From Candidatus Limnocylindria bacterium (GTDB taxonomy: Bacteria > Chloroflexota > Limnocylindria > P2-11E): 55,607 nt of DNA. Of this stretch, positions 1-55,607 are shown piece by piece. The DNA lies in contig JBGQFO010000004.1 in assembly GCA_041496945.1 (NCBI GenBank), positions 1 to 55,607 on the forward strand, given 5' to 3'. A program made the translations under genes and the position numbers. Positions within the stretch are counted from its first letter, which is position 1. Each line of letters begins with the position of its first letter. Below the pieces are notes generated by a model. It worked only from the letters and a program-made list of their open reading frames with translations, searched no databases and was not told where the DNA came from.

Positions 1-316
1 CGCCGCTCCTCGCGATCGCCGCCGCGCCGTTCTTCGCCTCAGCTTGGCCCGATCCGCTTGCGAGGTGGCGGACGAGCGACGAGCCCGCCGGCGAGCGGCC
101 GGGGCACTCCCTCGACGAGCGTCTGCGCCCAGCGCGCCCGACCGCCAAAGGACCCGCCGGACCCGCGGGCGCGCGTAGCCAGCAGCGAGGACAGGGGCTG
201 CCCGGACGCTCCGCCGGCGCGCTCATCGGTGCGCTCATCCCTCGTCCGCCATCGGGCAAGCGGATCGGGCCAGGCCGACGCGAAGAACGGCGCGGCGGCG
301 ATCGCGAGGAGCGGCG
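1..316. repeat. Imperfect inverted repeat: 1-76 pairs with 316-241 (weaker to about 97/220)
   Basis: The reverse complement of 241-316 matches 1-76 with 6 mismatches. The + strand from nt 3 reads PLLAIAAAPFFASAWPDPLARWRT, the same peptide the minus-strand gene encodes at about 316-243. Confidence 0.9.
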
Positions 317-1175
317 TGTGCCGCGCCGCCGTGAGCGCGACGAACGCCACGGGGACGAGGAGCGCGGCTTCGCGCAGCGTCGCGCGTCGGCCGAGCATCG
401 CCGTCGCAACGACCAGACCGAGCGTCACCAGGAAGAGCAGCCCGGGGAGCGTCCGCGCATCGGGCACGCCTTCCTCGGCGACGAAGCGCGGCGGGATCAG
501 GAAGTGGCCACCCGACGACGTCCACGCCGCCAGCCCGGAGGGCGTGAGCAGCGTGACGAGCACCGCGAACGCGGCGATCGGCGCGAAGCGCCAGCGATCG
601 CGTGTCGACTCGAGCGCGCGCGCCGCGCATGACGCGAGGATCAGGCCGAGGCCGAGCGCGAAGGAGCCGTGCAGCTGCGACCAGATCAGGAGCAGCGGGA
701 TGGTCCAGAGGAGCTCGCGGTCGCCGCCACGCAGGAGGCGAACCAGGACCGCGAAGCACACCAGGCCGAGCAGCTCCGGGCGGTCCGTCCACGCGAAGCG
801 CGAGAGCGCGATCGCCGGCAACGCCGCGGCGACGACGACGATCGGCCGGCCCGGGCGGGCGTGCCGCGCGGCCTCGATGACGGTCGCGACGAGCGCCGCG
901 ACGGCGAGAGCGCGAAGCGCGAGGACGCCGCGCCAGTCGCCGAGCGCGCGCGCGACCGCGAGGAGCAGATCGCCGAGCCACTGATCGACGAGGACCGGCC
1001 CCCCGGCGACCGTCCATGAGAAGACGTCGGCGCGCGGGAGGTCGCCGCCGAGCGTGCGCCGCCCGGTCTCGAGGTGCCAGAAGAGGTCCGAGTCCGACAC
1101 CGGCTGGAGCGTGGCGAGCGCGCCGAACGCCGCGCCGAGCGCGAGCGCGAGCGCCGAGACGCGCGCGAACGTCAA
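39..1175 (-). CDS. GT-C-like polytopic membrane protein (SDSDLFWHL family), 3' end probably truncated or chimeric
   Basis: N-terminal TM then QPVSDSDLFWHLETG...DVFSWT...WLGD, DRPE and QLHGSF motifs shared with the neighbouring paralog. TTG start at 1175 overlaps the upstream TGA (TTGA). It lacks the paralog's C-terminal domain. Confidence 0.75.
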   Translation of the reverse strand: MTFARVSALALALGAAFGALATLQPVSDSDLFWHLETGRRTLGGDLPRADVFSWTVAGGPVLVDQWLGDLLLAVARALGDWRGVLALRALAVAALVATVIEAARHARPGRPIVVVAAALPAIALSRFAWTDRPELLGLVCFAVLVRLLRGGDRELLWTIPLLLIWSQLHGSFALGLGLILASCAARALESTRDRWRFAPIAAFAVLVTLLTPSGLAAWTSSGGHFLIPPRFVAEEGVPDARTLPGLLFLVTLGLVVATAMLGRRATLREAALLVPVAFVALTAARHTPLLAIAAAPFFASAWPDPLARWRTRDERTDERAGGASGQPLSSLLATRARGSGGSFGGRARWAQTLVEGVPRPLAGGLVARPPPRKRIGPS

Positions 1176-2575
1176 GGACGTGACAGCAGCACCCACCCCG
1201 TGCCGCTCGCGGCACGATGCCAGCCATCCTCGACGAGCGCGCCGGCGAGCGGACGATCCTGTCGCAGCAGGGCGTGCGCGATGTCCCACCGCTTCAGGAC
1301 GTCGCGGTAGCCCGGCGCGAGCGCGACGACGCGCTGGAAGTCGGCAAGCACGTCGGGCAGGAACAGCGCCTCACCGCGCCCATCGATGAACGTCGGATGT
1401 TCGGGCGCGTAACGGATGAGGTACCCACCCCAGTCGTACTCGTTCAGCACGTTCCCGCGCACGGATCGCAGCGTCTCGAGCGCGCCGGTCGGATACGCCG
1501 AGAGATCGGGCTGCGCCGGCGCCGCCGTCACGGTCTCGATCACAAGGACGGACGCGAGCACGAGGATCGCGACGAGCGCCGCCGTCCGCGGCACGAGGGG
1601 AGAGACGACGCGCGCGCGGCCAAGCGCGTCCGGGAGCATCGCCGCGACAAAGGGCGCGAGGACCATGCCGGCGTACGGCGTCTCGCGCTGGATCGCGAGC
1701 GCCAGGATGCTGAAGATCGCGATGAGGCCAGGCCAGAGGAGCGGCGCGCCGAGCCGCGCGGCGACGGCCTCACGGCCGCGAAGCATCGCCGCGGCCAGCG
1801 CGGCGAGCAGCAGCGCCGCGAACACGAGGCCCGCGCCGCTGAGCACGTCGAGCGGACGGTCCTCCACGATCCAGCCGGGCAGCAGCGCCCCGTACGCGGC
1901 GGCGCGGCCGAGCGCGCCGGCGCCGGCGGGGTTCAGCTGCGTCGCGAGCAGGCTGGTGACAAGGACGAGCGGCAGCTGATAGCGAGCCGGGGGCGCGGCC
2001 TCGAGCAGGGCGTCGACGGCGAAGATCGCCAGGGCCACGAGGCCGATGACGAAGGCGTTATGAGTGTTCGCCCACAGCAGGAACACGAACGGCACCGCGG
2101 CGAGCCGCCGGATCCGTCCCTCCAGCCGCGCCGCGAACAACAGGTCGAGCACCAGCGGGAAGAGCGCGAGGGTGAACAGCTGTGGACGATCGCCCCACAC
2201 CATCCGCGAGACGAGGATCACGCCGACCACCGGCACGACGGCCCAGCCCGCGTGCGGCTGCACGCGCAGCGTGACGCGCGCGGTGAAGAACGCCGCGAGC
2301 CCCACGAGCAGCGCGCGCAGCGCGTCGAGCCCGACCCACCCCCCGGCGCGATAGACGAGCGCCATGACGACGTCCCCCAGCCACGCACCGGTGTTGTACG
2401 GCGTGCCGGTGCGCGTGAACGACCACAGGTCGTGGTCGAGGATCTGCCCGTGATCGAGCGTCCACTCGCCGCTCTGCAGATGCCAGAAGAGATCGGAGTC
2501 GCTCGGTACCTGCAGCAGCGCGAACGCGGCGGCGAGGGCGCCGAGGAAGATGGCGGTCAGCGTCGTCGCTCGCAT
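1172..2575 (-). CDS. GT-C-like polytopic membrane protein (SDSDLFWHL family), putative glycosyltransferase, 467 aa
   Basis: MRATTLTAIF...VPSDSDLFWHLQSG...DLWSFT...WLGD, DRPQLF, many TMs, and a C-terminal NEYDWGGYLI...FIDGR extracytoplasmic domain. ATG at 2575. Confidence 0.8.
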   Translation of the reverse strand: MRATTLTAIFLGALAAAFALLQVPSDSDLFWHLQSGEWTLDHGQILDHDLWSFTRTGTPYNTGAWLGDVVMALVYRAGGWVGLDALRALLVGLAAFFTARVTLRVQPHAGWAVVPVVGVILVSRMVWGDRPQLFTLALFPLVLDLLFAARLEGRIRRLAAVPFVFLLWANTHNAFVIGLVALAIFAVDALLEAAPPARYQLPLVLVTSLLATQLNPAGAGALGRAAAYGALLPGWIVEDRPLDVLSGAGLVFAALLLAALAAAMLRGREAVAARLGAPLLWPGLIAIFSILALAIQRETPYAGMVLAPFVAAMLPDALGRARVVSPLVPRTAALVAILVLASVLVIETVTAAPAQPDLSAYPTGALETLRSVRGNVLNEYDWGGYLIRYAPEHPTFIDGRGEALFLPDVLADFQRVVALAPGYRDVLKRWDIAHALLRQDRPLAGALVEDGWHRAASGTGWVLLSRP

Positions 2576-2577
2576 CG

Positions 2578-4098
2578 CTACTGCGTGCACCGGAGGTCGA
2601 GCGCGCCGGTGACCGGGAAGATCTTCACCGGCCCGCGCTCGATCGGTGCGCCGAGCCACGCGGGTCGCGCGACGCCGCGGTAGAGATCGTCGTACGCGCG
2701 GAAGTGCGCCTCCTCGAGCACGATCGAGCGCGCCTGTGCCGTCGCGAGCACGCACGCTGCGACGTCGAGGCCGTCGGCCGGCGTGACCAGCACGCTGCGC
2801 CCGGAGAGCCAGCGCCACGCGGCCGCGTCGATCGCCAGGAACGGGCCGTCCGGGATGGCGTCGACCGCCGCCGCGCGCACGCGGGCGCCGCCATTGAACG
2901 AGAGGTCCCACTGCGCGAGCGCGCCCACCGAGAGGGCCGCGACGAGCACGGCCGTGCCCAGAGCCCAGACGTTCGCGACCGCAGGCCGTCGGGTCGCGAG
3001 CATCCGCTCGCCGCCGGCCATGGCGATCGCCACACCGAAGGGGAAGAAGGCGGCGAGCGAATGGAAGTACGACCCGCGCGTCGAATGCAACGTCCACACC
3101 AGCGACTGCGCGGCGAAGATCGCCAGGCCGAGCAGCGCCCACGCCCGCACCTCGAGCCGCGACCAGAGATCGCGCATGCCGCGGCCCAGCGGGAGCACCA
3201 GCAGGAGCGCGAAAGCGAAGCCGAACGTCACGGTGTTCGCGACGAGCGCGCCACCCTTGGCGGCGAGCGCGTCGCCCGGCGAAGCGAGGAACGCGTCGAG
3301 CGTCGGCGAGCGGAGCGCGAAGAAGTCCTCATAGCGAACGAGCAGCGCGGCGCGCGCGAGAAGGTCGGACGGCATGCCGACCGAAGCGTTCCGAGCGAGC
3401 CAGGCACCGCCGATGGCGAGGGCGACGAAGGCCGCGGCGAGGCCCGCACGACGGCTCGGCGTCCGCAGCGCGAGAGCGACGAGCGCGAGGCCGAAGAGCG
3501 CGGCTTCTGCCCGCGCGAGATAAAGGAGGCCGACGAGAAGACCCGCGCCGAGGCCGGCCGGTACCGAGCCCGCCGCCGCGGATCGGTAGAAGAGAAAGAA
3601 GAGCGCGCCGAGGAAAGCGGCGGGCGCGAAGCCGTCGAGGCTGACCCAGGCCGGCGCGAACAGGCCACCGAGGCCGACGACGACCGCGCCGAGGAGCGCG
3701 GCGCGGTCGGACGCCCCGAGCGCCCGCACGCAGAGATAGGTGGCGGCGGGCACGAATGCGGCGACGAGGACGATGGCCGCCTGCGCCGCGCGGAACTCGC
3801 CGAGGAGCGGCCCCAGCGCGGCGATCCCGGTGCCCTGCAGCACCGTCGCGAGCGGCATCCAGAACTTGTGGCTCACGATCGGCAGAGTCCCGAGCTCGAG
3901 CGGATTCCACACGAAGTCGGCGCTGAGGCCCGCGCCGTGCGCGAAGCGATCGGCGACGTCGACGTAGTAGTAGGCGTCGGTGTACCCGGGTTGCGCCACC
4001 ACGAGCGCGGTGGCCACGCGCACGAGGAGAAAGACACCCGTCAGCAGGGCGAGCCGCCGGGAGCCAGCGTCCTGCATCAGCGTGGCGAGTCTAGACAC
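2578..4098 (-). CDS. GT-C membrane glycosyltransferase (GT39/ArnT/PMT_2-like)
   Basis: First loop PGYTDAYYYVDVA, then WMPLA, YLARAE, and multiple TMs. Start is GTG 4098 (or ATG 4077). Confidence 0.75.
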   Translation of the reverse strand: MSRLATLMQDAGSRRLALLTGVFLLVRVATALVVAQPGYTDAYYYVDVADRFAHGAGLSADFVWNPLELGTLPIVSHKFWMPLATVLQGTGIAALGPLLGEFRAAQAAIVLVAAFVPAATYLCVRALGASDRAALLGAVVVGLGGLFAPAWVSLDGFAPAAFLGALFFLFYRSAAAGSVPAGLGAGLLVGLLYLARAEAALFGLALVALALRTPSRRAGLAAAFVALAIGGAWLARNASVGMPSDLLARAALLVRYEDFFALRSPTLDAFLASPGDALAAKGGALVANTVTFGFAFALLLVLPLGRGMRDLWSRLEVRAWALLGLAIFAAQSLVWTLHSTRGSYFHSLAAFFPFGVAIAMAGGERMLATRRPAVANVWALGTAVLVAALSVGALAQWDLSFNGGARVRAAAVDAIPDGPFLAIDAAAWRWLSGRSVLVTPADGLDVAACVLATAQARSIVLEEAHFRAYDDLYRGVARPAWLGAPIERGPVKIFPVTGALDLRCTQ

Positions 4099-5326
4099 GC
4101 GGCCTGCGGAGCAGGTCCTCCACGAACGCGGCGACGCCGATCCCGAGGAACGGTCGCGCGGGGAGCGAGAAGCGACCCTCTGCCCAGAGCGGGTATGAGA
4201 GGAGCCACGTCGCGACGATGATGAGGAGCGGGACCGCGAACGCTCCCCCGCCGCGCCGCGCGAGCCGCGCCGCGCCGACCAGTCCCACGCCGAGCAGCAT
4301 GAGGTTGGCGAATACCCAGATCGCCGTGACCGCGGCACCGGCGTGCTCGGGGCGGACCGGGATGTCGCCGGCCCACAGCTGGACCGAGCGCGTGATGCCG
4401 CGCGCCAGGAAGCCGAGTGGATCGTGCGCGATGAGCGCGAGCGCACGCGCGCGCAGCTCGTCGTCGAGCGCCACGAACGCCTGTGCCTGCGCGACCCGAT
4501 CCGCCGTCGCGTCGAAGGAGGCCAGCGCGGCGCGCCCCGAGTCCGCCTGCGCCCGCTCCGTCGGGTCCAGCGTGGTCTCATCCAGACCTTGGAAATACCC
4601 GAGCCACAGCTGCGCCCCGGTGCTGCCGACCAACGGTCGACCGAAGGCCCGCTCGGTGTACGCGACGTAGGGCGAGACTGCGACGACGAAGGTCACGGCC
4701 GCGACGGCCAGCGCCGCTGCGAGCGCGCGGGCGCCCTGCCGCCGCGAGACCGCGAGCGCGGTGAGCGGCAGAGTGAACACGAGGAACGGACGCACCAGCG
4801 TCGCCGCGGCGGCGAACGCGCCGGACGCGACGCCGGTGAGCGCGCGTGGCGCGAGCGCGAGGGTGGACGCGACCGTCGCGACGCCGAGCACCGTCGCGAG
4901 CAGATCGGAGAGCGTGTGCGCCGCGAAGAACGCGTAGGCCGGGTTCAGCGCGACCAGCCCGGCGGCGATCCGCGCCCCGCGCGCCCCAACGAGGGGCGCC
5001 GCCAGACGTGCGACGAGGAGCACGAGCGCACCGAGCAGGAACGCCTGCACGATCGTGACGAGCCACGGCGAGCAGCCGGCGGCGCACAGCGGCGCCAGGA
5101 AGAGCGGATAGCCGGGAAAGCGAAGCGGCTCGGGGATGAACGCCTCGCCGCCGGTCGCCCGCGTGTACTCCCCACGATCGACGAGGCCGCGCGCGAGCGC
5201 GACGTACTGCACCTTGTCGTCGCGGCTCGGATCCCACTCCGGCGCGAGGTACGCGCCGTACGCGATCGCGAGCGCCATCGCCGCGAGCGCGAGTGCGAGC
5301 ACGACGCGGTCCTGTCGGGCGAGCAC
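4091..5326 (-). CDS. GT-C membrane glycosyltransferase (GT39/ArnT/PMT_2-like), 411 aa
   Basis: First loop RDDKVQYVALARGL...EPLRFPGYPLFLA, then TLSDLL, LVRP, and terminal EGRFSLP. Confidence 0.8.
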   Translation of the reverse strand: MLARQDRVVLALALAAMALAIAYGAYLAPEWDPSRDDKVQYVALARGLVDRGEYTRATGGEAFIPEPLRFPGYPLFLAPLCAAGCSPWLVTIVQAFLLGALVLLVARLAAPLVGARGARIAAGLVALNPAYAFFAAHTLSDLLATVLGVATVASTLALAPRALTGVASGAFAAAATLVRPFLVFTLPLTALAVSRRQGARALAAALAVAAVTFVVAVSPYVAYTERAFGRPLVGSTGAQLWLGYFQGLDETTLDPTERAQADSGRAALASFDATADRVAQAQAFVALDDELRARALALIAHDPLGFLARGITRSVQLWAGDIPVRPEHAGAAVTAIWVFANLMLLGVGLVGAARLARRGGGAFAVPLLIIVATWLLSYPLWAEGRFSLPARPFLGIGVAAFVEDLLRRPRV

Positions 5327-5335
5327 CGCAGTGAC

Positions 5336-5397
5336 GGTAGCAACCTACCCGGGAGCCGCGATAGCGGCTCCCGAAGTACAGGCCGAGCAGGCTCGGC
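5336..5397. promoter_or_regulatory. Three consecutive palindromes in a divergent intergenic region
   Basis: GGTAG-CAAC-CTACC (5336-5349), CGGGAGCCGC-GATA-GCGGCTCCCG (5350-5373), GCCGAGC-AG-GCTCGGC (5382-5397). Confidence 0.6.
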
Positions 5398-5412
5398 TCG
5401 TATGCTTCGGCC

Positions 5413-6561
5413 GTGCGTCGCGGACGCGTCGCAGCCGTCGCCGCCGCGGCACTCTACGCGGGCGTCGTGCTCGCGGCCTGGTCCAGCGTCCAGGACGTCA
5501 ACGATTACGCGGGACTCGTCGCGGGCGCGCGCGCGATCCTCGCCGGCGAGTCCCCCTACGACCCCACGACGTGGCCGACCGCGTGGGAGCGACTGGGGAC
5601 CCAGCGGCCCGACACGAGCGTGTACGGATATCCGGCGTGGATCGCGCTCGCGTTCGTGCCGCTCGCGCCCCTGCCCATCCCGCTCGGTTCGCTCGTCTTC
5701 ACCATCGGTACGCTAGCGCTCGCGGCGATCACGGCCCGGGCGCTCGCGCGTCAGGTGGGCGCGGCACCAGGCCCTGCGCTGCTGCTCGCGACCGTGAGCT
5801 GGCCGGCCTTTCTCGTCTTCCTGCAGGGTCAGTGGGACTACCTGCTGTTCGCGCTCGCGGTCGCCGTCTATCTCGACCTCGCGAAGCGGCGTGACGGACG
5901 CGCCGGCGTGTGGTGGTCGCTCGCGCTCCTCATCAAACCCCAGCTCTTCGTCCTCGGATCGCTGGCCCTTGCGGCGTGGCTCGCGCGCGAGCGGCGCTGG
6001 CGCGCGACCCTTACCGCCGCGGCGATCGGCCTCGTCGCGGCGATCGTGTCCGCGATCGCCCTCCCCGGCTGGTGGACACCATGGCTCGGCGCGGTCGCCT
6101 CGCGCCGCCTGGTGCGCTCGACGCAGCAGCCAACGTTCGCGGGCCTGGCGGGCGACATCGCGGGCGACGCCTGGCCGGTGCTCTGGGGCCTGGCCATCGC
6201 CGCGCTCGCCATCCTGATCGTGTGGGCCGCGCGTCGATCGCCGACGCGGGGCGGCGCGGTCGCGTTCTCGGGCTTCCTCGCGCTCTCGGTCGGCGGCGCG
6301 CTCTACTCCTGGAGCTACGACCAGTACCTCTGCCTCGCCGGCGGGATCGTGGCCGTCGGCGTGGCAAGCAGCGGTCCGCGTGGGATCGCGATCACCGCCG
6401 CGACGGGCGTGCTCTTCCTTCCGCTCGCGCTCCTGCTCTGGCTCTCGGCGTTCGCGCGATATCACGACACCGGCTCGGGGCTTGTGCCGGCACTCACGAT
6501 CCTGCTGCTCGTCGCGGCCGTCGGCGTGCGCGCCCGGCTCCGGGGCGCATCGCCGACCTAG
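5413..6561 (+). CDS. GT87/DUF2029-family membrane glycosyltransferase, 382 aa
   Basis: VNDYAGLVAGARAILAGESPYD...YGYP, LQGQWD, LIKPQ, YSWSYD. TATGCT sits 6 nt before the GTG. Confidence 0.85.
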   Translation: MRRGRVAAVAAAALYAGVVLAAWSSVQDVNDYAGLVAGARAILAGESPYDPTTWPTAWERLGTQRPDTSVYGYPAWIALAFVPLAPLPIPLGSLVFTIGTLALAAITARALARQVGAAPGPALLLATVSWPAFLVFLQGQWDYLLFALAVAVYLDLAKRRDGRAGVWWSLALLIKPQLFVLGSLALAAWLARERRWRATLTAAAIGLVAAIVSAIALPGWWTPWLGAVASRRLVRSTQQPTFAGLAGDIAGDAWPVLWGLAIAALAILIVWAARRSPTRGGAVAFSGFLALSVGGALYSWSYDQYLCLAGGIVAVGVASSGPRGIAITAATGVLFLPLALLLWLSAFARYHDTGSGLVPALTILLLVAAVGVRARLRGASPT

Positions 6562-6571
6562 ACTCGGCGCG

Positions 6572-7315
6572 ATGCTCGTGACGATCGCGATGCCGGCCTT
6601 CGATGAGGCGCCGAACATCACCGCGGTGGCCGGCGACGCCCTCGCGGCGCTCGCCGCTTCCGGCGACGACGGAGAGCTCCTGCTCGTCGACGACGGCAGC
6701 ACCGATGGGACCTCCGCTCTCGCCGACGAGATCGCGGCGCATGACCCGCGCGTGCGGGTCATCCACCACCGGACGAATCGCGGATTCTCCGGCGCCATGA
6801 CCACCGCGCTGCGTGAGGCGCACGGCGAGTGGGTCTTCCTCGTCCCGGCCGACGGACAGATCGCGATGGCCGAGCTCTCGCGCTTCCTCGCCGCGCGTGC
6901 CGACGCCGACATCGTCGTCGGCGTGCGCAATCGCCGGACCGAGCGCGTCGGTCGAGTGATCCTTTCGCGCGCGTTCCACCGGATCGCGAAGGCGCTCTTC
7001 CCGCTTCCGCTCGAGGAGTTCAGCTCGGTCTTCCTGTTCCGCAGCGCGCTGGTCAGCGCGATGCCCATCCGCTCACGTTCGCGGTCGGCGACCTTCCTGC
7101 CCGAGGTCCTCTACCGCGCGAACGCCCGCCACGCCCGGTTCGTCCAGCTGCGCATCGATCCCCGCCCGCGCATGGGCGGCCGGGCCAAGGGCGGTCAGCT
7201 CTCCGTCGCGCTGCTCACGCTCATCGAGCTCATGCGCCTGGCGCCACTCGTCCGCTGGGACGAGCTGCGGACACGGCGCCCGACGACGCCCGCGGTGCGC
7301 GTGCCGCCGCGCTGA
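6572..7315 (+). CDS. GT2 glycosyltransferase (polyprenol-phosphate sugar synthase-like), 247 aa
   Basis: MLVTIAMPAFDEAPNI...VDDGSTDGT...HRTNRGFSGA...PADGQ. TAGACT sits 7 nt before the ATG. Confidence 0.88.
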   Translation: MLVTIAMPAFDEAPNITAVAGDALAALAASGDDGELLLVDDGSTDGTSALADEIAAHDPRVRVIHHRTNRGFSGAMTTALREAHGEWVFLVPADGQIAMAELSRFLAARADADIVVGVRNRRTERVGRVILSRAFHRIAKALFPLPLEEFSSVFLFRSALVSAMPIRSRSRSATFLPEVLYRANARHARFVQLRIDPRPRMGGRAKGGQLSVALLTLIELMRLAPLVRWDELRTRRPTTPAVRVPPR

Positions 7316-8438
7316 CAAGAAGGGCGGTCAGCGCCGGGACCAGTGCCGACAGCGTCTCGGTCTCTCGTGCGAAGGCGAGCAGGTAGAGGATCCAGGTGAG
7401 CGATGACCCGACCGCGATGAGCGCGTAGCGAAGGGCGCGAGCCGGGGCCGGTGCGAGTCGCTCGGCGCGCGCGAGCACGAACGCCCACGGCAGCGCGAGC
7501 ACGACGAAGTCGTAGCTCCAGGCGTACGGCGTGGCGAAGAGCGAGAGCGGGACGGCGAGGGACAGGAGGGCGACGCGGTCCCGCGGCACGCCTCGTGCCA
7601 GCCAGAGGCAGAGCGCGACGAGGCCGGCGACGAGCGGCACGCCCCACGCGAGCGATCCGAGATCGTGGGCCGCGATCCCCCACGCGGTCGCGTATTCGGC
7701 CGCGTGTCCGATCTGCCGTCCGAAGAGCTCGTTCAGCCATTCGCTCGGCCACGCCGGGCGGACCGGGAGCGAGAGCGCGAGGAGCGCGAGCGCCGCCGCG
7801 CCGCCGCCGACGAGGAACCGCCACTCACGTGCGATGAGCGCGCGAAGGGCCACGACGATGGCCGCGATCGCGAGCACGTTCGGCTTGAGCGCGACGAGCG
7901 CGAGCGCCGCGCCGGCCCAGCCCTCACGCCGGCGCGCCGTCGCGTACGCCGAGAGCGCGATCCCAAGCGCGAGCACGCCACTGGGCTGACCACCCGCGAT
8001 CATCAGCCAGAACGGCTCGGATCCCACGACGACGGCGATGAACAGTGGCGCGCCGCGCGTCGAGCCACCGGCCGCACGCCACGCGAGCGCGACCGCGGCG
8101 AGCGCCGCCGTCAGTGAGAGGGCCAGCCAGAGCGACGAGGCCCACTCGAGCGGAAGTATCCCCAGCGGCAGCAGCAGCACTGCGGTGAAGAGCGGATACG
8201 CATACCGGACCTTGCAGATGGGCTCACCCGACGGTGTTCGCGCGTCGACGGACACGCGGTCGGTCTCGGCGCACCAGCGATGCTCGTCGTAGGGGTCGAT
8301 GCCCGCGGCGACCAGGCGCGCGCCGGACCAGAGGGCGTAGAAGTCGCGGGCGCGGTAGTGGTCCGACGCCGCGGCGCCGAGGGCGCCCGTCACGAGCACG
8401 AGCGCGGCGACGAGCGCGCCGAGGAGGGCACGCCTCAC
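7230..8438 (-). CDS. GT87/DUF2029-family membrane glycosyltransferase
   Basis: ARDFYALWSGARLVAAGIDPYD...YAYP, GGQ, LKPN, YAWSYD. GTG start at 8438 in a GTGA overlap. Confidence 0.85.
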   Translation of the reverse strand: MRRALLGALVAALVLVTGALGAAASDHYRARDFYALWSGARLVAAGIDPYDEHRWCAETDRVSVDARTPSGEPICKVRYAYPLFTAVLLLPLGILPLEWASSLWLALSLTAALAAVALAWRAAGGSTRGAPLFIAVVVGSEPFWLMIAGGQPSGVLALGIALSAYATARRREGWAGAALALVALKPNVLAIAAIVVALRALIAREWRFLVGGGAAALALLALSLPVRPAWPSEWLNELFGRQIGHAAEYATAWGIAAHDLGSLAWGVPLVAGLVALCLWLARGVPRDRVALLSLAVPLSLFATPYAWSYDFVVLALPWAFVLARAERLAPAPARALRYALIAVGSSLTWILYLLAFARETETLSALVPALTALLVSAAARAPRASSGAVSAARPSGRVAPGA

Positions 8439-9637
8439 ACGACGCTCCAAGACGGTCCACTTGGGGACGGTCCACTCGGGGACCGTCCACTCGGGACGGC
8501 GAGCGGCGTCGTCCGCGCGGCGGACGCGGCGACGAGCGCGGTGAGCGCCGCCAGCGACGCGGACAGCGCCTCCTCGCCGCGGCCGAAGCTCACCGCATAC
8601 AGGACCCAGGGCAGCGCGACCGCGAGCGCGAGCCCGGCGAAGAGGAGAGCGCCGCGGATCCTGCCGGCGGATCGCCCGGCGCACGCGAGGATGAAGCCCC
8701 AGGCGACCGCGAGCACCAGGTAGTCATAGGTCCAGGCATACGGCGTCGCGAGCAGAGACAACGGGATCGTGAGAACGAATACCCTGGCCGGGTCGACGTG
8801 ACCTCTCGCGATGAGCGCGGCCAGGGCGACGACCGCGGCCAGGAGGATCACGCCCCAGGCAGGGTCGCCGACGGTCTGCGCCGCGAAACCCCACGCCGTC
8901 GGCATCTGTGAGATGACGCGCAGCCGGCGGCCGCCCACCTCGCCCAGCCACTCGACCGGCCACGCGTGGACGAACGCGAGCGGGACCGCGGTGAGGACGA
9001 GCGCGGCCGCGAGCGCGGCGAGGATGAACCGCCAGCGGCGCGCGACGAGGGCGCTCGCGAGGACCGCCGGGATGGCGAGGACGCTGGTCTGCGGCTTGAG
9101 CGCGAGCAGGACGAGCGACACGCCCCCCAGGCGCTCGCGTCCACGCGCAAGCGCCCACGCCGTGACGCCCGCGATGCCGAGCGTGAGCCCGCTGATCTGC
9201 CCGGAGAGCAGGAAGATCCAGAACGGCTGTGACATCACGACGGCGACGGCGAAGAGCGCGGCGTAGCGCCGTGTCCCGCCGAACGCCCGCCACGCCGCGG
9301 CCATCCCCAGGATCGACGCGCCGATCGACAGCGTCGTCCATGCGATCGAGGCCGGCTCGATGGGGAGCGCGCCGAGGGGCAGCAGCGCGACGGCCGTCCA
9401 CAGCGGGTACCCGTAGCGGCCCGGACACGGTGGCAGCACCATGCCGCCGCGCGGGTCCGGGTACAGACCGCCGGCCGCCGCCTGCCACGTCGCCTCGTCG
9501 TACGGATCGGCGCCCAGGGTGAGCGTTCGGGATCCCTGGTACAGGCAGAAGAAGTCCGCGGTCTGATACCAGAGCGCGCTGCGTGCGGCGAACGCGCCGA
9601 CGAGCACCAGCAGCGCGACGATCACGACGACCGACAT
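8435..9637 (-). CDS. GT87/DUF2029-family membrane glycosyltransferase, 400 aa
   Basis: TADFFCLYQGSRTLTLGADPYD...YGYP, SGQ, LKPQ, YAWTYD. Confidence 0.85.
   Translation of the reverse strand: MSVVVIVALLVLVGAFAARSALWYQTADFFCLYQGSRTLTLGADPYDEATWQAAAGGLYPDPRGGMVLPPCPGRYGYPLWTAVALLPLGALPIEPASIAWTTLSIGASILGMAAAWRAFGGTRRYAALFAVAVVMSQPFWIFLLSGQISGLTLGIAGVTAWALARGRERLGGVSLVLLALKPQTSVLAIPAVLASALVARRWRFILAALAAALVLTAVPLAFVHAWPVEWLGEVGGRRLRVISQMPTAWGFAAQTVGDPAWGVILLAAVVALAALIARGHVDPARVFVLTIPLSLLATPYAWTYDYLVLAVAWGFILACAGRSAGRIRGALLFAGLALAVALPWVLYAVSFGRGEEALSASLAALTALVAASAARTTPLAVPSGRSPSGPSPSGPSWSVV
8451..8495. repeat. 3 x 15-bp tandem repeat
   Basis: GACGGTCCACTTGGG / GACGGTCCACTCGGG / GACCGTCCACTCGGG, encoding PSGRS-PSGPS-PSGPS at the GT87 C-terminus. 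Confidence 0.9.
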
Positions 9638-9675
9638 GCGGGTACCGACCCCGCGGCGCCGGATCCGCTGGATCT

Positions 9676-10737
9676 CTATGCCTGCAGCTCCTTGCGCGAG
9701 GACCAGTACACGACGGCGCCAATGATGATGACCGAGAGCACGCTCACCGCACGGTCGACGACCGCGACCGCGATCGCGTCGTGCTGCGCGAGCCCGAAGC
9801 CCTCGGTGAGCACGTAGACCATGGCGATCTCGACGAAGCCGAAACCTGCGGGTGTGAGCGGCACGGTCGTCAGGAGCGACGTCGCGACGGCGACGAAGAC
9901 GACCCCGGACAGCGGTATGTCCAGGCCGAGCGCAGTGAGCACGAAGTAGAGACGCAGCGCCTCCGCCGCCCAGATGAGCACCGTCAGCGGTCCGGCGATC
10001 GGCAGCGCGCGGAAGCTGTGGAGCACGCCTTCACGGAAGAGGCGCCCGATGCGGCGCACCTCCGCCGGGAAGAAGCGCGCGAGCCGCGGTGCGACGACGT
10101 AGATGCCGACGATGCCGGCGACGATGATGAGGAAGAGCGCGGCGCCGGTGCCGTACACCAGACGCAGGTCGGGAACGACGGTGCGGCCGAACGCGACGTA
10201 GCCACCGACGATGAGCAGGACGAACACGACGATGAGGTCGAGCAGCCGTTCCGCGACGACGACGCCGACGGTCCGCGAGAGCGAGATCCCGAAACGCTGC
10301 TTCACCAGATACGAGCGATAGAGATCGCCGAGCTTCGCCGGCACGATGCAGTTCACGAACCAGCCGATGAAGAGGATCCGCAGGAGGTCGCTCCAGCGGA
10401 TCGTCGCGCCGCCGGTGCGGAGGAGACTGGCCCAGCGCCACGCGCGCAGCGGGAACGTCGCGTAATAGACGATGAGCGCGAGGATCACGTAGGACGCCTG
10501 CGACCGGCCGAGCGCGCTGGCGGCCTGACCCCAGTCCACCCCCCGCGCGGCGATGGCGATGAGCGCGAGCGGGATGAGCGTCGAGATGAGCTCGCGCCGG
10601 CCGAAGAGTGTGCGCCGGACGGCGACGTCGTCGGTGTGCCCCGCCTCTTCGGCGAGCCGTTCGATCGTCGGGTCCTCGACATGCGGCGAGGACCCGCGCG
10701 CTAGGCGCCGCTCTTCGTCCGTCGTCGACTGATCCAC
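9676..10737 (-). CDS. UPF0104 / lysylphosphatidylglycerol synthase TM-region (flippase-like) protein
   Basis: RAWRW, FVNCIVPAKLGDLYR, VVAERLLD, PLTPAGFGFVE, VVDR motifs. Confidence 0.85.
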   Translation of the reverse strand: MDQSTTDEERRLARGSSPHVEDPTIERLAEEAGHTDDVAVRRTLFGRRELISTLIPLALIAIAARGVDWGQAASALGRSQASYVILALIVYYATFPLRAWRWASLLRTGGATIRWSDLLRILFIGWFVNCIVPAKLGDLYRSYLVKQRFGISLSRTVGVVVAERLLDLIVVFVLLIVGGYVAFGRTVVPDLRLVYGTGAALFLIIVAGIVGIYVVAPRLARFFPAEVRRIGRLFREGVLHSFRALPIAGPLTVLIWAAEALRLYFVLTALGLDIPLSGVVFVAVATSLLTTVPLTPAGFGFVEIAMVYVLTEGFGLAQHDAIAVAVVDRAVSVLSVIIIGAVVYWSSRKELQA

Positions 10738-11381
10738 TTCCGCAGGACGTCGTACCGCGTCGCGAGGTGGATGGCGCTGCCGGTGAGGCGGCCATGCACG
10801 TCGCCGCCGCGGAGCGCCTCGAGGAAGCCGTCGCGGTCAGCGAAGTCCTCGATCTCGATCCAGGCCCTGCCGATCTCCGAGGCGCGGTGCGCGTCGCTAC
10901 CGACCGCACCGGGGATGTTGCGCTCCTTCGCGTAGGCCTCGGCGCGCCGGTTGTCGGCGGTGAAGGCCTCGCGCGCGTTGAAGATCTCGAGGCAGTCGAT
11001 CTGCGGCCAGAGCCGGTCGAGGGCATCGCGCCGCAGGTGGTACATGCGATTGCGGCTGAACGGATGCGGCACCGACACCAGGCCACCCTGGTCGTGGATG
11101 CGCGCGATGGTCTCCTCGCCGGAGAGGTCGCGCGGGATGGGCTTTTCGATGAACAGACCGATGATCTCGCCGTCGCGCGTGGACACCTCCTCGCCCACGA
11201 TCACCCGCACGCCCTCCGCGAGCTCGCGCAGCCTTAGCGCACCCTCGATGGTGTTGTGGTCCGTCGCGCACACCACGTCGATGCCCGCGGCCACGAGCGC
11301 CTTCGCCTGCGCCGCAAGCGGGGTCCGGCTGTCGGGCGAGTACTCGCTGTGTGTGTGCATATCGAGCTTTATCCGACTCAT
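10701..11381 (-). CDS. PHP-domain metal-dependent phosphoesterase, 226 aa
   Basis: DMHTHSEYSPDS, TDHN, GEEV, PHPF, GSDAH. ATG 11381 in an ATGA overlap. Confidence 0.9.
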   Translation of the reverse strand: MSRIKLDMHTHSEYSPDSRTPLAAQAKALVAAGIDVVCATDHNTIEGALRLRELAEGVRVIVGEEVSTRDGEIIGLFIEKPIPRDLSGEETIARIHDQGGLVSVPHPFSRNRMYHLRRDALDRLWPQIDCLEIFNAREAFTADNRRAEAYAKERNIPGAVGSDAHRASEIGRAWIEIEDFADRDGFLEALRGGDVHGRLTGSAIHLATRYDVLRKWISRRRTKSGA

Positions 11382-12478
11382 GCGGGGGCACGTCCTCTTT
11401 CGTAGGCACTCTGGACGATGGCGCGGATGCGCTCTTGGAATCGTGACACATCGAAACGCCGTGCGGACGCCTGCAGCGCCGCAGGATCCCACCGCTGAGC
11501 GTCGACGCGCTCGATCGCCGCGGCGAAGAGCTCGGGATCGGGCTCGCTCACCAGCGCCCCATCGATACCATCTCGCACGATCTCCGGCGCGCCGCCTTTC
11601 GCGAGCGCGACGACCGGCGCGCCCGCGGCGAGCGCCTCGACGCAGACGATGCCGAAGTCGTCGTCGGCCGGAAAGACCAGCCCGCGCGCACTGGATAGGA
11701 GCTGGCGCTTCGTGGACTCGTCGACGCGTCCGGCGAAGACGACGTTCTGCGGCGCGATCCGCTCGAGCGCGTCGCGCTCGCGGCCGTCGCCCACGACGAT
11801 GAGCCTGCGCCGCGTTCGCGCGAACGCGCGGACCGCGACGTCGGCGCGTTTGTACGCCGAGAGTCGCCCGATGAAGAGCCAGTGCTCGCCGCGGTCGGCG
11901 CGCGCCTCATATGAGGACACATCGACTGGCGGGTGGAGCACCTCGCTGTCGCGTCCGTAGTAGGTCCGGATGCGGCTGGCCACGGCCTGCGAGTTCGCGA
12001 CCCAGTGGTCGACGCGCGCGGCCAATTGGCGATCGGTCTCGCGAAGGCGCGTCAGGAGGTCGCGCACTGGTCCGCGTAGCGCAGAGGGAACTTCTTCCTC
12101 GAGGTATTGCTCCGTCCAATCCCAGAGATAGCGGGTCGGTGCGTGGCAGTACGCGACCTCGACCGTGCCGTCGGGGAGACCGAGTCCTTTGATGAACGCG
12201 CTCGTCGAGACCAGTACGACGTCGAACTCCGCCGGCACCCGCAGACGCCGGGCCGCCGCTGGGTAAAGCGGGAGGAGCAGACGATGCCGGCCGCCGCCGA
12301 TCGGGAAGCTCTGCAGCGAGCTGGTGACGATCCGCCAGCCGCCCAGGTCACCGTACCGCGCCCGATCGTGGAAGAAGGTGTAGACCGGCGCCTCGGGCCA
12401 GGTCGCATGGAGGACCTCGACGACGGCCTCGGCGCCGCCATGGACCGAGAAGTATTCGTGCGCCAGGGCGACCTTCAC
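11378..12478 (-). CDS. GT4 glycosyltransferase, 366 aa
   Basis: MKVALAHEYFSVHGGAE, YCHAPTRYLW, FIGRLSAYKR, DDFGIVCVEALAAG. GTGA overlap. Confidence 0.9.
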   Translation of the reverse strand: MKVALAHEYFSVHGGAEAVVEVLHATWPEAPVYTFFHDRARYGDLGGWRIVTSSLQSFPIGGGRHRLLLPLYPAAARRLRVPAEFDVVLVSTSAFIKGLGLPDGTVEVAYCHAPTRYLWDWTEQYLEEEVPSALRGPVRDLLTRLRETDRQLAARVDHWVANSQAVASRIRTYYGRDSEVLHPPVDVSSYEARADRGEHWLFIGRLSAYKRADVAVRAFARTRRRLIVVGDGRERDALERIAPQNVVFAGRVDESTKRQLLSSARGLVFPADDDFGIVCVEALAAGAPVVALAKGGAPEIVRDGIDGALVSEPDPELFAAAIERVDAQRWDPAALQASARRFDVSRFQERIRAIVQSAYERGRAPA

Positions 12479-13233
12479 CGGTGGGTGATCCGCTTCCGCA
12501 GGACGAGGGCGGCGAAGAGGGGAAGGACGCGCTGACGGCGCCAGCGCGACGGCTCGAGGATGAGACGCCACAGCCACTCCAGCCCGAGGCGGTGCAGGAA
12601 CTTGGGCGGGACCCGCTGCACGCCGGCGAGCTGGTCGAACACGCCGCCCACCCCGATCGCGAGCTTCACCGACGGGAGACGCTCCAGGTTGCGGGCGATC
12701 CAGCGCTCCTGCTTCGGCATCCCGTACGCCACGAGCAGGACATCGGGCGACGCCGCGAACACTCGCGCGACCGTCTCGTCATCGGCGTCGGCCGACCCCG
12801 CGTAACAGCCCACCACTCGAAGCCCCGGCGATCTCCCGCGCAGCGTGTCGGCGGCGCGCTCGGCGACGCCGGGCGCGGCGCCGAGCAGAAACAATCGGAC
12901 GCCCCGCGACGCGAATTCCGGCGTGAGCGCGTCGACCAGCAGCCGTCCGGGTACGCGGCGCAGGCCCTCCCCGAGCAGGCGCGAACCCACCACGACACCG
13001 GTGCCGTCGGCCATGACGAGATCGGCCTCGCGCGCGATCGCTCCGAGCGACTCATCGCGACGGGTGAGCATCACGAACTCGGGGTTCGCGGTGATGAGGA
13101 ACGTGCGGCGCCCGGCGTCGAGGCGCTCGAGCACGCGGGCCGTCGCCGCACGCAGGTCGAGGCGGTCGAAGGGGACGCCGAGGACGTCCACGCGCTCCGT
13201 GGGATCCCTGTCCGCTCGGCTGGCGTCGCGCAC
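12475..13233 (-). CDS. WecB/TagA/CpsF family glycosyltransferase
   Basis: TANPE, MADGTG, VPGR, FLLGAAPGVAE, VAYGMPKQERWI, GVGGVFD, GLEWLWRL..EPSRWRR. Confidence 0.92.
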   Translation of the reverse strand: MRDASRADRDPTERVDVLGVPFDRLDLRAATARVLERLDAGRRTFLITANPEFVMLTRRDESLGAIAREADLVMADGTGVVVGSRLLGEGLRRVPGRLLVDALTPEFASRGVRLFLLGAAPGVAERAADTLRGRSPGLRVVGCYAGSADADDETVARVFAASPDVLLVAYGMPKQERWIARNLERLPSVKLAIGVGGVFDQLAGVQRVPPKFLHRLGLEWLWRLILEPSRWRRQRVLPLFAALVLRKRITHR

Positions 13234-13242
13234 GCGGTAACG

Positions 13243-14262
13243 CTAGTGGACTGCGACGAGGCTCCGCCGGAAGAAGTCGAGGTGCTCGAGCGCGAGGCCG
13301 GTGCCCTTGGCCACGCAGTAGAGCGGGTTCTCGGCCACGTAGCAGGCCACGCCGGTCACCTGCGTCATGAGCTTGTCCATGTTGCGCAGGAGCGCACCCC
13401 CACCGGAGAGCACCATGCCCTTGTCGATGACGTCGGATGCGAGCTCGGGTGGCGTCTGCTCAAGGACACCCTTCACCGCGGTGATGATCTGCTGGAGCAC
13501 CGGGTCCATCGCCTCGGTGATCTCGTTGCTGCCGATGGTGATGGTGCGCGGCAAGCCGGCGATGAGATCGCGGCCGCGCACCTCCATGGTGAGCTCCGGA
13601 TCCATCGGCATCGCGGACCCGATCTGGATCTTCACGTCCTCGGCGGTGCGCTCGCCGATCATCAGGTTGTAGCGCTTGCGCACGAAGTTCGCGATCGCCT
13701 CGTCGAGCTTGTTGCCCGCGGCGCGCACGCTACGCGACACCACGATGCCGCCGAGCGAGATGACCGCGATCTCCGCGGTGCCACCACCGATTCCGATGAT
13801 GAGGTTCCCGCTCGGACCGCTGATCGGGATGTTCGCGCCGATCGCGGCGGCGAGCGGCTCCTCGATGAGGTGCGCGTCGCGCGCGCCCGCGCGCACCGCG
13901 GCGTCCTTGACCGCGCGCCGTTCGACGCTCGTGACGCCGGAGGGCACCGAGATCATGAGCTCGGGGTGGAAGATGCGGACTCGGCCGCAGACCTTGTCGA
14001 TGAAGTACTTGAGCATGTACTCGGTGATGACGTAGTCGGCGATCACCCCGTCGCGCATCGGCTTTTGCGCGGTGATGTTCCCGGGCGTGCGGCCGAGCAT
14101 CAGCCGAGCCTCCTCACCCACCGCCACGATGCGCGGGCGGTTCGACCCGTTGTCGTGCGCCAGGGCCACGACAGAGGGTTCGGTGAGGACGATGCCCTTG
14201 CCTCGGACGTACACGATGACGTTGGCGGTGCCCAGGTCGATGCCGATCTGCTTTGCGAACAT
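13243..14262 (-). CDS. mreB: Rod shape-determining protein MreB/Mbl
   Basis: [47 protein letters not shown]. Confidence 0.96.
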
Positions 14263-14289
14263 GCAGATACAGCCTAGAGCGCGCTGCCC

Positions 14290-15126
14290 TTACGCACCCG
14301 CTGCGGTGAGAATCATGTCCGTGGCGAAGCCGAGGACGAGCCCGAGCAGGACGCCCCAGGTCGTGAACTCCTTGTGGCCAAGCTTGCGCGCGACCGCGAG
14401 GAGCTCGATGACCACATAGAGGATGGAGCCGGCCGCGAGGGCCAGGAAGCCGACGAAGACCGTGACGTTCTCGAAGGATTGCCCGATGAGCGCGCCGACG
14501 AAGGTCGGGCCGCCACCGATCAGTCCGAGGACCCCGAGGAATCCCCAGCTCGGGAGCTCGTTCTCGGCGGCCATCGGTCCGACGATCCCGAATCCCTCGG
14601 TGGCGTTGTGCAGACCGAAGCCGATGACGAGCAGCAGCGCCAGGCGGAGCTCGCCCCCGGCCGCGGACTGGCCGATGGCCAGGCCTTCCGAGAGGTTGTG
14701 AAAGCCGATGCCCAGGGCGATGAAGAACGCGAGCCGTCGGGCGGGCGACAGGCGCGCGATCGGCCCGACGCGGAGGCCCGGTGCGCGCGGCTCGGCCCCG
14801 TGGTGACGCGAGCGGGCGGCGAGCCAGGTGTCGTAGTAGACGAGGCTCATGAGTCCGATCGTGAGTGCGACGGCGAAAACGGCCGCAAGCTCGACGAATG
14901 GCTGCCACGAGCCATCCGGCGCGGTCGCCTCCCCCAGCGCCGTCCTTACCGGCTCGAGCCCCTTTGTCAGCACGTCCCAGAGCAGGAAGAGCAGGATTCC
15001 CGTCGCGCCGGCGTTCAGGAAGGACCGCATCCGCAGGGAGGCATTCCGCACGCGACCGAGGGGCAGGCCGAGGTAGATCGTGAAGCCAGCGATCGCGCTC
15101 AGGACGACGATCTCGACCGATGACAA
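14290..15126 (-). CDS. ZIP family metal transporter
   Basis: TM4 GIGFHNLSEG and TM5 GFGLHNATEG, plus LAAGSILYV. Confidence 0.9.
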   Translation of the reverse strand: MSSVEIVVLSAIAGFTIYLGLPLGRVRNASLRMRSFLNAGATGILLFLLWDVLTKGLEPVRTALGEATAPDGSWQPFVELAAVFAVALTIGLMSLVYYDTWLAARSRHHGAEPRAPGLRVGPIARLSPARRLAFFIALGIGFHNLSEGLAIGQSAAGGELRLALLLVIGFGLHNATEGFGIVGPMAAENELPSWGFLGVLGLIGGGPTFVGALIGQSFENVTVFVGFLALAAGSILYVVIELLAVARKLGHKEFTTWGVLLGLVLGFATDMILTAAGA

Positions 15127-15281
15127 CTGCGGACTCCTCTTTCGGCCGGCCCTGGCCGATCGTGGCCGGACCGGTCAGTCGGTGCGCGGGTGCGCTATGC
15201 CTCTGAACCCGAAAAATGTATCTGGGGCGCCGCTGCGGGGCCTGCCAGGCCGCCGGGCACGCGTGTCACGCGATTTCCGAC

Positions 15282-15314
15282 TTGACAACTCGGTTTAAGT
15301 TAGGTCAGCCTAAC
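15282..15314 (+). promoter_or_regulatory. Promoter with DtxR/IdeR/MntR-like operator upstream of the FTR1 gene
   Basis: TTGACA at 15282-15287. TTAAGTTAGGTCAGCCTAA (15295-15313) matches the DtxR consensus TTAGGTTAGGCTAACCTAA at 15/19. Core palindrome GTTAGG-N4-CCTAAC at 15299-15314. A DtxR-family gene follows at 17518. Confidence 0.8.
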
Positions 15315-15318
15315 GTCC

Positions 15319-17484
15319 GTGACAAGGGGGCTGCGGGCGCTCGCGGGCGGAGCGGCGGCGATGGCGATCGCTCTCACGGCCTGCCAGCCCGCGCCATCCG
15401 GCCCGGCGACACCGCAGGAGATCAGCGTCGGCGCGGGCATCGCCCAGGCGCGCGGTCACCTCGCCGCCGCGCTGTCCGACGCACGCTCCGGCCGTTGGGA
15501 TCTCGCCGTGGTCCACGCGGCGCATCCGGCGGAGACGCTCCCCGGCATCGACTCGGCGCTGGCTCGGCGCGACGGGCCGGCGGACGCCGCTCTCCGCAAG
15601 GTGACGGCCGACGTCGTCGCGGTCGCGCAGGCGAGAGATCTCGCGGATCTCGAGCGCCTGATCGGCGATGCGGATCAGCAGCTGGCGCGCGTGGCCGGCG
15701 TCGTCATGGGCCAGGATCGCGCGACCGAGATCGCCTACCGGGCCAGCGTGGTCGCGACGCTCGCCGAGGCGGTCGCCGACGAGTACAGCGCGGCGGTCGT
15801 CAACGGCAGGCTCGTCCAGGAGCTCGAGTACCAGGACGCCTACGCCTTCCTCGGCCAGGCGCTCCCGATGTGGAGCGACATCGACGCGTCCGTCGCGCGC
15901 GCGAGTGCCGACGGCCACGCGAGGGTCGCCGCGGCGTTCGTGGACCTTCACGCTGCCATCCCCGGCCTCCAGGTACCGGCCGCGCTCCTGCCGGCCGATC
16001 GCGTCGTCGCGCTCGCCGGCACGGTGCACGAGGCGCTGCGTGACGCGGTCGGCGCGCGCACGGGCGTCGCGGCCGCCGGTGCGGACGAGCTGAAAGCGCT
16101 CACGAAGGCCCTCGACACGGCGCATGACGCGCTGCGCGCGGGCGAGATCGCGAGGGCGAGGGCCAGCTTCCACGAGTTCGAGACGGGCTGGGTCGCGATC
16201 GAGGACGGGATCCGCGGCCGTGACCGTGAGGCGTACGTGCGCATCGAGAGCGGCATGCGCGCCATGTCCGAGGAGCTCACCACCCCCGAGCATCCGGACA
16301 CGGCGCGTGCGGACGCCGCGGTGATCGCGCTGGACGAGGCCATCGACGACGCGCTGCCGCGCATCGCGGCGGGATCCTCGGGCGCTCGCTCGCTCGCGAC
16401 GTTCACGAGCGCACGCGGTCACCTCGACGATGCCAGCCTGGCCCTCGACCGAGGCGACGCGGCGGGCGCGAGCGCGGCGATCGTGGCGTTCCGGACCGAC
16501 TGGACCGACATCGAGAGCATCGTGAAGGCGCGGTCGACGGCGGCGTACGGCGCGATCGAGAACGACACGGCCGCGGCGCTCTCGGATCTCGCGAAGCGGC
16601 CCGCGGACGCCGCCGGCGCGCGTGAGGCGGTCGCGCGCATCCGGACCGCGATCGAGCCATTCGCGGCGTCAGCGGGCACGTACGGCGCCTTCGACGCGGC
16701 GATCATCCTGCTGCGCGAGGGCTTCGAGGCGCTGCTCGTCATCGCGGCCCTGCTTGCGTTCCTCGCGAAGAGCGGCAACGCCGACAAGCGCCGGTGGATC
16801 TGGGCGGGCGGCGGCGCCGGCATCGTTGGGAGCATCGGCGTGGCCATCCTGGTGAACGTCGCCTTCGCGGCGAGCACCGCGGCCGGCGCGAACCGCGAGA
16901 TCCTGGAGGGCTTCACCGGGCTGTTCGCCGCGGCGATGCTCGTGTACATGAGCTACTGGATGCATTCGAAGGCCAACCTTTCGTCGTGGCAGCGATACAT
17001 CCGCGACAAGAGCAGCTCGGCGCTGGCGCGCAACAGCCTCCTGTCGCTCGCGCTCATCGCCTTCCTGGCGGTCTTCCGGGAGGGCGCCGAGACGGCGCTG
17101 TTCTACCTGGGCATCGCGCCATCGATCGCGTTCGGAGACCTCGCGATCGGCCTCGCGATCGGCACGGCTGGTCTCGCCGCCCTCGGCGTGGTCATGCTCG
17201 TCTTCGGCGTACGGATCCCGATCCGGCCGTTCTTCCTCTTCACAAGCCTTCTCGTGTACTACCTCGCGTTGAAGTTCGTTGGCGCGGGCGTACACGCGTT
17301 GCAGGTGGCAGGCATCGTGCCGGCGACCTCCGAACGATTCCTGCCTGAGATCGGCTTCTTCGGCGTCTTCCCGACCTGGGAGACGACCGCCGTCCAGGTC
17401 GCGCTCCTCGCGGCGGCGCTCGGCTTCATCGCCTTCGAGCGCGCTCGAGCCACCCGCAGGCCGGAGAGCGTCTCCGCGATCTGA
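15319..17484 (+). CDS. FTR1-family (EfeU-like) metal permease fused to a large N-terminal lipoprotein domain, 721 aa
   Basis: Lipobox IALTAC, helical repeats, and a C-terminal permease with LLREGFE and VFREGAE (REXXE) motifs. Confidence 0.9.
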   Translation: MTRGLRALAGGAAAMAIALTACQPAPSGPATPQEISVGAGIAQARGHLAAALSDARSGRWDLAVVHAAHPAETLPGIDSALARRDGPADAALRKVTADVVAVAQARDLADLERLIGDADQQLARVAGVVMGQDRATEIAYRASVVATLAEAVADEYSAAVVNGRLVQELEYQDAYAFLGQALPMWSDIDASVARASADGHARVAAAFVDLHAAIPGLQVPAALLPADRVVALAGTVHEALRDAVGARTGVAAAGADELKALTKALDTAHDALRAGEIARARASFHEFETGWVAIEDGIRGRDREAYVRIESGMRAMSEELTTPEHPDTARADAAVIALDEAIDDALPRIAAGSSGARSLATFTSARGHLDDASLALDRGDAAGASAAIVAFRTDWTDIESIVKARSTAAYGAIENDTAAALSDLAKRPADAAGAREAVARIRTAIEPFAASAGTYGAFDAAIILLREGFEALLVIAALLAFLAKSGNADKRRWIWAGGGAGIVGSIGVAILVNVAFAASTAAGANREILEGFTGLFAAAMLVYMSYWMHSKANLSSWQRYIRDKSSSALARNSLLSLALIAFLAVFREGAETALFYLGIAPSIAFGDLAIGLAIGTAGLAALGVVMLVFGVRIPIRPFFLFTSLLVYYLALKFVGAGVHALQVAGIVPATSERFLPEIGFFGVFPTWETTAVQVALLAAALGFIAFERARATRRPESVSAI

Positions 17485-17517
17485 GCCCGGCACGCGATGC
17501 GGTAGGGTCGTCGCGGG

Positions 17518-18171
17518 ATGTCACCGCCCACCACCGTCCCGGCTGCGATCCAGGAATACCTGCAGGCCGTGTACACCCTCGCCGACGAGGGCGGAAGGGT
17601 CATCGCCGCGCGGCTCGCGGAGTTCCTCCGGGTCACGCCCGCCGCGGTGTCGGAGATGGTCCACCGCATGGAGCGAGACGGACTCCTCACCATCGACGAC
17701 CACGAGATCCGCTTCACCAAGAGCGGGACCGCGGCGGCGGCGTCGGTCGTGCGGCGCCATCGCCTCGCGGAGCGCATGCTCGTCGACCTCCTCGGCTACG
17801 CCTGGTGGAAGACGCACGAGGAGGCCGAGCGCATCGAGCACGCCATGAGCGACGAGATGGAGGAGCGCCTCATCCGCGTCCTCGGCGACCCCGAGACATG
17901 CCCGCACGGCAATCCGATGCCGGGCGTGAGGCCGCGCCCGACGCGGACGCTCGAGTCGCTGCGGCCGGGCGAGGCCGCGGCCGTCGCGCGCATCCCCGAC
18001 CAGTTCGAGCACGAGCCGGGCTTCCTCGAGTACCTCGACAGCGTCGGCGTGCGCCCCGGCGTCCTCGTGCAGCTGGTGAACGTGGATGTCGACGCGCTGC
18101 GCATCGCAATCGACGGGAGGGAGCGCAGCGTGCGCCGCGATTGCGGCCGGAAGGTGCTGGTCGCGGTATGA
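17518..18171 (+). CDS. DtxR/MntR-family metal-dependent repressor with C-terminal FeoA-like domain
   Basis: EYLQAVY, wHTH, RRHRLAE, HEEAERIEH, CPHGNPMP. Confidence 0.93.
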   Translation: MSPPTTVPAAIQEYLQAVYTLADEGGRVIAARLAEFLRVTPAAVSEMVHRMERDGLLTIDDHEIRFTKSGTAAAASVVRRHRLAERMLVDLLGYAWWKTHEEAERIEHAMSDEMEERLIRVLGDPETCPHGNPMPGVRPRPTRTLESLRPGEAAAVARIPDQFEHEPGFLEYLDSVGVRPGVLVQLVNVDVDALRIAIDGRERSVRRDCGRKVLVAV

Positions 18172-18833
18172 CCGATCCCCGGATCTACGTCATCGAGGCG
18201 GAGAGCGGCTACTGGCTCGCGAGGATCCCCGCGGTCATGGGCTGCAACGCGTCGGGGAAGACGCGCGACGAGGCCATCGTCAACGTCCGCCAGGCGTTCC
18301 GCGCGTATCTCGCGTTGCTCGAAGGGCGCGGCGTGTCGATCGAGCATTGGAAGGGCCTCGACCCCGAGGCATTTCCGGTGGTCGAACCGGAGCGGAGTGC
18401 CCTTCTGCCCGAGGATCAGGTCCCCCTCGAGGAGCACGACCTCCGCGACTTCCTGCACCTCTTCGAGGCACAGCAGGCGGCGCTCATCGCGCTAGCCGGC
18501 GCGCTGACGCCCGACGAGCTTGAGCGCAAGCCTGACACGGACAGCTGGAGCGTCCGCGAGGCGCTCGAGCACATGATGACCTCGCAGACCATCTTTCTGT
18601 CACGCCTGGAGAAGTGGCCGGATGATCCGTTCAACACGCTACAGGCCATCCACCGCGTCGTCGCGCAGCGCTTCGCGGTATTGGAGCCGTCGGACACGCA
18701 GGGGACCAAGGTCATCGGTGGCAGCTCGTGGACCGTGCGGCGCGTGATGCGGCGCGTCCTCGAGCACGAGTGGGAGCACTACGGTCAGGTGAAGGAGATC
18801 ATCGCCGCCCTCGAGCGAAGTCGGCGACCATGA
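18168..18833 (+). CDS. HicB-like N-terminal domain fused to a DinB-like domain, 221 aa
   Basis: ARIPAVMGCNASGKTRDEAIVNVRQA (HicB/UPF0150-like), WSVREALEHM and RRVLEHEWEHY (DinB-like). ATGA overlap. Confidence 0.7.
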   Translation: MTDPRIYVIEAESGYWLARIPAVMGCNASGKTRDEAIVNVRQAFRAYLALLEGRGVSIEHWKGLDPEAFPVVEPERSALLPEDQVPLEEHDLRDFLHLFEAQQAALIALAGALTPDELERKPDTDSWSVREALEHMMTSQTIFLSRLEKWPDDPFNTLQAIHRVVAQRFAVLEPSDTQGTKVIGGSSWTVRRVMRRVLEHEWEHYGQVKEIIAALERSRRP

Positions 18834-19494
18834 ATCGGGCCAGCTCCCAGATCGCGAGCGCCGCGGAAGCCGGCGTGACGCCCTTTGGGATGCCCGCGAT
18901 CCGCGGCCGATGCTCCACGGTGACCTCGGTCACCGGGCGATGACGCCGGCACAGGGTGATGAGCATCTCCGCCTCGAAGAAGTTCGACCGGCTGGTGACG
19001 ACGAGGCCGCGCAGATCCTCCCCGCGGTAGAGCTTGACGCTGTCGATGTCCTTCACCGGTAGCCGAAAGATCCAGCGCAGCCCCTTCGAGTACAGCTCCG
19101 CGATGAGCACCCGCACGCGTGGATCGCGCCGCGGGACGCGGCCGCCCACGACGAGCGCCATCCCCTCGCGCGCCGCCCACATCCGCTCGAGCGCGGTGGC
19201 CGGCACCTGTCCATCGGCGGGTGTGAAGTAGACCCACTCGCCGCCCGCGGTCGCGTACAGGCGCTTCATCGTGGCGGGGATCCCGGCGTTGCGTTCGTTG
19301 CGCAGGATGCGCACCTCCGGGTGGTCGGCGGCGGCGGCGGCGATGGACGCGGGCGTGCCATCGCTGCTGCCGTCATCACAGACGATCACCTCGACCTCGC
19401 CGGCGATGCGCCGCCCCGTCTCCACGTGCGCCGCGATGACGCCGCCGACGGTGCGCTCCTCGTTGTACGCGGGCACGACGACCGACAGCTTCAC
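18799..19494 (-). CDS. GT2 glycosyltransferase (polyprenol-phosphate sugar synthase-like), 231 aa
   Basis: MKLSVVVPAYNEE...CDDGSSDGT...NERNAG...PADGQ. GTGA overlap. Confidence 0.88.
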   Translation of the reverse strand: MKLSVVVPAYNEERTVGGVIAAHVETGRRIAGEVEVIVCDDGSSDGTPASIAAAAADHPEVRILRNERNAGIPATMKRLYATAGGEWVYFTPADGQVPATALERMWAAREGMALVVGGRVPRRDPRVRVLIAELYSKGLRWIFRLPVKDIDSVKLYRGEDLRGLVVTSRSNFFEAEMLITLCRRHRPVTEVTVEHRPRIAGIPKGVTPASAALAIWELARFMVADFARGRR

Positions 19495-19877
19495 GCGCCG
19501 ACCTCGTTCGCGACCTCGACCAGGTTTCCGTCGGGATCGCGGAAGTAGATCGAGCGCAGCGATCGGCGCGCTCCGGTCTTGTCCACCGGGCCGAGCTCGA
19601 TCGCCACCCCGACCCGCGCAAGGTGGTCGATCACCTCGGCCAGCGGGACATCCGTCGTGAAGCACAGGTCCGCGGAGCCGGGGGTCGGCGCACGCGCTCG
19701 CGGCTCGAACTCCCGGCCGGCCCGGTGGAGGTTCAGCTTCTGGTCCCCGAACGCGAGTGCCCGCCGGCCGTCACCGAAGGTGACCGGCCGCAGGCCCAGG
19801 GTCCGCTCATAGAAGGAGAGCGTCCGGTCGATGTCGCGGACCGTGAGCACGACGTGATCGATCCGCTGGACCCTCAT
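19491..19877 (-). CDS. VOC/glyoxalase family protein, 128 aa
   Basis: IDHVVLTVRD...FGDQKLNLH...PTPGSADLCF...SIYFRDPDGNLVE. Confidence 0.92.
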   Translation of the reverse strand: MRVQRIDHVVLTVRDIDRTLSFYERTLGLRPVTFGDGRRALAFGDQKLNLHRAGREFEPRARAPTPGSADLCFTTDVPLAEVIDHLARVGVAIELGPVDKTGARRSLRSIYFRDPDGNLVEVANEVGA

Positions 19878-20350
19878 CGACGGCCCTCGGCCCAGGCTGC
19901 GGCGGCCGCGGTGTGGCGCTCGATCATGCCGCGCTGGTCCGCGCGGACGTCCGGCAGCTCGTCGGCCGGGAAGCCTCGCACCTCGGCGACCTCGCTCGAG
20001 AGGACCGGCGTCCCGCCGGTGACGCGGTATGCGAACACGACCTCGACCCGCTGCCAGCGGTAGCCGGTGATGACCTCGAGCACCGGACCGACCTCGACCG
20101 CGAGCCCGGTCTCCTCCGCGATCTCGCGCGCGAGGGCATCCTCCACTCGCTCGCGCTGAGCCAGGAATCCGCCGAGGAACCGCCACTGCGGCGCGCCGAA
20201 GCGATGGCGCGCCAGGAGGACCCGCCCCTCCGCGTCGATGCCCAGCCCGGTCACGCCGACGAGGAACCGTTCATGCGCCGCGGTCATGAAGCGACGCTGC
20301 CACCGGACCGGGAACGCGTTGAACACGAGCGCGAGGGCGCGCATCAGCAT
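19874..20350 (-). CDS. NUDIX hydrolase, 158 aa
   Basis: Nudix box GGFLAQRERVEDALAREIAEETGL. TAACCT sits 7 nt before the ATG. Confidence 0.9.
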   Translation of the reverse strand: MLMRALALVFNAFPVRWQRRFMTAAHERFLVGVTGLGIDAEGRVLLARHRFGAPQWRFLGGFLAQRERVEDALAREIAEETGLAVEVGPVLEVITGYRWQRVEVVFAYRVTGGTPVLSSEVAEVRGFPADELPDVRADQRGMIERHTAAAAAWAEGRR

Positions 20351-20398
20351 GCGCCAAAGGTTAGGCGAGCGACGTAGCCGACGGGGAGCGGAGCGGTG

Positions 20399-20548
20399 CG
20401 TCGAGCGCGAGGCGGGAGCGTCGGACACGAATCGAGCGAGAGCCAGGCCCGCCAGCGTCGCTGCGACGAGGGACGACAAGGAGGTTGCGCTGGCGTGGCC
20501 TGATTCGAGCGAGAGACGTGTCCTGCGCTAGACGCCTCGCGCTCGACG
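20399..20548. repeat. 150-bp long hairpin, MITE/REP-like element or structured RNA
   Basis: Perfect 16-bp terminal inverted repeat CGTCGAGCGCGAGGCG (20399-20414) / CGCCTCGCGCTCGACG (20533-20548), with nested stems GGACACG/CGTGTCC and GCCAGCG/CGCTGGC. Confidence 0.75.
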
Positions 20549-20553
20549 TGAAG

Positions 20554-21678
20554 CTACTGACCCGCGCGGATCCCCACGCTCACGATGCCGTGCGCTTTGG
20601 TCACGGGGATCTTCTGGACCACCAGGCGCGTGTGGACGTCGATCACGTTCACCATGCCGTCAACGTTCGTCGTGACGAGGATGCGGTCACCCTCCGGGTC
20701 GTACGTCGAGTGGAACGGCTGCTGCCCGAGCTTCGTCTCGCCGACGATGTGGCGCTCGCGCCAGTCGACCCAGAGCAGCGAGGGCCCGAGGTGATCGGAG
20801 AGCAGCATGATGCTGGTGTCCTCGGGTGTGTACATGCCGTCCTGCAACGGCTTGAGCGTGTGGAAGGGATACCGGCCCGGGAAGTGGATCTCCTGCTTGA
20901 CCTTCTTCGCGATCGGGTCGTAGATGACCATGCGATCGGATGGCTTGTCGATGAAACCGCTGCTGCTGGACCAGACCTCGCTGCCGTCGGGTGTGAAGTA
21001 GGCGTCGTGGACATCGCCGATCCGGATCTTCGTGATCTGCTTCGTATCCAGGTCGATCACGCGGAGCACATCACTTTCGCCGGAGTTCGTGACCGAGAAC
21101 CACATCTCGTTCGGATGGCCCGTGTTGATCGTGAGCACGTGCTGCGGGACACCGACCATGAGCGGCGTGCTCGTCCAGGTGCCCGTCTGGATCGCCGCGA
21201 TGTAGTTGTCCTTCTCGTGACCGACGTAGAGCATCTTCCCGTCCGGCGAGAAGCTGAGCCCGTGGGGCTGCTTGCCGACGGGGATGCGGACGATCTCCTT
21301 CAGCGCGATCGGGTCGATGATCGAGGTGGTGTTCGCCATGCGGTTGTTGACCGCGACGTACCTGCCGTCCGGCGACACGGCCATCTGATGCGGCATCCGG
21401 CCGACGGGGATCTTGGTGACCATCTGGAAGGGCGAGTCCGGCGCGGCCTCCATCACCCAGACCTGATCCGTGGATTCGGAGGCGACGAAGACCCGCAGCT
21501 TCTGGTACAGCCGGATGTCCGGCGTGGGCGCGGGCAGCGCGGCGACGACGACCGCCGCGTCGGGCTGCGCAGGCGCGAGCGTCGCATCGGGGATCGGCGG
21601 AGCCGGAGGGCCGACGGATGTGCCCGCACAAGAGGCGAGCACGAGCGCACACGTCGCGATGACTGCGATGACCCTCAC
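20554..21678 (-). CDS. YncE/YVTN-type beta-propeller lipoprotein, His-rich
   Basis: Lipobox VLASC, Pro/Ala linker, repeats KIPVGRMPHQMAVSPDG and RIPVGKQPHGLSFSPDG. GTG 21678 is preferred over TTG 21735. Confidence 0.82.
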   Translation of the reverse strand: MRVIAVIATCALVLASCAGTSVGPPAPPIPDATLAPAQPDAAVVVAALPAPTPDIRLYQKLRVFVASESTDQVWVMEAAPDSPFQMVTKIPVGRMPHQMAVSPDGRYVAVNNRMANTTSIIDPIALKEIVRIPVGKQPHGLSFSPDGKMLYVGHEKDNYIAAIQTGTWTSTPLMVGVPQHVLTINTGHPNEMWFSVTNSGESDVLRVIDLDTKQITKIRIGDVHDAYFTPDGSEVWSSSSGFIDKPSDRMVIYDPIAKKVKQEIHFPGRYPFHTLKPLQDGMYTPEDTSIMLLSDHLGPSLLWVDWRERHIVGETKLGQQPFHSTYDPEGDRILVTTNVDGMVNVIDVHTRLVVQKIPVTKAHGIVSVGIRAGQ

Positions 21679-21759
21679 TGCCCACCCGCTGCGCGGTGCG
21701 CGTCGCCTTTCGTCAAAGACGCGCGCTCGGGCCAATGTATCGATGGTCAGACCAGAACG

Positions 21760-22178
21760 CTAGGTCCGACCGCGGCGTCTCCGTTCACTGACACGGATCC
21801 GCACCAGTGCCCGCTGCAGCGCCGCCCGTGCGCGAGCCTCGTCGGCGGCCGACAGGATGCCGGCCTGGGCAAGCTGCTCCTGCGCGCGCTCGCGTGCCTG
21901 CTGGGCGCGCTGCGCGTCGATCTCCTCGGCCGGCTCGGCGGCCTCGGTCAGAACGACGACCCGATCGGCGCGCACGTCCATGAACCCGCCGAACACGGCC
22001 AGGACCTCCTCGATGCCGGCTTTCTTCACGCGGAATTCGCCCGGCCCGAGCGCGGTGAGCAGAGGCGCGTGCCGAGGCAGGATCCCGAGGTACCCCTCGC
22101 TGCCGGGCGCGATGACCATGTCCACGTCGTCCTCGTAGACCCTGCGCTCCGGGGTGATGACCTCGAGGTGGATGGGCA

Positions 22179-22179
<1 letters not shown>
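21760..22179 (-). CDS. atpC: F-type ATP synthase subunit epsilon
   Basis: IHLEVITPERRVY...GYLGILPRHAPLLTAL...GGFMDV, and operon position. Confidence 0.95.
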
Positions 22180-24465
<2,286 letters not shown>

Positions 24466-24468
24466 CGG

Positions 24469-26034
<1,566 letters not shown>

Positions 26035-26053
26035 CTCTCTTCTTCTCCTCGGT

Positions 26054-26584
26054 CTAGCCCGCGAGCTGCCGCGCCAGTTGTTCCAGCTGATTGACCAGCG
26101 ATCCGTCGATGAGGCGGTCGCCGACCTGCACCTTCGCCCCGCCGATGAGCGCGGGGTCGACGGCGAATGTCGCGCGGATCTTCGCGCCGCTCGACCGCTC
26201 GAGACGAACGACCAAACCGTCGCGCAAAGACTCGTCGAGCGCGACGGACGTGGTGATCTTCGCCTTTACGATGCCCTCCCGCCGGTCCACCAGGTCGCCG
26301 AAGGCGCGAGCGATCTCCGGCACGAGCCCGACCCGGTCCCGCTGCAGGAGGAGATCGAGGACGGCCCGCGCCGCCACGGGCTCATCCCGCGTCGCGGCCT
26401 CGAGCGCGGCGCGCCTCCGCTCGTACGGCACGCGCGGATCGCGCAGCACGTGGACGACGTCCGGCCCGAGCGCGGCCGCGAGGCGATCGAGAGACAACCG
26501 GTACGTCCCGACGGCGCCCTCCTCCGTGGCGACGTCGAGGAGCGCCTGCGCATAGCGCCGAGGACCCGAGCCACCGAGCGCCAT
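26054..26584 (-). CDS. atpH: F-type ATP synthase subunit delta
   Basis: RRYAQALLD...[21 protein letters not shown]. Confidence 0.95.
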
Positions 26585-27120
26585 CAGTTCTTCTTCAACT
26601 CGGCACCGGCTTCGTTCAGCGATTGTTCGATGAGCGCGCGATGCTGGTCGGCGCTGATCTCGCGCCCGAGCAGACGGCTCGCCGCGAGGACGACCATCGA
26701 CGCGACCTCGCTCCGGAGCTGCGTGAGCGCCTGGTCGTGGAGGGCCTGCGCGTCCGCTCGGCCCTTGTCACGGATGCGATCCGCCTCCGCCCGCGCCTGC
26801 GTGCGGACCTCCGCCGCGGCCACCTCGGCCGCCCCGGTCATCTTCTCGGAGATGGCCGACGCCTCCAGACGCGCCTCGGTCAGAAGCCGCTCCACCTCGG
26901 TCTGCATGCGCAGCCGCTCGGCCTTCGCGTCCTCCGCCATCTGGAGCCCTTCGCGGATCTTCGCGGCACGCGAATCGAGCGTGCGCATGATCGGGCCCCA
27001 CATGAACGCGCGCAGCAGGTACAGGAGCACCAGGAAGTTGACGATCGATACGAGCACCCAGAACGGGTGCACCACCAGCGCGGTCGGCGATGACTCCTCC
27101 GCGAGCGTACCGAAGAGCAT
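26584..27120 (-). CDS. atpF: F-type ATP synthase subunit b
   Basis: TM IVNFLVLLYLLRAFMWGPI followed by a coiled coil, and operon position. Confidence 0.95.
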   Translation of the reverse strand: MLFGTLAEESSPTALVVHPFWVLVSIVNFLVLLYLLRAFMWGPIMRTLDSRAAKIREGLQMAEDAKAERLRMQTEVERLLTEARLEASAISEKMTGAAEVAAAEVRTQARAEADRIRDKGRADAQALHDQALTQLRSEVASMVVLAASRLLGREISADQHRALIEQSLNEAGAELKKN

Positions 27121-27123
27121 CGC

Positions 27124-27348
27124 TTAGAGCGCCTTGCCCTGGAGCAGGAAGGCGATGACGAACGAGAAGATGCCGAGCGACTCGGCGAAGACGACGATGA
27201 TGATGCCATTCGTCCGGATCGCGTTCGCCGCGTCAGGGTTGCGACCGGTCGCCTCCGCGACCTTCGAGCCCGCGATGCCGATACCGAGACCCGCGCCGAG
27301 CGCGCCGAACCCGATCGCGATGCCAGCGCCAAGCCAGGCAAGACTCAT
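27124..27348 (-). CDS. atpE: F-type ATP synthase subunit c, 74 aa
   Basis: GAGLGIG, GRNPDA loop, catalytic Glu in VFAESL. SD GGAGG upstream. Confidence 0.96.
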   Translation of the reverse strand: MSLAWLGAGIAIGFGALGAGLGIGIAGSKVAEATGRNPDAANAIRTNGIIIVVFAESLGIFSFVIAFLLQGKAL

Positions 27349-27367
27349 CGATGAACCTCCTCGCGTT

Positions 27368-28276
27368 TTAGGCCGCGTGAGCCGCTTCGAGATGCTCCGC
27401 GTGCTCCTCGCCACCATGCGACTCGAGCGCCAGGATGATGTAGAGGAGCACGAGGAACGCGAACACGAACGCCTGGATGAAGCCGATGAAGAGCTCGAGC
27501 CCGAGGAACGGGAGCACCAGGCTCGGCACGAACAGGAGCGCGGCGAGCACCGAGAGCACGATCTCGCCGCCCCAGATGTTGCCCCAGAGACGGAGCGTCA
27601 GCGTGAGGATGCGGAACAGCTCGCTGAAGAGCTCGATGAAGCCGACGAGGATCATGACCACGCCGACGAGCACGCCGTCCCTGAAGCCGGTGAAGTTGAT
27701 CCAGCGGCTGAAGTAGCCAATGCCGTTCTTCCGGATGCCCGCGCCCTGGTACCAGAAGAATCCGGTGAGCGCGAGGCCGAGGTTGGTGTGGTAGTCCGCC
27801 GTCGGGGAGTGCAGGAGCTCGATCTGCCCGACGAGCGGCACGACGCCGAGCCAGTTCGAGAAGAGCGCGAACAGGAAGAGCGTGCCGAAGAGCGGCAGGA
27901 AGCGCACGACCTCGGGACCTCCGGCGTCCTTCATGAAGTCGACGAGCGTCTGGACGATGAGCTCGAAGAAGCCCTGGAGCCGTCCCGGCACCGCGCTCAC
28001 CGCGCGACCCGCCAGCGCGCCGAGCACGACGAGGACGAGCATCACCAGCCAGGCGGTGAAGATCGAGTTGGAGATGCTGATGTCGTTCCAGATCGAGATG
28101 ACGCCGCCTGCCGACGGTGCGGCCTCACCACCGAGGTGGATGAGCGGCGTGCCCGCCTGATCGGCGACGTGGATGTCGCTCTGCCCCGGAGGCCAGTTCG
28201 GAAGGTTCCCGGTGAGGGCCGCGCCGAGCACGGCGATGCCGTTCAGCAGCAGCACGACCATCACGACCTGTCTCAC
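27368..28276 (-). CDS. atpB: F-type ATP synthase subunit a
   Basis: PGRLQGFFE, SNWLG, PTADY, LTLRLWGNI, ELFIGFIQAFVF. Confidence 0.95.
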   Translation of the reverse strand: MRQVVMVVLLLNGIAVLGAALTGNLPNWPPGQSDIHVADQAGTPLIHLGGEAAPSAGGVISIWNDISISNSIFTAWLVMLVLVVLGALAGRAVSAVPGRLQGFFELIVQTLVDFMKDAGGPEVVRFLPLFGTLFLFALFSNWLGVVPLVGQIELLHSPTADYHTNLGLALTGFFWYQGAGIRKNGIGYFSRWINFTGFRDGVLVGVVMILVGFIELFSELFRILTLTLRLWGNIWGGEIVLSVLAALLFVPSLVLPFLGLELFIGFIQAFVFAFLVLLYIILALESHGGEEHAEHLEAAHAA

Positions 28277-28602
28277 TCGCCCTCTTCCCCCGCCTCTTTC
28301 TTCGCCTCTCGTTCCGCGATCTCGCGCTCCCAGCGCCGTCCGGCCTCGCGCGCCGCCTCGCTCGTCGGCTGCGCCGGATTGGCGTCGATGTAGCGCTTGA
28401 TGATCACGAACATCCCCAGCCCCGCGACCGCCAGCCCGACCAGGATCGACACGAGCGCGAGATTCGGCGCCGTGCCGAGCGCATCGTCCAGCTTCTGCCC
28501 GACATACGCGGCGACGAGCAGCGGCGCTCCCACGACCACCGCCACCTGGAAGCCCATGGATAGAAGATCGCCGCCGTAGCTGCCGGAACCACGCTCGGGC
28601 AA
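28273..28602 (-). CDS. AtpZ/AtpI-family protein
   Basis: Two TMs flanking YVGQKLDDALGTAP, first gene of the atp operon. The start is uncertain (28641, 28602 or the ATG of MGFQ). Confidence 0.8.
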   Translation of the reverse strand: MPERGSGSYGGDLLSMGFQVAVVVGAPLLVAAYVGQKLDDALGTAPNLALVSILVGLAVAGLGMFVIIKRYIDANPAQPTSEAAREAGRRWEREIAEREAKKEAGEEGE

Positions 28603-28648
28603 TGCAAGGAACAGGTTAGCGGCGTGGCCGCTCCTGCTCAACCGCGGG

Positions 28649-29605
28649 TCAGAGCCAGCCGCGCCTCTTGAAGTACACGGCCGTGCCGAGCGTCGCGGCG
28701 ATCATGCCGAACATGATCAGGATGAAGAGCAGCGGATCGTCGTACGGGATGAACGTCCAGTTCTGGCCGAAGAAGCCGGTGACCACGCCGAGGATGAGCA
28801 GCACCGTCGCGATGCTGGTGAGGACCTTCATCACCTCGTTCAGGCGATTCGACTGCGCGGCGAGGTGCGCGTCCACGACGTTCGAGACGAGATCGCGGAA
28901 GGTGTCGACCTCGTCGGTCACCCGCACGATGTGGTCGTAGAGGTCCTGGAAGTACGCGCGCCGGCCGGTCTCGCGGAGCTCGCGGATGTCCCCACGCACG
29001 AGCGATCCGGCGACCTCGCGCTCCGGGGCGATGACCTTGCGGATCGCGAGGAGGTCGCGCTTGAGCTTGAACAGCTCGCGGATCGAGGTCTGCGTATCGC
29101 GCGGGTCGCCGTCGATGACCATCGCCTCGAGCAGCTCGACCCGATCGCCGAGACCGTCGAGGATGTCGAAGTAGCTGTCGACGATGGTGTCGAGGATCGC
29201 GTGGAGCAGCAGTCCGGTCGTCGCGAGCTTGCCCTCACGGAAGCGCCGCTCGACGACGTTGAGCGCGGGGAACGAGCCCTCGTGCACGGTGACGATGGCG
29301 TTGTGCTTCATGAAGATGGCGAGCTCGCGATGGTGGATCACGTCTGGACTCGGCTCCTCGAGCGCGTAGACGACCATGAAGTAGTGGTCGTCGTACTCGT
29401 CGATCTTGGGGCGCTGGTGCTGGTGCTGGGCGTCCTCGACCGCGAGCGGGTGCAGGTTCAGATCGGCCGCCACCTGGCGCAGCTCCTCACCCTTCGGGTC
29501 GGCGATGTCCAGCCAGCAGCAATGCTCGTCGCGCAGCTGGGCGATCTGATCCGACGGACGCTCCGCGACCGTCGTCGCTTCCTTGACGAGAAGTCGAGCA
29601 GGCAT
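28649..29605 (-). CDS. corA: CorA-family divalent cation transporter with a GQN signature
   Basis: WLDI, LHPLAVED, QRPKIDEY, YFQDLYDH, RLNEVMKVLT, GFFGQNW. TATCCT sits 6 nt before the ATG. Confidence 0.9.
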   Translation of the reverse strand: MPARLLVKEATTVAERPSDQIAQLRDEHCCWLDIADPKGEELRQVAADLNLHPLAVEDAQHQHQRPKIDEYDDHYFMVVYALEEPSPDVIHHRELAIFMKHNAIVTVHEGSFPALNVVERRFREGKLATTGLLLHAILDTIVDSYFDILDGLGDRVELLEAMVIDGDPRDTQTSIRELFKLKRDLLAIRKVIAPEREVAGSLVRGDIRELRETGRRAYFQDLYDHIVRVTDEVDTFRDLVSNVVDAHLAAQSNRLNEVMKVLTSIATVLLILGVVTGFFGQNWTFIPYDDPLLFILIMFGMIAATLGTAVYFKRRGWL

Positions 29606-29643
29606 CCGCAGAGGATAGGCCCGAAAGCGGTATACCCAGCCGC

Positions 29644-30144
29644 GTGAAGCCAACGGGGTTGCGCTCCGCGCAGGAGGTCGTGCCCAGGCTTGGCGCGCAG
29701 GCCGGATTCCCGGCTCTGCGCATCGGCGACGTTTCCGCGTACGACCGTCCCATCGAGCACCTCGCCGGACAGCTCGACGTCCTGGCGCTGAAGGTGCCCG
29801 TCCGCAAGCCCGACGGGCGGTATGGCCTCGTGCTGTGCTTCGCGCTCGAGGAGTGCGATCTCGATCGGCTCGCCGCGGAGCTCGTGCGCATCACGCACGC
29901 CGACGGCGTGCTGTGGGTGGTGGTGTGGAAGAAGGCGCACCTGCCCGGGGGCGCGCCGTCCTGGGACGATGCCCAGGAGACGGTCCTCCGCACCGGCTGG
30001 GTCGACAACAAGATCCTGTCGCTCGGTGACCAGATCTACGCGACGCGCTACGTGCGCCGTCGCCGGCCGGGGAAGATGAGCGCGGCAGCTCCCCCGGGGC
30101 CGGGGGCCGAGCGGGGAACACGCAGCCGCTCCCGATCGTCGTAA
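29644..30144 (+). CDS. DUF3052-like hypothetical protein
   Basis: GVLWVVVWKK...GWVDNKILSLGDQIYATRYVRR resembles the DUF3052 C-terminus. Confidence 0.6.
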   Translation: MKPTGLRSAQEVVPRLGAQAGFPALRIGDVSAYDRPIEHLAGQLDVLALKVPVRKPDGRYGLVLCFALEECDLDRLAAELVRITHADGVLWVVVWKKAHLPGGAPSWDDAQETVLRTGWVDNKILSLGDQIYATRYVRRRRPGKMSAAAPPGPGAERGTRSRSRSS

Positions 30145-30148
30145 GAGC

Positions 30149-31033
30149 GTGAGCGTCCGCGCGCTGCTCTGTCTTGTGCTCGCCGCTCTGGTGAGCGCGT
30201 GCGCAGGCGGCGTCGCCGCAAGCCCCACACCCGCGCCGCCGCCGCTCCCGATGGCCGAGCTCAAGTACCGCGTGATGGACGCGGGCGGTCGGATCAGCTT
30301 CTGCGATCCCGACTTCTACCCCGTCGCGCGGGCCGACGAGAGCGTGCTGGCGAAGGCGAAGATCGGTGAGATCCAGCAGGACACCGAGACGTACGCGGCG
30401 ATCGCAAAGCGCGTCGGGACCGACACGCTCGCCGTCTATCGCGAGTGGAAGGCGCTGAACGCACTGCGTCTTGTGTCCGCGGGTGCGTCCTGGACGTTCG
30501 GCTACCGCTCGACGGGCGATCCCTCTTTCAGCGCGGCCGATCCGAAGGCCGGCGGCAAGCAGATCGAGGGATCGGTCGACACCTACGGGAAGGTGGTCAT
30601 CACCAGGCGGACCGATGCGGGTCCCCTCAACTGCCCGATCTGCCTCGCCCGCGGCACGCGCATCGCGACCCCCAGCGGAGAGCTCGCGGTCGAGGACCTG
30701 CGCGTCGGCGACATCGTCTGGACGCAGGGCGCCCGCGGCGAACGCGTGGCCGCGCCGCTTGTCGCGATCGGCAACACGCCGGTGCCGGACACGCATGAGG
30801 TCGTGCGGGTCGCCCTGGCCGACGGGCGAACGGTGCTCGTCTCCCCCGGTCACCCGACCGCGGATGGCCGGAGGGTCGGCGAGCTGCGCGCGGGCGACGT
30901 GCTCGACGGCGCGGTGATCGTCTCTGCGGAGCGTGTTCGCTACACCGCCGGCTCCACCTACGACGTGCTGCCGGCAGGCGCCACCGGCGCGTACTGGGCA
31001 AATGGCGTGCTGCTCGGGAGCACGCTCCGCTAG
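30149..31033 (+). CDS. Lipoprotein with C-terminal Hint autoprocessing domain, 294 aa
   Basis: Lipobox LVSAC. The Hint domain starts at Cys165 (nt 30641): CLARGTRIATPSGELAVEDLRVGD...SPGHP...TYDV...ANGVLLGST. Confidence 0.85.
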   Translation: MSVRALLCLVLAALVSACAGGVAASPTPAPPPLPMAELKYRVMDAGGRISFCDPDFYPVARADESVLAKAKIGEIQQDTETYAAIAKRVGTDTLAVYREWKALNALRLVSAGASWTFGYRSTGDPSFSAADPKAGGKQIEGSVDTYGKVVITRRTDAGPLNCPICLARGTRIATPSGELAVEDLRVGDIVWTQGARGERVAAPLVAIGNTPVPDTHEVVRVALADGRTVLVSPGHPTADGRRVGELRAGDVLDGAVIVSAERVRYTAGSTYDVLPAGATGAYWANGVLLGSTLR

Positions 31034-31040
31034 GTGCTGC

Positions 31041-31583
31041 TTACCGGGTCAGGTGACCCGGGATCACGGCATCGCTGCGCACGTACACCCGACCGCCACT
31101 CACCGTCAGCACCAGCTCGTCGAGGGACCAGGGGCTTGGGCCGCCGATGCGTTCGCCGGCGAAGTTGTAGATCGAGCCATGACAGACATCGTGGAGCATC
31201 GCCGGGAACGAACCCCATGGCAGCGTGCGCGCCGGAAGGAGCTCGATCTCGCAGCGGTTCCGCGGGTCGACCCCGATGAAGCCGCGAACCTCGTCGCCGT
31301 CGCGGACGAGGTAGACAGGGAGCTCCTTCGACGTGTTGAGTCGCGTAGCGCCGGACCAACCGCCGTGGCGCAAACGCTCCGCCTTGAGATCGAGCCCGAT
31401 CAGCTCCGACGACACGAAGCGAACGGGCACGCCTTGCGGCAGCGCCGCCACGTTCGTGATGGGTACCACCGGATCGCGAGCGAGCTCGTGCGGCAGGAGC
31501 ACCGCGACCACGGCGGCCGCGAGCGTGACCATCCCGAGGACCGCTCCCGTGGCGAACAGCGCGCGGCCGGTCCTGCGTGTCAC
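31041..31583 (-). CDS. Membrane-anchored Rieske-fold protein with degenerate Fe-S ligands, 180 aa
   Basis: N-terminal TM, then DPRNRC and DVCHGSIY...G..IGGPSPWSL aligning to Rieske boxes I and II and the downstream GP motif. Confidence 0.72.
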   Translation of the reverse strand: MTRRTGRALFATGAVLGMVTLAAAVVAVLLPHELARDPVVPITNVAALPQGVPVRFVSSELIGLDLKAERLRHGGWSGATRLNTSKELPVYLVRDGDEVRGFIGVDPRNRCEIELLPARTLPWGSFPAMLHDVCHGSIYNFAGERIGGPSPWSLDELVLTVSGGRVYVRSDAVIPGHLTR

Positions 31584-33409
31584 GTGGCAAGCTCCTTCGT
31601 CAGAAAGTCGATGATCCGGCCATACGCGTCGTCGGCGTTCTTCTTCTTCGTGAAGCCGTGGCCCTCGTCGGGGTAGACGACGTACTCCACCCGCCGGCCG
31701 AGACCGCGCAGTTTCGCCACGACCTGATCCGATTCGTCCTGCGGCACGCGCGGGTCATTGCTCCCCTGGAGGATGAGCATCGGGCACTTGACGTTCGCGA
31801 TGTGCGTGATCGGCGAGCGCTCCACGAGCGTGGCGCGGTCCGTCGCGAGATCGCCGATCCAGCGCGCGAGGAATCTCCGCCAGTTCGGCTGCGCGTTCTG
31901 GAGCATCGTCACGAGGTTCGCGACGCCGAACACGTCCACCGCGCAGCGCCACACGTCGGGGATCTGGGTGACGCACAGCAGCGTCGCGAACCCGCCGTAC
32001 GAGCCGCCGTAGACCGCGAGGCGCGTCTGGTCGAACTCCGTCTGCTTCGTCATCCACGCGGTCACCGCGCGCAGGTCGCGCAGGTCGATGCCACCCCAGT
32101 CCTTGTGGATCGCGGTCTGCCACGAGCGTCCGTACCCGGTCGAGCCGTGGATGTTCGGCACGACCAGCGCGATGCCGCGATCGATGAGCGCCAGTTGGTG
32201 CATCGCCGCGGGCGTGAACGCGGGACGCGATTGGCCCTCGGGACCGCCGTGCGGGTACAGGATCGCCGGATACGGCGCGCGCGCGCCCTTCGGCCGATAG
32301 ACGAAGCAGGGGATGTCGCCCTGGGGGCCGGGGATGCGGATGAGCTCCGGCTCCACCAGATCCGATGACGGCACGTTCGTCGTCGTGGTGAGCGCGAGGC
32401 GCGCGTCGCCGGTCGCGGTATCGAGCGTCCACACCTGCCACGGCTCGGTCGCCGAGAAGCGTCCGAAGGCCGCGCGCGTTCCGTCGGCGCACAGGACCAG
32501 GTCCTCGCACACGCCCTTGATGTCGCGTTCGCGGATCGGGCCGCCTTCGACACGCCAGCGCAGCTTCGAATAGCCGTCCTCGTTCACCGACCACACCTGC
32601 ACGCGTCCGTCGGCGGACGAGGCCGCGAGCTCGACGTCCCAGCCGGGGTGATCGATCGACTCGCGCGCGCCGGTCACCGTGTCGAGCGCCGCGAGCCAGA
32701 GGTGCTCGTCGTCGATGTCGGTGATCTCGAGGACGCGGCCATCGGCGAGCCAGCCTGCGGGCACGTGCGAGACGTCCTCGGCCTGCGTCGTGATCTCACG
32801 CGCGTGACCGGTCTTCGGATCGACGAGCAGCAGATCCTGGGTGGTGTTGTCGTGCACGCGCATGACGAGCAGACGGCTTCCGTCCGGGGACCAGCCACCC
32901 ACGACATGCCACGCCGCGCCGGTGAGGAGCAGGCGTTCGGTCCGCGTCGCGAGGTCCGCGATCACGATGTCCATATCCGTCGACTGACGTGCGTTCGAGG
33001 AGAACGCGACCTCCGTTCCGTCGGGCGACGCGGCGTTCCACGACAGCAGGCGCTGGACCTTGCCGGCCGGATCGACGGAGAGCGGAGACGATGGGCCGTC
33101 GGGGTGACGGACGTGGAGTTGGTGCAGCTCGGTCCCGCCCTTATCGGCGGCCGCGATGAGCTCGCCGTTCGCGCTCCAGCAAAGGCTGCGCACGGCATGC
33201 TCCTCGATCGTCATCGCGCGCTGCGGAGGACCTCCGGTCGCAGGGAGCGAGAACGCCTGATAGGACCCGGCCCCCTGATCGCCGACGACGGCGAGGGTCT
33301 CCCCGTGCGGTGCGAGCGCCAGCGCGGACCGGCACGCGAACCGGCGCGTGGTGTGCGGCACGATGGCGAGACGCTCGCGCGGCTGGAAGTCCGAGAGCGG
33401 TCGATGCAC
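31580..33409 (-). CDS. S9-family peptidase (acylaminoacyl/dipeptidyl peptidase-like)
   Basis: N-terminal propeller, HGGP, PNIHGSTGYG, GGSYGG, NDPRV, EGHGF. TAGCAT sits 6 nt before the GTG. Confidence 0.92.
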   Translation of the reverse strand: MHRPLSDFQPRERLAIVPHTTRRFACRSALALAPHGETLAVVGDQGAGSYQAFSLPATGGPPQRAMTIEEHAVRSLCWSANGELIAAADKGGTELHQLHVRHPDGPSSPLSVDPAGKVQRLLSWNAASPDGTEVAFSSNARQSTDMDIVIADLATRTERLLLTGAAWHVVGGWSPDGSRLLVMRVHDNTTQDLLLVDPKTGHAREITTQAEDVSHVPAGWLADGRVLEITDIDDEHLWLAALDTVTGARESIDHPGWDVELAASSADGRVQVWSVNEDGYSKLRWRVEGGPIRERDIKGVCEDLVLCADGTRAAFGRFSATEPWQVWTLDTATGDARLALTTTTNVPSSDLVEPELIRIPGPQGDIPCFVYRPKGARAPYPAILYPHGGPEGQSRPAFTPAAMHQLALIDRGIALVVPNIHGSTGYGRSWQTAIHKDWGGIDLRDLRAVTAWMTKQTEFDQTRLAVYGGSYGGFATLLCVTQIPDVWRCAVDVFGVANLVTMLQNAQPNWRRFLARWIGDLATDRATLVERSPITHIANVKCPMLILQGSNDPRVPQDESDQVVAKLRGLGRRVEYVVYPDEGHGFTKKKNADDAYGRIIDFLTKELAT

Positions 33410-33422
33410 GACTGGATGCTAC

Positions 33423-34352
33423 TCAGCGCCGCGCGGCGAGCAGCGCGCCAAGGTCCGCGGCGTTGCGCACCGCCTTGTCGCCGTAGCAGTTGTTCATGAG
33501 GAGATGGACCTCCTCCGCCTCCTCCTCGAGCCGCTTGATCTTCGGCAGCCACTCCGCGAGCTCGGGCAGCGTGTACGCGTAGTCGAAGCGCTCGGCGGCG
33601 CTCAGGCCGGGCTTCTTCCAGTTCTCGACGTTCCGTCCGTGGAAGCGGACGATCGCGAGCGCGGCGGTGGCGGCCGCGACCGGCGGGATCGACGAGGGGA
33701 AGCCCTGCGGCTCGTCGACCGAGACGTATGCCAGTCCGTTGTCGCGCAGGAACGCGAGCGTCTCGTCCTGGTTGCGCTCCTCCATCCAGGTGCGGTTGCG
33801 GAACTCGACCGCGATGGTGTCGTCGGGCAGGAGCTCCCGCGCGCGGAGGATCGCTGACTTGTTCAGGGAGCCGATCGGGAACCACTCGGGGTACTGCAGG
33901 AGGATCGCGCCGAGCTTGCCCGCCTTCCGCAGCGGCTCAAGCCCGACCCAGAACCGCGCGTGGATCTCATCGAGCACGTCCTTTGGGAAGTCCTTCGGGT
34001 AGAGGCGCCGCTTCGCGAGCGCATCCGCCGGCAGAGCCTCGCGCAGCTCCTTCGGGAGCCGCTTCGGGTCGATGGCATGCGTGGTGATGGTGCCGAAGGC
34101 CTTGAAGTTCATGGTGAAGCCCTCGGGCGTGCGCTCGGCCCAGAGACTGGCCTGCTTTGGATCGGGGATGGCGTAGTACGACGCGTCGTTCTCGACCAGC
34201 GGGAAGCGCTCCGCGTAGTAGCGCAGCCGAGCGTCGGGCTTCTTCGCGACATCCGCGGGATACCAGCCGGAGGCGAGGAGCGTGGGGTCGGTCCAGGAGC
34301 AGGTCCCGATGAGGACCTTCTCCTTCCTAGAGCTGCTCGGGCTTCTCGGCAT
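33423..34352 (-). CDS. DUF72 domain protein
   Basis: IGTCSW, LRYYAERFPLVENDASYY, LQYP, AVEFRN, VDEP, RFHGRN, FDYAY, MNNCY. Confidence 0.9.
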   Translation of the reverse strand: MPRSPSSSRKEKVLIGTCSWTDPTLLASGWYPADVAKKPDARLRYYAERFPLVENDASYYAIPDPKQASLWAERTPEGFTMNFKAFGTITTHAIDPKRLPKELREALPADALAKRRLYPKDFPKDVLDEIHARFWVGLEPLRKAGKLGAILLQYPEWFPIGSLNKSAILRARELLPDDTIAVEFRNRTWMEERNQDETLAFLRDNGLAYVSVDEPQGFPSSIPPVAAATAALAIVRFHGRNVENWKKPGLSAAERFDYAYTLPELAEWLPKIKRLEEEAEEVHLLMNNCYGDKAVRNAADLGALLAARR

Positions 34353-35421
34353 AGAGCGCGGGGTCGAGCGCCTCGGCCTTCGGCGCGCGCTGGGCGAGCA
34401 CCACGACCGCGACACCAAAGAGGAGGACGGCGCCGACGAACGAGAGCGCCTGCGTGCGGCCGCTCGTCAGCAGCGCCAGCGCGCCGAAGCCGAGCGTGAT
34501 CGCGTAGATGAGCAGCACCGCCTGGCGATGCGAGAGCCCGACGTCGAGCAGCCGGTGATGGAAGTGGCCACGGTCGGGCGCGAACGGCGGCTGGCCCTGC
34601 AGCACGCGACGCAGCAGCACGTAGAAGGTGTCGATGATGGGCACGCCCAGCACGAGCAGCGCCGCGGCGACCTTCGCCGTACCGAAGATCGAGAGCACCG
34701 CGAGCATCGTGCCGACGAAGACCACGCCGGCGCTCCCCATGAAGAGGCGCGCCGGGTGGAAGTTGAACAGCAGGAAGCCGGCGATGGCGCCGGCGAGCGA
34801 GAACGACATCCATGCGACGAACGGCTCCTGCACCTGTGGCAGGAGCGCGATCGCCCCGAGCGTGGCCGCGGCGATGGCGGAGACGCCGGCGGCGAGCCCG
34901 TCGAGGCCGTCGATGAAGTTGAGCGCGACGTTCATGCCGACGATCCAGAACGCGGTGAACGCGACCGCGATCGGGAGCGCGAGGTGCACGACCCCACTCC
35001 CGAGCGGATCGTCGATGAAGTCGATGCGGATGCCCGCCGCGACGATGACGCAAGCGACGACCGCGAGCCCAAGGAACTGCCAGCGTGCCCGCAGGTCGAA
35101 CGCGTCATCCAGGATGCCGAGCGTCATGCCAAGGATCGCCGCGAGCGCGGTGAGCGTGAAGCGCGGCGAGCGCACCTCCTCGGGTATGAGGAACGGCCTG
35201 CCGGCGTAGCGGTCGACGAGCCAGAACAGGAGGATCGTCAGCCCGAACGCGAGCGCGATCGCGAGACCACCTGGTCGAGCGATCGGGTGCGGATGGTTCC
35301 TCCGCCCGCCGGGCACATCCATCAGGCCGAGCCGCTCCGCGAGGCGGGCTACGACCGGTGTGATCGCCGCGGCGAGGACGAACGCGAGCACGGCGGAGCC
35401 GACGAAGAGGAGGGTCGTCAT
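34327..35421 (-). CDS. WecA/TagO-type undecaprenyl-phosphate sugar-1-phosphate transferase (MraY-like family 4)
   Basis: LDD, NFIDGLDGL, NFHPARLFMGSAG, PIIDT, DRGHFHHRL. Confidence 0.9.
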   Translation of the reverse strand: MTTLLFVGSAVLAFVLAAAITPVVARLAERLGLMDVPGGRRNHPHPIARPGGLAIALAFGLTILLFWLVDRYAGRPFLIPEEVRSPRFTLTALAAILGMTLGILDDAFDLRARWQFLGLAVVACVIVAAGIRIDFIDDPLGSGVVHLALPIAVAFTAFWIVGMNVALNFIDGLDGLAAGVSAIAAATLGAIALLPQVQEPFVAWMSFSLAGAIAGFLLFNFHPARLFMGSAGVVFVGTMLAVLSIFGTAKVAAALLVLGVPIIDTFYVLLRRVLQGQPPFAPDRGHFHHRLLDVGLSHRQAVLLIYAITLGFGALALLTSGRTQALSFVGAVLLFGVAVVVLAQRAPKAEALDPALYAEKPEQL

Positions 35422-35501
35422 GGGTGTCCCGAGGACGATAGCGCCGCCGGACGACGAACGGCCCTAGCGGTCGCCGCCACCACCGACCTACGTTGAGGTG
35501 C

Positions 35502-35927
35502 GTGATCTCCGCCGAACACGTGGTCGACATCGCCCGCCCGCCCGAGGTCGTCTTCGCGTACTTCGCCGACCTGCGCAACGAACCGGAATGGAATCGCGGC
35601 CACGTGCGCGAAGTCCGGCTCATCACTCCGGAGCCTGTCGGTCTCGGCGCGACATTCGAAGGCGAGCACCCCGGCTTCGGGAGGGCGACGTGGCGGCTGT
35701 CCGCGTACGACCCGCCGCGCCACGTCGAGATCGAAGGTACGGTCGGTGGTGCACCGTATCGCTACGCCGGCGATCTCGAGAGCGCGAACGGCGGCACGCG
35801 GTTCCGAGGACGCGTCGAGTGGTCGCCGCGCGGCGCTTGGCGGATGCTGGGTCCGGCGCTCGGACCGATCCTGCGCTTGCAGGCGCGGCGATCGTTCGCA
35901 CACTTGCGCGAGGCTCTCGAGCGCTAG
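35502..35927 (+). CDS. SRPBCC (polyketide cyclase/dehydrase-like) protein
   Basis: IARPPEVVFAYFADLRNEPEWN. TACGTT sits 7 nt before GTG 35502. Confidence 0.85.
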   Translation: MISAEHVVDIARPPEVVFAYFADLRNEPEWNRGHVREVRLITPEPVGLGATFEGEHPGFGRATWRLSAYDPPRHVEIEGTVGGAPYRYAGDLESANGGTRFRGRVEWSPRGAWRMLGPALGPILRLQARRSFAHLREALER

Positions 35928-36556
35928 CCCGTGCCGAACTGACGGTCGCCCGCGTCGCCGAGCCCCGGGACGATGTAGCCCTTCTCGTTGAGGCGCTCGT
36001 CGAGGGCCGCGACGTGGATCGGCACGTCGGGGTGCGCTGTGGAGAGCGCTTTGACGCCCTCGGGCGCGGCGATGATCCCCACGTACTTCACCCGCTTCGC
36101 GCCCCACTTCTTCAGGATGTCGATCGTCGCGACCGCCGACCCTCCGGTCGCGAGCATCGGGTCGAGCACCAGGCACGCGGCCACGGTCGCCGACGACGGG
36201 AGCTTGTTGTAGTACTCGATCGGCCGCAGCGTGCGCTCGTCACGGAAGAGCCCGATGTGCCACACCTGCGCGTCGGGCATGAGCTCGAGCGCGGCCTCCA
36301 CCATGCCGATGCCCGCCCGCAGCACCGGGATGAGACCGACGGGCTCCGCGAGCCGCACGCCCTTGGCCATCGCGAGCGGGGTCTTCACTTGTGTCTCCTG
36401 CATCGGCAGGTCGGCCGTCGCCTCGTACAGGAGCAGCGTCGCGATCTCGCCGACGAGCTCACGGAATTGCCGGGGCGGCGTCTGTTCATCGCGCAGGCGC
36501 GTCACCTTCTCCCGCACGAGCGGGTGCGCCGAGAGGTGCAGCTGTGCCGTGGTCAG
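35924..36556 (-). CDS. upp: Uracil phosphoribosyltransferase (probable CTG start)
   Basis: [48 protein letters not shown]. Confidence 0.95.
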
Positions 36557-37812
36557 CGCGCGGCCGCGGCCGTGGTGATCCCGGGCACCGGGAAACGCTT
36601 CGTGAGGTCGAAGACCTCCGCGGCCACTTCCTTCGCGACGGTTTCGTCGCCGACGGCCTTGAGGGTGCGTGCGATGAGCGCGCCGATGCGCTCCATCTCG
36701 GCCTCGCGCATGCCGCGCGTCGTGATGGCGGGCGTGCCGACGCGGATGCCCGACGCGATCGCGGGCTTCTGCGGGTCGTACGGGATGGTGTTCTTGTTCA
36801 CGGTGATGCCGACGGCGTCGAGCGCCTTCTCGGCCTGCTTCCCGGTCACGTTCAGCGGCCGCACGTCGACGAGCATGAGGTGGTTATCGGTTCCGCCCGA
36901 CACGATGCGCAGCCCGGCCTTCGCCAGCGCGGCCGCGAGGGTCCGCGCGTTCACGCGGATCTGAGCCGCGTAGCGCTTGAACTCGGGCGTCGCGGCCTCC
37001 TTGAGCATGACCGCCTTCCCGGCGATAACGTGCATGAGCGGCCCGCCCTGGATGTTCGGGAACACGGCGCTGTTGATGGCCTTCTCGAACTCCGCGTCGG
37101 AGAGGATCATCCCGCCGCGCGGACCGCGCAGCGTCTTGTGCGTCGTCGTCGTCACGATCTGCGCGTGGCCGATCGGCGTGGGGTGCTCGCCCGCCGCGAC
37201 CAGCCCCGCGAAGTGCGCCATGTCGACCAGCAGGAGCGCACCGATCTCGTCGGTGATCCGCCGCATGCGCGCGAAGTCGAAGAAGCGCGAGTAGGCCGTC
37301 GCGCCGGCGACGAGAAGCTTTGGCCGGTGCTCTCTGGCGAGCTTCTCGAGGTTCTCGTAGTCGATCTGCTCGGTGTCTTTGTGGACGCCGTACGAGACGA
37401 AGTTGTAGAGCTTGGCCGAGAAGTTCACGGGCGATCCGTGTGTGAGGTGCCCGCCCTGATCGAGCGCGAGGCCGAGCACGGTGTCGCCCGGCTTCAGCAC
37501 CGCCGCATAGGCCGCCATGTTCGCCTGCGCGCCGGCGTGCGGCTGCACGTTCACCGCCTGCGCGCCGAAGAGCGCCTTTGCGCGCTCGATGGCGAGCGTC
37601 TCGGCGACGTCGACCCACTCGCAGCCGCCGTAGTAGCGGCGGCCGGGATACCCCTCGGCGTACTTGTTGGTGAGGACGCTGCCGACGGCCTCCATCACCG
37701 CGGGGCTCGTGTAGTTCTCGCTCGCGATGAGCTCGATCTTCTCGACCTGGCGCCGTTTCTCGTTCTCGATCGCCTCGTAGATCTCCGGGTCGACCTTCTC
37801 GATCTCGCTCAT
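36553..37812 (-). CDS. glyA: Serine hydroxymethyltransferase, 419 aa
   Basis: [49 protein letters not shown]. Confidence 0.98.
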
Positions 37813-38252
37813 CCCTCGACCTCCATCGCTTGGATCTGTTTGCGCCGCCGTTCGTGGCGCCCGCCGAGCACGCTTGCTCCGAGATACGCGTCGACGATGG
37901 ACTTCGCGAGCTCCTCGCCGATCACACGCTCGCCGAGCGTCAGAAAGTTCACGTCGACGTGCGAGACGGCGTCGCGCGCCGACCACTCGTTGTCGGCCAC
38001 GGTCGCGCGCACGCCCGGGATCTTGTTCGCCGCGACGGCCGGCCCGATGCCCGATCCGCAGCAGAAGATCGCACGGTCGAACTCCCCCTTCACCAGCGCG
38101 TCGGCCAGGACGCGCGCGATGAGCGGGTAGTCGTCATCGGGGTCGGTCGGCCCCCCGTAGACGCGGACGTCGTGGCCCTTCGCGCGGATGTGCTTCTCGA
38201 GCGAGGCGAGAAGGTCCTGACCGGCGTGGTCGGCCGCGAGACCGACCCTCAT
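37809..38252 (-). CDS. rpiB: RpiB/LacA/LacB sugar-phosphate isomerase
   Basis: [31 protein letters not shown]. Confidence 0.92.
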
Positions 38253-38848
38253 GCGACCTTCGCCATACGGAGCGCGCGCTCGATCCGCGCGACGCTGATC
38301 ATCCCTTCGCGCTTCACCTCGATCCGATCGGTCGTGCAATCGACGACCGTCGACGGCTTGTCGCCGGCGGTGCGTCCGCCGTCGAGGATCAGCGCGATGC
38401 GGCCCTCGAGCTGCTCACGGACCTCTTCGGCCGTCCGGCAGTCGGCCTGACCGGAGCGATTCGCGCTCGTCACCGGCAGACCGCCACCGCAGGCCGCGAT
38501 CACGCGTCGCGCGACCGGATGATCCGGGACGCGGAACGCGAGGGTCCCGCGGCGCGGCGCGACGAGGATGAGCGTGAGTGGTCCCGGCCAGAACGCCGCC
38601 GCGAGCGCTCGGGCAGCCGGCGTCACCTGCGCGCTCGCTTCGAGATTCATCGCGTCCGAGAGCAGGATGGGGATGCGCTTCTCCTTCGGGCGGTCCTTCG
38701 CCACGTAGAGCTTGCGCAGATGGTCGTGGCCGGCCGCGAGGCCGTACACCGTGTCGGTCGGAAAGGCGACGAGCTCGCCGCGCCCCAGCGCCGCCGCCGC
38801 CTCCTCCACCGCCCCAGGCGCATCCGCCTGGAGGAGGCGCGTCTTCAT
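38249..38848 (-). CDS. tsaC: L-threonylcarbamoyl-AMP synthase (Sua5/TsaC, YrdC domain only)
   Basis: AFPTDTVYGL, KDRP, WPGPLT, TSANRSG, PSTVVD. TATCAT sits 7 nt before the ATG. Confidence 0.93.
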   Translation of the reverse strand: MKTRLLQADAPGAVEEAAAALGRGELVAFPTDTVYGLAAGHDHLRKLYVAKDRPKEKRIPILLSDAMNLEASAQVTPAARALAAAFWPGPLTLILVAPRRGTLAFRVPDHPVARRVIAACGGGLPVTSANRSGQADCRTAEEVREQLEGRIALILDGGRTAGDKPSTVVDCTTDRIEVKREGMISVARIERALRMAKVA

Positions 38849-38866
38849 CGAGTCGATGATAGGCGC

Positions 38867-39604
38867 GTGAGGGCCGCCGACACACTCTTCATCGACAAAG
38901 GCGGCGTGCTCGTCGACAACGAACGGCTCTCCGGGCAGTGGCGTCGCTTGCTCGGCGAGTTCTTTCCGCCGCGCCTCGGCCGTAGCGCCGAAGACTGGGG
39001 GCGTGCGAACCGCGTCGCCCTCCCGCGCCAGATTGCGCGCTGGGAATCCGCGGCCCAGACCGGCACCGGGCCCGCGAACATCCGCGGGTGGTTCAACTAC
39101 GACGGACGCCAGTGGCTCTACGACATGTGCGACGACCTCGCGCTACCGCGCCCGAGGCCTGTGATCGCGGATTCGCTCGCCGCGGAGGCCCTGCGTTACG
39201 TAAAATCTCGACTCATCTTCGACGCCCCGCGCACCATCGAGCGTTTGCGTGCGCTGCGTCGGCGCGGTCTCGTCCTGCACATGACATCGGGAGACACGAG
39301 CGACGACCTCGAGGTGTATCTCGCGCAGATCGGTTCCCGCGACATCTTCGACCGCGTCTACGGATCCGATCTCGTGAACACGTGGAAAACGAGCGTCTCC
39401 TATTACCGCGCGATCCTCGCAGAGACGGGAGCTGACCCACGGCGTACGTACGTCATCGATGACTCACCGCGCGCGATCGGCTGGGCCGAGGAGTGCGGGA
39501 TGCGCGGATTCCTCGTGACACAAACGGCGGTCGAGGATTTCGAGATCGGGGTCCTGCGGACGTTCGACGAGGTCGAGCGCGCGCTCGACGCTACTTCAGG
39601 ATGA
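38867..39604 (+). CDS. HAD-superfamily hydrolase, 245 aa
   Basis: FIDKGGVLVD (motif I), TSGD (II), K in TWKT (III), IDDS (IV). Confidence 0.82.
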   Translation: MRAADTLFIDKGGVLVDNERLSGQWRRLLGEFFPPRLGRSAEDWGRANRVALPRQIARWESAAQTGTGPANIRGWFNYDGRQWLYDMCDDLALPRPRPVIADSLAAEALRYVKSRLIFDAPRTIERLRALRRRGLVLHMTSGDTSDDLEVYLAQIGSRDIFDRVYGSDLVNTWKTSVSYYRAILAETGADPRRTYVIDDSPRAIGWAEECGMRGFLVTQTAVEDFEIGVLRTFDEVERALDATSG

Positions 39605-40007
39605 GGGTCGGCGAGTTGATGTTGTAGGCGAGCAGGAAAGCCTTGCTGCCCGAGATCGAGAATTTGAACTGCTCCGTCGCCTTCCCATCCGCGAACTGCG
39701 AGGTGTAGACGAGGGTCACCGTCGTGGGCGCCCCCGTGCTCGCGAACACGTTCGAATTGGTCTGCTCGGCAGTGGTGAACAAGCCGAGCTTGCGGTGGAC
39801 GGCTTGGAACAGCTGCGTGAGATCGGCGAGGGTCGTTGCGCGACGGAAATCAGCATCCGCCGCCGTGTACATGTCGTTGTAGCTCTCAGCGTTGAACTGC
39901 TCATGGAACAGCACGACGGCCTTCTCGGCGGTGTCCTTTCCCTCGACGAGTCCGCACGACGTGAGAAGGCTGATCACGAGCGTCGCTGCCAGCAGCACGG
40001 TGCGCAC
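39591..40007 (-). CDS. Small lipoprotein, DUF4019/DUF3887-like, 138 aa
   Basis: Lipobox LLTSC, FHEQFNAESYNDMY, RKLG, YTSQF..GKATEQF, YNINS. TAGCCT sits 7 nt before the GTG. Confidence 0.7.
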   Translation of the reverse strand: MRTVLLAATLVISLLTSCGLVEGKDTAEKAVVLFHEQFNAESYNDMYTAADADFRRATTLADLTQLFQAVHRKLGLFTTAEQTNSNVFASTGAPTTVTLVYTSQFADGKATEQFKFSISGSKAFLLAYNINSPTLILK

Positions 40008-40054
40008 GCGCGCAAGGCTATGCAGAGCCGAACACCACGTCGATAGCCCGATGG

Positions 40055-40900
40055 TCACGTATGACCTTCGACGACGCGTGCCTCGCCGGCGAGATCCGAG
40101 ACGACCCCTGCTGCAATTCCGGCCGACGCGAGCATCGCGACCACCGCCCCGGCCTGCGGCGGATCGCATTCGAAGAACGCGGCGCCGCCGGGCGCGAGCA
40201 CGCGGGGCAGGTCGGCGACGCAGCGGCGGATCAAGTCGAGACCGTCGGCGCCCGCGACCACCGCGGCTCGCGGCTCGAACGACAGGCTGGTGCGGTCGCC
40301 GGAGAGCGCGCTCAGCGCGTCGTCGCGCAAGTAGGGCAGGTTCGCGCAAACCACCTGGACCTTCTCGGTCACCGGCGCGAGCAGGTCACCGTGCCGGAAT
40401 TCCACGCGGTCGGCGACGCCGAGCGCGCGCGCGTTCGCGTCCGCGACGGCGAGCGCGTCGCTCGACACGTCCGTGGCGATCACGCGCGCGCGATGCTCGT
40501 GCACCGCGATGGCGCAGGCGATCGCGCCGGAGCCGGTGCCGACGTCGACGACCGTGAGCGCGCGGCCGGCGATGAAACGCCGGGCCTCATCCACCAGCGT
40601 CTCGGTCTCAGGCCGCGGGATGAGGACCCGCGGATCGACGCGGAACCGCTGGCCGTAGAACTCCTTCCACTCGCGCAGGTAGGCGACGGGCTCGCCGCGA
40701 TGGCGCCGCTCGACGAGGGCGGTGAAGCGCGCGTCGTCATCGCTCGCAAGCCCGCGCTCAGGGTGCGCCAGGAGCTCCTCCTTCGCGACGCCCAGCGCGA
40801 AAGCAAGGAGCACATCGGCGTCGAGCGCGGCCGTCGCGGGATCGGCACCGCCGCGCAAGCGCTGCGTCGCCGCGGCACGCGCGTCGCCCCACGTGCGCAT
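40055..40900 (-). CDS. prmC: Release factor glutamine methyltransferase
   Basis: GEPVAYL, VLIPRPETE, DVGTGSGAIA, ANLPY, FEPRAA..AGADGL. Confidence 0.93.
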   Translation of the reverse strand: MRTWGDARAAATQRLRGGADPATAALDADVLLAFALGVAKEELLAHPERGLASDDDARFTALVERRHRGEPVAYLREWKEFYGQRFRVDPRVLIPRPETETLVDEARRFIAGRALTVVDVGTGSGAIACAIAVHEHRARVIATDVSSDALAVADANARALGVADRVEFRHGDLLAPVTEKVQVVCANLPYLRDDALSALSGDRTSLSFEPRAAVVAGADGLDLIRRCVADLPRVLAPGGAAFFECDPPQAGAVVAMLASAGIAAGVVSDLAGEARVVEGHT

Positions 40901-40922
40901 GCGAGAAGTATCGTCGCAGGAG

Positions 40923-41330
40923 ATGCCCGTGCATCACGAACAGCTCGAGATCCGCACGGCGGCACGGGTGGCCACCGTCGACATCACGACGCGCGTGCGC
41001 GCGGCCGTCGCGGGCTCGAAGATCACGGGCGGCCTATGCGTCGTCGTGGTGCTGCACACGACCGCCGGGGTGTTCGTGAACGAGAACGCCGACCCGGCGG
41101 TGCAGAGCGATCTCCTCGCGCAGCTCGCCAAGCTCGTCCCGCGCGAGGAGGAGTTCCGTCACGCCGAGGGCAACGCCGATTCCCACATCAAGGCGGTGCT
41201 CACTGGGAACGAGGTGACCGTTCCGGTGCAGGACGGGGAGCTGGTTCTCGGGACGTGGCAGGGCATCTATCTGGCCGAGTTCGACGGGCCGCGCGAGCGT
41301 CACGTCACGGTGACGGTCGTCGGCGACTGA
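40923..41330 (+). CDS. yjbQ: YjbQ/UPF0047 family protein
   Basis: DIT, HTTAGVFVNENADP, HAEGNADSHIK, LGTWQGIYLAEFDGPR. Confidence 0.92.
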   Translation: MPVHHEQLEIRTAARVATVDITTRVRAAVAGSKITGGLCVVVVLHTTAGVFVNENADPAVQSDLLAQLAKLVPREEEFRHAEGNADSHIKAVLTGNEVTVPVQDGELVLGTWQGIYLAEFDGPRERHVTVTVVGD

Positions 41331-41792
41331 CTACTTCTTCGGCAGCGACCGCAGGTACGCGATGATGTCGGCGAGCTGCGTGTCGCTCAGGCCGTTCGTC
41401 GAGAACGCCGGCATGCCCGGGCCGCCCGTTCGCACCTTCGTCAGCAGCACCTCGTCGGTCACGGCCAGCAGCGGTTTGCCCACCGCGCTGCCGCCGGCGT
41501 CGAGCGAATGGCATGCCGCACAGCCACGCGTGACGTACAGCCAGGCGCCCCGGCCGAGGGGGTCGCTCGCGGTGGGAGTCGTCGTCTCGAGTCCCGCGAA
41601 CTCCGCGGGTGGCCCGACGACGATCTGGTCGGTGCGCGTGTAACGCTCGTCGTACGCGACCGCGAGGTTGGCGTGGGTGTAGGGGCTGTTCGCGCCGATG
41701 GTCAGGATCGTCAGGGCGACGAGCACGAGCGCAAGGCCGATGACGACCGTCGCGCGGCGGTGCGCTGGCCCGCCGAAGATCAGAGAGATCAT
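41331..41792 (-). CDS. Membrane-anchored monoheme cytochrome c, 153 aa
   Basis: N-terminal TM, CAACH, GGPGMP (axial Met). ATGA overlap. Confidence 0.9.
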   Translation of the reverse strand: MISLIFGGPAHRRATVVIGLALVLVALTILTIGANSPYTHANLAVAYDERYTRTDQIVVGPPAEFAGLETTTPTASDPLGRGAWLYVTRGCAACHSLDAGGSAVGKPLLAVTDEVLLTKVRTGGPGMPAFSTNGLSDTQLADIIAYLRSLPKK

Positions 41793-43789
41793 CCTCGGAC
41801 CGGAGCCTCCGCGCGAGAGATGCGCGCGACGAGGATGGCCACGTACCCGTAGAGCGACCACACGATGATGAGGACGAGCGCGATGGGCCAGCCGCTCATC
41901 GCGGGCCAGAGCTGCGCGAAGAAGAGCGGCAACCCGGTCTGCGTCGAAGCCTCCGCGCGGCCGACGACCGGCCCCTCGTTCAATCCCGGTACGAGGATCC
42001 CGGCACGCTGGACGTAGAGCTGCTCGTCGCCGGTCACGCTGATCGTCGCGAGTGCGCTGGATGGCGCGAATGTGTCATCGCCGCTGAAGCCGATGCGAAT
42101 CTCCTGCGCGCCCGTCGTCTCGAGGTCGAAAGCGAAGTCGACCAGACCGGTCTTGTCGGTCACGAGCTGGTCCAGGAGGACGCGACCGCTCGAACCGAGG
42201 AAGCCCAGGCTCGCGGTGACCTTGAGCGTCGCGCCGACCACCGGCGCGCGCTTCGCGTCGACGAGACGCGCTTGGCCCTGGATCGGCTGGCCGATGGCCG
42301 CGTGCGCCGGCAGCGCGACGGCGATCTGCGTAGCGACTCGGTCGTCCGCGCCGGCCTGCGCGCCGAAGAAGAGACCGAACCCCGTGCCCGCGACCATGAG
42401 CAGCGCCGCGATCACCGCGCCGGCCGCGCGGACCCGGCTCGGGCCGCCCTGCGCCGCAGCCGGCTGCGGCTCCGGACCGCGATGCTCGATGACCTCCCAG
42501 ATCGAGATGACCGGGAAGAGCTTCGTGAACACGGTGATGATCAGAGCGAAGAGCGCGAACGCACCCGCAAGGATCGACCACTCCACCCAGGTCGGCGTGT
42601 AGTCGGACGGCGCGTAGGGCATGAGCGGGACGCGGAATCCGGTCACGACGATGAGGTAGCGCTCGATCCACATGCCGACGAGAGCGAGGGCCGCTGCGGC
42701 AGTGATCCCGGCTATCGTTCGCGTGCGCGGGTTCAGGATGATGAGGCCCGGCAGGACGATGCTGCCAAGGATGTAGAACCAGAAGAGCGGCCAGAAGGGG
42801 CCGGTCATGAGCTGCGCGAAGTGGAAGGGCACGCCCTCTTCGAGCTTGTAGCCCTCGACGGCGTATTCCTGCAGGTTGAAGTACCCCATGATCAGAGTGA
42901 ACGCCGCGAGCAGATACCCGAGGCCCTTGAACTGCGTGATGGTGATGAAGACCTCGAGATGAAGGATGCGGCGGAGCACCGCCATGAGCACGATGATCGC
43001 GGCGATGCCCGAGTAGATCGCGCCGGCGACGAAGAACGGACCGAACACCGTCGTGTTGAGCGGCACGCGGAGCGTCATCGCGAAGATCCACGAGACGACC
43101 GTGTGCACCGACACGGCGACGGGGATGATGATGATCATCATCACGGTCATCGCCTTGTCGAGCGCCTTCCGCTGCGACGGCGTGCCGTGGAAACCGACGG
43201 CCGCGGTGGTGAACAGGAATCGCTGCACGCGATTCGCGCCTGGTCCCAGGCGGTCACGCGCGAGCGCGAAGTCCGGGATCAGCGGAAGCAGCAGGTACAG
43301 GGTCGAGCCCGTGAGGTACGTGAGGATCGCGAGGATGTCCCAGATGAGCGGGGACTGCCAGCGGCCGTACTGGATCAGGTTGAGGAACCGCTCCGGGTGG
43401 CCCATGTCGATGAAGGGGAACAGCGCTCCGACGATCAGCGCGACCACCGTGATGAGCTCGGCCATGCGCGTGATCGAGAGCTGCCAGCGCGCCTTCGCCG
43501 CGCGCAGGATCGCCGAGAGCAGCGTCCCCGCGTGGCTGATCCCGATGAAGAAGACGAAGCTCGCGATGTACACGCCCCACGAGATGCGGTCGCGCATGCC
43601 CGTGACGATCAGCCCGTCGCCGAGCTGGGTGGACCACGCGTACAGGCCCCAGCCGAGGACGGCGAGAAGGCCGACGACCCAGATCAGGTAGCGGCGGCTC
43701 GTCCGCTCGAGCGGCGCGAGCGCGAGTCGCTCGAGGTTGGCTCGCCACTCGGGCGCGACGTTCGAGGCGGGGTGCTCTAGCGCTTCCAC
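41789..43789 (-). CDS. NrfD/ActC-like quinol-interacting membrane subunit fused to a C-terminal Ig-like domain, 666 aa
   Basis: WGVYIASFVFFIGISHAGTLLSAIL, SITRMAE, DMGHPER, SPLIWD, VHTVVSW, FVAGAIYSG, then a beta-rich domain with FSGDDTFAPS and a final TM. Confidence 0.88.
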   Translation of the reverse strand: MEALEHPASNVAPEWRANLERLALAPLERTSRRYLIWVVGLLAVLGWGLYAWSTQLGDGLIVTGMRDRISWGVYIASFVFFIGISHAGTLLSAILRAAKARWQLSITRMAELITVVALIVGALFPFIDMGHPERFLNLIQYGRWQSPLIWDILAILTYLTGSTLYLLLPLIPDFALARDRLGPGANRVQRFLFTTAAVGFHGTPSQRKALDKAMTVMMIIIIPVAVSVHTVVSWIFAMTLRVPLNTTVFGPFFVAGAIYSGIAAIIVLMAVLRRILHLEVFITITQFKGLGYLLAAFTLIMGYFNLQEYAVEGYKLEEGVPFHFAQLMTGPFWPLFWFYILGSIVLPGLIILNPRTRTIAGITAAAALALVGMWIERYLIVVTGFRVPLMPYAPSDYTPTWVEWSILAGAFALFALIITVFTKLFPVISIWEVIEHRGPEPQPAAAQGGPSRVRAAGAVIAALLMVAGTGFGLFFGAQAGADDRVATQIAVALPAHAAIGQPIQGQARLVDAKRAPVVGATLKVTASLGFLGSSGRVLLDQLVTDKTGLVDFAFDLETTGAQEIRIGFSGDDTFAPSSALATISVTGDEQLYVQRAGILVPGLNEGPVVGRAEASTQTGLPLFFAQLWPAMSGWPIALVLIIVWSLYGYVAILVARISRAEAPVRG

Positions 43790-44649
43790 GTCGTCGCGCC
43801 TTTCACCAGTCGCTGCCAGGGCCAGACCGTCGGCAGCCGTCCCTTCTTTGTCGCGCTCCGGCCCACGAGCTCGCCGTGACCGGCGATGTAGTGCACGCGC
43901 GGCTCGGTGCCGAGCTCCTCCTTGAGCCGGTACGCGTTGTTGTCCGCCAGGAACCTCGAGAGCTTCACGACCTCGAACCGGTTGGTCGCGAGGTCCTCCT
44001 CCAGATCGCCGTAATAGATCGCCCCGTTGGGGCAGCCCTGCGCGCAGAACGGCACCCGTCCGGCGCGGGCGACGTCGGGGCAGAAGTCGCACTTCATGAC
44101 CGTCCCGCGGATCGCGGGCGACTGATGCTCGACGTTGTATTCCATGAACAGTGCCTCGGCGGGTATCGGCGCGTTCCCCCAGTTGAAGAAGCGGCGGTCG
44201 TAGGGGCACGCCTCCATGCACAGGCGGCAGCCGATGCAGCGTTGCTGATCGATCAGCACGGTGCCCTCGGGCGTTGAGAACGTCGCCGCGACCGGGCAGA
44301 CATTCACGCACGGCGGGTTCTGGCACTGCTGGCACGGTGTTGGCAGGAATTGCGTGGCCCGGCCCTCTCGGTCGAGCGGCGCCTCGTAGACCTGGATCCA
44401 CTCCATCGGCTCGGGCGCGAAGTGGCCCTCGATGCAGGCCTGGGTGCATTGCGGCGGCTTCCCGATGGATTGGCAGCCATCGCATTTCCGCAGGTCGATA
44501 GCCATGCTCCAGCGGCGCAAACGGCCCTTCTTCGCGGGCGCGCTCGACGCCGAACCGGAGACGCTGCTCGCGCCGACCTGGGTGAGGCCCGCGGCTGCGA
44601 TGCCCGCGCCGAGGAGCCGGAGCAAGCCCCTACGCGGTACTCCCGACAT
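43777..44649 (-). CDS. TAT-exported 4x[4Fe-4S] NrfC/DmsB-like ferredoxin subunit, 290 aa
   Basis: PRRGLL TAT signal and 16 Cys in four groups (CDGC-x8-CTQAC; CQQC..PPCVNVC; CIGCRLCMEAC; CDFC...CAQGC). TACGGT sits 7 nt before the ATG. Confidence 0.92.
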   Translation of the reverse strand: MSGVPRRGLLRLLGAGIAAAGLTQVGASSVSGSASSAPAKKGRLRRWSMAIDLRKCDGCQSIGKPPQCTQACIEGHFAPEPMEWIQVYEAPLDREGRATQFLPTPCQQCQNPPCVNVCPVAATFSTPEGTVLIDQQRCIGCRLCMEACPYDRRFFNWGNAPIPAEALFMEYNVEHQSPAIRGTVMKCDFCPDVARAGRVPFCAQGCPNGAIYYGDLEEDLATNRFEVVKLSRFLADNNAYRLKEELGTEPRVHYIAGHGELVGRSATKKGRLPTVWPWQRLVKGATTWKR

Positions 44650-44816
44650 GGAAGTGACCGTACGGGAGGGGCAATCGCCGACCACAGGGTCGTACGGCCC
44701 ATCTCCAAGGGACGAACGGCTACCGCGACACCGGCCGGTCACGCCCGCGCGGCACCGCCGTACCATCACCCCGCCGTCGTCACGGGCGGTAAGGGGAGAG
44801 GGCGATCAGCAGCACG

Positions 44817-46226
44817 GTGGCGATCACGCGCACGCCAGTCGTGTCCGCGCGCGACGCGGAGCGCGCGCTTCGCACCGCCCTCTCGCGTGGTGGCGGCTGG
44901 GCCGAGCTCTTCTGGGAGCGACACGAGACCCTGCAGCTCGTCCTCGACGACGGCCGCATCGAAGATGCGATCTCCGGTGTCGATCAGGGCGCGGGTGTGC
45001 GCGTCAGCGACGGCGAGCGCACCACGTATGCGAACGGCAATGTCACGGATCTCGACGATGTGATGTCGCTCGCGGGACGGGCCGCCGCGGGCGTGTCCGA
45101 AGGCGGCGATCTGCACGACGCCGCGCGGCTCATGCCGGACGAGCCTGCGCGGCCGCACACGGTGGCGATCGATCCGCGCGATGTGCCGGTGGAGCGGAAG
45201 GTCGCTCTGCTGCGCAGGGCGAACGAGGTCGCGCGGGCCCACGATCCGCGCGTGACACAGGTGACCGTCTCGTACTCCGAGAGCGTGCAGGACGTGCTCG
45301 TCGCGAACAGCGATGGCGTGTACCGCGCGGACACCCGCGTTCGTCTGAACTTCATGATCAACGTCGTCGCGAAGCAGGGCGAGATCCTCGAGTCCGGCTT
45401 CGAGGCGGTGCGCGGGACGCGGGGGTTCGAGATGCTCGACGACGACGTCGTCGCCGAGTGCGCCACCGTCGCCGCCGGGCGCGCCTGCCTCAACGTCGGT
45501 GCCGAGCCCGCACCCGCCGGCACGTACACCGTCGTGCTCTCGAGCGACGCCGGCGGCACGCTCATCCACGAATCGGTCGGCCACGGCCTCGAGGCCGATC
45601 TCAACCTAAAGGGCCTCTCCGTGTATTCGGGGCGCATCGGGCAGAAGGTCGCGAGCGAGCTCATCACCGTGGTCGACGACGGACGCGATCCCGGCCAGCG
45701 TGGCACGGCCGCGATGGACGATGAGGGCACGTCCACGAACCGGACGGTGCTCATCGACAAGGGCGTGCTGCGTACGTATCTCTCCGACCGCAAGCACGCC
45801 GACACGCTCGGGATCCCGCGCTCAGGTAACGCGCGCCGCGAGAGCTTCCGCTATCTGCCGATCTGCCGGATGACGAACACGATGATCGAGCGCGGGGAAT
45901 CCGACCCCGAGGAGATCCTGCGCTCGGTGAAGGACGGCATCTTCGTGAAGAAGATGGGGGGCGGCCAGGTCGACGTCGTCTCGGGCAACTTCGCGTTCGA
46001 GATCACCGAGTGCTACCGCATCCGGGATGGCAAGCTGGCGGAGCCGCTGCGCGGCGCGACCCTCGTCGGCGAGGGGCCGAAGCTCATGAGCGAGATCGAT
46101 ATGGTCGGATGGGACCTCGGCTACTCGACGGGCACCTGCGGGAAGGACGGCCAGAGCGCGCCGGTCGCCGACGCGCAACCCACGCTGCGGATCCCCTCGG
46201 TGGTCGTCGGCGGCAAACTCAAATGA
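44817..46226 (+). CDS. tldD: TldD metalloprotease subunit, 469 aa
   Basis: LIHESVGHGLEAD (HExxxH), RRESF..LPICRMTNT, GGGQVD, GTCGKDGQ. Confidence 0.95.
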   Translation: MAITRTPVVSARDAERALRTALSRGGGWAELFWERHETLQLVLDDGRIEDAISGVDQGAGVRVSDGERTTYANGNVTDLDDVMSLAGRAAAGVSEGGDLHDAARLMPDEPARPHTVAIDPRDVPVERKVALLRRANEVARAHDPRVTQVTVSYSESVQDVLVANSDGVYRADTRVRLNFMINVVAKQGEILESGFEAVRGTRGFEMLDDDVVAECATVAAGRACLNVGAEPAPAGTYTVVLSSDAGGTLIHESVGHGLEADLNLKGLSVYSGRIGQKVASELITVVDDGRDPGQRGTAAMDDEGTSTNRTVLIDKGVLRTYLSDRKHADTLGIPRSGNARRESFRYLPICRMTNTMIERGESDPEEILRSVKDGIFVKKMGGGQVDVVSGNFAFEITECYRIRDGKLAEPLRGATLVGEGPKLMSEIDMVGWDLGYSTGTCGKDGQSAPVADAQPTLRIPSVVVGGKLK

Positions 46227-46345
46227 GAACGAGCGACGAGCGGTTCATCCGCGAGGAGCGAGTCCGGCTCGCGAGTGACAACGAGCGGTTGAGCAGGAGT
46301 GACAACGAGCGGTTGAACGGTGTGTTCGTGAGGCGAGGCGCGTGA
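46223..46345 (+). CDS. Putative 40-aa small ORF with repeated SD(N)ER(L/F) motif
   Basis: MRTSDERFIREERVRLASDNERLSRSDNERLNGVFVRRGA. The ATG overlaps the tldD stop (ATGA) and the stop overlaps the pmbA start (GTGA). Confidence 0.5.
   Translation: MRTSDERFIREERVRLASDNERLSRSDNERLNGVFVRRGA
46273..46316. repeat. Direct repeat, 20 bp x2 (period 24), with a degenerate copy at about 46231-46247
   Basis: GAGTGACAACGAGCGGTTGA at 46273-46292 and 46297-46316. Confidence 0.9.
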
Positions 46346-46362
46346 GCGCCCGCCTCACGAAC
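46324..46362 (+). promoter_or_regulatory. Hairpin with the pmbA start codon in its loop
   Basis: GTTCGTGAGGCG-A-GGCGC-[GTGA]-GCGCC-CGCCTCACGAAC: 12+5 bp stem, and the loop is the GTG/TGA overlap. Confidence 0.7.
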
Positions 46363-47694
46363 GATGAGGTCGTCGAGCGCGCGCTGGCGTCGCTACGCGG
46401 TGCGGGCGTCCGCACAGCCGAGGTCTTCCTGCGCGATGCGCTGTCCGGCTCGGTCGAGACGAAGGACGGCGCGATCGAGAACGTCATCGCACGCGGCGAG
46501 CGCGGCCTGGGCGTCCGCGTCCTCGACGATGAGCGCATGGGGTTCGCGCACTCATCCGACCTGGCCAGCGCGGGCATCGAGGCGGTCGTGGATCAGGCGC
46601 GCCGCATGGCGAGGATCACGGAGCCAGATGCGGATCTGGGCATCGCGAGCGGGACCCTGACGGTCGCTGACCTGTCGATCTTCACCCCTGGTCTGGAGGA
46701 GCGGCCGCTTGCGCAGCGCGGCGCGATCGCGCTCGCGGTCGAGAAGGCGGCGCGCGACGCGGACCCGCGGGTGACCCACTTCCGCAAGACGACCTACAGC
46801 GACGCGGAGATCACGACCATCATCGCGACGACCACGGGCGTCCGTGCCTCGTACCGGGAGAGCCACTGCGGAGCGATGACCAGCCCGGTCGCGACGCAGA
46901 ACGGCGAGCGCCAGATCGGCTACCACGGCGAGGGCGCTCGCCGGCTGACCGATCTCGACCCCGCGCGCATCGGCGGCCGCGCGGCGAAGCGGGCTGTCGA
47001 GAAGCTCGGCGCGCGGCCGTTCCCCACCCAGAAGCTGCCCGTGGTGCTCGACCCATGGATGGCGATGAGCCTGCTTGGGGCGATCGCGCCGCTCTTCTCC
47101 GCGGACAACGTCCTGAAGGGCCGCAGCCTCTTCGCGGGCAGGATCGGCGCCCTTGTCGCGAACGAGCGCGTCACCATCGTGGACGACGGCCGGCGACGGG
47201 GCGGCCTGCGCAGCGCGCCGTTCGACGGCGAGGGCATCCCGACGACAACGCGCACGCTCGTCGAACGCGGGGTCCTTCGGAGCTATCTGACGAACATCAA
47301 GACCGGGCGCAAGCTCGGAGCCTCGTCGAATGGGAATGCCCGGCGCGGGTCGTACGCCTCCCCCAGCCGCATCGGACCGTCGAACTTCTACGTTGAGCAA
47401 GGCGTGGACGATCCGCCGGCAATGGTGCGGTCCCTGGAGCGCGCGCTCTCCATCACCAGCCTGCTCAACCTTCACACCATCGATCCGGTCTCAGGCGAGT
47501 TCTCGCTCGGTGCCACCGGCACCTATCTCGAGAAGGGCGCACCCGTCCACCCGGTGCAGGGCATCACCATCGCCGGCAACCTCACGCACCTGCTCTCCTC
47601 CGTGACCGGCGTCGGCACCGACCTCACCTTCGGACCGAGCGGCCTGGGCAGCCCCACGCTGCTCATCGCCGAGCTCTCGATCGGGGGCACCTGA
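46342..47694 (+). CDS. pmbA: PmbA/TldE subunit, 450 aa
   Basis: ERGLGVRV, SAPFDGEG, GNARRG, TIDPVSGEFS, ITIAGNL. It has no HExxxH. Confidence 0.93.
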   Translation: MSARLTNDEVVERALASLRGAGVRTAEVFLRDALSGSVETKDGAIENVIARGERGLGVRVLDDERMGFAHSSDLASAGIEAVVDQARRMARITEPDADLGIASGTLTVADLSIFTPGLEERPLAQRGAIALAVEKAARDADPRVTHFRKTTYSDAEITTIIATTTGVRASYRESHCGAMTSPVATQNGERQIGYHGEGARRLTDLDPARIGGRAAKRAVEKLGARPFPTQKLPVVLDPWMAMSLLGAIAPLFSADNVLKGRSLFAGRIGALVANERVTIVDDGRRRGGLRSAPFDGEGIPTTTRTLVERGVLRSYLTNIKTGRKLGASSNGNARRGSYASPSRIGPSNFYVEQGVDDPPAMVRSLERALSITSLLNLHTIDPVSGEFSLGATGTYLEKGAPVHPVQGITIAGNLTHLLSSVTGVGTDLTFGPSGLGSPTLLIAELSIGGT

Positions 47695-48647
47695 TGCTCT
47701 GGCAGACGCTCCTCCACGGCGATCCGATGCCGTGGCTCCTCGAGAAGTCTGACCCAGCGGTCCGCGCGCTCACGCTCCGGCAGCTGCTGGATCGCGGGCC
47801 GCGCGATGCCGAGCTGCGCGAGACGCAGCAGCGCGCGATGAGCTCGCCGCCGATATCCACGCTCCTCAAACGCCAACGGACGGATGGGAGCTGGCCTGGG
47901 CCGAACATCTACCAGCCGAAGTACGAGGGCACGCATTGGTCGAACCTGTTGCTCATCGAGTACGGCGCCGATGCAGGCGATCCGCGGGTGAGGCGCGCCG
48001 CGCGACGCGTGCTCGAGGACGTCACGGATCCCGCGAAGAGCGGCATGGGCTGGGTCTTCGAGCGCGACCACGGCGCGTCCTGCTTCGTCGGCAACGTGGT
48101 GCGCTACGTCTCGCTCGCGGGATTCGGCGCCGACGCCCGTCTCGAGCCGCTCGTCCAGCGTCTGGTCCGTGAGTCGAAGAAGTACGACGCGGCCTGCGTG
48201 ATAAACGGCGACGATCCGTGCGCCTGGGGCTATGCCCGTCTCATCTGGGGCCTCGCGGCACTGCCGGAGGGGGCGCGCACGCGTGAGGTGGAGCGCACCC
48301 TGCGCCGCGGCGTGGAGTTCCTCCTCAGCTACAAGCTCGACCGCGGCCGCTATCCCACGGCCACCGAGCCCTCCTATCTCTGGCGCCAGCTCTCGTTCCC
48401 GCTCTTCTATCAGGCGGACGTGCTCTTCGTGCTCCGCGCGATCGATGCCGCCGGCGAGATCGACGACCCGCGCGCGCAGCCCGCGATCGCGTGGCTCCTC
48501 GCGCGCCAGGACGAGCGCGGGCGCTGGGCCGGCCGCGCGCCGTACGCCGACCGCATGGCCTCGCGCATCGACGCGTCGAAGTGGGTCACCCTGCAGGTGC
48601 TCACGCTCCTGAAGCACGCGTTCTCGCCGGACGAGAACGCTTCCTAG
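47694..48647 (+). CDS. Prenyltransferase/squalene-oxidase-repeat (alpha/alpha toroid) protein, 317 aa
   Basis: QW-like repeats LKRQRTDGSW and LARQDERGRW, PKYEGTHW, FPLFY..D, SKWVT. TGATG overlap with pmbA. Confidence 0.7.
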   Translation: MLWQTLLHGDPMPWLLEKSDPAVRALTLRQLLDRGPRDAELRETQQRAMSSPPISTLLKRQRTDGSWPGPNIYQPKYEGTHWSNLLLIEYGADAGDPRVRRAARRVLEDVTDPAKSGMGWVFERDHGASCFVGNVVRYVSLAGFGADARLEPLVQRLVRESKKYDAACVINGDDPCAWGYARLIWGLAALPEGARTREVERTLRRGVEFLLSYKLDRGRYPTATEPSYLWRQLSFPLFYQADVLFVLRAIDAAGEIDDPRAQPAIAWLLARQDERGRWAGRAPYADRMASRIDASKWVTLQVLTLLKHAFSPDENAS

Positions 48648-48668
48648 CGTCTAGGCTTCGGCCAGCGC

Positions 48669-49622
48669 ATGGCTCGGAGCCGCGTCCTCAAGGACATCCC
48701 CCCACTCCGTTTCGGCGAAGGCCGCGACTGCACGCTGCCCGCGTGCCTCGCGATCGCCGGCGGAGCCGACTACGACTGGGTCATGGGCGTCTCCGGCGCG
48801 GCGTTCAGCGCGACCATCGACGCGGCGACGTGGGACCCGCTCGCCGCGGCGCCGCTCGACGACGCGACCCTCGCGCGCGGCGCGCAGGCGCTGGGCATGA
48901 AGGCGGACGTGGTCGGTCCGCCCTTCGACGAGGAGATGCGTGCGCTGGTGCTCGACCGGGTCGCGGAGTCGATCGAGAGCAAGAGCGCGCCGCTGGTCAA
49001 GGGCATCGCCGGCCCGCCGGAATACGGGCTCATCGTCGGCTACGACGAGGTCGGGCCGACGTTCCTCGCGCGCACCTACTTCGATAAGAGCGACAAGCCG
49101 AACAAGATGGATTGGAGCGCGTTCGCGGACGCCGAGCACGGCCTCGTCGCCTTTCTCGACACCGGGACGGTCCCCGATCGCGGGGCGCTGGCGCGCTCGG
49201 CGGTGGCGCACGCGGTCGCGACGGCGCCGCTCGCGGAGGAGGCGCTGCGGGCGTGGCTCGAGGGCCTGCGCGATGACGCCCGTTGGTCGGATACGAAGCA
49301 CGCCGGTGCCGCGGCGTTCGGCGATCACGCGATGCGGACGATCCTCGCGGACAAGCGACGAGCGGCTGCGCGATTCCTCCGCGGTGTCCGGAGCATCTTC
49401 TCGACCGCCCCCGGGGCCGACCTCCTGCGCGCCGCGGAGTCGTACGGATTCGTGGTCGACGCCTGCGCGAAGATCGGGGTCGGGACGTTCGACGGCTCGG
49501 TCGCGCTTCGCTTCCTCGACATCGGGCATCGCCGTTCCTGGGCCAAACAGCTCGAGGCGATCATCGGACACGAGCGCGAGGCACTAGACGCGCTCGCGGC
49601 CGCGAAGGAGGCGATGCGCTGA
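48669..49622 (+). CDS. Hypothetical protein, BtrH-N / C39-like fold possible, 317 aa
   Basis: RDCTLPACL...DWVMGVSGAAF...PEYGLIVGYD pattern. The expected catalytic His is not evident. Confidence 0.5.
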   Translation: MARSRVLKDIPPLRFGEGRDCTLPACLAIAGGADYDWVMGVSGAAFSATIDAATWDPLAAAPLDDATLARGAQALGMKADVVGPPFDEEMRALVLDRVAESIESKSAPLVKGIAGPPEYGLIVGYDEVGPTFLARTYFDKSDKPNKMDWSAFADAEHGLVAFLDTGTVPDRGALARSAVAHAVATAPLAEEALRAWLEGLRDDARWSDTKHAGAAAFGDHAMRTILADKRRAAARFLRGVRSIFSTAPGADLLRAAESYGFVVDACAKIGVGTFDGSVALRFLDIGHRRSWAKQLEAIIGHEREALDALAAAKEAMR

Positions 49623-50410
49623 ACGACATTGCGGCGGCCGTGATCTTGGGTTTGGTGCAGGGCCTCACCGAATTCCTTCCGGTGTCCTCGACCGCGCACC
49701 TCATCCTCGTCACCGGCGCGCTCGGTCTGGATCCCGACCGCTTCGGGCTGTCCTTCGACGTGGCGCTGCACCTCGGGACCGCGCTCGCGGTCCTCCTCTA
49801 CTTCGCGCGCACCTGGCTGGGCCTCGTGCGCGACGTGCTCGCGCGTCGCTGGCGCATGCCGGTCCTGGTGGTCGTGGGGACGCTGCCCGCCGCCGTCGCC
49901 GGTGTGCTGCTCGAGAGCGCCGTCGAGAAGACGCTCCGCGCACCGGGCTGGATCGTGCTCGGGCTCGTGGTCGGATCGGTGATCTTCGTGGCGGTGGAGC
50001 GCGTCGCCGATCGCCGGCGCGCCATGAACGAGCTCCGCATCCCGGACGCGCTCCTCATGGGAGCCGCCCAGGCGATCGCGCTGCTGCCCGGCATCAGCCG
50101 GTCCGGCATCACCATCTCCGCCGGCCTGCTGCGCGGGCTCACGCGAGAGGAGGCGACCCGCTTCAGCTTCCTCCTCGCGACACCGGTGATCCTCGGTGCG
50201 GGGGTGAAGACGCTGCTCGACGCGCGCAAGGCGGCCGAGCTCCTGGCATCGCCCGACGTGTTGGCCGTCGGCTTCGGCGTGTCCTTCGTGTCGGGCCTCG
50301 CCGCGGTCGCGTTCCTGGTGCGCTTCCTGCGTACGCATTCGTTGAACTGGTTCGTCGGGTATCGGCTCGTCCTGGCCGTCGTGGTGGCCCTCACGCTCCT
50401 CGTGGCCTAG
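49619..50410 (+). CDS. uppP: Undecaprenyl-diphosphate phosphatase (BacA)
   Basis: GLVQGLTEFLPVSSTAH, HLGT, AQAIALLPGISRSGIT, RFSFLLATP. Start is CTG 49619 or GTG 49640. Confidence 0.95.
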   Translation: MNDIAAAVILGLVQGLTEFLPVSSTAHLILVTGALGLDPDRFGLSFDVALHLGTALAVLLYFARTWLGLVRDVLARRWRMPVLVVVGTLPAAVAGVLLESAVEKTLRAPGWIVLGLVVGSVIFVAVERVADRRRAMNELRIPDALLMGAAQAIALLPGISRSGITISAGLLRGLTREEATRFSFLLATPVILGAGVKTLLDARKAAELLASPDVLAVGFGVSFVSGLAAVAFLVRFLRTHSLNWFVGYRLVLAVVVALTLLVA

Positions 50411-50542
50411 GCGCTCTCCCCGCGTGTAGGGTTTTCACCGTACGCCGCCTGCCGAACGGCCAGCCTTTTGGGTCGCATCGGCCCTACGCCCCTCGCCCCG
50501 GTTGCCTTCTCCTGTCACTAAACGCACGCGAGGAGATCGACC

Positions 50543-50968
50543 ATGCGGGCGCGCCACGTCATCGCTCTTGCCATCGCGACCAGCCTGCTGGCGGTCGCCT
50601 GTGGCTCCGGATCCGCTGCCCCCGCGACGACCGCGACGACGCTCACGGTCACGCTCACCGACACCACCGTGCAGCTGAGCGCGGCCACGATCCCCCCAGG
50701 CAAGGTGACGCTCCGGGTCGTGAACACGGGAACGGTCGTGCACAGCATCGTCCTGCTCAAGACCGACATCGCACAGGACAAGATCCCGGCGGACACAAAG
50801 GACCCCTCGAAGGTGCAGGAGGTCGGCAGCGTCGCGGCGACGGGCCAGATGGCCGTCGGCGTGACGAAGGAGCTGGTGCGTGATCTCGCCGCGGGCAACT
50901 ACGTGTTCATCTGCAACGAGCCCGCGCACTACCTCGTCGGGATGCATGTCGGGCTGGTCGTCAAGTGA
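50543..50968 (+). CDS. Type-1 copper cupredoxin lipoprotein (auracyanin/sulfocyanin-like), 141 aa
   Basis: Lipobox LAVAC, NTGTVVH, YVFICNEPAHYLVGM (H...C..H...M). SD AGGAG. Confidence 0.9.
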   Translation: MRARHVIALAIATSLLAVACGSGSAAPATTATTLTVTLTDTTVQLSAATIPPGKVTLRVVNTGTVVHSIVLLKTDIAQDKIPADTKDPSKVQEVGSVAATGQMAVGVTKELVRDLAAGNYVFICNEPAHYLVGMHVGLVVK

Positions 50969-51480
50969 ACAGGGCCGCCGTCTCGCTCGCCGCCCTCTTC
51001 CTCGCGGCGGCCTGCGGCGGTGGCACTTCGTCCGCAGCTGAGCCGTCCGCGGCCGCGACCCGCGCTCCGGCGGTCGCGACGCTCCCGCCCACGTCGACCG
51101 TCGCGGCCACAGTCGCGCCCACACCCGTCGCCACCACCAGCGCGCCCGCATCGACGGCGACGACGCCCGCCGCGACCGCGACGCCCGCGGCGACGAGTGC
51201 CGCGAGCCCGTCGGCCGGCGGGCTGAGCGCCCTGGCCGCACGCGGCAAGGTCGTCTTCGAGACCGCCGGCGAGGTCGGGTGCCAGGACTGCCACGGGCCA
51301 GCGGGCAAGGGCGGCACGCTCAAGAACGGCCAGACCGCACCGGACATCCGCGGCGCCACGTACCAGAAGGTCTACGACGCGCTGCGTGGCGGCGTGCCGA
51401 ACATGACCTTCATCAAGCTGACGACCGCGGAGCTCGAGGCCGTCGTCGAGTACCTCCAGTACCTGAACACGCTGCCATGA
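50965..51480 (+). CDS. Monoheme cytochrome c lipoprotein with long Ala/Thr/Pro linker, 171 aa
   Basis: Lipobox LAAAC, CQDCH, VPNM axial Met. GTGA overlap. Confidence 0.9.
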   Translation: MNRAAVSLAALFLAAACGGGTSSAAEPSAAATRAPAVATLPPTSTVAATVAPTPVATTSAPASTATTPAATATPAATSAASPSAGGLSALAARGKVVFETAGEVGCQDCHGPAGKGGTLKNGQTAPDIRGATYQKVYDALRGGVPNMTFIKLTTAELEAVVEYLQYLNTLP

Positions 51481-51588
51481 ATCTCGGCGATCCCGAAGGG
51501 ATCGACCGGTAGGACAGGAAGTAGGAAAGGTAGGAGCCATGCATCGAGCCCAGCGACCACGACCAGATGGAGGAAAGGAAGGCAACAC

Positions 51589-53058
51589 ATGAAGCGACAC
51601 CTCGTGAAGTTCCTCGCCATCGGTGCGGCGGTCGCGATCCTCGCGGGAGCCTGCACGCAGGCCGCCCCCGGGACCGCGTCGCCGACACCGCAGCAGTCCG
51701 CAGCGACCGTCACGACGACCGTCCAGTCCGCGCAGCTGCAACCGGCGCCGGCCGGGGCACAGCCGAGCGGCTGGGAGACCGCCGAAGCGATCCGCGGTCA
51801 GCTGAAGCTCCTCGCGAAATTCGACTCCTCGGGCAGCCCAGCCTGGGATCAGGTCAAGCACCCGACCGTCTTCGTGAGCAGCATGAGCTACCCGCTTGCC
51901 ACCGCCCAGCAGGCCGGCAAGATCTACGGCAGCGGCTTCTACATCATGGACGCGTACACAAAGGAGGTCGTCGCCTCACGCGTGTACGACCTCGGCGAGC
52001 CGCTGACCACGTACCCGCACTCCGTCGGCGCGTCGCCCGACGGCAAGTGGATCTACTTCATGCAGGCCGATCAGGTCGCGGCAACCAAAGAGGCCCGCGC
52101 CATGATCTTCATCGTCAACGCGCAGACCTTGAAGCTCGACAAGGTGCTCCAGCACCCGACCCAGCGTCTGCACCACGTCGGCGCGTTCAAGGACTCCAAG
52201 GGCCAGGACCGCGTGGTCCTCGACATGGGGTTCGGCGCGACGGGCGGGCCGCACTTCCTGCTCGACCCGAAGAACGACAACAAGGTCGTCCAGGCGATCA
52301 CCTTCGACGACATCCGTCCGATGGGTCACCCGTTCACGTCCCCCTCTCCGGACGGCAAGTACCTCTACATCTCGATGGGCGCCCCGGAGATCCGTGACGC
52401 CGAGTCCTACGCGGCGTCGATCGCGAAGTGGGACATCGAGAAGAAGGTCGCGACCGTCATTCACGGCGTGGGCAACCACCCGATCGGCGTGGCGAACACG
52501 CAGGACGGGAAGTTCACCTACGTCGTCGACGCGGAGAACAGCAAGGTCTTCAAGATCGACAACGCCACCAACACGATCATCGGCAAGACCAGCGCGGGCG
52601 TGGCCGGTCCGTACGGCGCTCGCCTGAACTGGGATGAGACACAGCTCTACATCGTGGGCAAGGGCGAGGGCAGCCACAACAAGGGCAGCGTCCTCGGCCT
52701 CATCGACACGAAGACGTTCCAGCAAGTGAAGCTCGCGAACATGCCGATCGAGCTCCTCACCGAGGCGAACGCCGCGGCTGGTGGAGTCGTCGCGAGCGTC
52801 GACCACGCGATCCTGCACCCCGACCCGACGTTGAACGAGATGTGGATCAGCAACATGGCCGGCAACGAGACCATCATCCTGGACATCGCCACCAACAAGG
52901 TGAAGGCCTACATCCCAACACCCAACGGCGGCAACACACACTCCGGCTTCTTCATGAAGTACGACGCGAGCTGGAATGGGGAGCTCCTCGCGGACATGCT
53001 CAGCCCCGGCCCAGCGCAATCCAAGCTCATGAAAGAGAAGGCAGCGGCAGTCAAGTAG
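51589..53058 (+). CDS. His-rich beta-propeller lipoprotein (YncE/NosZ-propeller-like), function unknown, 489 aa
   Basis: Lipobox LAGAC, SPDGK repeats, His at blade starts (YPH, LHH, MGH, GNH, VDH, NTH). Strong SD. Confidence 0.75.
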   Translation: MKRHLVKFLAIGAAVAILAGACTQAAPGTASPTPQQSAATVTTTVQSAQLQPAPAGAQPSGWETAEAIRGQLKLLAKFDSSGSPAWDQVKHPTVFVSSMSYPLATAQQAGKIYGSGFYIMDAYTKEVVASRVYDLGEPLTTYPHSVGASPDGKWIYFMQADQVAATKEARAMIFIVNAQTLKLDKVLQHPTQRLHHVGAFKDSKGQDRVVLDMGFGATGGPHFLLDPKNDNKVVQAITFDDIRPMGHPFTSPSPDGKYLYISMGAPEIRDAESYAASIAKWDIEKKVATVIHGVGNHPIGVANTQDGKFTYVVDAENSKVFKIDNATNTIIGKTSAGVAGPYGARLNWDETQLYIVGKGEGSHNKGSVLGLIDTKTFQQVKLANMPIELLTEANAAAGGVVASVDHAILHPDPTLNEMWISNMAGNETIILDIATNKVKAYIPTPNGGNTHSGFFMKYDASWNGELLADMLSPGPAQSKLMKEKAAAVK

Positions 53059-53077
53059 TCAAGAAAGCGATGGATGC

Positions 53078-53103
53078 GGGGTGCCCTCACGCGAGGGCAC
53101 CCC
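53078..53103. terminator. Intercistronic stem-loop (no U-tract)
   Basis: GGGGTGCCCTC-ACGC-GAGGGCACCCC, a perfect 11-bp stem 20 nt after the propeller stop. Confidence 0.6.
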
Positions 53104-53124
53104 AAGTCCGCAACGGAGAGTGAC

Positions 53125-53625
53125 GTGAACAAGATCGCGATCGCCGCAGTCACCAGTGTCTTCGCGCTCGCGGCGTGTGGGGGGACGTCAGCTCCGGCTG
53201 CGACGTCGCAGGCGACCGTCGCCGCGGCCCCCACCGCGGCACCAGCGACCCAGGCTCCCGCCGCCACGCCGGCAAAGACCGCGGCTCCCGCGGCATCGAC
53301 TCCTGCCGCATCGGCTCCTGCCGCATCGGCGCCCGCCGCGGCCGGCACACCGCGCAAGATCGCGGTCAGCGCGACGAACAGCAACTACAGCATCGCCACG
53401 CTCGAGGTGAAGTCCAGCGAGAAGATCGAGTTCGTGCTCACCAACACCGGTGAGGAGAAGCACAACCTGGTCGGCGTCGGCGAGGGCATCTCCATCGTGA
53501 GCCCCGACTTCGACGCCGGTAACACGGTCTCCTGGATCTGGACGGCCCCGACCAAGCTCGGCACCTTCCAGCTCCGGTGCTCCTACCACACCACCCTTCC
53601 GCCGATCCTGGTCACCGTGAAGTGA
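53125..53625 (+). CDS. Cupredoxin-domain lipoprotein (H...CxxH, no axial Met), 166 aa
   Basis: Lipobox LAAC, Ala/Pro linker, NTGEEKHN, FQLRCSYH. SD GGAG before GTG 53125. Confidence 0.82.
   Translation: MNKIAIAAVTSVFALAACGGTSAPAATSQATVAAAPTAAPATQAPAATPAKTAAPAASTPAASAPAASAPAAAGTPRKIAVSATNSNYSIATLEVKSSEKIEFVLTNTGEEKHNLVGVGEGISIVSPDFDAGNTVSWIWTAPTKLGTFQLRCSYHTTLPPILVTVK
53293..53337. repeat. 3 x 15-bp tandem repeat in a lipoprotein linker
   Basis: GCATCGACTCCTGCC / GCATCGGCTCCTGCC / GCATCGGCGCCCGCC = ASTPA-ASAPA-ASAPA. Confidence 0.85.
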
Positions 53626-54911
53626 GCGTCCTCACCGCACGCGCCGCCGTCGCGACCCGGAGCCACCTCGCCCTCGTGGGCGTGGCGATGCTCCTGGTCG
53701 CCGCGGTCGCGTCCGCGGCGTTGCTGCTGCGCACGCAGCCGCCGGCGGCGGCGCCCGCGACCACCGCCACCAACGTGCTTGCGGTCGTCGAACGCCGCGC
53801 GACCGCGGACGGCGGCCGGATCGACATCCAGGCGATCCTGGCGACCCCGGCGTACCTCCGCTGGACCGGACAGCCCGCGCTCGCGGAGCGGACCGCCGCC
53901 TCGGGTGAGCTCTCGATCATCTTCTCCGAGGACATCCATGAAGGCGCCCTGCCGGATCGACCCATGTGGCCGATCGTCGTCGATGGCCGCACGTACACGC
54001 CGGCACGTACCGACACCGTCTTCGACAGCGACCACCACCGCACGAGCGTGCTCGTCTACACCGACCCGTCCGCGCCGCTCGCGGTCGCGAGCGTCGCCGT
54101 GGCGGAGCTCCAGATCGCCGGCGCCGACGGATCGCTGCGCTGGGACAGGCCCTTCGGTGACGCCACCGGTACCGCCCAGGGTGGGCTCTCGGCCCCGCTG
54201 ATCCTCGCGCTCATGGGCGGGATGCTCGCGTCGATGTGGCCGTGTCTCTTCCAGCTCACGGCGTACTTCCTGCCGAGCGTCGCCGGCCTCTCCGTCGACC
54301 AGGCGCGCGATGGTCGCGCCGACGGTGCCGTACTCCGGACGGCGGTCCTGTTCGTCTCCGGCATCGTCATCGTGTACACCCTCGCGGGCTTGGCCGCGGG
54401 ATTCGCCGCGCAGTCCGTCTCGGGCACCGAGCAGTTCCAGGCGGCGCGCCAACCCCTGACGTTCGTGGCCGGGCTCGTGATCATCGGGATGGCCGCCAGG
54501 CTCGCGCTGCGCGCGCGTCGTCCGCTCGTCTGCCACATGCCGACGACCTCGCCGCGTCCGCGGCAGGGTCTTGGCACGGTCGCGCTCGGCCTCGCGTTCG
54601 CGACCGGCTGCATGACGTGCTTCGGTGCCGCGGTCGTGCTCGGCATGTTCACCTACGTCGTATCCACGGCCTCGCCGTTCGTCGGCGCGGCGATCCTCTT
54701 CGTGTTCTCGCTCGGGATCGCGGTGCCGCTCGTGCTCGCCGCGATGGCGATGGCGCGCGTCCTCCCGCTTCTCACCCGCCTCGAGCGCGTCACGCCCGCG
54801 CTCACCCTCGTCTCGGCGACGATCATGGCCGCGTACGGCGTGCTTCTGCTCACCGGGACGTCGCACGTCATGAGCGATGCCATCGCTCGTCTCGCGAGCA
54901 CCCTCCGATGA
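53622..54911 (+). CDS. CcdA/DsbD-TM-like protein fused to an N-terminal extracytoplasmic domain, 429 aa
   Basis: GGMLASMWPCL, FVSG...YTL.G, GLAFATGCMTC, FSLGIAVP. GTG 53622 in a GTGA overlap. Confidence 0.8.
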   Translation: MSVLTARAAVATRSHLALVGVAMLLVAAVASAALLLRTQPPAAAPATTATNVLAVVERRATADGGRIDIQAILATPAYLRWTGQPALAERTAASGELSIIFSEDIHEGALPDRPMWPIVVDGRTYTPARTDTVFDSDHHRTSVLVYTDPSAPLAVASVAVAELQIAGADGSLRWDRPFGDATGTAQGGLSAPLILALMGGMLASMWPCLFQLTAYFLPSVAGLSVDQARDGRADGAVLRTAVLFVSGIVIVYTLAGLAAGFAAQSVSGTEQFQAARQPLTFVAGLVIIGMAARLALRARRPLVCHMPTTSPRPRQGLGTVALGLAFATGCMTCFGAAVVLGMFTYVVSTASPFVGAAILFVFSLGIAVPLVLAAMAMARVLPLLTRLERVTPALTLVSATIMAAYGVLLLTGTSHVMSDAIARLASTLR

Positions 54912-55360
54912 GGCTCGCCGCCGCGATCCTGGCCGCGCTTTTCGCCGCGAGCTGCACCGCCGCGACGGCCACGGCGCCCTCGCCCGCCGCGCTGCCGGAC
55001 GCGCCGCTCCTCGCGAGCGAGAGCGGCGTGCTGCGTCCGATCGACAACGGGGGTCGCGTCGCGTTGAAGAGTGGCTACGCCACCGTGAAGCTGTCGCCGT
55101 CGCCGCAGTCCATGGACCCGCTCCTCCAGGTGTGGGTCTTCGACTCCGCCGGCAAGGCGCAGGAAGCAAACGTGTCGGTCGACTACGAGTCGCTCGACAT
55201 GGACCACGGCATGACGACGGCGATGGGTCAGTTCCACGAGGGCTGCTATCGCATGGGGCTCTCCTTCGGGATGGCCGGCTCGTGGCGTCTCACGATCCAC
55301 GTCGCGCGCGGCGGAGCCGAAGAGAAGCTCGTTCTGATCCTTCCCTGGGTGGGCCTGTGA
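54908..55360 (+). CDS. YtkA/FixH-like lipoprotein (putative Cu chaperone), 150 aa
   Basis: Lipobox FAASC, SLDMDHGM, Y...LSFGMAGSWRLTIHV. ATGA overlap. Confidence 0.72.
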   Translation: MRLAAAILAALFAASCTAATATAPSPAALPDAPLLASESGVLRPIDNGGRVALKSGYATVKLSPSPQSMDPLLQVWVFDSAGKAQEANVSVDYESLDMDHGMTTAMGQFHEGCYRMGLSFGMAGSWRLTIHVARGGAEEKLVLILPWVGL

Positions 55361-55607
55361 CCGCGGGCTACGCCGAGGACCTCGTCGCGGAGGCGCGTCA
55401 TCCCGTCGGCGACGGCGCGCTCGCGTCACCGCGCCGGACCGCGCGGCTCACCAACCCCGTGTGCGGCGACGAGATCGACCTCGACCTGGACCACGACGGC
55501 GCCCGCATCACCGATCTCGCGCACCGGACGCGCGGCTGCTCCTTCACCCGCGCCTCCGCCTCGCTCCTCGCGCGTTACGTGACTGGCATGAGCGTCGCGA
55601 GCGCGCG
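55357..55607 (+). CDS. SufU/IscU (NifU-N) family protein, truncated by the window end
   Basis: Hand translation from GTG 55357: MTAGYAEDLVAEARHPVGDG...TNPVCGDEI...RGCSFTRASAS. It is absent from the ORF track because there is no stop. Confidence 0.85.
   Translation, partial: MTAGYAEDLVAEARHPVGDGALASPRRTARLTNPVCGDEIDLDLDHDGARITDLAHRTRGCSFTRASASLLARYVTGMSVASA

Follow-up and report, generated by a model that had tools for sequence, protein, structure and literature searches.

A terminal Hint domain in a lipoprotein family of Limnocylindria and homologues that end at its predicted cleavage site

Layout of the precursor and its family

The question raised by this locus is what a Hint domain does at the very end of a small bacterial lipoprotein. 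The open reading frame at 30149..31033 lies on the forward strand of the window, by which the whole analysed stretch of 55,607 nucleotides is meant, and encodes 294 amino acids from a GTG start; all features given below are on the same (+) strand. A gene caller annotated a shorter form of 260 amino acids (P0001) starting at M35, and the GTG start at 30149 is favoured over M35 because the homologues conserve the signal peptide and the lipobox. This first segment (30149..30202), identified from the sequence and its conservation, contains the start codon and the signal peptide with a basic n-region and a hydrophobic h-region, followed by the lipobox V15-S16-A17-C18, which fits the pattern [LVI][ASTVI][GAS]C. 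The alignments used for comparison include one of 30 close homologues and one of 40 diverse homologues reaching down to 37% identity. Cys18, at which the mature protein is predicted to begin and to carry its lipid, is invariant in the close homologues and occurs in no fewer than 90% of the diverse ones, and the genome encodes LspA (Peptidase_A8 match, 121.7 bits) and four copies of Lgt (LGT matches, 124-193 bits). The lipobox and the conservation of Cys18 thus bear out the lipoprotein claim of the original prediction. A Pro/Ala/Ser-rich linker of 16 amino acids (residues 19-34; 30203..30250) connects the lipid anchor to the folded domain; it has no secondary structure in the AlphaFold model (pLDDT 63-69) and differs in length between the 40 diverse homologues.

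The linker is followed by an N-domain of about 130 amino acids (residues 35-164; 30251..30640), which was delimited with a domain-only AlphaFold model (pLDDT 90.5, pTM 0.84) and is modelled as four helices and a four-stranded sheet. A folded domain at this place had been predicted, at about 145 amino acids; the domain stands, but it is shorter and has the Pro-rich linker ahead of it. Its invariant motifs are [FY]-C52-D-P-D-x-Y-P, Y97-R-E-W-K101, F117, G141 and the tail C162-P163-I164. A HMMER search with the N-domain yielded 257 representatives at 50% clustering. There was no Pfam match across the 63 members searched, the NCBIfam search of the full-length protein gave nothing significant, the profile search of the PDB returned no sequence match, and the fold had no Foldseek match in the PDB (best E 0.06) or BFVD (best E 0.016), with TM below 0.3. 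Cys52 (codon at 30302..30304) is invariant in all four alignments, including that of homologues which lack the Hint domain, and is a candidate disulfide partner of Cys162.

The junction between the two halves is C162-P163-I164 / C165 (30632..30643), with TGC codons for Cys162 (30632-34) and Cys165 (30641-43); conservation and the Hint-less homologues described below point to Ile164-Cys165 as the predicted scissile bond. The Hint domain (residues 165-294, 130 amino acids; 30641..31030) is of the Pfam Hint_2 type according to Pfam and Foldseek. The match to Hint_2 (PF13403) covers residues 164-212 and reaches 38.6 bits, where the cut-off is 28.4; because only profile positions 1-45 of 147 align, the domain is regarded as a divergent Hint_2 subfamily. 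Hint_2 is also matched by 39 of the 40 diverse relatives. Foldseek related the full-length AlphaFold model (pLDDT 84.4) to 40 PDB chains of Hint, intein and BIL domains with E<=1e-3, probability 1.0 and TMt of 0.55-0.69 (BIL 2lwy 0.69, RecA mini-intein 0.67; 0.54 for Hedgehog 1at0), which confirms, at the level of the model, that the C-terminal half adopts the Hint (horseshoe beta) fold.

Residues invariant in the 40 diverse homologues are Cys52, Cys162, Pro163, Cys165, Ser232, His235, Asp272 and Ser291, while T270, T292 and L293 are each found in at least 90% of these sequences. Block B, S232-P-G-H235 (30842..30853), is by its invariance the counterpart of the intein T-x-x-H, and block F, recognised from its conservation, is T270-Y-D272-V (30956..30967). 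The equivalent of block G, A-N-G-V-L-L-G290-S291-T292-L-R, occupies 30998..31033 together with the stop codon, and the protein ends ...YWANGVLLGSTLR. The register against inteins comes from a partial phmmer alignment that reaches V287-L288 against the consensus intein 6dsl and was then extended by means of the known intein block G; in this register, G290-S291 presumably occupy the His-Asn positions and T292 position +1. Hence the terminal His-Asn of block G is absent, with Gly-Ser in its place; there is no C-extein, only T292-L-R following the Hint core before the stop; and there is no sterol-recognition region, as the protein ends three residues past the core.

The features named in the original prediction, that is the lipobox, N-C-P-I-C165-LARGT, SPGH, TYDV and the C-terminus, were all confirmed codon by codon, and the three absences it had listed hold as well. 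Its view that the Hint domain is equipped for N-terminal cleavage only agrees with the invariance of Cys1 (Cys165), the block-B S-x-x-H and the block-F Asp, although this equipment is read from sequence. In the 30 close as well as the 40 diverse homologues the CxxC motif is invariant, as is the His of block B, so that Cys165 and His235, whose variability would have spoken against the prediction, are both conserved.

The family is large: clustering at 90% identity leaves more than 1,900 protein clusters, and with the alignment of the 40 diverse homologues as query 418 loci were collected from species genomes. These loci are for the most part from Limnocylindria MAGs, and all family members derive from uncultured MAGs. 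The gene is single-copy and syntenic in soil Chloroflexota (Limnocylindria) and their neighbours, an abundant and uncultured host group. In most loci it stands alone on its strand, flanked by CorA/ATP synthase on one side and S9 peptidase/DUF72 on the other, all on the opposite strand. The sole conserved same-strand neighbour is an upstream ORF of 141 amino acids, present in 32 of the 117 loci examined and lacking a Pfam match. Neither a conserved operon partner nor a functional link was found at the loci examined. Paralogues and a polymorphic-toxin context were considered and rejected, since the genome holds a single Hint_2 copy; no immunity-like neighbour was seen among the flanking genes.

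Homologues that stop in place of the Hint domain

Diverged homologues without the Hint domain end exactly at residue -1, as ...Cys-Pro-x-stop. They make up 16 of 150 representatives, or 20 sequences with close relatives included, and their ends do not continue into a C-extein. At the DNA level, eight of nine Hint-less loci checked have TAA, TAG or TGA at this position and no Hint domain downstream. The ninth, L006, carries TGA on the Cys1 codon (1845-1847) with an intact in-frame Hint domain behind it, which is 54-60% identical to its relatives and has no signs of decay; TGA without a downstream Hint domain occurs in four further loci. A scan of 112 junctions found TGC or TGT as the Cys1 codon in 109 (109 of 109 loci counted as Hint-bearing), the remaining three being two Hint-less stops and L006. 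Evolution therefore accepts a stop at Cys1 in place of the Hint domain, and in one Hint-less clade the end ...CPL-stop is retained by members from separate metagenomes, which are 68-92% identical to the query P0178.

The Hint-less forms are scattered over the tree of the N-domain, where they require 15 changes, at least 7 of which are forced by the starred branches, and a single Hint-less clade is rejected by the AU test (p = 1.8e-25). This tree is unrooted, and we infer the direction, loss rather than gain, from L006, from TGA being overrepresented at the stops and from a weak, possible relic in L121. In this locus an in-frame and in-register segment after the stop resembles the Hint domain (AAHTQIDAPQ vs AAHTLIDTPN); at E 0.31 the resemblance falls short of significance and is suggestive of a relic. 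L121 alone showed such a segment among the Hint-less loci in which relics were sought after the stop.

The two kinds of homologue differ at residue -1: 64 of 69 Hint-bearing representatives (93%) have Ile there, as opposed to 4 of 16 Hint-less ones, where V, L, I, R, T or N is found. Such variation after loss of the Hint domain is expected if the Ile is constrained by Hint catalysis. On the other hand, Cys52, Cys162 and Pro163 are retained by the Hint-less homologues, which makes Cys162 a residue of the N-domain and not primarily a partner of Cys165; it probably forms a disulfide with Cys52. Since the Hint-less lineages arose independently, a plain ...Cys-Pro-x-COOH end is evidently functional, and as no thioester can be formed without Cys1 and the Hint domain, a modification that depends on the thioester must be dispensable. 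The exact position of the truncations fits a cleavage site and not a CxxC site. Three short homologues (P0218, P0220 and P0226) read ...CPIC followed by two to five residues, without the Hint domain.

Proposed self-cleavage and the competing explanations

The explanation we prefer, with a probability of about 60%, is that the pro-lipoprotein matures by Hint-mediated self-cleavage at the N-terminal junction and yields a lipid-anchored N-domain ending in Cys-Pro-Ile. The precursor would be exported, lipidated by Lgt at Cys18 and freed of its signal peptide by LspA, and would thereby come to sit on the membrane's outer face. Once the C-terminal Hint domain has folded, Ser232/His235 and Asp272 would drive an N-to-S acyl shift that moves the Ile164-Cys165 bond onto the thiol of Cys165. 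The resulting thioester would most likely be resolved by water or a small thiol, because there is no terminal Asn, C-extein or adduct-recruiting region, and the products would be the free Hint domain of 130 amino acids and the lipid-anchored N-domain ending ...Cys162-Pro-Ile164-COOH. In the precursor, Cys162 may transiently form a disulfide with Cys165 and so delay cleavage in oxidising surroundings. Cleavage itself, its resolution by hydrolysis and the disulfide pattern are all deduced from sequence and models, and the stops exactly at -1 in at least seven independent lineages are read as indirect support for autocleavage at this junction. B-type BIL domains, which share all intein motifs but the one at the C-terminus, are known to cleave at their own N-terminus (PMC7765530).

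What speaks against self-cleavage as the whole purpose is that a stop codon would yield the same product, yet the Hint domain is kept. It is also the better conserved half, with a mean pairwise identity of 0.53 vs 0.37 for the N-domain, which would seem to exceed the need of a disposable appendage and points to some additional task, for instance in transfer chemistry, after release of the domain or in gating. Transfer would mean that, as in Hedgehog, a specific nucleophile instead of water resolves the Cys165 thioester, be it a membrane lipid, a cell-wall amine, another protein or Cys162/Cys52 (as a thiolactone or internal thioester), which would leave the N-domain anchored at a second point or with a reactive C-terminus. 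In its architecture, with the lipid on the N-domain and the Hint domain at the end, the protein parallels Hedgehog, a thiol lies three residues upstream of the thioester, and the stronger constraint on the Hint domain suggests that it does more than fall off. However, at least seven independent lineages exchanged the Hint domain for a stop at Cys1 while the N-domain, Cys52 and Cys162-Pro remained under selection, so that transfer cannot be essential to the function of the N-domain; moreover, only three residues follow the Hint core, which leaves no recruiting region, and the neighbouring genes (ATP synthase, CorA, S9 peptidase and DUF72, on the opposite strand) include no conserved partner. 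We therefore consider transfer unlikely. In the original prediction, the new C-terminus could become joined to a lipid, a protein or an amine of the wall. This proposal finds no support in view of these lineages, nor does the proposed Cys162 thiolactone, as Hint-less forms retain Cys162 without any thioester and a ring closed between Cys162 and Ile164 would presumably be a strained one of ten members; on present evidence, a new anchoring mechanism is not revealed. In a narrower form, the modification would be restricted to the Hint-bearing lineages, in which the Cys165 thioester would be passed to a defined acceptor as a bacterial counterpart of Hedgehog chemistry. The acceptor may be a membrane lipid, a wall amine or the protein's own Cys162/Cys52, holding a stored internal thioester or thiolactone. 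This form is compatible with the stronger conservation of the Hint domain and with the invariant thiol at -3, and we regard it as quite improbable; if true, it would give the surface lipoprotein two anchors or a chemically 'armed' state, and the Hint-less lineages would be derived forms that abandoned transfer.

Redox gating is not an exclusive alternative and would add a regulatory layer to self-cleavage: a Cys162-Cys165 disulfide, formed in the oxidising surroundings outside the cytoplasm, would block the N-S acyl shift, and the Hint domain would be shed only upon reduction. Cys162 (position -3) and Cys165 (position 1), with P163 between them, are spaced as in the intein 'redox trap', both in the engineered Cys-3/Cys1 trap of Ssp DnaE and in the native disulfide of the Pab MoaA intein (PMC3922620). 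The trap structure 3nzm is among the Foldseek matches, both cysteines are invariant, and the protein is predicted to be extracytoplasmic. As Cys162-Pro163 is invariant even where Cys165 is missing, Cys162 must have a role independent of the Hint domain, probably together with Cys52, and we consider gating possible but doubtful. The two cysteines would be read differently again if the Hint domain were a non-catalytic binding or structural module of an uncleaved protein, with Cys162-x-x-Cys165 as a redox or metal-binding site. The persistence of the second Cys in P0218, P0220 and P0226 and the Hint_2 alignment limited to the first 45 profile positions are in line with this, but the conserved residues are exactly the catalytic set of Hint domains (Cys1, S-x-x-H, block-F Asp), the truncations fall precisely at -1 and not at varied positions, and the -1 residue relaxes upon loss of the Hint domain, all of which makes a non-catalytic domain very unlikely. 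Lastly, the TGA of L006, which falls exactly on the Cys1 codon and precedes a complete in-frame Hint domain, prompts the idea that some relatives place selenocysteine at position 1 of the Hint domain. L006 stands alone against the TGC/TGT codons of the scanned junctions, its downstream RNA has no better folding than shuffled sequences do (z = -0.96) and forms no SECIS-like fold, and TGY to TGA is a one-base change that is matched by the four TGA loci without a Hint domain. Selenocysteine was rejected as a general explanation on these grounds and is extremely improbable in individual relatives; the TGA of L006 is much more likely to be an error of the assembly or a nonsense mutation that has only just arisen.

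Significance and comparison with known systems

Hint and BIL domains in bacteria are already known, while their natural roles are poorly understood. What is new here are the Hint-less homologues ending exactly at the -1 residue, through which the family gives an unusually clean evolutionary read-out of the cut site of a Hint domain and of its product. Self-cleavage predicts a mature lipoprotein ending in Cys-Pro-Ile and an Ile at -1 that is needed only for catalysis. A compact, putatively cleavage-only Hint domain of 130 amino acids with a native Cys-3/Cys1 pair could interest protein engineers, and the confidently modelled N-domain of the same size without a Pfam or PDB relative is flagged for attention.

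In polymorphic toxins, the Hint domain lies upstream of a C-terminal toxin, which it releases. Such HINT modules, for example in Neisseria MafB, offer an analogy as autoproteolytic parts of bacterial secreted proteins; in the present family, however, nothing lies downstream, and the genome holds one copy with no immunity-like gene among its flanking genes. Hedgehog is likewise an analogue, being a secreted protein in which an N-terminally lipidated domain is followed by a C-terminal Hint domain that cleaves at Cys1 via a thioester. The order of domains is shared, the present Hint domain would cut at its own Cys1 in the same way, and the Hint structures 1at0 and 6tyy are among the fold matches. 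The family described here differs in that it has no sterol-recognition region behind the Hint domain, its junction is I/C-L instead of G/C-F, the predicted N-terminal lipid is a bacterial diacylglyceryl thioether and not palmitate, the N-domain, with no Pfam or PDB match, is unrelated to Hedge, and a C-terminal adduct is not required, as the Hint-less homologues show.

The redox-trap inteins, namely the engineered Ssp DnaE CPGC (3nzm) and the native Pab MoaA intein, share the C-P-x-C spacing across the N-terminal junction, and their N-cleavage is described as blocked until the disulfide is reduced (Callahan et al., 2011; PMC3922620). In contrast to the present protein, which appears extracytoplasmic and equipped for cleavage only, they splice and reside in cytoplasmic proteins, and Cys-3 is here retained even after loss of the Hint domain. 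The best structural matches, with TMt of 0.66-0.69 and 20-29% identity, are the A-type BIL domain of Clostridium thermocellum (2lwy) and the Mtu RecA mini-inteins (3igd/2in0), which keep the C-terminal His-Asn and perform C-terminal cleavage or splicing, whereas Gly-Ser is found here. Class 1 inteins differ correspondingly by their His-Asn, which serves C-cleavage driven by succinimide formation, and by a C-extein that starts with Cys, Ser or Thr and becomes ligated to the N-extein, the intein being inserted in a conserved host protein.

The Hint_2 family, which we take to be the B-type class of BIL domains, has in common with the present domain the Hint fold, the Cys1 nucleophile, the block-B and block-F motifs and the lack of a C-terminal His-Asn; its members occur in non-conserved secreted proteins, with N-terminal autocleavage as the expected chemistry. 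For BIL domains in general (Amitai et al., 2003; Dassa et al., 2004), the comparison draws on the summaries in PMC7765530 and PMC5874633. Within Hint_2, the domain studied here belongs to a divergent subfamily that aligns with the first third of the Pfam profile. B-type domains are found in large, variable surface or toxin proteins, whereas here the Hint domain is strictly terminal and part of a small lipoprotein that is single-copy and syntenic and has a novel N-domain, an invariant Cys at -3 and Hint-less orthologues that end at residue -1.

Architecture and conservation of the Hint lipoprotein

The Hint gene occupies positions 30149-31033 on the forward strand, and its translation, checked against the DNA, contained all the features listed in the original prediction. 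From a GTG start it encodes 294 amino acids, with a signal peptide (basic n-region and hydrophobic core before the lipobox V15-S16-A17-C18), a segment rich in Pro and Ala at residues 19-34, a folded N-domain up to ...N-C162-P-I164, and a Hint domain with the motifs C165-LARGTRIATP..., S232-P-G-H235 and T270-Y-D272-V, which ends in ...YWANGVLLGSTLR directly before the stop codon. The gene-caller version (P0001) comprises 260 amino acids and starts at M35; the GTG start was preferred, since the homologues keep the signal peptide and the lipobox. LspA and four Lgt homologues are encoded in the genome, so that lipoprotein processing is available.

The protein matched Pfam Hint_2 (PF13403) with 38.6 bits against a cut-off of 28.4, and 39 of the 40 diverse relatives matched this family as well. 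The full-length AlphaFold model (mean pLDDT 84.4) gave 40 PDB matches at E<=1e-3 in a structure search, and all 49 matches with a probability of 1.0 were Hint modules. The top matches were BIL domain 2lwy of C. thermocellum (TMt 0.69) and the mini-intein of Mtu RecA (0.67); Hedgehog 1at0 (TMt 0.54) and the "redox-trap" DnaE intein 3nzm were also among the matches. When the phmmer alignment to a consensus intein was extended, the intein His-Asn positions fell on G290-S291 and the +1 position on T292, and only T-L-R follows G290-S291. The protein can thus be placed in Hint_2 by score and, judging from its predicted fold and motifs, in the Hint superfamily. As read from the sequence, the domain is equipped for the N-terminal acyl shift (Cys1, i.e., Cys165, block-B S-x-x-H and block-F Asp) and lacks Asn-cyclisation equipment, a C-extein and a Hedgehog-type sterol-recognition region.

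Conservation was assessed in 30 close and 40 diverse homologues, the latter down to 37% identity. Invariant positions in both sets include, among others, C52-D53-x-D55-x-x-P58, Y97, K101, F117, G141, C162 and P163 in the N-domain and C165, L166, S232, H235, D272, Y282, G286 and S291 in the Hint domain. The lipobox Cys occurs in every close homologue and in at least 90% of the diverse ones. The catalytic reading had been made dependent on the conservation of Cys165 and the Hint His, and both are invariant, as is the CxxC pair C162 and C165. In each of the 109 Hint-bearing loci examined, Cys1 is encoded by TGC (78) or TGT (31). The mean pairwise identity is 0.53 for the Hint half vs 0.37 for the N-domain. 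The N-domain has 257 representatives at 50% clustering, as found by an exhaustive HMMER search that used only residues 26-164. Its domain-only AlphaFold model (pLDDT 90.5, pTM 0.84) shows a four-stranded sheet with four helices packed on top; the N-domain had no Pfam or PDB sequence match, and its fold had no significant match in the PDB or BFVD (best E 0.06 and 0.016, TM<0.3).

Homologues that end at the Hint junction

Among the best 150 N-domain representatives, 16 end exactly in ...Cys-Pro-x, the last residue being the one that precedes Hint Cys1. The DNA was examined for nine of these, and at eight of the loci the stop lies right after Cys-Pro-x (TAA in L005 and L118; TAG in L007 and L120; TGA in L119, L121, L122 and L123), with downstream DNA free of Hint coding sequence. 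At the ninth, L006 on a Logan contig (SRR32799305), a TGA (1845-1847) stands exactly on the Cys1 codon, and behind it follows a complete in-frame Hint domain of undecayed appearance, 54-60% identical to its relatives. This TGA could be a Hint loss caught happening, an assembly error or, improbably, selenocysteine; the RNA downstream of it showed no SECIS-like fold and folded no better than shuffled sequence (z = -0.96). Selenocysteine as a general feature of Cys1 was rejected on this ground and because L006 is a single case. TGA, which is one base from TGY, is the junction stop in five of the nine loci. One Hint-less clade keeps ...CPL-stop in members from separate metagenomes that are 68-92% identical to the query P0178, so this truncated form is passed on stably.

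The Hint-bearing and Hint-less states require 15 changes on a careful maximum-likelihood N-domain tree built without the -1 column, at least seven of them forced by strongly supported branches. A single Hint-less clade was rejected by the AU test (p = 1.8e-25), and a quick tree agreed. Ile occupies position -1 in 64 of 69 Hint-bearing vs 4 of 16 Hint-less representatives, the latter having V, L, I, R, T or N, and Cys52, Cys162 and Pro163 are invariant in the Hint-less forms too.

Several individual loci deserve mention. In L121 (3167-3240), the frame straight after the stop reads PAAHTQIDAPQCG*ILVIHLRVS, resembling Hint residues 3-23 of the nearest Hint-bearing relative (AAHTLIDTPNGPVAVEDLKVG); this in-frame, in-register likeness to the first ~20 Hint residues is weak (tblastn E 0.31, not significant alone) and may represent a decayed Hint relic. 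The short homologues P0218, P0220 and P0226 end in ...CPICTT(H) or ...CPICGARCR, keeping the second Cys and 2-5 residues without a Hint domain, and these may be natural ends or fragments. The Hint-less P0240, ending in ...MCPL (L123, 1-1384, reverse strand), has as divergent neighbour a 534-aa Rce1-like/CPBP membrane protein of the CAAX-protease family, an adjacency that may be coincidental, as the context comes from one locus (L124 begins at the gene itself).

Distribution and gene neighbourhood

A word-indexed search (E<=1e-3) gave 1,928 clusters of the Hint-protein family at 90% identity, the few named ones being "Hint domain-containing protein" from Candidatus Limnocylindria or Chloroflexota MAGs. 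The genome scan found 418 loci in GTDB species genomes; the best 80 of these are nearly all from Limnocylindria/Chloroflexota MAGs, a few are labelled Dormibacterota, Eremiobacterota-like or Anaerolineales, and a few bear the label of another phylum, which may result from mis-binning. High-scoring copies (E<=1e-40) occurred in ~32 of 401 sampled Chloroflexota genomes, so the distribution is patchy, and the genome studied here has one copy. A full-text literature search returned no description of this family. In an uncultured Chloroflexota MAG (L093), two copies (2890-3876 and 5084-6154) lie ~1.2 kb apart, with Hint domains identical from CPIC until the last few residues (...LLRSTLER vs ...LLRSRLRP) and clearly different N-domains, the second copy being spread over two frames; this may stem from gene conversion, from a duplication of the Hint part in the recent past or from faulty assembly. 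Hint-domain matches within very large ORFs (~800-2,500 aa) in G199, G232, G354, G166 and other Chloroflexota genomes look like a different surface or toxin-like architecture, unrelated to the lipoprotein family.

Compared with two other long contigs, L002 and L003 (L004 repeats the protein of L003), the window shares the gene order ATP synthase operon, CorA, Hint gene, S9 peptidase, DUF72 and glycosyltransferase. The Hint gene stands alone on its strand in these other contigs, and the neighbourhood is neither mobile nor toxin-type. In the window, a 166-aa ORF (29644-30144, forward strand) ends 4 nt ahead of the GTG start, so that the two genes may be translationally coupled. Of this ORF, the first 141 residues are kept in 32 of 117 loci (~69-78% identity in the matches inspected), on the same strand and directly upstream of the Hint gene in the loci inspected; other loci, among them L002 and L003, carry a response regulator there on the opposite strand. 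The 166-aa ORF had no Pfam match even at E<=10, and it may resemble DUF3052. Convergent with the Hint gene at a distance of 7 nt lies a 180-aa ORF (31041-31583, reverse strand), also without a Pfam match, which holds a ...DVCHGSIYNF... motif that recalls Rieske box II and is kept downstream in 12 related loci.

Proposed cleavage and relation to known Hint systems

The simplest account is that the Hint domain would cleave the Ile164-Cys165 bond and that the N-domain, with residue 164 as its last, would be the functional product. A nonsense change of the Cys1 codon would yield the same product directly and would have been tolerated many times; the junction stop may be the sole one to spare the N-domain without leaving an uncleavable stub. 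Such cleavage would explain why Ile at -1 is constrained only where the Hint is present, and it makes Cys162-Pro163 part of the N-domain, not of a "CxxC unit". Sequence, predicted structure and an evolutionary natural experiment thus support the cleavage-only reading of the original prediction, and from them we infer the activity.

The same prediction had the new C-terminus ligated to a wall amine, lipid or protein, or cyclised by Cys162 to a thiolactone, as a self-processing anchoring mechanism. This mechanism found no support and is partly disfavoured: proteins that stop at the junction cannot form the thioester needed, yet selection maintains the same N-domain in them, which argues against ligation or cyclisation being required. 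That such chemistry occurs as an extra in Hint-bearing lineages is unlikely, although some room is left for it, since the Hint is better conserved than the N-domain and its retention is in itself puzzling. CPIC has the Cys -3/Cys1 spacing found in two inteins, Ssp DnaE with its engineered "redox trap" and Pab MoaA with its native disulfide, and in both the disulfide holds off N-cleavage until it is reduced (PMC3922620). A transient C162-C165 disulfide in the extracytoplasmic lipoprotein is plausible and would make cleavage conditional. In the mature protein, the stable disulfide is more likely C52-C162, because Cys162 is kept without Cys165 and Cys52 is equally invariant.

Among known systems, an intein was ruled out, as His-Asn, an extein to ligate and a conserved host protein are absent, and so was a Hedgehog protein, as the sterol-recognition region is missing and the N-domain is unrelated; the layout is nevertheless alike, with lipid at the N-terminus of the first domain and the Hint in terminal position. 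According to a review, B-type BIL domains lack just the C-terminal one of the intein motifs, and they cleave at the N-terminus (PMC7765530), and the Hint lipoprotein would work like an N-cleaving module of this BIL/Hint_2 type. Bacterial Hint/BIL autoprocessing proteins are already known, and the lipoprotein, with its presumed activity, belongs among them; what is worth following in this family is the recurrent replacement of the Hint by a stop at the junction, together with the unclassified N-domain.

Follow-up and report, generated by a model that had tools for sequence, protein, structure and literature searches.

An extracytoplasmic redox operon of Chloroflexota built around an unnamed histidine-ring beta-propeller, a candidate copper respiratory enzyme

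Introduction

To our knowledge, histidine-lined copper propellers are very rare, and the characterized examples are nitrous oxide reductase (NosZ), the sole known biological sink for N2O, and thiocyanate dehydrogenase (TcDH). A different arrangement is found in multicopper oxidases, in which eight histidines hold a trinuclear Cu cluster that is fed by a type-1 (T1) cupredoxin site. In the periplasmic propeller TcDH (PDB 5F75), which has no CuA, mainly His residues, including an HH doublet, hold a multinuclear copper site (active-site set K103/H135/H136/H206/D314/H381/H437/H482/H528); a cytochrome c takes up the electrons, and genes for copper handling are found close by (PMC6504805). More recently, lactonase-type L-NosZ was recognized as a propeller-type reductase that occurs without nosDFYL and has genes for cytochromes and transporters in its vicinity (PMC13477213, PMC13685413). 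The source of the sulfide in extracytoplasmic Cu-S clusters has been called unresolved (PMC13685413).

Here, we describe an operon from a Chloroflexota (Limnocylindria-like) genome that invites comparison with these systems. Positions refer to the window, i.e., the whole stretch of 55,607 nucleotides that was analyzed.

Results and Discussion

Organization of the operon

The operon consists of six co-oriented, translationally coupled genes on the plus strand, followed by a seventh that runs off the contig:

50543..50968, plus strand: cup1, a lipoprotein type-1 cupredoxin (PF13473 and SoxE matches, ligands read from the sequence)
50965..51480, plus strand: monoheme cytochrome c lipoprotein with a long Ala/Pro/Thr tether (PF13442, PF00034, CQDCH)
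51589..53058, plus strand: His-hub beta-propeller lipoprotein of 489 aa, the presumed catalytic subunit (invariant His, AF2 model)
53078..53103, plus strand: GC-rich RNA hairpin directly 3' of the propeller stop codon (-33.9 kcal/mol, z -5.7)
53125..53625, plus strand: cup2, a lipoprotein cupredoxin with His/Cys/His and no axial Met (PF13473)
53622..54911, plus strand: DsbD/CcdA-type membrane protein with an N-terminal Ig-like ectodomain (PF02683, 44 bits)
54908..55360, plus strand: YtkA-like lipoprotein with the Met/His motif MDMDHGM (PF13115, below cut-off)
55357..55607, plus strand: SufU/NifU_N-like gene, 5' part, leaving the contig end (GTGA overlap; PF01592 in the L088 orthologue)

The initial annotation had described six co-oriented genes joined by GTGA and ATGA overlaps, five of them with lipoboxes and one encoding a membrane protein, and both descriptions were borne out. 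Four 4-nt start/stop overlaps can be read directly (GTGA at cup1/cytochrome c, cup2/DsbD-like, and YtkA-like/SufU-like; ATGA at DsbD-like/YtkA-like), and the signal peptides of five proteins end in a lipobox-like sequence (LAVAC, LAAAC, LAGAC, ALAAC, and FAASC), the sixth being the DsbD/CcdA-type membrane protein. The proposed end of the operon at 55360 is too early. The operon runs on through the SufU-like gene to contig C5 (positions 1 to 3200), which carries the rest of that gene, followed by an MsrQ-like/FMN_bind protein, ApbE, and a hydrolase-like lipoprotein, and a quinol-dehydrogenase module at 41.3 to 44.8 kb has to be added to the system as well. Comparison with the L088 orthologues places the start of the DsbD-like gene at GTG 53622 and that of cup2 most likely at GTG 53125 rather than 53074. 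The hairpin behind the propeller gene has no U tract, and the same stem is kept in L088, L089, and L009.

The propeller family and its invariant histidines

The family to which the propeller can be assigned is large and unnamed, and its members are annotated as "YncE family" or "hypothetical" at most. No named family was recovered in Pfam, NCBIfam, or PDB searches, and a literature search found no paper on it. At least 445 homologues were retrieved, and the family forms 82 clusters at E<=1e-30 among 50%-identity representatives, with members in Chloroflexota, Acidobacteriota, Acidimicrobiia, Rhodobacteraceae, and other groups. Matches to the TIGR02276 repeat (27.6 bits) and to 1l0q (E 5e-17 by sequence, and the top Foldseek match) place the protein in the generic YVTN/YncE type, which is a fold name only and implies no function.

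The propeller had been called His-rich, a label that does not fit its composition (14 His among 489 aa); it stands out rather because eight of them (H91, H144, H195, H196, H247, H363, H406, and H451) are invariant and three further ones near-invariant among 26 homologues with identity down to 49%. H363 lies within an invariant GKGEGSHN loop. The lipobox Cys is the only cysteine, leaving the mature protein with none. In the AF2 model (pLDDT 83.5), the propeller has approximately eight blades, and the conserved His are predicted to lie at the first strand, or directly ahead of it, in seven of them.

Electron carriers and a putative quinol-dehydrogenase module

A cytochrome c accompanies the propeller in 63 of 79 loci, in which it is fused (18 loci), encoded directly downstream (27 loci), or encoded nearby (18 loci); many members with a fused cytochrome c have no accessory genes in their vicinity. 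The cup1 protein has the full T1 Cu ligand set (H67/C124/H129/M134; Pfam Cupredoxin_1, 28.4 bits), and its orthologues are confined to close relatives. The score of cup2 (PF13473, 26.8 bits) is marginally below the cut-off of 27, and its H113/C152/H155 are kept in 14 homologues, most of them with Met. Each cupredoxin has a single Cys besides the lipobox Cys. Distant propeller members are fused to T1 cupredoxin domains or to a cytochrome c plus a cupredoxin, and these fusions argue for a direct partnership between carriers and propeller.

Co-conservation of the partners across loci had been suggested as a check on the initial annotation, and its outcome was divided. The cytochrome c and the DsbD-like protein do co-occur with the propeller, but genes for cup1/cup2-like cupredoxins and YtkA-like proteins are lineage-specific, being present in only 3 to 14 of the 79 loci, rather than conserved family-wide.

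Upstream of the operon, the window contains a putative quinol-dehydrogenase module:

41331..41861, minus strand: monoheme cytochrome c (phmmer E 1.7e-53 to the L088 156-aa cytochrome c), real start probably near 41801
41789..43789, minus strand: NrfD-family membrane subunit of ~666 aa (1074 bits to the L088 NrfD-like protein with PF03916)
43777..44769, minus strand: 4Fe-4S ferredoxin subunit resembling NrfC, preceded by a Tat-like leader (match to the L088 Fer4_11 protein, 590 bits)

The NrfD-like open reading frame as listed extends to 44485 and overlaps the next gene. In L088, the NrfC/NrfD/cytochrome c module divergently adjoins the first cupredoxin gene, whereas ~5.7 kb of other genes intervene here. 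NrfCD-like modules or Rieske/cytochrome b genes were found beside the propeller in several lineages; NrfCD-like modules lie within 7 kb of it in only 5 to 6 of 79 loci.

Putative maturation, sulfur, and flavin partners

The membrane protein, initially annotated as a CcdA-like thiol reductase, belongs to the DsbD/CcdA family by its membrane part, which scores above the family cut-off (PF02683, 44.3 versus 27.1 bits) and has CcdA 5vkv as the top structural match of its model. An invariant His triad in the Ig-like ectodomain and a membrane CxxC are additions that ordinary CcdA does not have. Invariant residues are H121, H153, H154, W189, P192, C223, and C345 (numbered from 53577), and C348 and C319 are also conserved. 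A search with the ectodomain in Foldseek for a known copper-chaperone fold returned generic Ig-like sandwiches only. The long DsbD-like protein with the invariant-His ectodomain is encoded at 32 of the 57 propeller loci with enough flank.

Several copper chaperones recur at propeller loci, with Sco1 in 8, PCuAC in 5, and YtkA-like proteins in ~9, and TlpA-like genes are also among the neighbors. The YtkA-like protein of this operon scores 21.2 bits for PF13115 (cut-off, 25.9 bits), which the homologues in L062 (28.3 bits) and L032 (26.1 bits) pass, and M95, M98, H100, and M122 are conserved across six homologues. In L010 and L013, SufS-SufU pairs are encoded directly 3' of the DsbD-like gene, without sufBCD. 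Two unrelated ApbE-dependent systems, of classes defined previously (PMC8238504), occur at propeller loci, namely, MsrQ-like plus FMN_bind (here and in L088) and a DUF2271 plus PepSY_TM flavoprotein (Rhodobacteraceae).

Distribution and genomic context

The propeller family is rare and patchy in Chloroflexota, being present in 5 of 401 sampled genomes and missing from one genome of the same genus. NosZ-like matches were found in ~13 of these 401 genomes and true L-NosZ in none. Among genomes that carry the propeller, NosZ was detected in 18 of 50 (36%) and NirK in 17 of 51. Mutual exclusion with NosZ, which would have supported a role in N2O reduction, was thus not found, and the family appears to be enriched in genomes of the denitrifier type instead of standing in for NosZ. 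GAF-kinase/NarL-type regulators are encoded at ~20 propeller loci.

Paralogues of the propeller occur, with up to five within one Rhodobacteraceae genome. The neighbors of orphan paralogues in Rhodobacteraceae and Vicinamibacterales (PhoX, EF-Tu, an ABC transporter, a DMG-dehydrogenase-like protein, and a TonB-type outer membrane protein) give no hint of a substrate. In L072, a DsrE-like gene adjoins the propeller gene.

The absence of oxidase subunit I, nirK, and nosZ, on which the initial annotation had relied, is correct within the window, and canonical NosZ is absent from the whole source genome. However, that genome encodes an aa3-type oxidase with COX1 on contig C2, a partial oxidase on C21, and NirK on C97.

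Proposed function and alternative explanations

Taken together, the genes probably make up a complete redox system outside the cytoplasm, with a member of a new family of ~8-bladed propeller lipoproteins, a candidate copper respiratory enzyme, at its center. The best reading of the propeller itself is that of a new His-ligated multicopper terminal oxidoreductase, again as a candidate. Its invariant His ring on the inner blade strands most likely holds a multinuclear copper centre, which may contain bridging sulfide and would be assembled after Sec export on the external side of the membrane. Gene order and fusions suggest that electrons may flow from quinol through the NrfC/NrfD-like module to the tethered cytochromes c and T1 cupredoxins and on to the propeller hub, where a small oxidant would be reduced; N2O, NO, and O2 are obvious candidates. 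Maturation would involve the DsbD-type protein with its His-bearing ectodomain, the YtkA-like Cu(I)-type lipoprotein (elsewhere replaced by Sco1 or PCuAC), and the cytoplasmic SufU-like sulfur carrier, which is paired with SufS at other loci. The flavinylated MsrQ-like transmembrane reductase and ApbE may serve in upkeep, in a position like that of NosR/NosX for NosZ. The earlier idea of an uncharacterized enzyme with dedicated shuttles and loading machinery is thus supported in part: the family is unnamed, chaperones recur along with cytochrome c and DsbD-like partners, and cupredoxin fusions exist. It is limited by the lineage-specific occurrence of the cupredoxins and the YtkA-like protein and by the oxidase and NirK that are encoded elsewhere in the genome. 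Several observations count against the terminal oxidoreductase: the Foldseek matches of the propeller have TM-scores below 0.5, many family members occur alone with a fused cytochrome c, NrfCD-like modules are seldom close by, and the family is rare and patchy.

The direction of electron flow could also be the reverse. Under such a scheme, modeled on TcDH or quinohemoprotein dehydrogenases, a small reduced sulfur, nitrogen, or C1 compound would be oxidized at the His-bound metal, and electrons would exit via cytochrome c and cupredoxin to the aerobic chain. A propeller with a C-terminal cytochrome c is the architecture of type II quinohemoprotein dehydrogenases, and TcDH is a copper propeller that hands electrons to a cytochrome c (PMC6504805, PMC9456337). 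The DsrE-like neighbor in L072 and the aerobic, COX1-encoding source genome would fit as well, and as many as five paralogues in one genome would be easier to reconcile with dehydrogenases of diverse substrates than with a single terminal reductase. However, the adjoining quinol-dehydrogenase or bc-type modules and the ApbE-linked reductases, which lead from the cytoplasm to the outside, donate electrons rather than accept them, and no TcDH chain of the PDB was matched by sequence. We therefore consider a dehydrogenase possible but unlikely.

A more specific version of the preferred terminal oxidoreductase, which we regard as rather doubtful, is that the propeller holds a CuZ-like His-ligated copper-sulfide cluster and represents a fourth type of N2O (or NO) reductase that is unrelated in sequence to the others. 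Dedicated cytoplasmic SufS/SufU would provide the sulfur, which would cross the membrane via the Cys-bearing DsbD-like protein to the His-lined ectodomain. The presence of canonical NosZ in over a third of carriers argues against a simple replacement of the N2O reductase.

It is improbable that the propeller is not a copper enzyme at all but a diverged heme d1-type relative (NirS/NirN/NirF), a protein with another metal or cofactor, or a noncatalytic cytochrome c scaffold. With the propeller model, Foldseek returned only generic propellers and the NirS heme d1 domain; the best specific matches were cd1 nitrite reductase, NirN, and NirF (E ~1e-12), distant members have sub-threshold matches to PF02239, and NirS likewise joins a propeller to a cytochrome c domain. 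Yet the TM-scores of these matches are merely 0.41 to 0.50, the propeller of this operon has no PF02239 match, and the invariant His, one per blade, exceed the needs of a single heme. Moreover, copper chaperones and cupredoxins are the neighbors, and the gene clusters examined showed no genes for heme d1 biosynthesis.

Finally, housekeeping roles for the accessory genes (CcdA in cytochrome c maturation, YtkA/Sco for the aa3 oxidase, and SufU for Fe-S) beside a functionally unrelated propeller are very improbable: such roles are established for CcdA, Sco1, PCuAC, and YtkA/CtaK, the genome has an aa3-type oxidase, and the cupredoxin and YtkA partners are not family-wide, but 4-nt overlaps run through the operon, the DsbD-like proteins form a separate subfamily that tracks the propeller across phyla, the SufS-SufU pairs lack sufBCD, and cupredoxins or cytochromes c are fused to the propeller in some members.

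If the preferred copper reading is true, a third unrelated and widespread family of His-lined copper propellers would exist, and this design would have arisen more than once. The respiration of uncultured bacteria that abound in soil, groundwater, and the sea (Chloroflexota, Vicinamibacterales, SAR202, Acidimicrobiia, and Rhodobacteraceae) would include an additional, unknown reaction, and, should the substrate be an N-oxide, metagenome counts of N2O and NO sinks would change. The link between the DsbD-like protein and SufS-SufU touches the question of where the sulfide of extracytoplasmic Cu-S clusters originates, and a CuZ-like cluster would imply a NosDFYL-independent route to such a cluster outside the cell.

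Comparison with known copper and heme enzymes

NirS resembles the propeller in combining an eight-bladed propeller with a cytochrome c and gave the best specific fold matches, but its cofactor is heme d1, all TM-scores are below 0.5, and PF02239 is unmatched here. Multicopper oxidases share the number of eight His and the supply by T1 cupredoxins, which are encoded in trans or fused in the propeller family; this is a numerical analogy. The folds are entirely different, since the His lie at a cupredoxin domain interface in those enzymes and would lie at a propeller hub here.

TcDH differs from the propeller in its seven blades and Tat signal. The propeller is not a member of the TcDH family, since neither the single sequence nor the profile at E<=10 retrieved a TcDH chain from the PDB, and none was among the top 50 Foldseek matches. 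Likewise, it is not an L-NosZ (clade III, NF052460; He et al. 2025, Nature 646:152), scoring 15.4 bits against a cut-off of 700; the best L-NosZ match in the whole source genome (40.5 bits) is in a different gene. L-NosZ keeps the CuA motif CX2FCX3HXEM along with DXHH/PHG/GPLH/EPH motifs, whereas this CuA motif is missing here. The "nosZ-like" gene of DPANN encodes a CuA-only protein that is unrelated to the propeller.

Judged from the genes, the layout of the operon resembles that of nitrous oxide reductase systems, to which it is unrelated in sequence. Alignment of the propeller family with six Chloroflexota NosZ gave an hhalign probability of 2.7%, with one 46-column blade-level match, and no NosZ models were among the Pfam or NCBIfam matches of the propeller. 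The two-Cys CuA domain (CX3CX3H..M) is absent from the propeller, cup1, and cup2, and the fused cupredoxins of relatives are of the T1 type. A split NosZ is therefore ruled out as homology by the hhalign result, by cup2 not being CuA, and by the ~8-bladed model, leaving an analogy only. The analogy is with NosZ of clades I and II, including the cytochrome c-bearing cNosZ. Both are exported propellers, with Sec-type export as in clade II, and the model predicts one His per blade and an HH doublet facing the hub, i.e., eight invariant His at inner-strand positions of ~8 blades compared to the seven CuZ His on seven blades. In both systems, electrons would enter via a cupredoxin or cytochrome c domain, which is fused in some members, and both include copper chaperones. 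A membrane reductase that is flavinylated and accompanied by ApbE would correspond to NosR/NosX, and the quinol-dehydrogenase module and its cytochromes would correspond to NosGH/NosC. Besides the missing CuA site, the differences include the ~8 blades in place of seven. No nosDFYL genes were found among the recurrent neighbor clusters of the 79 loci or in L088, and the DsbD-like protein and SufS/SufU appear in their place.

Organization of the propeller operon

Six co-oriented open reading frames (ORFs) occupy positions 50543 to 55360, as the initial annotation had proposed and as the ORF list, Pfam/NCBIfam matches and directly read overlaps confirmed.

Genes of the operon and its associated module in the window (coordinates, strand, product)
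50543-50968, +, type-1 cupredoxin (cup1), ligands H67, C124, H129 and M134 (Pfam/NCBIfam and direct reading)
50965-51480, +, monoheme cytochrome c, CQDCH, long Ala/Pro/Thr tether
51589-53058, +, YVTN-type propeller, 489 aa (Pfam/NCBIfam and direct reading)
most likely 53125-53625, +, second cupredoxin (cup2), His/Cys/His without Met
most likely 53622-54911, +, DsbD_TM protein (DsbD-like; Pfam/NCBIfam and direct reading)
54908-55360, +, YtkA-like protein, under the Pfam cut-off in the window, homologues above it
41331-44769, -, NrfC/NrfD/cytochrome c module, matching that of the orthologous locus L088

Five of the six operon proteins start with lipoprotein-type signals. Start and stop codons overlap by 4 nt at four junctions: cup1/cytochrome c, cup2/DsbD-like, DsbD-like/YtkA-like and YtkA-like/next gene. 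The operon was initially thought to end at 55360; a SufU-like gene starts at 55357 and leaves the contig. The window end (55167-55607) overlaps positions 1 to 441 of another contig of the same genome, C5, over 441 bp at 96.4% identity, in what looks like an assembly break from strain variation. The rest of the operon lies on C5 and comprises SufU-like, MsrQ-like/FMN_bind, ApbE and hydrolase-like lipoprotein genes.

A perfect 11-bp GC-rich hairpin, GGGGTGCCCTC-ACGC-GAGGGCACCCC, was observed at 53078-53103, 20 nt 3' of the propeller stop codon (-33.9 kcal/mol, z -5.7, no U tract). At three orthologous loci (L088, L089 and L009), the stem is conserved in sequence and the loops differ. Either mRNA stabilisation or attenuation is a possible role for this hairpin, which would thereby set how much enzyme is made relative to the accessory proteins.

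The nearest named relative for the locus is a Candidatus Limnocylindria metagenome-assembled genome (MAG). The closest orthologous locus, L088 (89% identical), lies on a 567-kb contig and has the gene order cupredoxin, cytochrome c, propeller, cupredoxin, DsbD-like, YtkA-like, NifU_N (SufU-like), followed by a Ferric_reduct (MsrQ-like) membrane protein with the ApbE flavinylation motif DVLSGASYTS at its C terminus, ApbE and, last and on the opposite strand, an alpha/beta-hydrolase-like gene. Genes for an NrfC-like ferredoxin, an NrfD-like membrane protein and a cytochrome c are divergently oriented on the opposite strand. In L088 the NrfC-like gene and cup1 are direct divergent neighbours, whereas about 5.7 kb of unrelated genes (44817-50410) separate them in the window. 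This interval was read as two TldD/PmbA-like ORFs, two unnamed ORFs and one candidate undecaprenyl-diphosphatase-like ORF.

The L088 cluster is flanked by genes for a GAF histidine kinase, a NarL-type regulator, a two-domain multicopper oxidase and Usp proteins. In the genome of the window, a GAF histidine kinase and NarL-type regulator pair adjoins a two-domain multicopper oxidase on contig C1 (44.9-51.1 kb), and another adjoins a NirK gene on contig C97 (0.6-7.1 kb). In L088 this kinase/regulator/oxidase combination borders the propeller cluster, which suggests one shared regulon.

Conservation of the propeller family

At least 445 homologues were recovered by a word-indexed search, named in their sources only as 'YncE', 'YVTN family' or 'hypothetical', and when 1.84 billion representatives were searched in full with a profile, 82 clusters emerged at E<=1e-30. 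Across 26 aligned members, with identity down to 49%, eight histidines (H91, H144, H195, H196, H247, H363, H406 and H451) and a GKGEGSHN loop were invariant, H222 and H410 were conserved at >=90%, and H297 was present in most members. The mature propeller contains no Cys. The protein had been described as His-rich, yet only 14 of its 489 residues are His; what is unusual is the pattern of the histidines and not the composition.

The AlphaFold2 model (pLDDT 83.5, pTM 0.85) contains about 30 strands, which were assigned to eight predicted four-stranded blades. In seven blades, a conserved His lies at the innermost (first) strand or directly ahead of it; H363 sits in a low-confidence invariant loop of the remaining blade. 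This placement, read from secondary structure, suggests that the histidines would ring one mouth of the central channel.

Gene neighborhoods in 79 loci

Neighborhoods were surveyed at 79 genome loci, with ORFs called by a simple script on high-GC DNA; absences are soft because the MAGs are incomplete. A homologous monoheme cytochrome c was fused to the propeller C terminus at 18 of the 79 loci, encoded immediately downstream at 27 and found elsewhere within 7 kb at a further 18. Cup2-like cupredoxins occurred at 8 to 14 loci and cup1-like cupredoxins at 1 to 3. In more distant members, the propeller is joined in one polypeptide to a T1 cupredoxin, to cytochrome c together with a cupredoxin, or to a cupredoxin at each end. 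Such fusions show that the propeller has heme c and T1 copper as direct partners.

The DsbD-like gene was present at 34 loci, and at 32 of the 57 whose downstream sequence reaches 3 kb or more. The encoded proteins form a subfamily of their own, in which H121, H153, H154, W189 and P192 are invariant and E118 and R155 occur in 29 to 30 of 32 sequences. All of these residues fall within the extracytoplasmic domain, an Ig-like sandwich in the model. The membrane part matches CcdA, with conserved C223 and C319 and the pair C345-x-x-C348.

Other recurrent neighbors of the propeller gene (number of the 79 loci)
GAF kinase plus NarL-type regulator, about 20
hydrolase-like lipoprotein, 9-10
YtkA-like protein, about 9
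Sco1, 8
ApbE, 7-8
SufS, often with SufU directly after and without sufBCD, 7
second YNCE-type propeller, 7
TlpA-like thioredoxin, 6
NrfC/NrfD-like proteins, 5-6
PCuAC, 5
Rieske/cytochrome b genes (Acidimicrobiia), 6-8

Immediately 5' of the propeller gene and after the kinase/regulator pair, many Chloroflexota loci carry a conserved short ORF (about 130-200 aa) that has no match in Pfam (L013:5314-5709 and 14 other loci); it is absent from the window. In Rhodobacteraceae, the last genes of the cluster encode DUF2271, a PepSY_TM-flavodoxin-FNR protein and ApbE. Both this system and the MsrQ-like one belong to the previously described classes of ApbE-dependent transmembrane electron transfer (PMC8238504). 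One enzyme family thus has two unrelated systems of common function attached to it.

Distribution

The family spans many phyla and is patchy: 5 of the 401 Chloroflexota genomes sampled carry it, and a same-genus genome of 97% completeness does not. On a groundwater contig labelled 'Methanobacteriota archaeon' (L014), a homologue of 57% identity is accompanied by cytochrome c and DsbD-like genes, reflecting either mis-binning or transfer to archaea.

Proposed function

We propose that the propeller is a His-ligated multicopper terminal oxidoreductase, assembled on the outer side of the membrane. The metal held by its histidines would be copper, as favored by the partner proteins and fusions, by three kinds of copper chaperone in the neighborhoods, and by a ligand pattern of His only, one per blade, plus an HH doublet. 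Electrons would flow into the propeller, as dedicated quinol-dehydrogenase or bc-type modules adjoin the family and cytoplasm-to-outside reductase systems occupy a place like that of NosR/NosX at NosZ (PMC13685413). Sensor-kinase/regulator pairs with GAF domains point more weakly in the same direction. In other systems, GAF-domain sensors of this type are known to respond to O2, NO or CO. The main rival is an oxidising role like that of thiocyanate dehydrogenase (TcDH).

A simple N2O reductase role is disfavored by the frequent co-occurrence of NosZ, the several paralogues per genome and the many copies that stand alone, fused to a cytochrome c, in genomic settings that are unrelated. Canonical NosZ was detected in 18 of 50 carrier genomes, and NosZ-like matches occurred in about 13 of the 401 sampled Chloroflexota genomes; NirK exceeded the cut-off in 17 of 51 carriers, counting the genome of the window. 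That genome, a 2.2-Mb MAG, encodes an aa3-type COX1; NosZ was not found in it at 80% completeness. Rhodobacteraceae bacterium Alg231_30, whose record carries no MAG label and may represent an isolate, has at least five family loci (L055, L058, L061, L065 and L067) with seven copies in all, three of them at L058. A DsbD-like gene occurs only at the L058-type locus, as do a second propeller and additional cytochromes c; the other copies are fused to a cytochrome c or, at L067, adjoin one, and lie in unrelated contexts.

Within the proposed oxidoreductase system, the link between SufS/SufU and the Cys-bearing DsbD-like protein suggests that sulfur or reducing equivalents may be delivered for cluster assembly. 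According to a 2026 review, the tetranuclear Cu-S cluster is known only from N2O reductase, and its sulfur source is unresolved (PMC13685413).

Comparison with known copper propellers

Profile-profile comparison with six canonical Chloroflexota NosZ gave a homology probability of 2.7%. Against the NCBIfam model of lactonase-type clade III N2O reductase (L-NosZ), the propeller scored 15.4 bits, versus a cut-off of 700; the defining L-NosZ motifs include a CuA site, which the window propeller lacks. The best match to this model in the genome was another beta-propeller ORF (20578-21462, minus strand, about 401 aa), with 40.5 bits over model positions 156-243, far under the cut-off.

Searches of the PDB with the propeller sequence or family profile found neither NosZ nor TcDH, even at E<=10. 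Foldseek against the PDB returned YVTN/WD propellers of a generic kind, along with the eight-bladed domain that binds heme d1 in NirS, NirN and NirF, with TM <0.5 throughout. A literature search found no paper describing the family. As the NosZ, L-NosZ, PDB sequence and fold comparisons all came out against membership, the propeller is a separate family that shares a design principle with NosZ and TcDH and is a member of neither.
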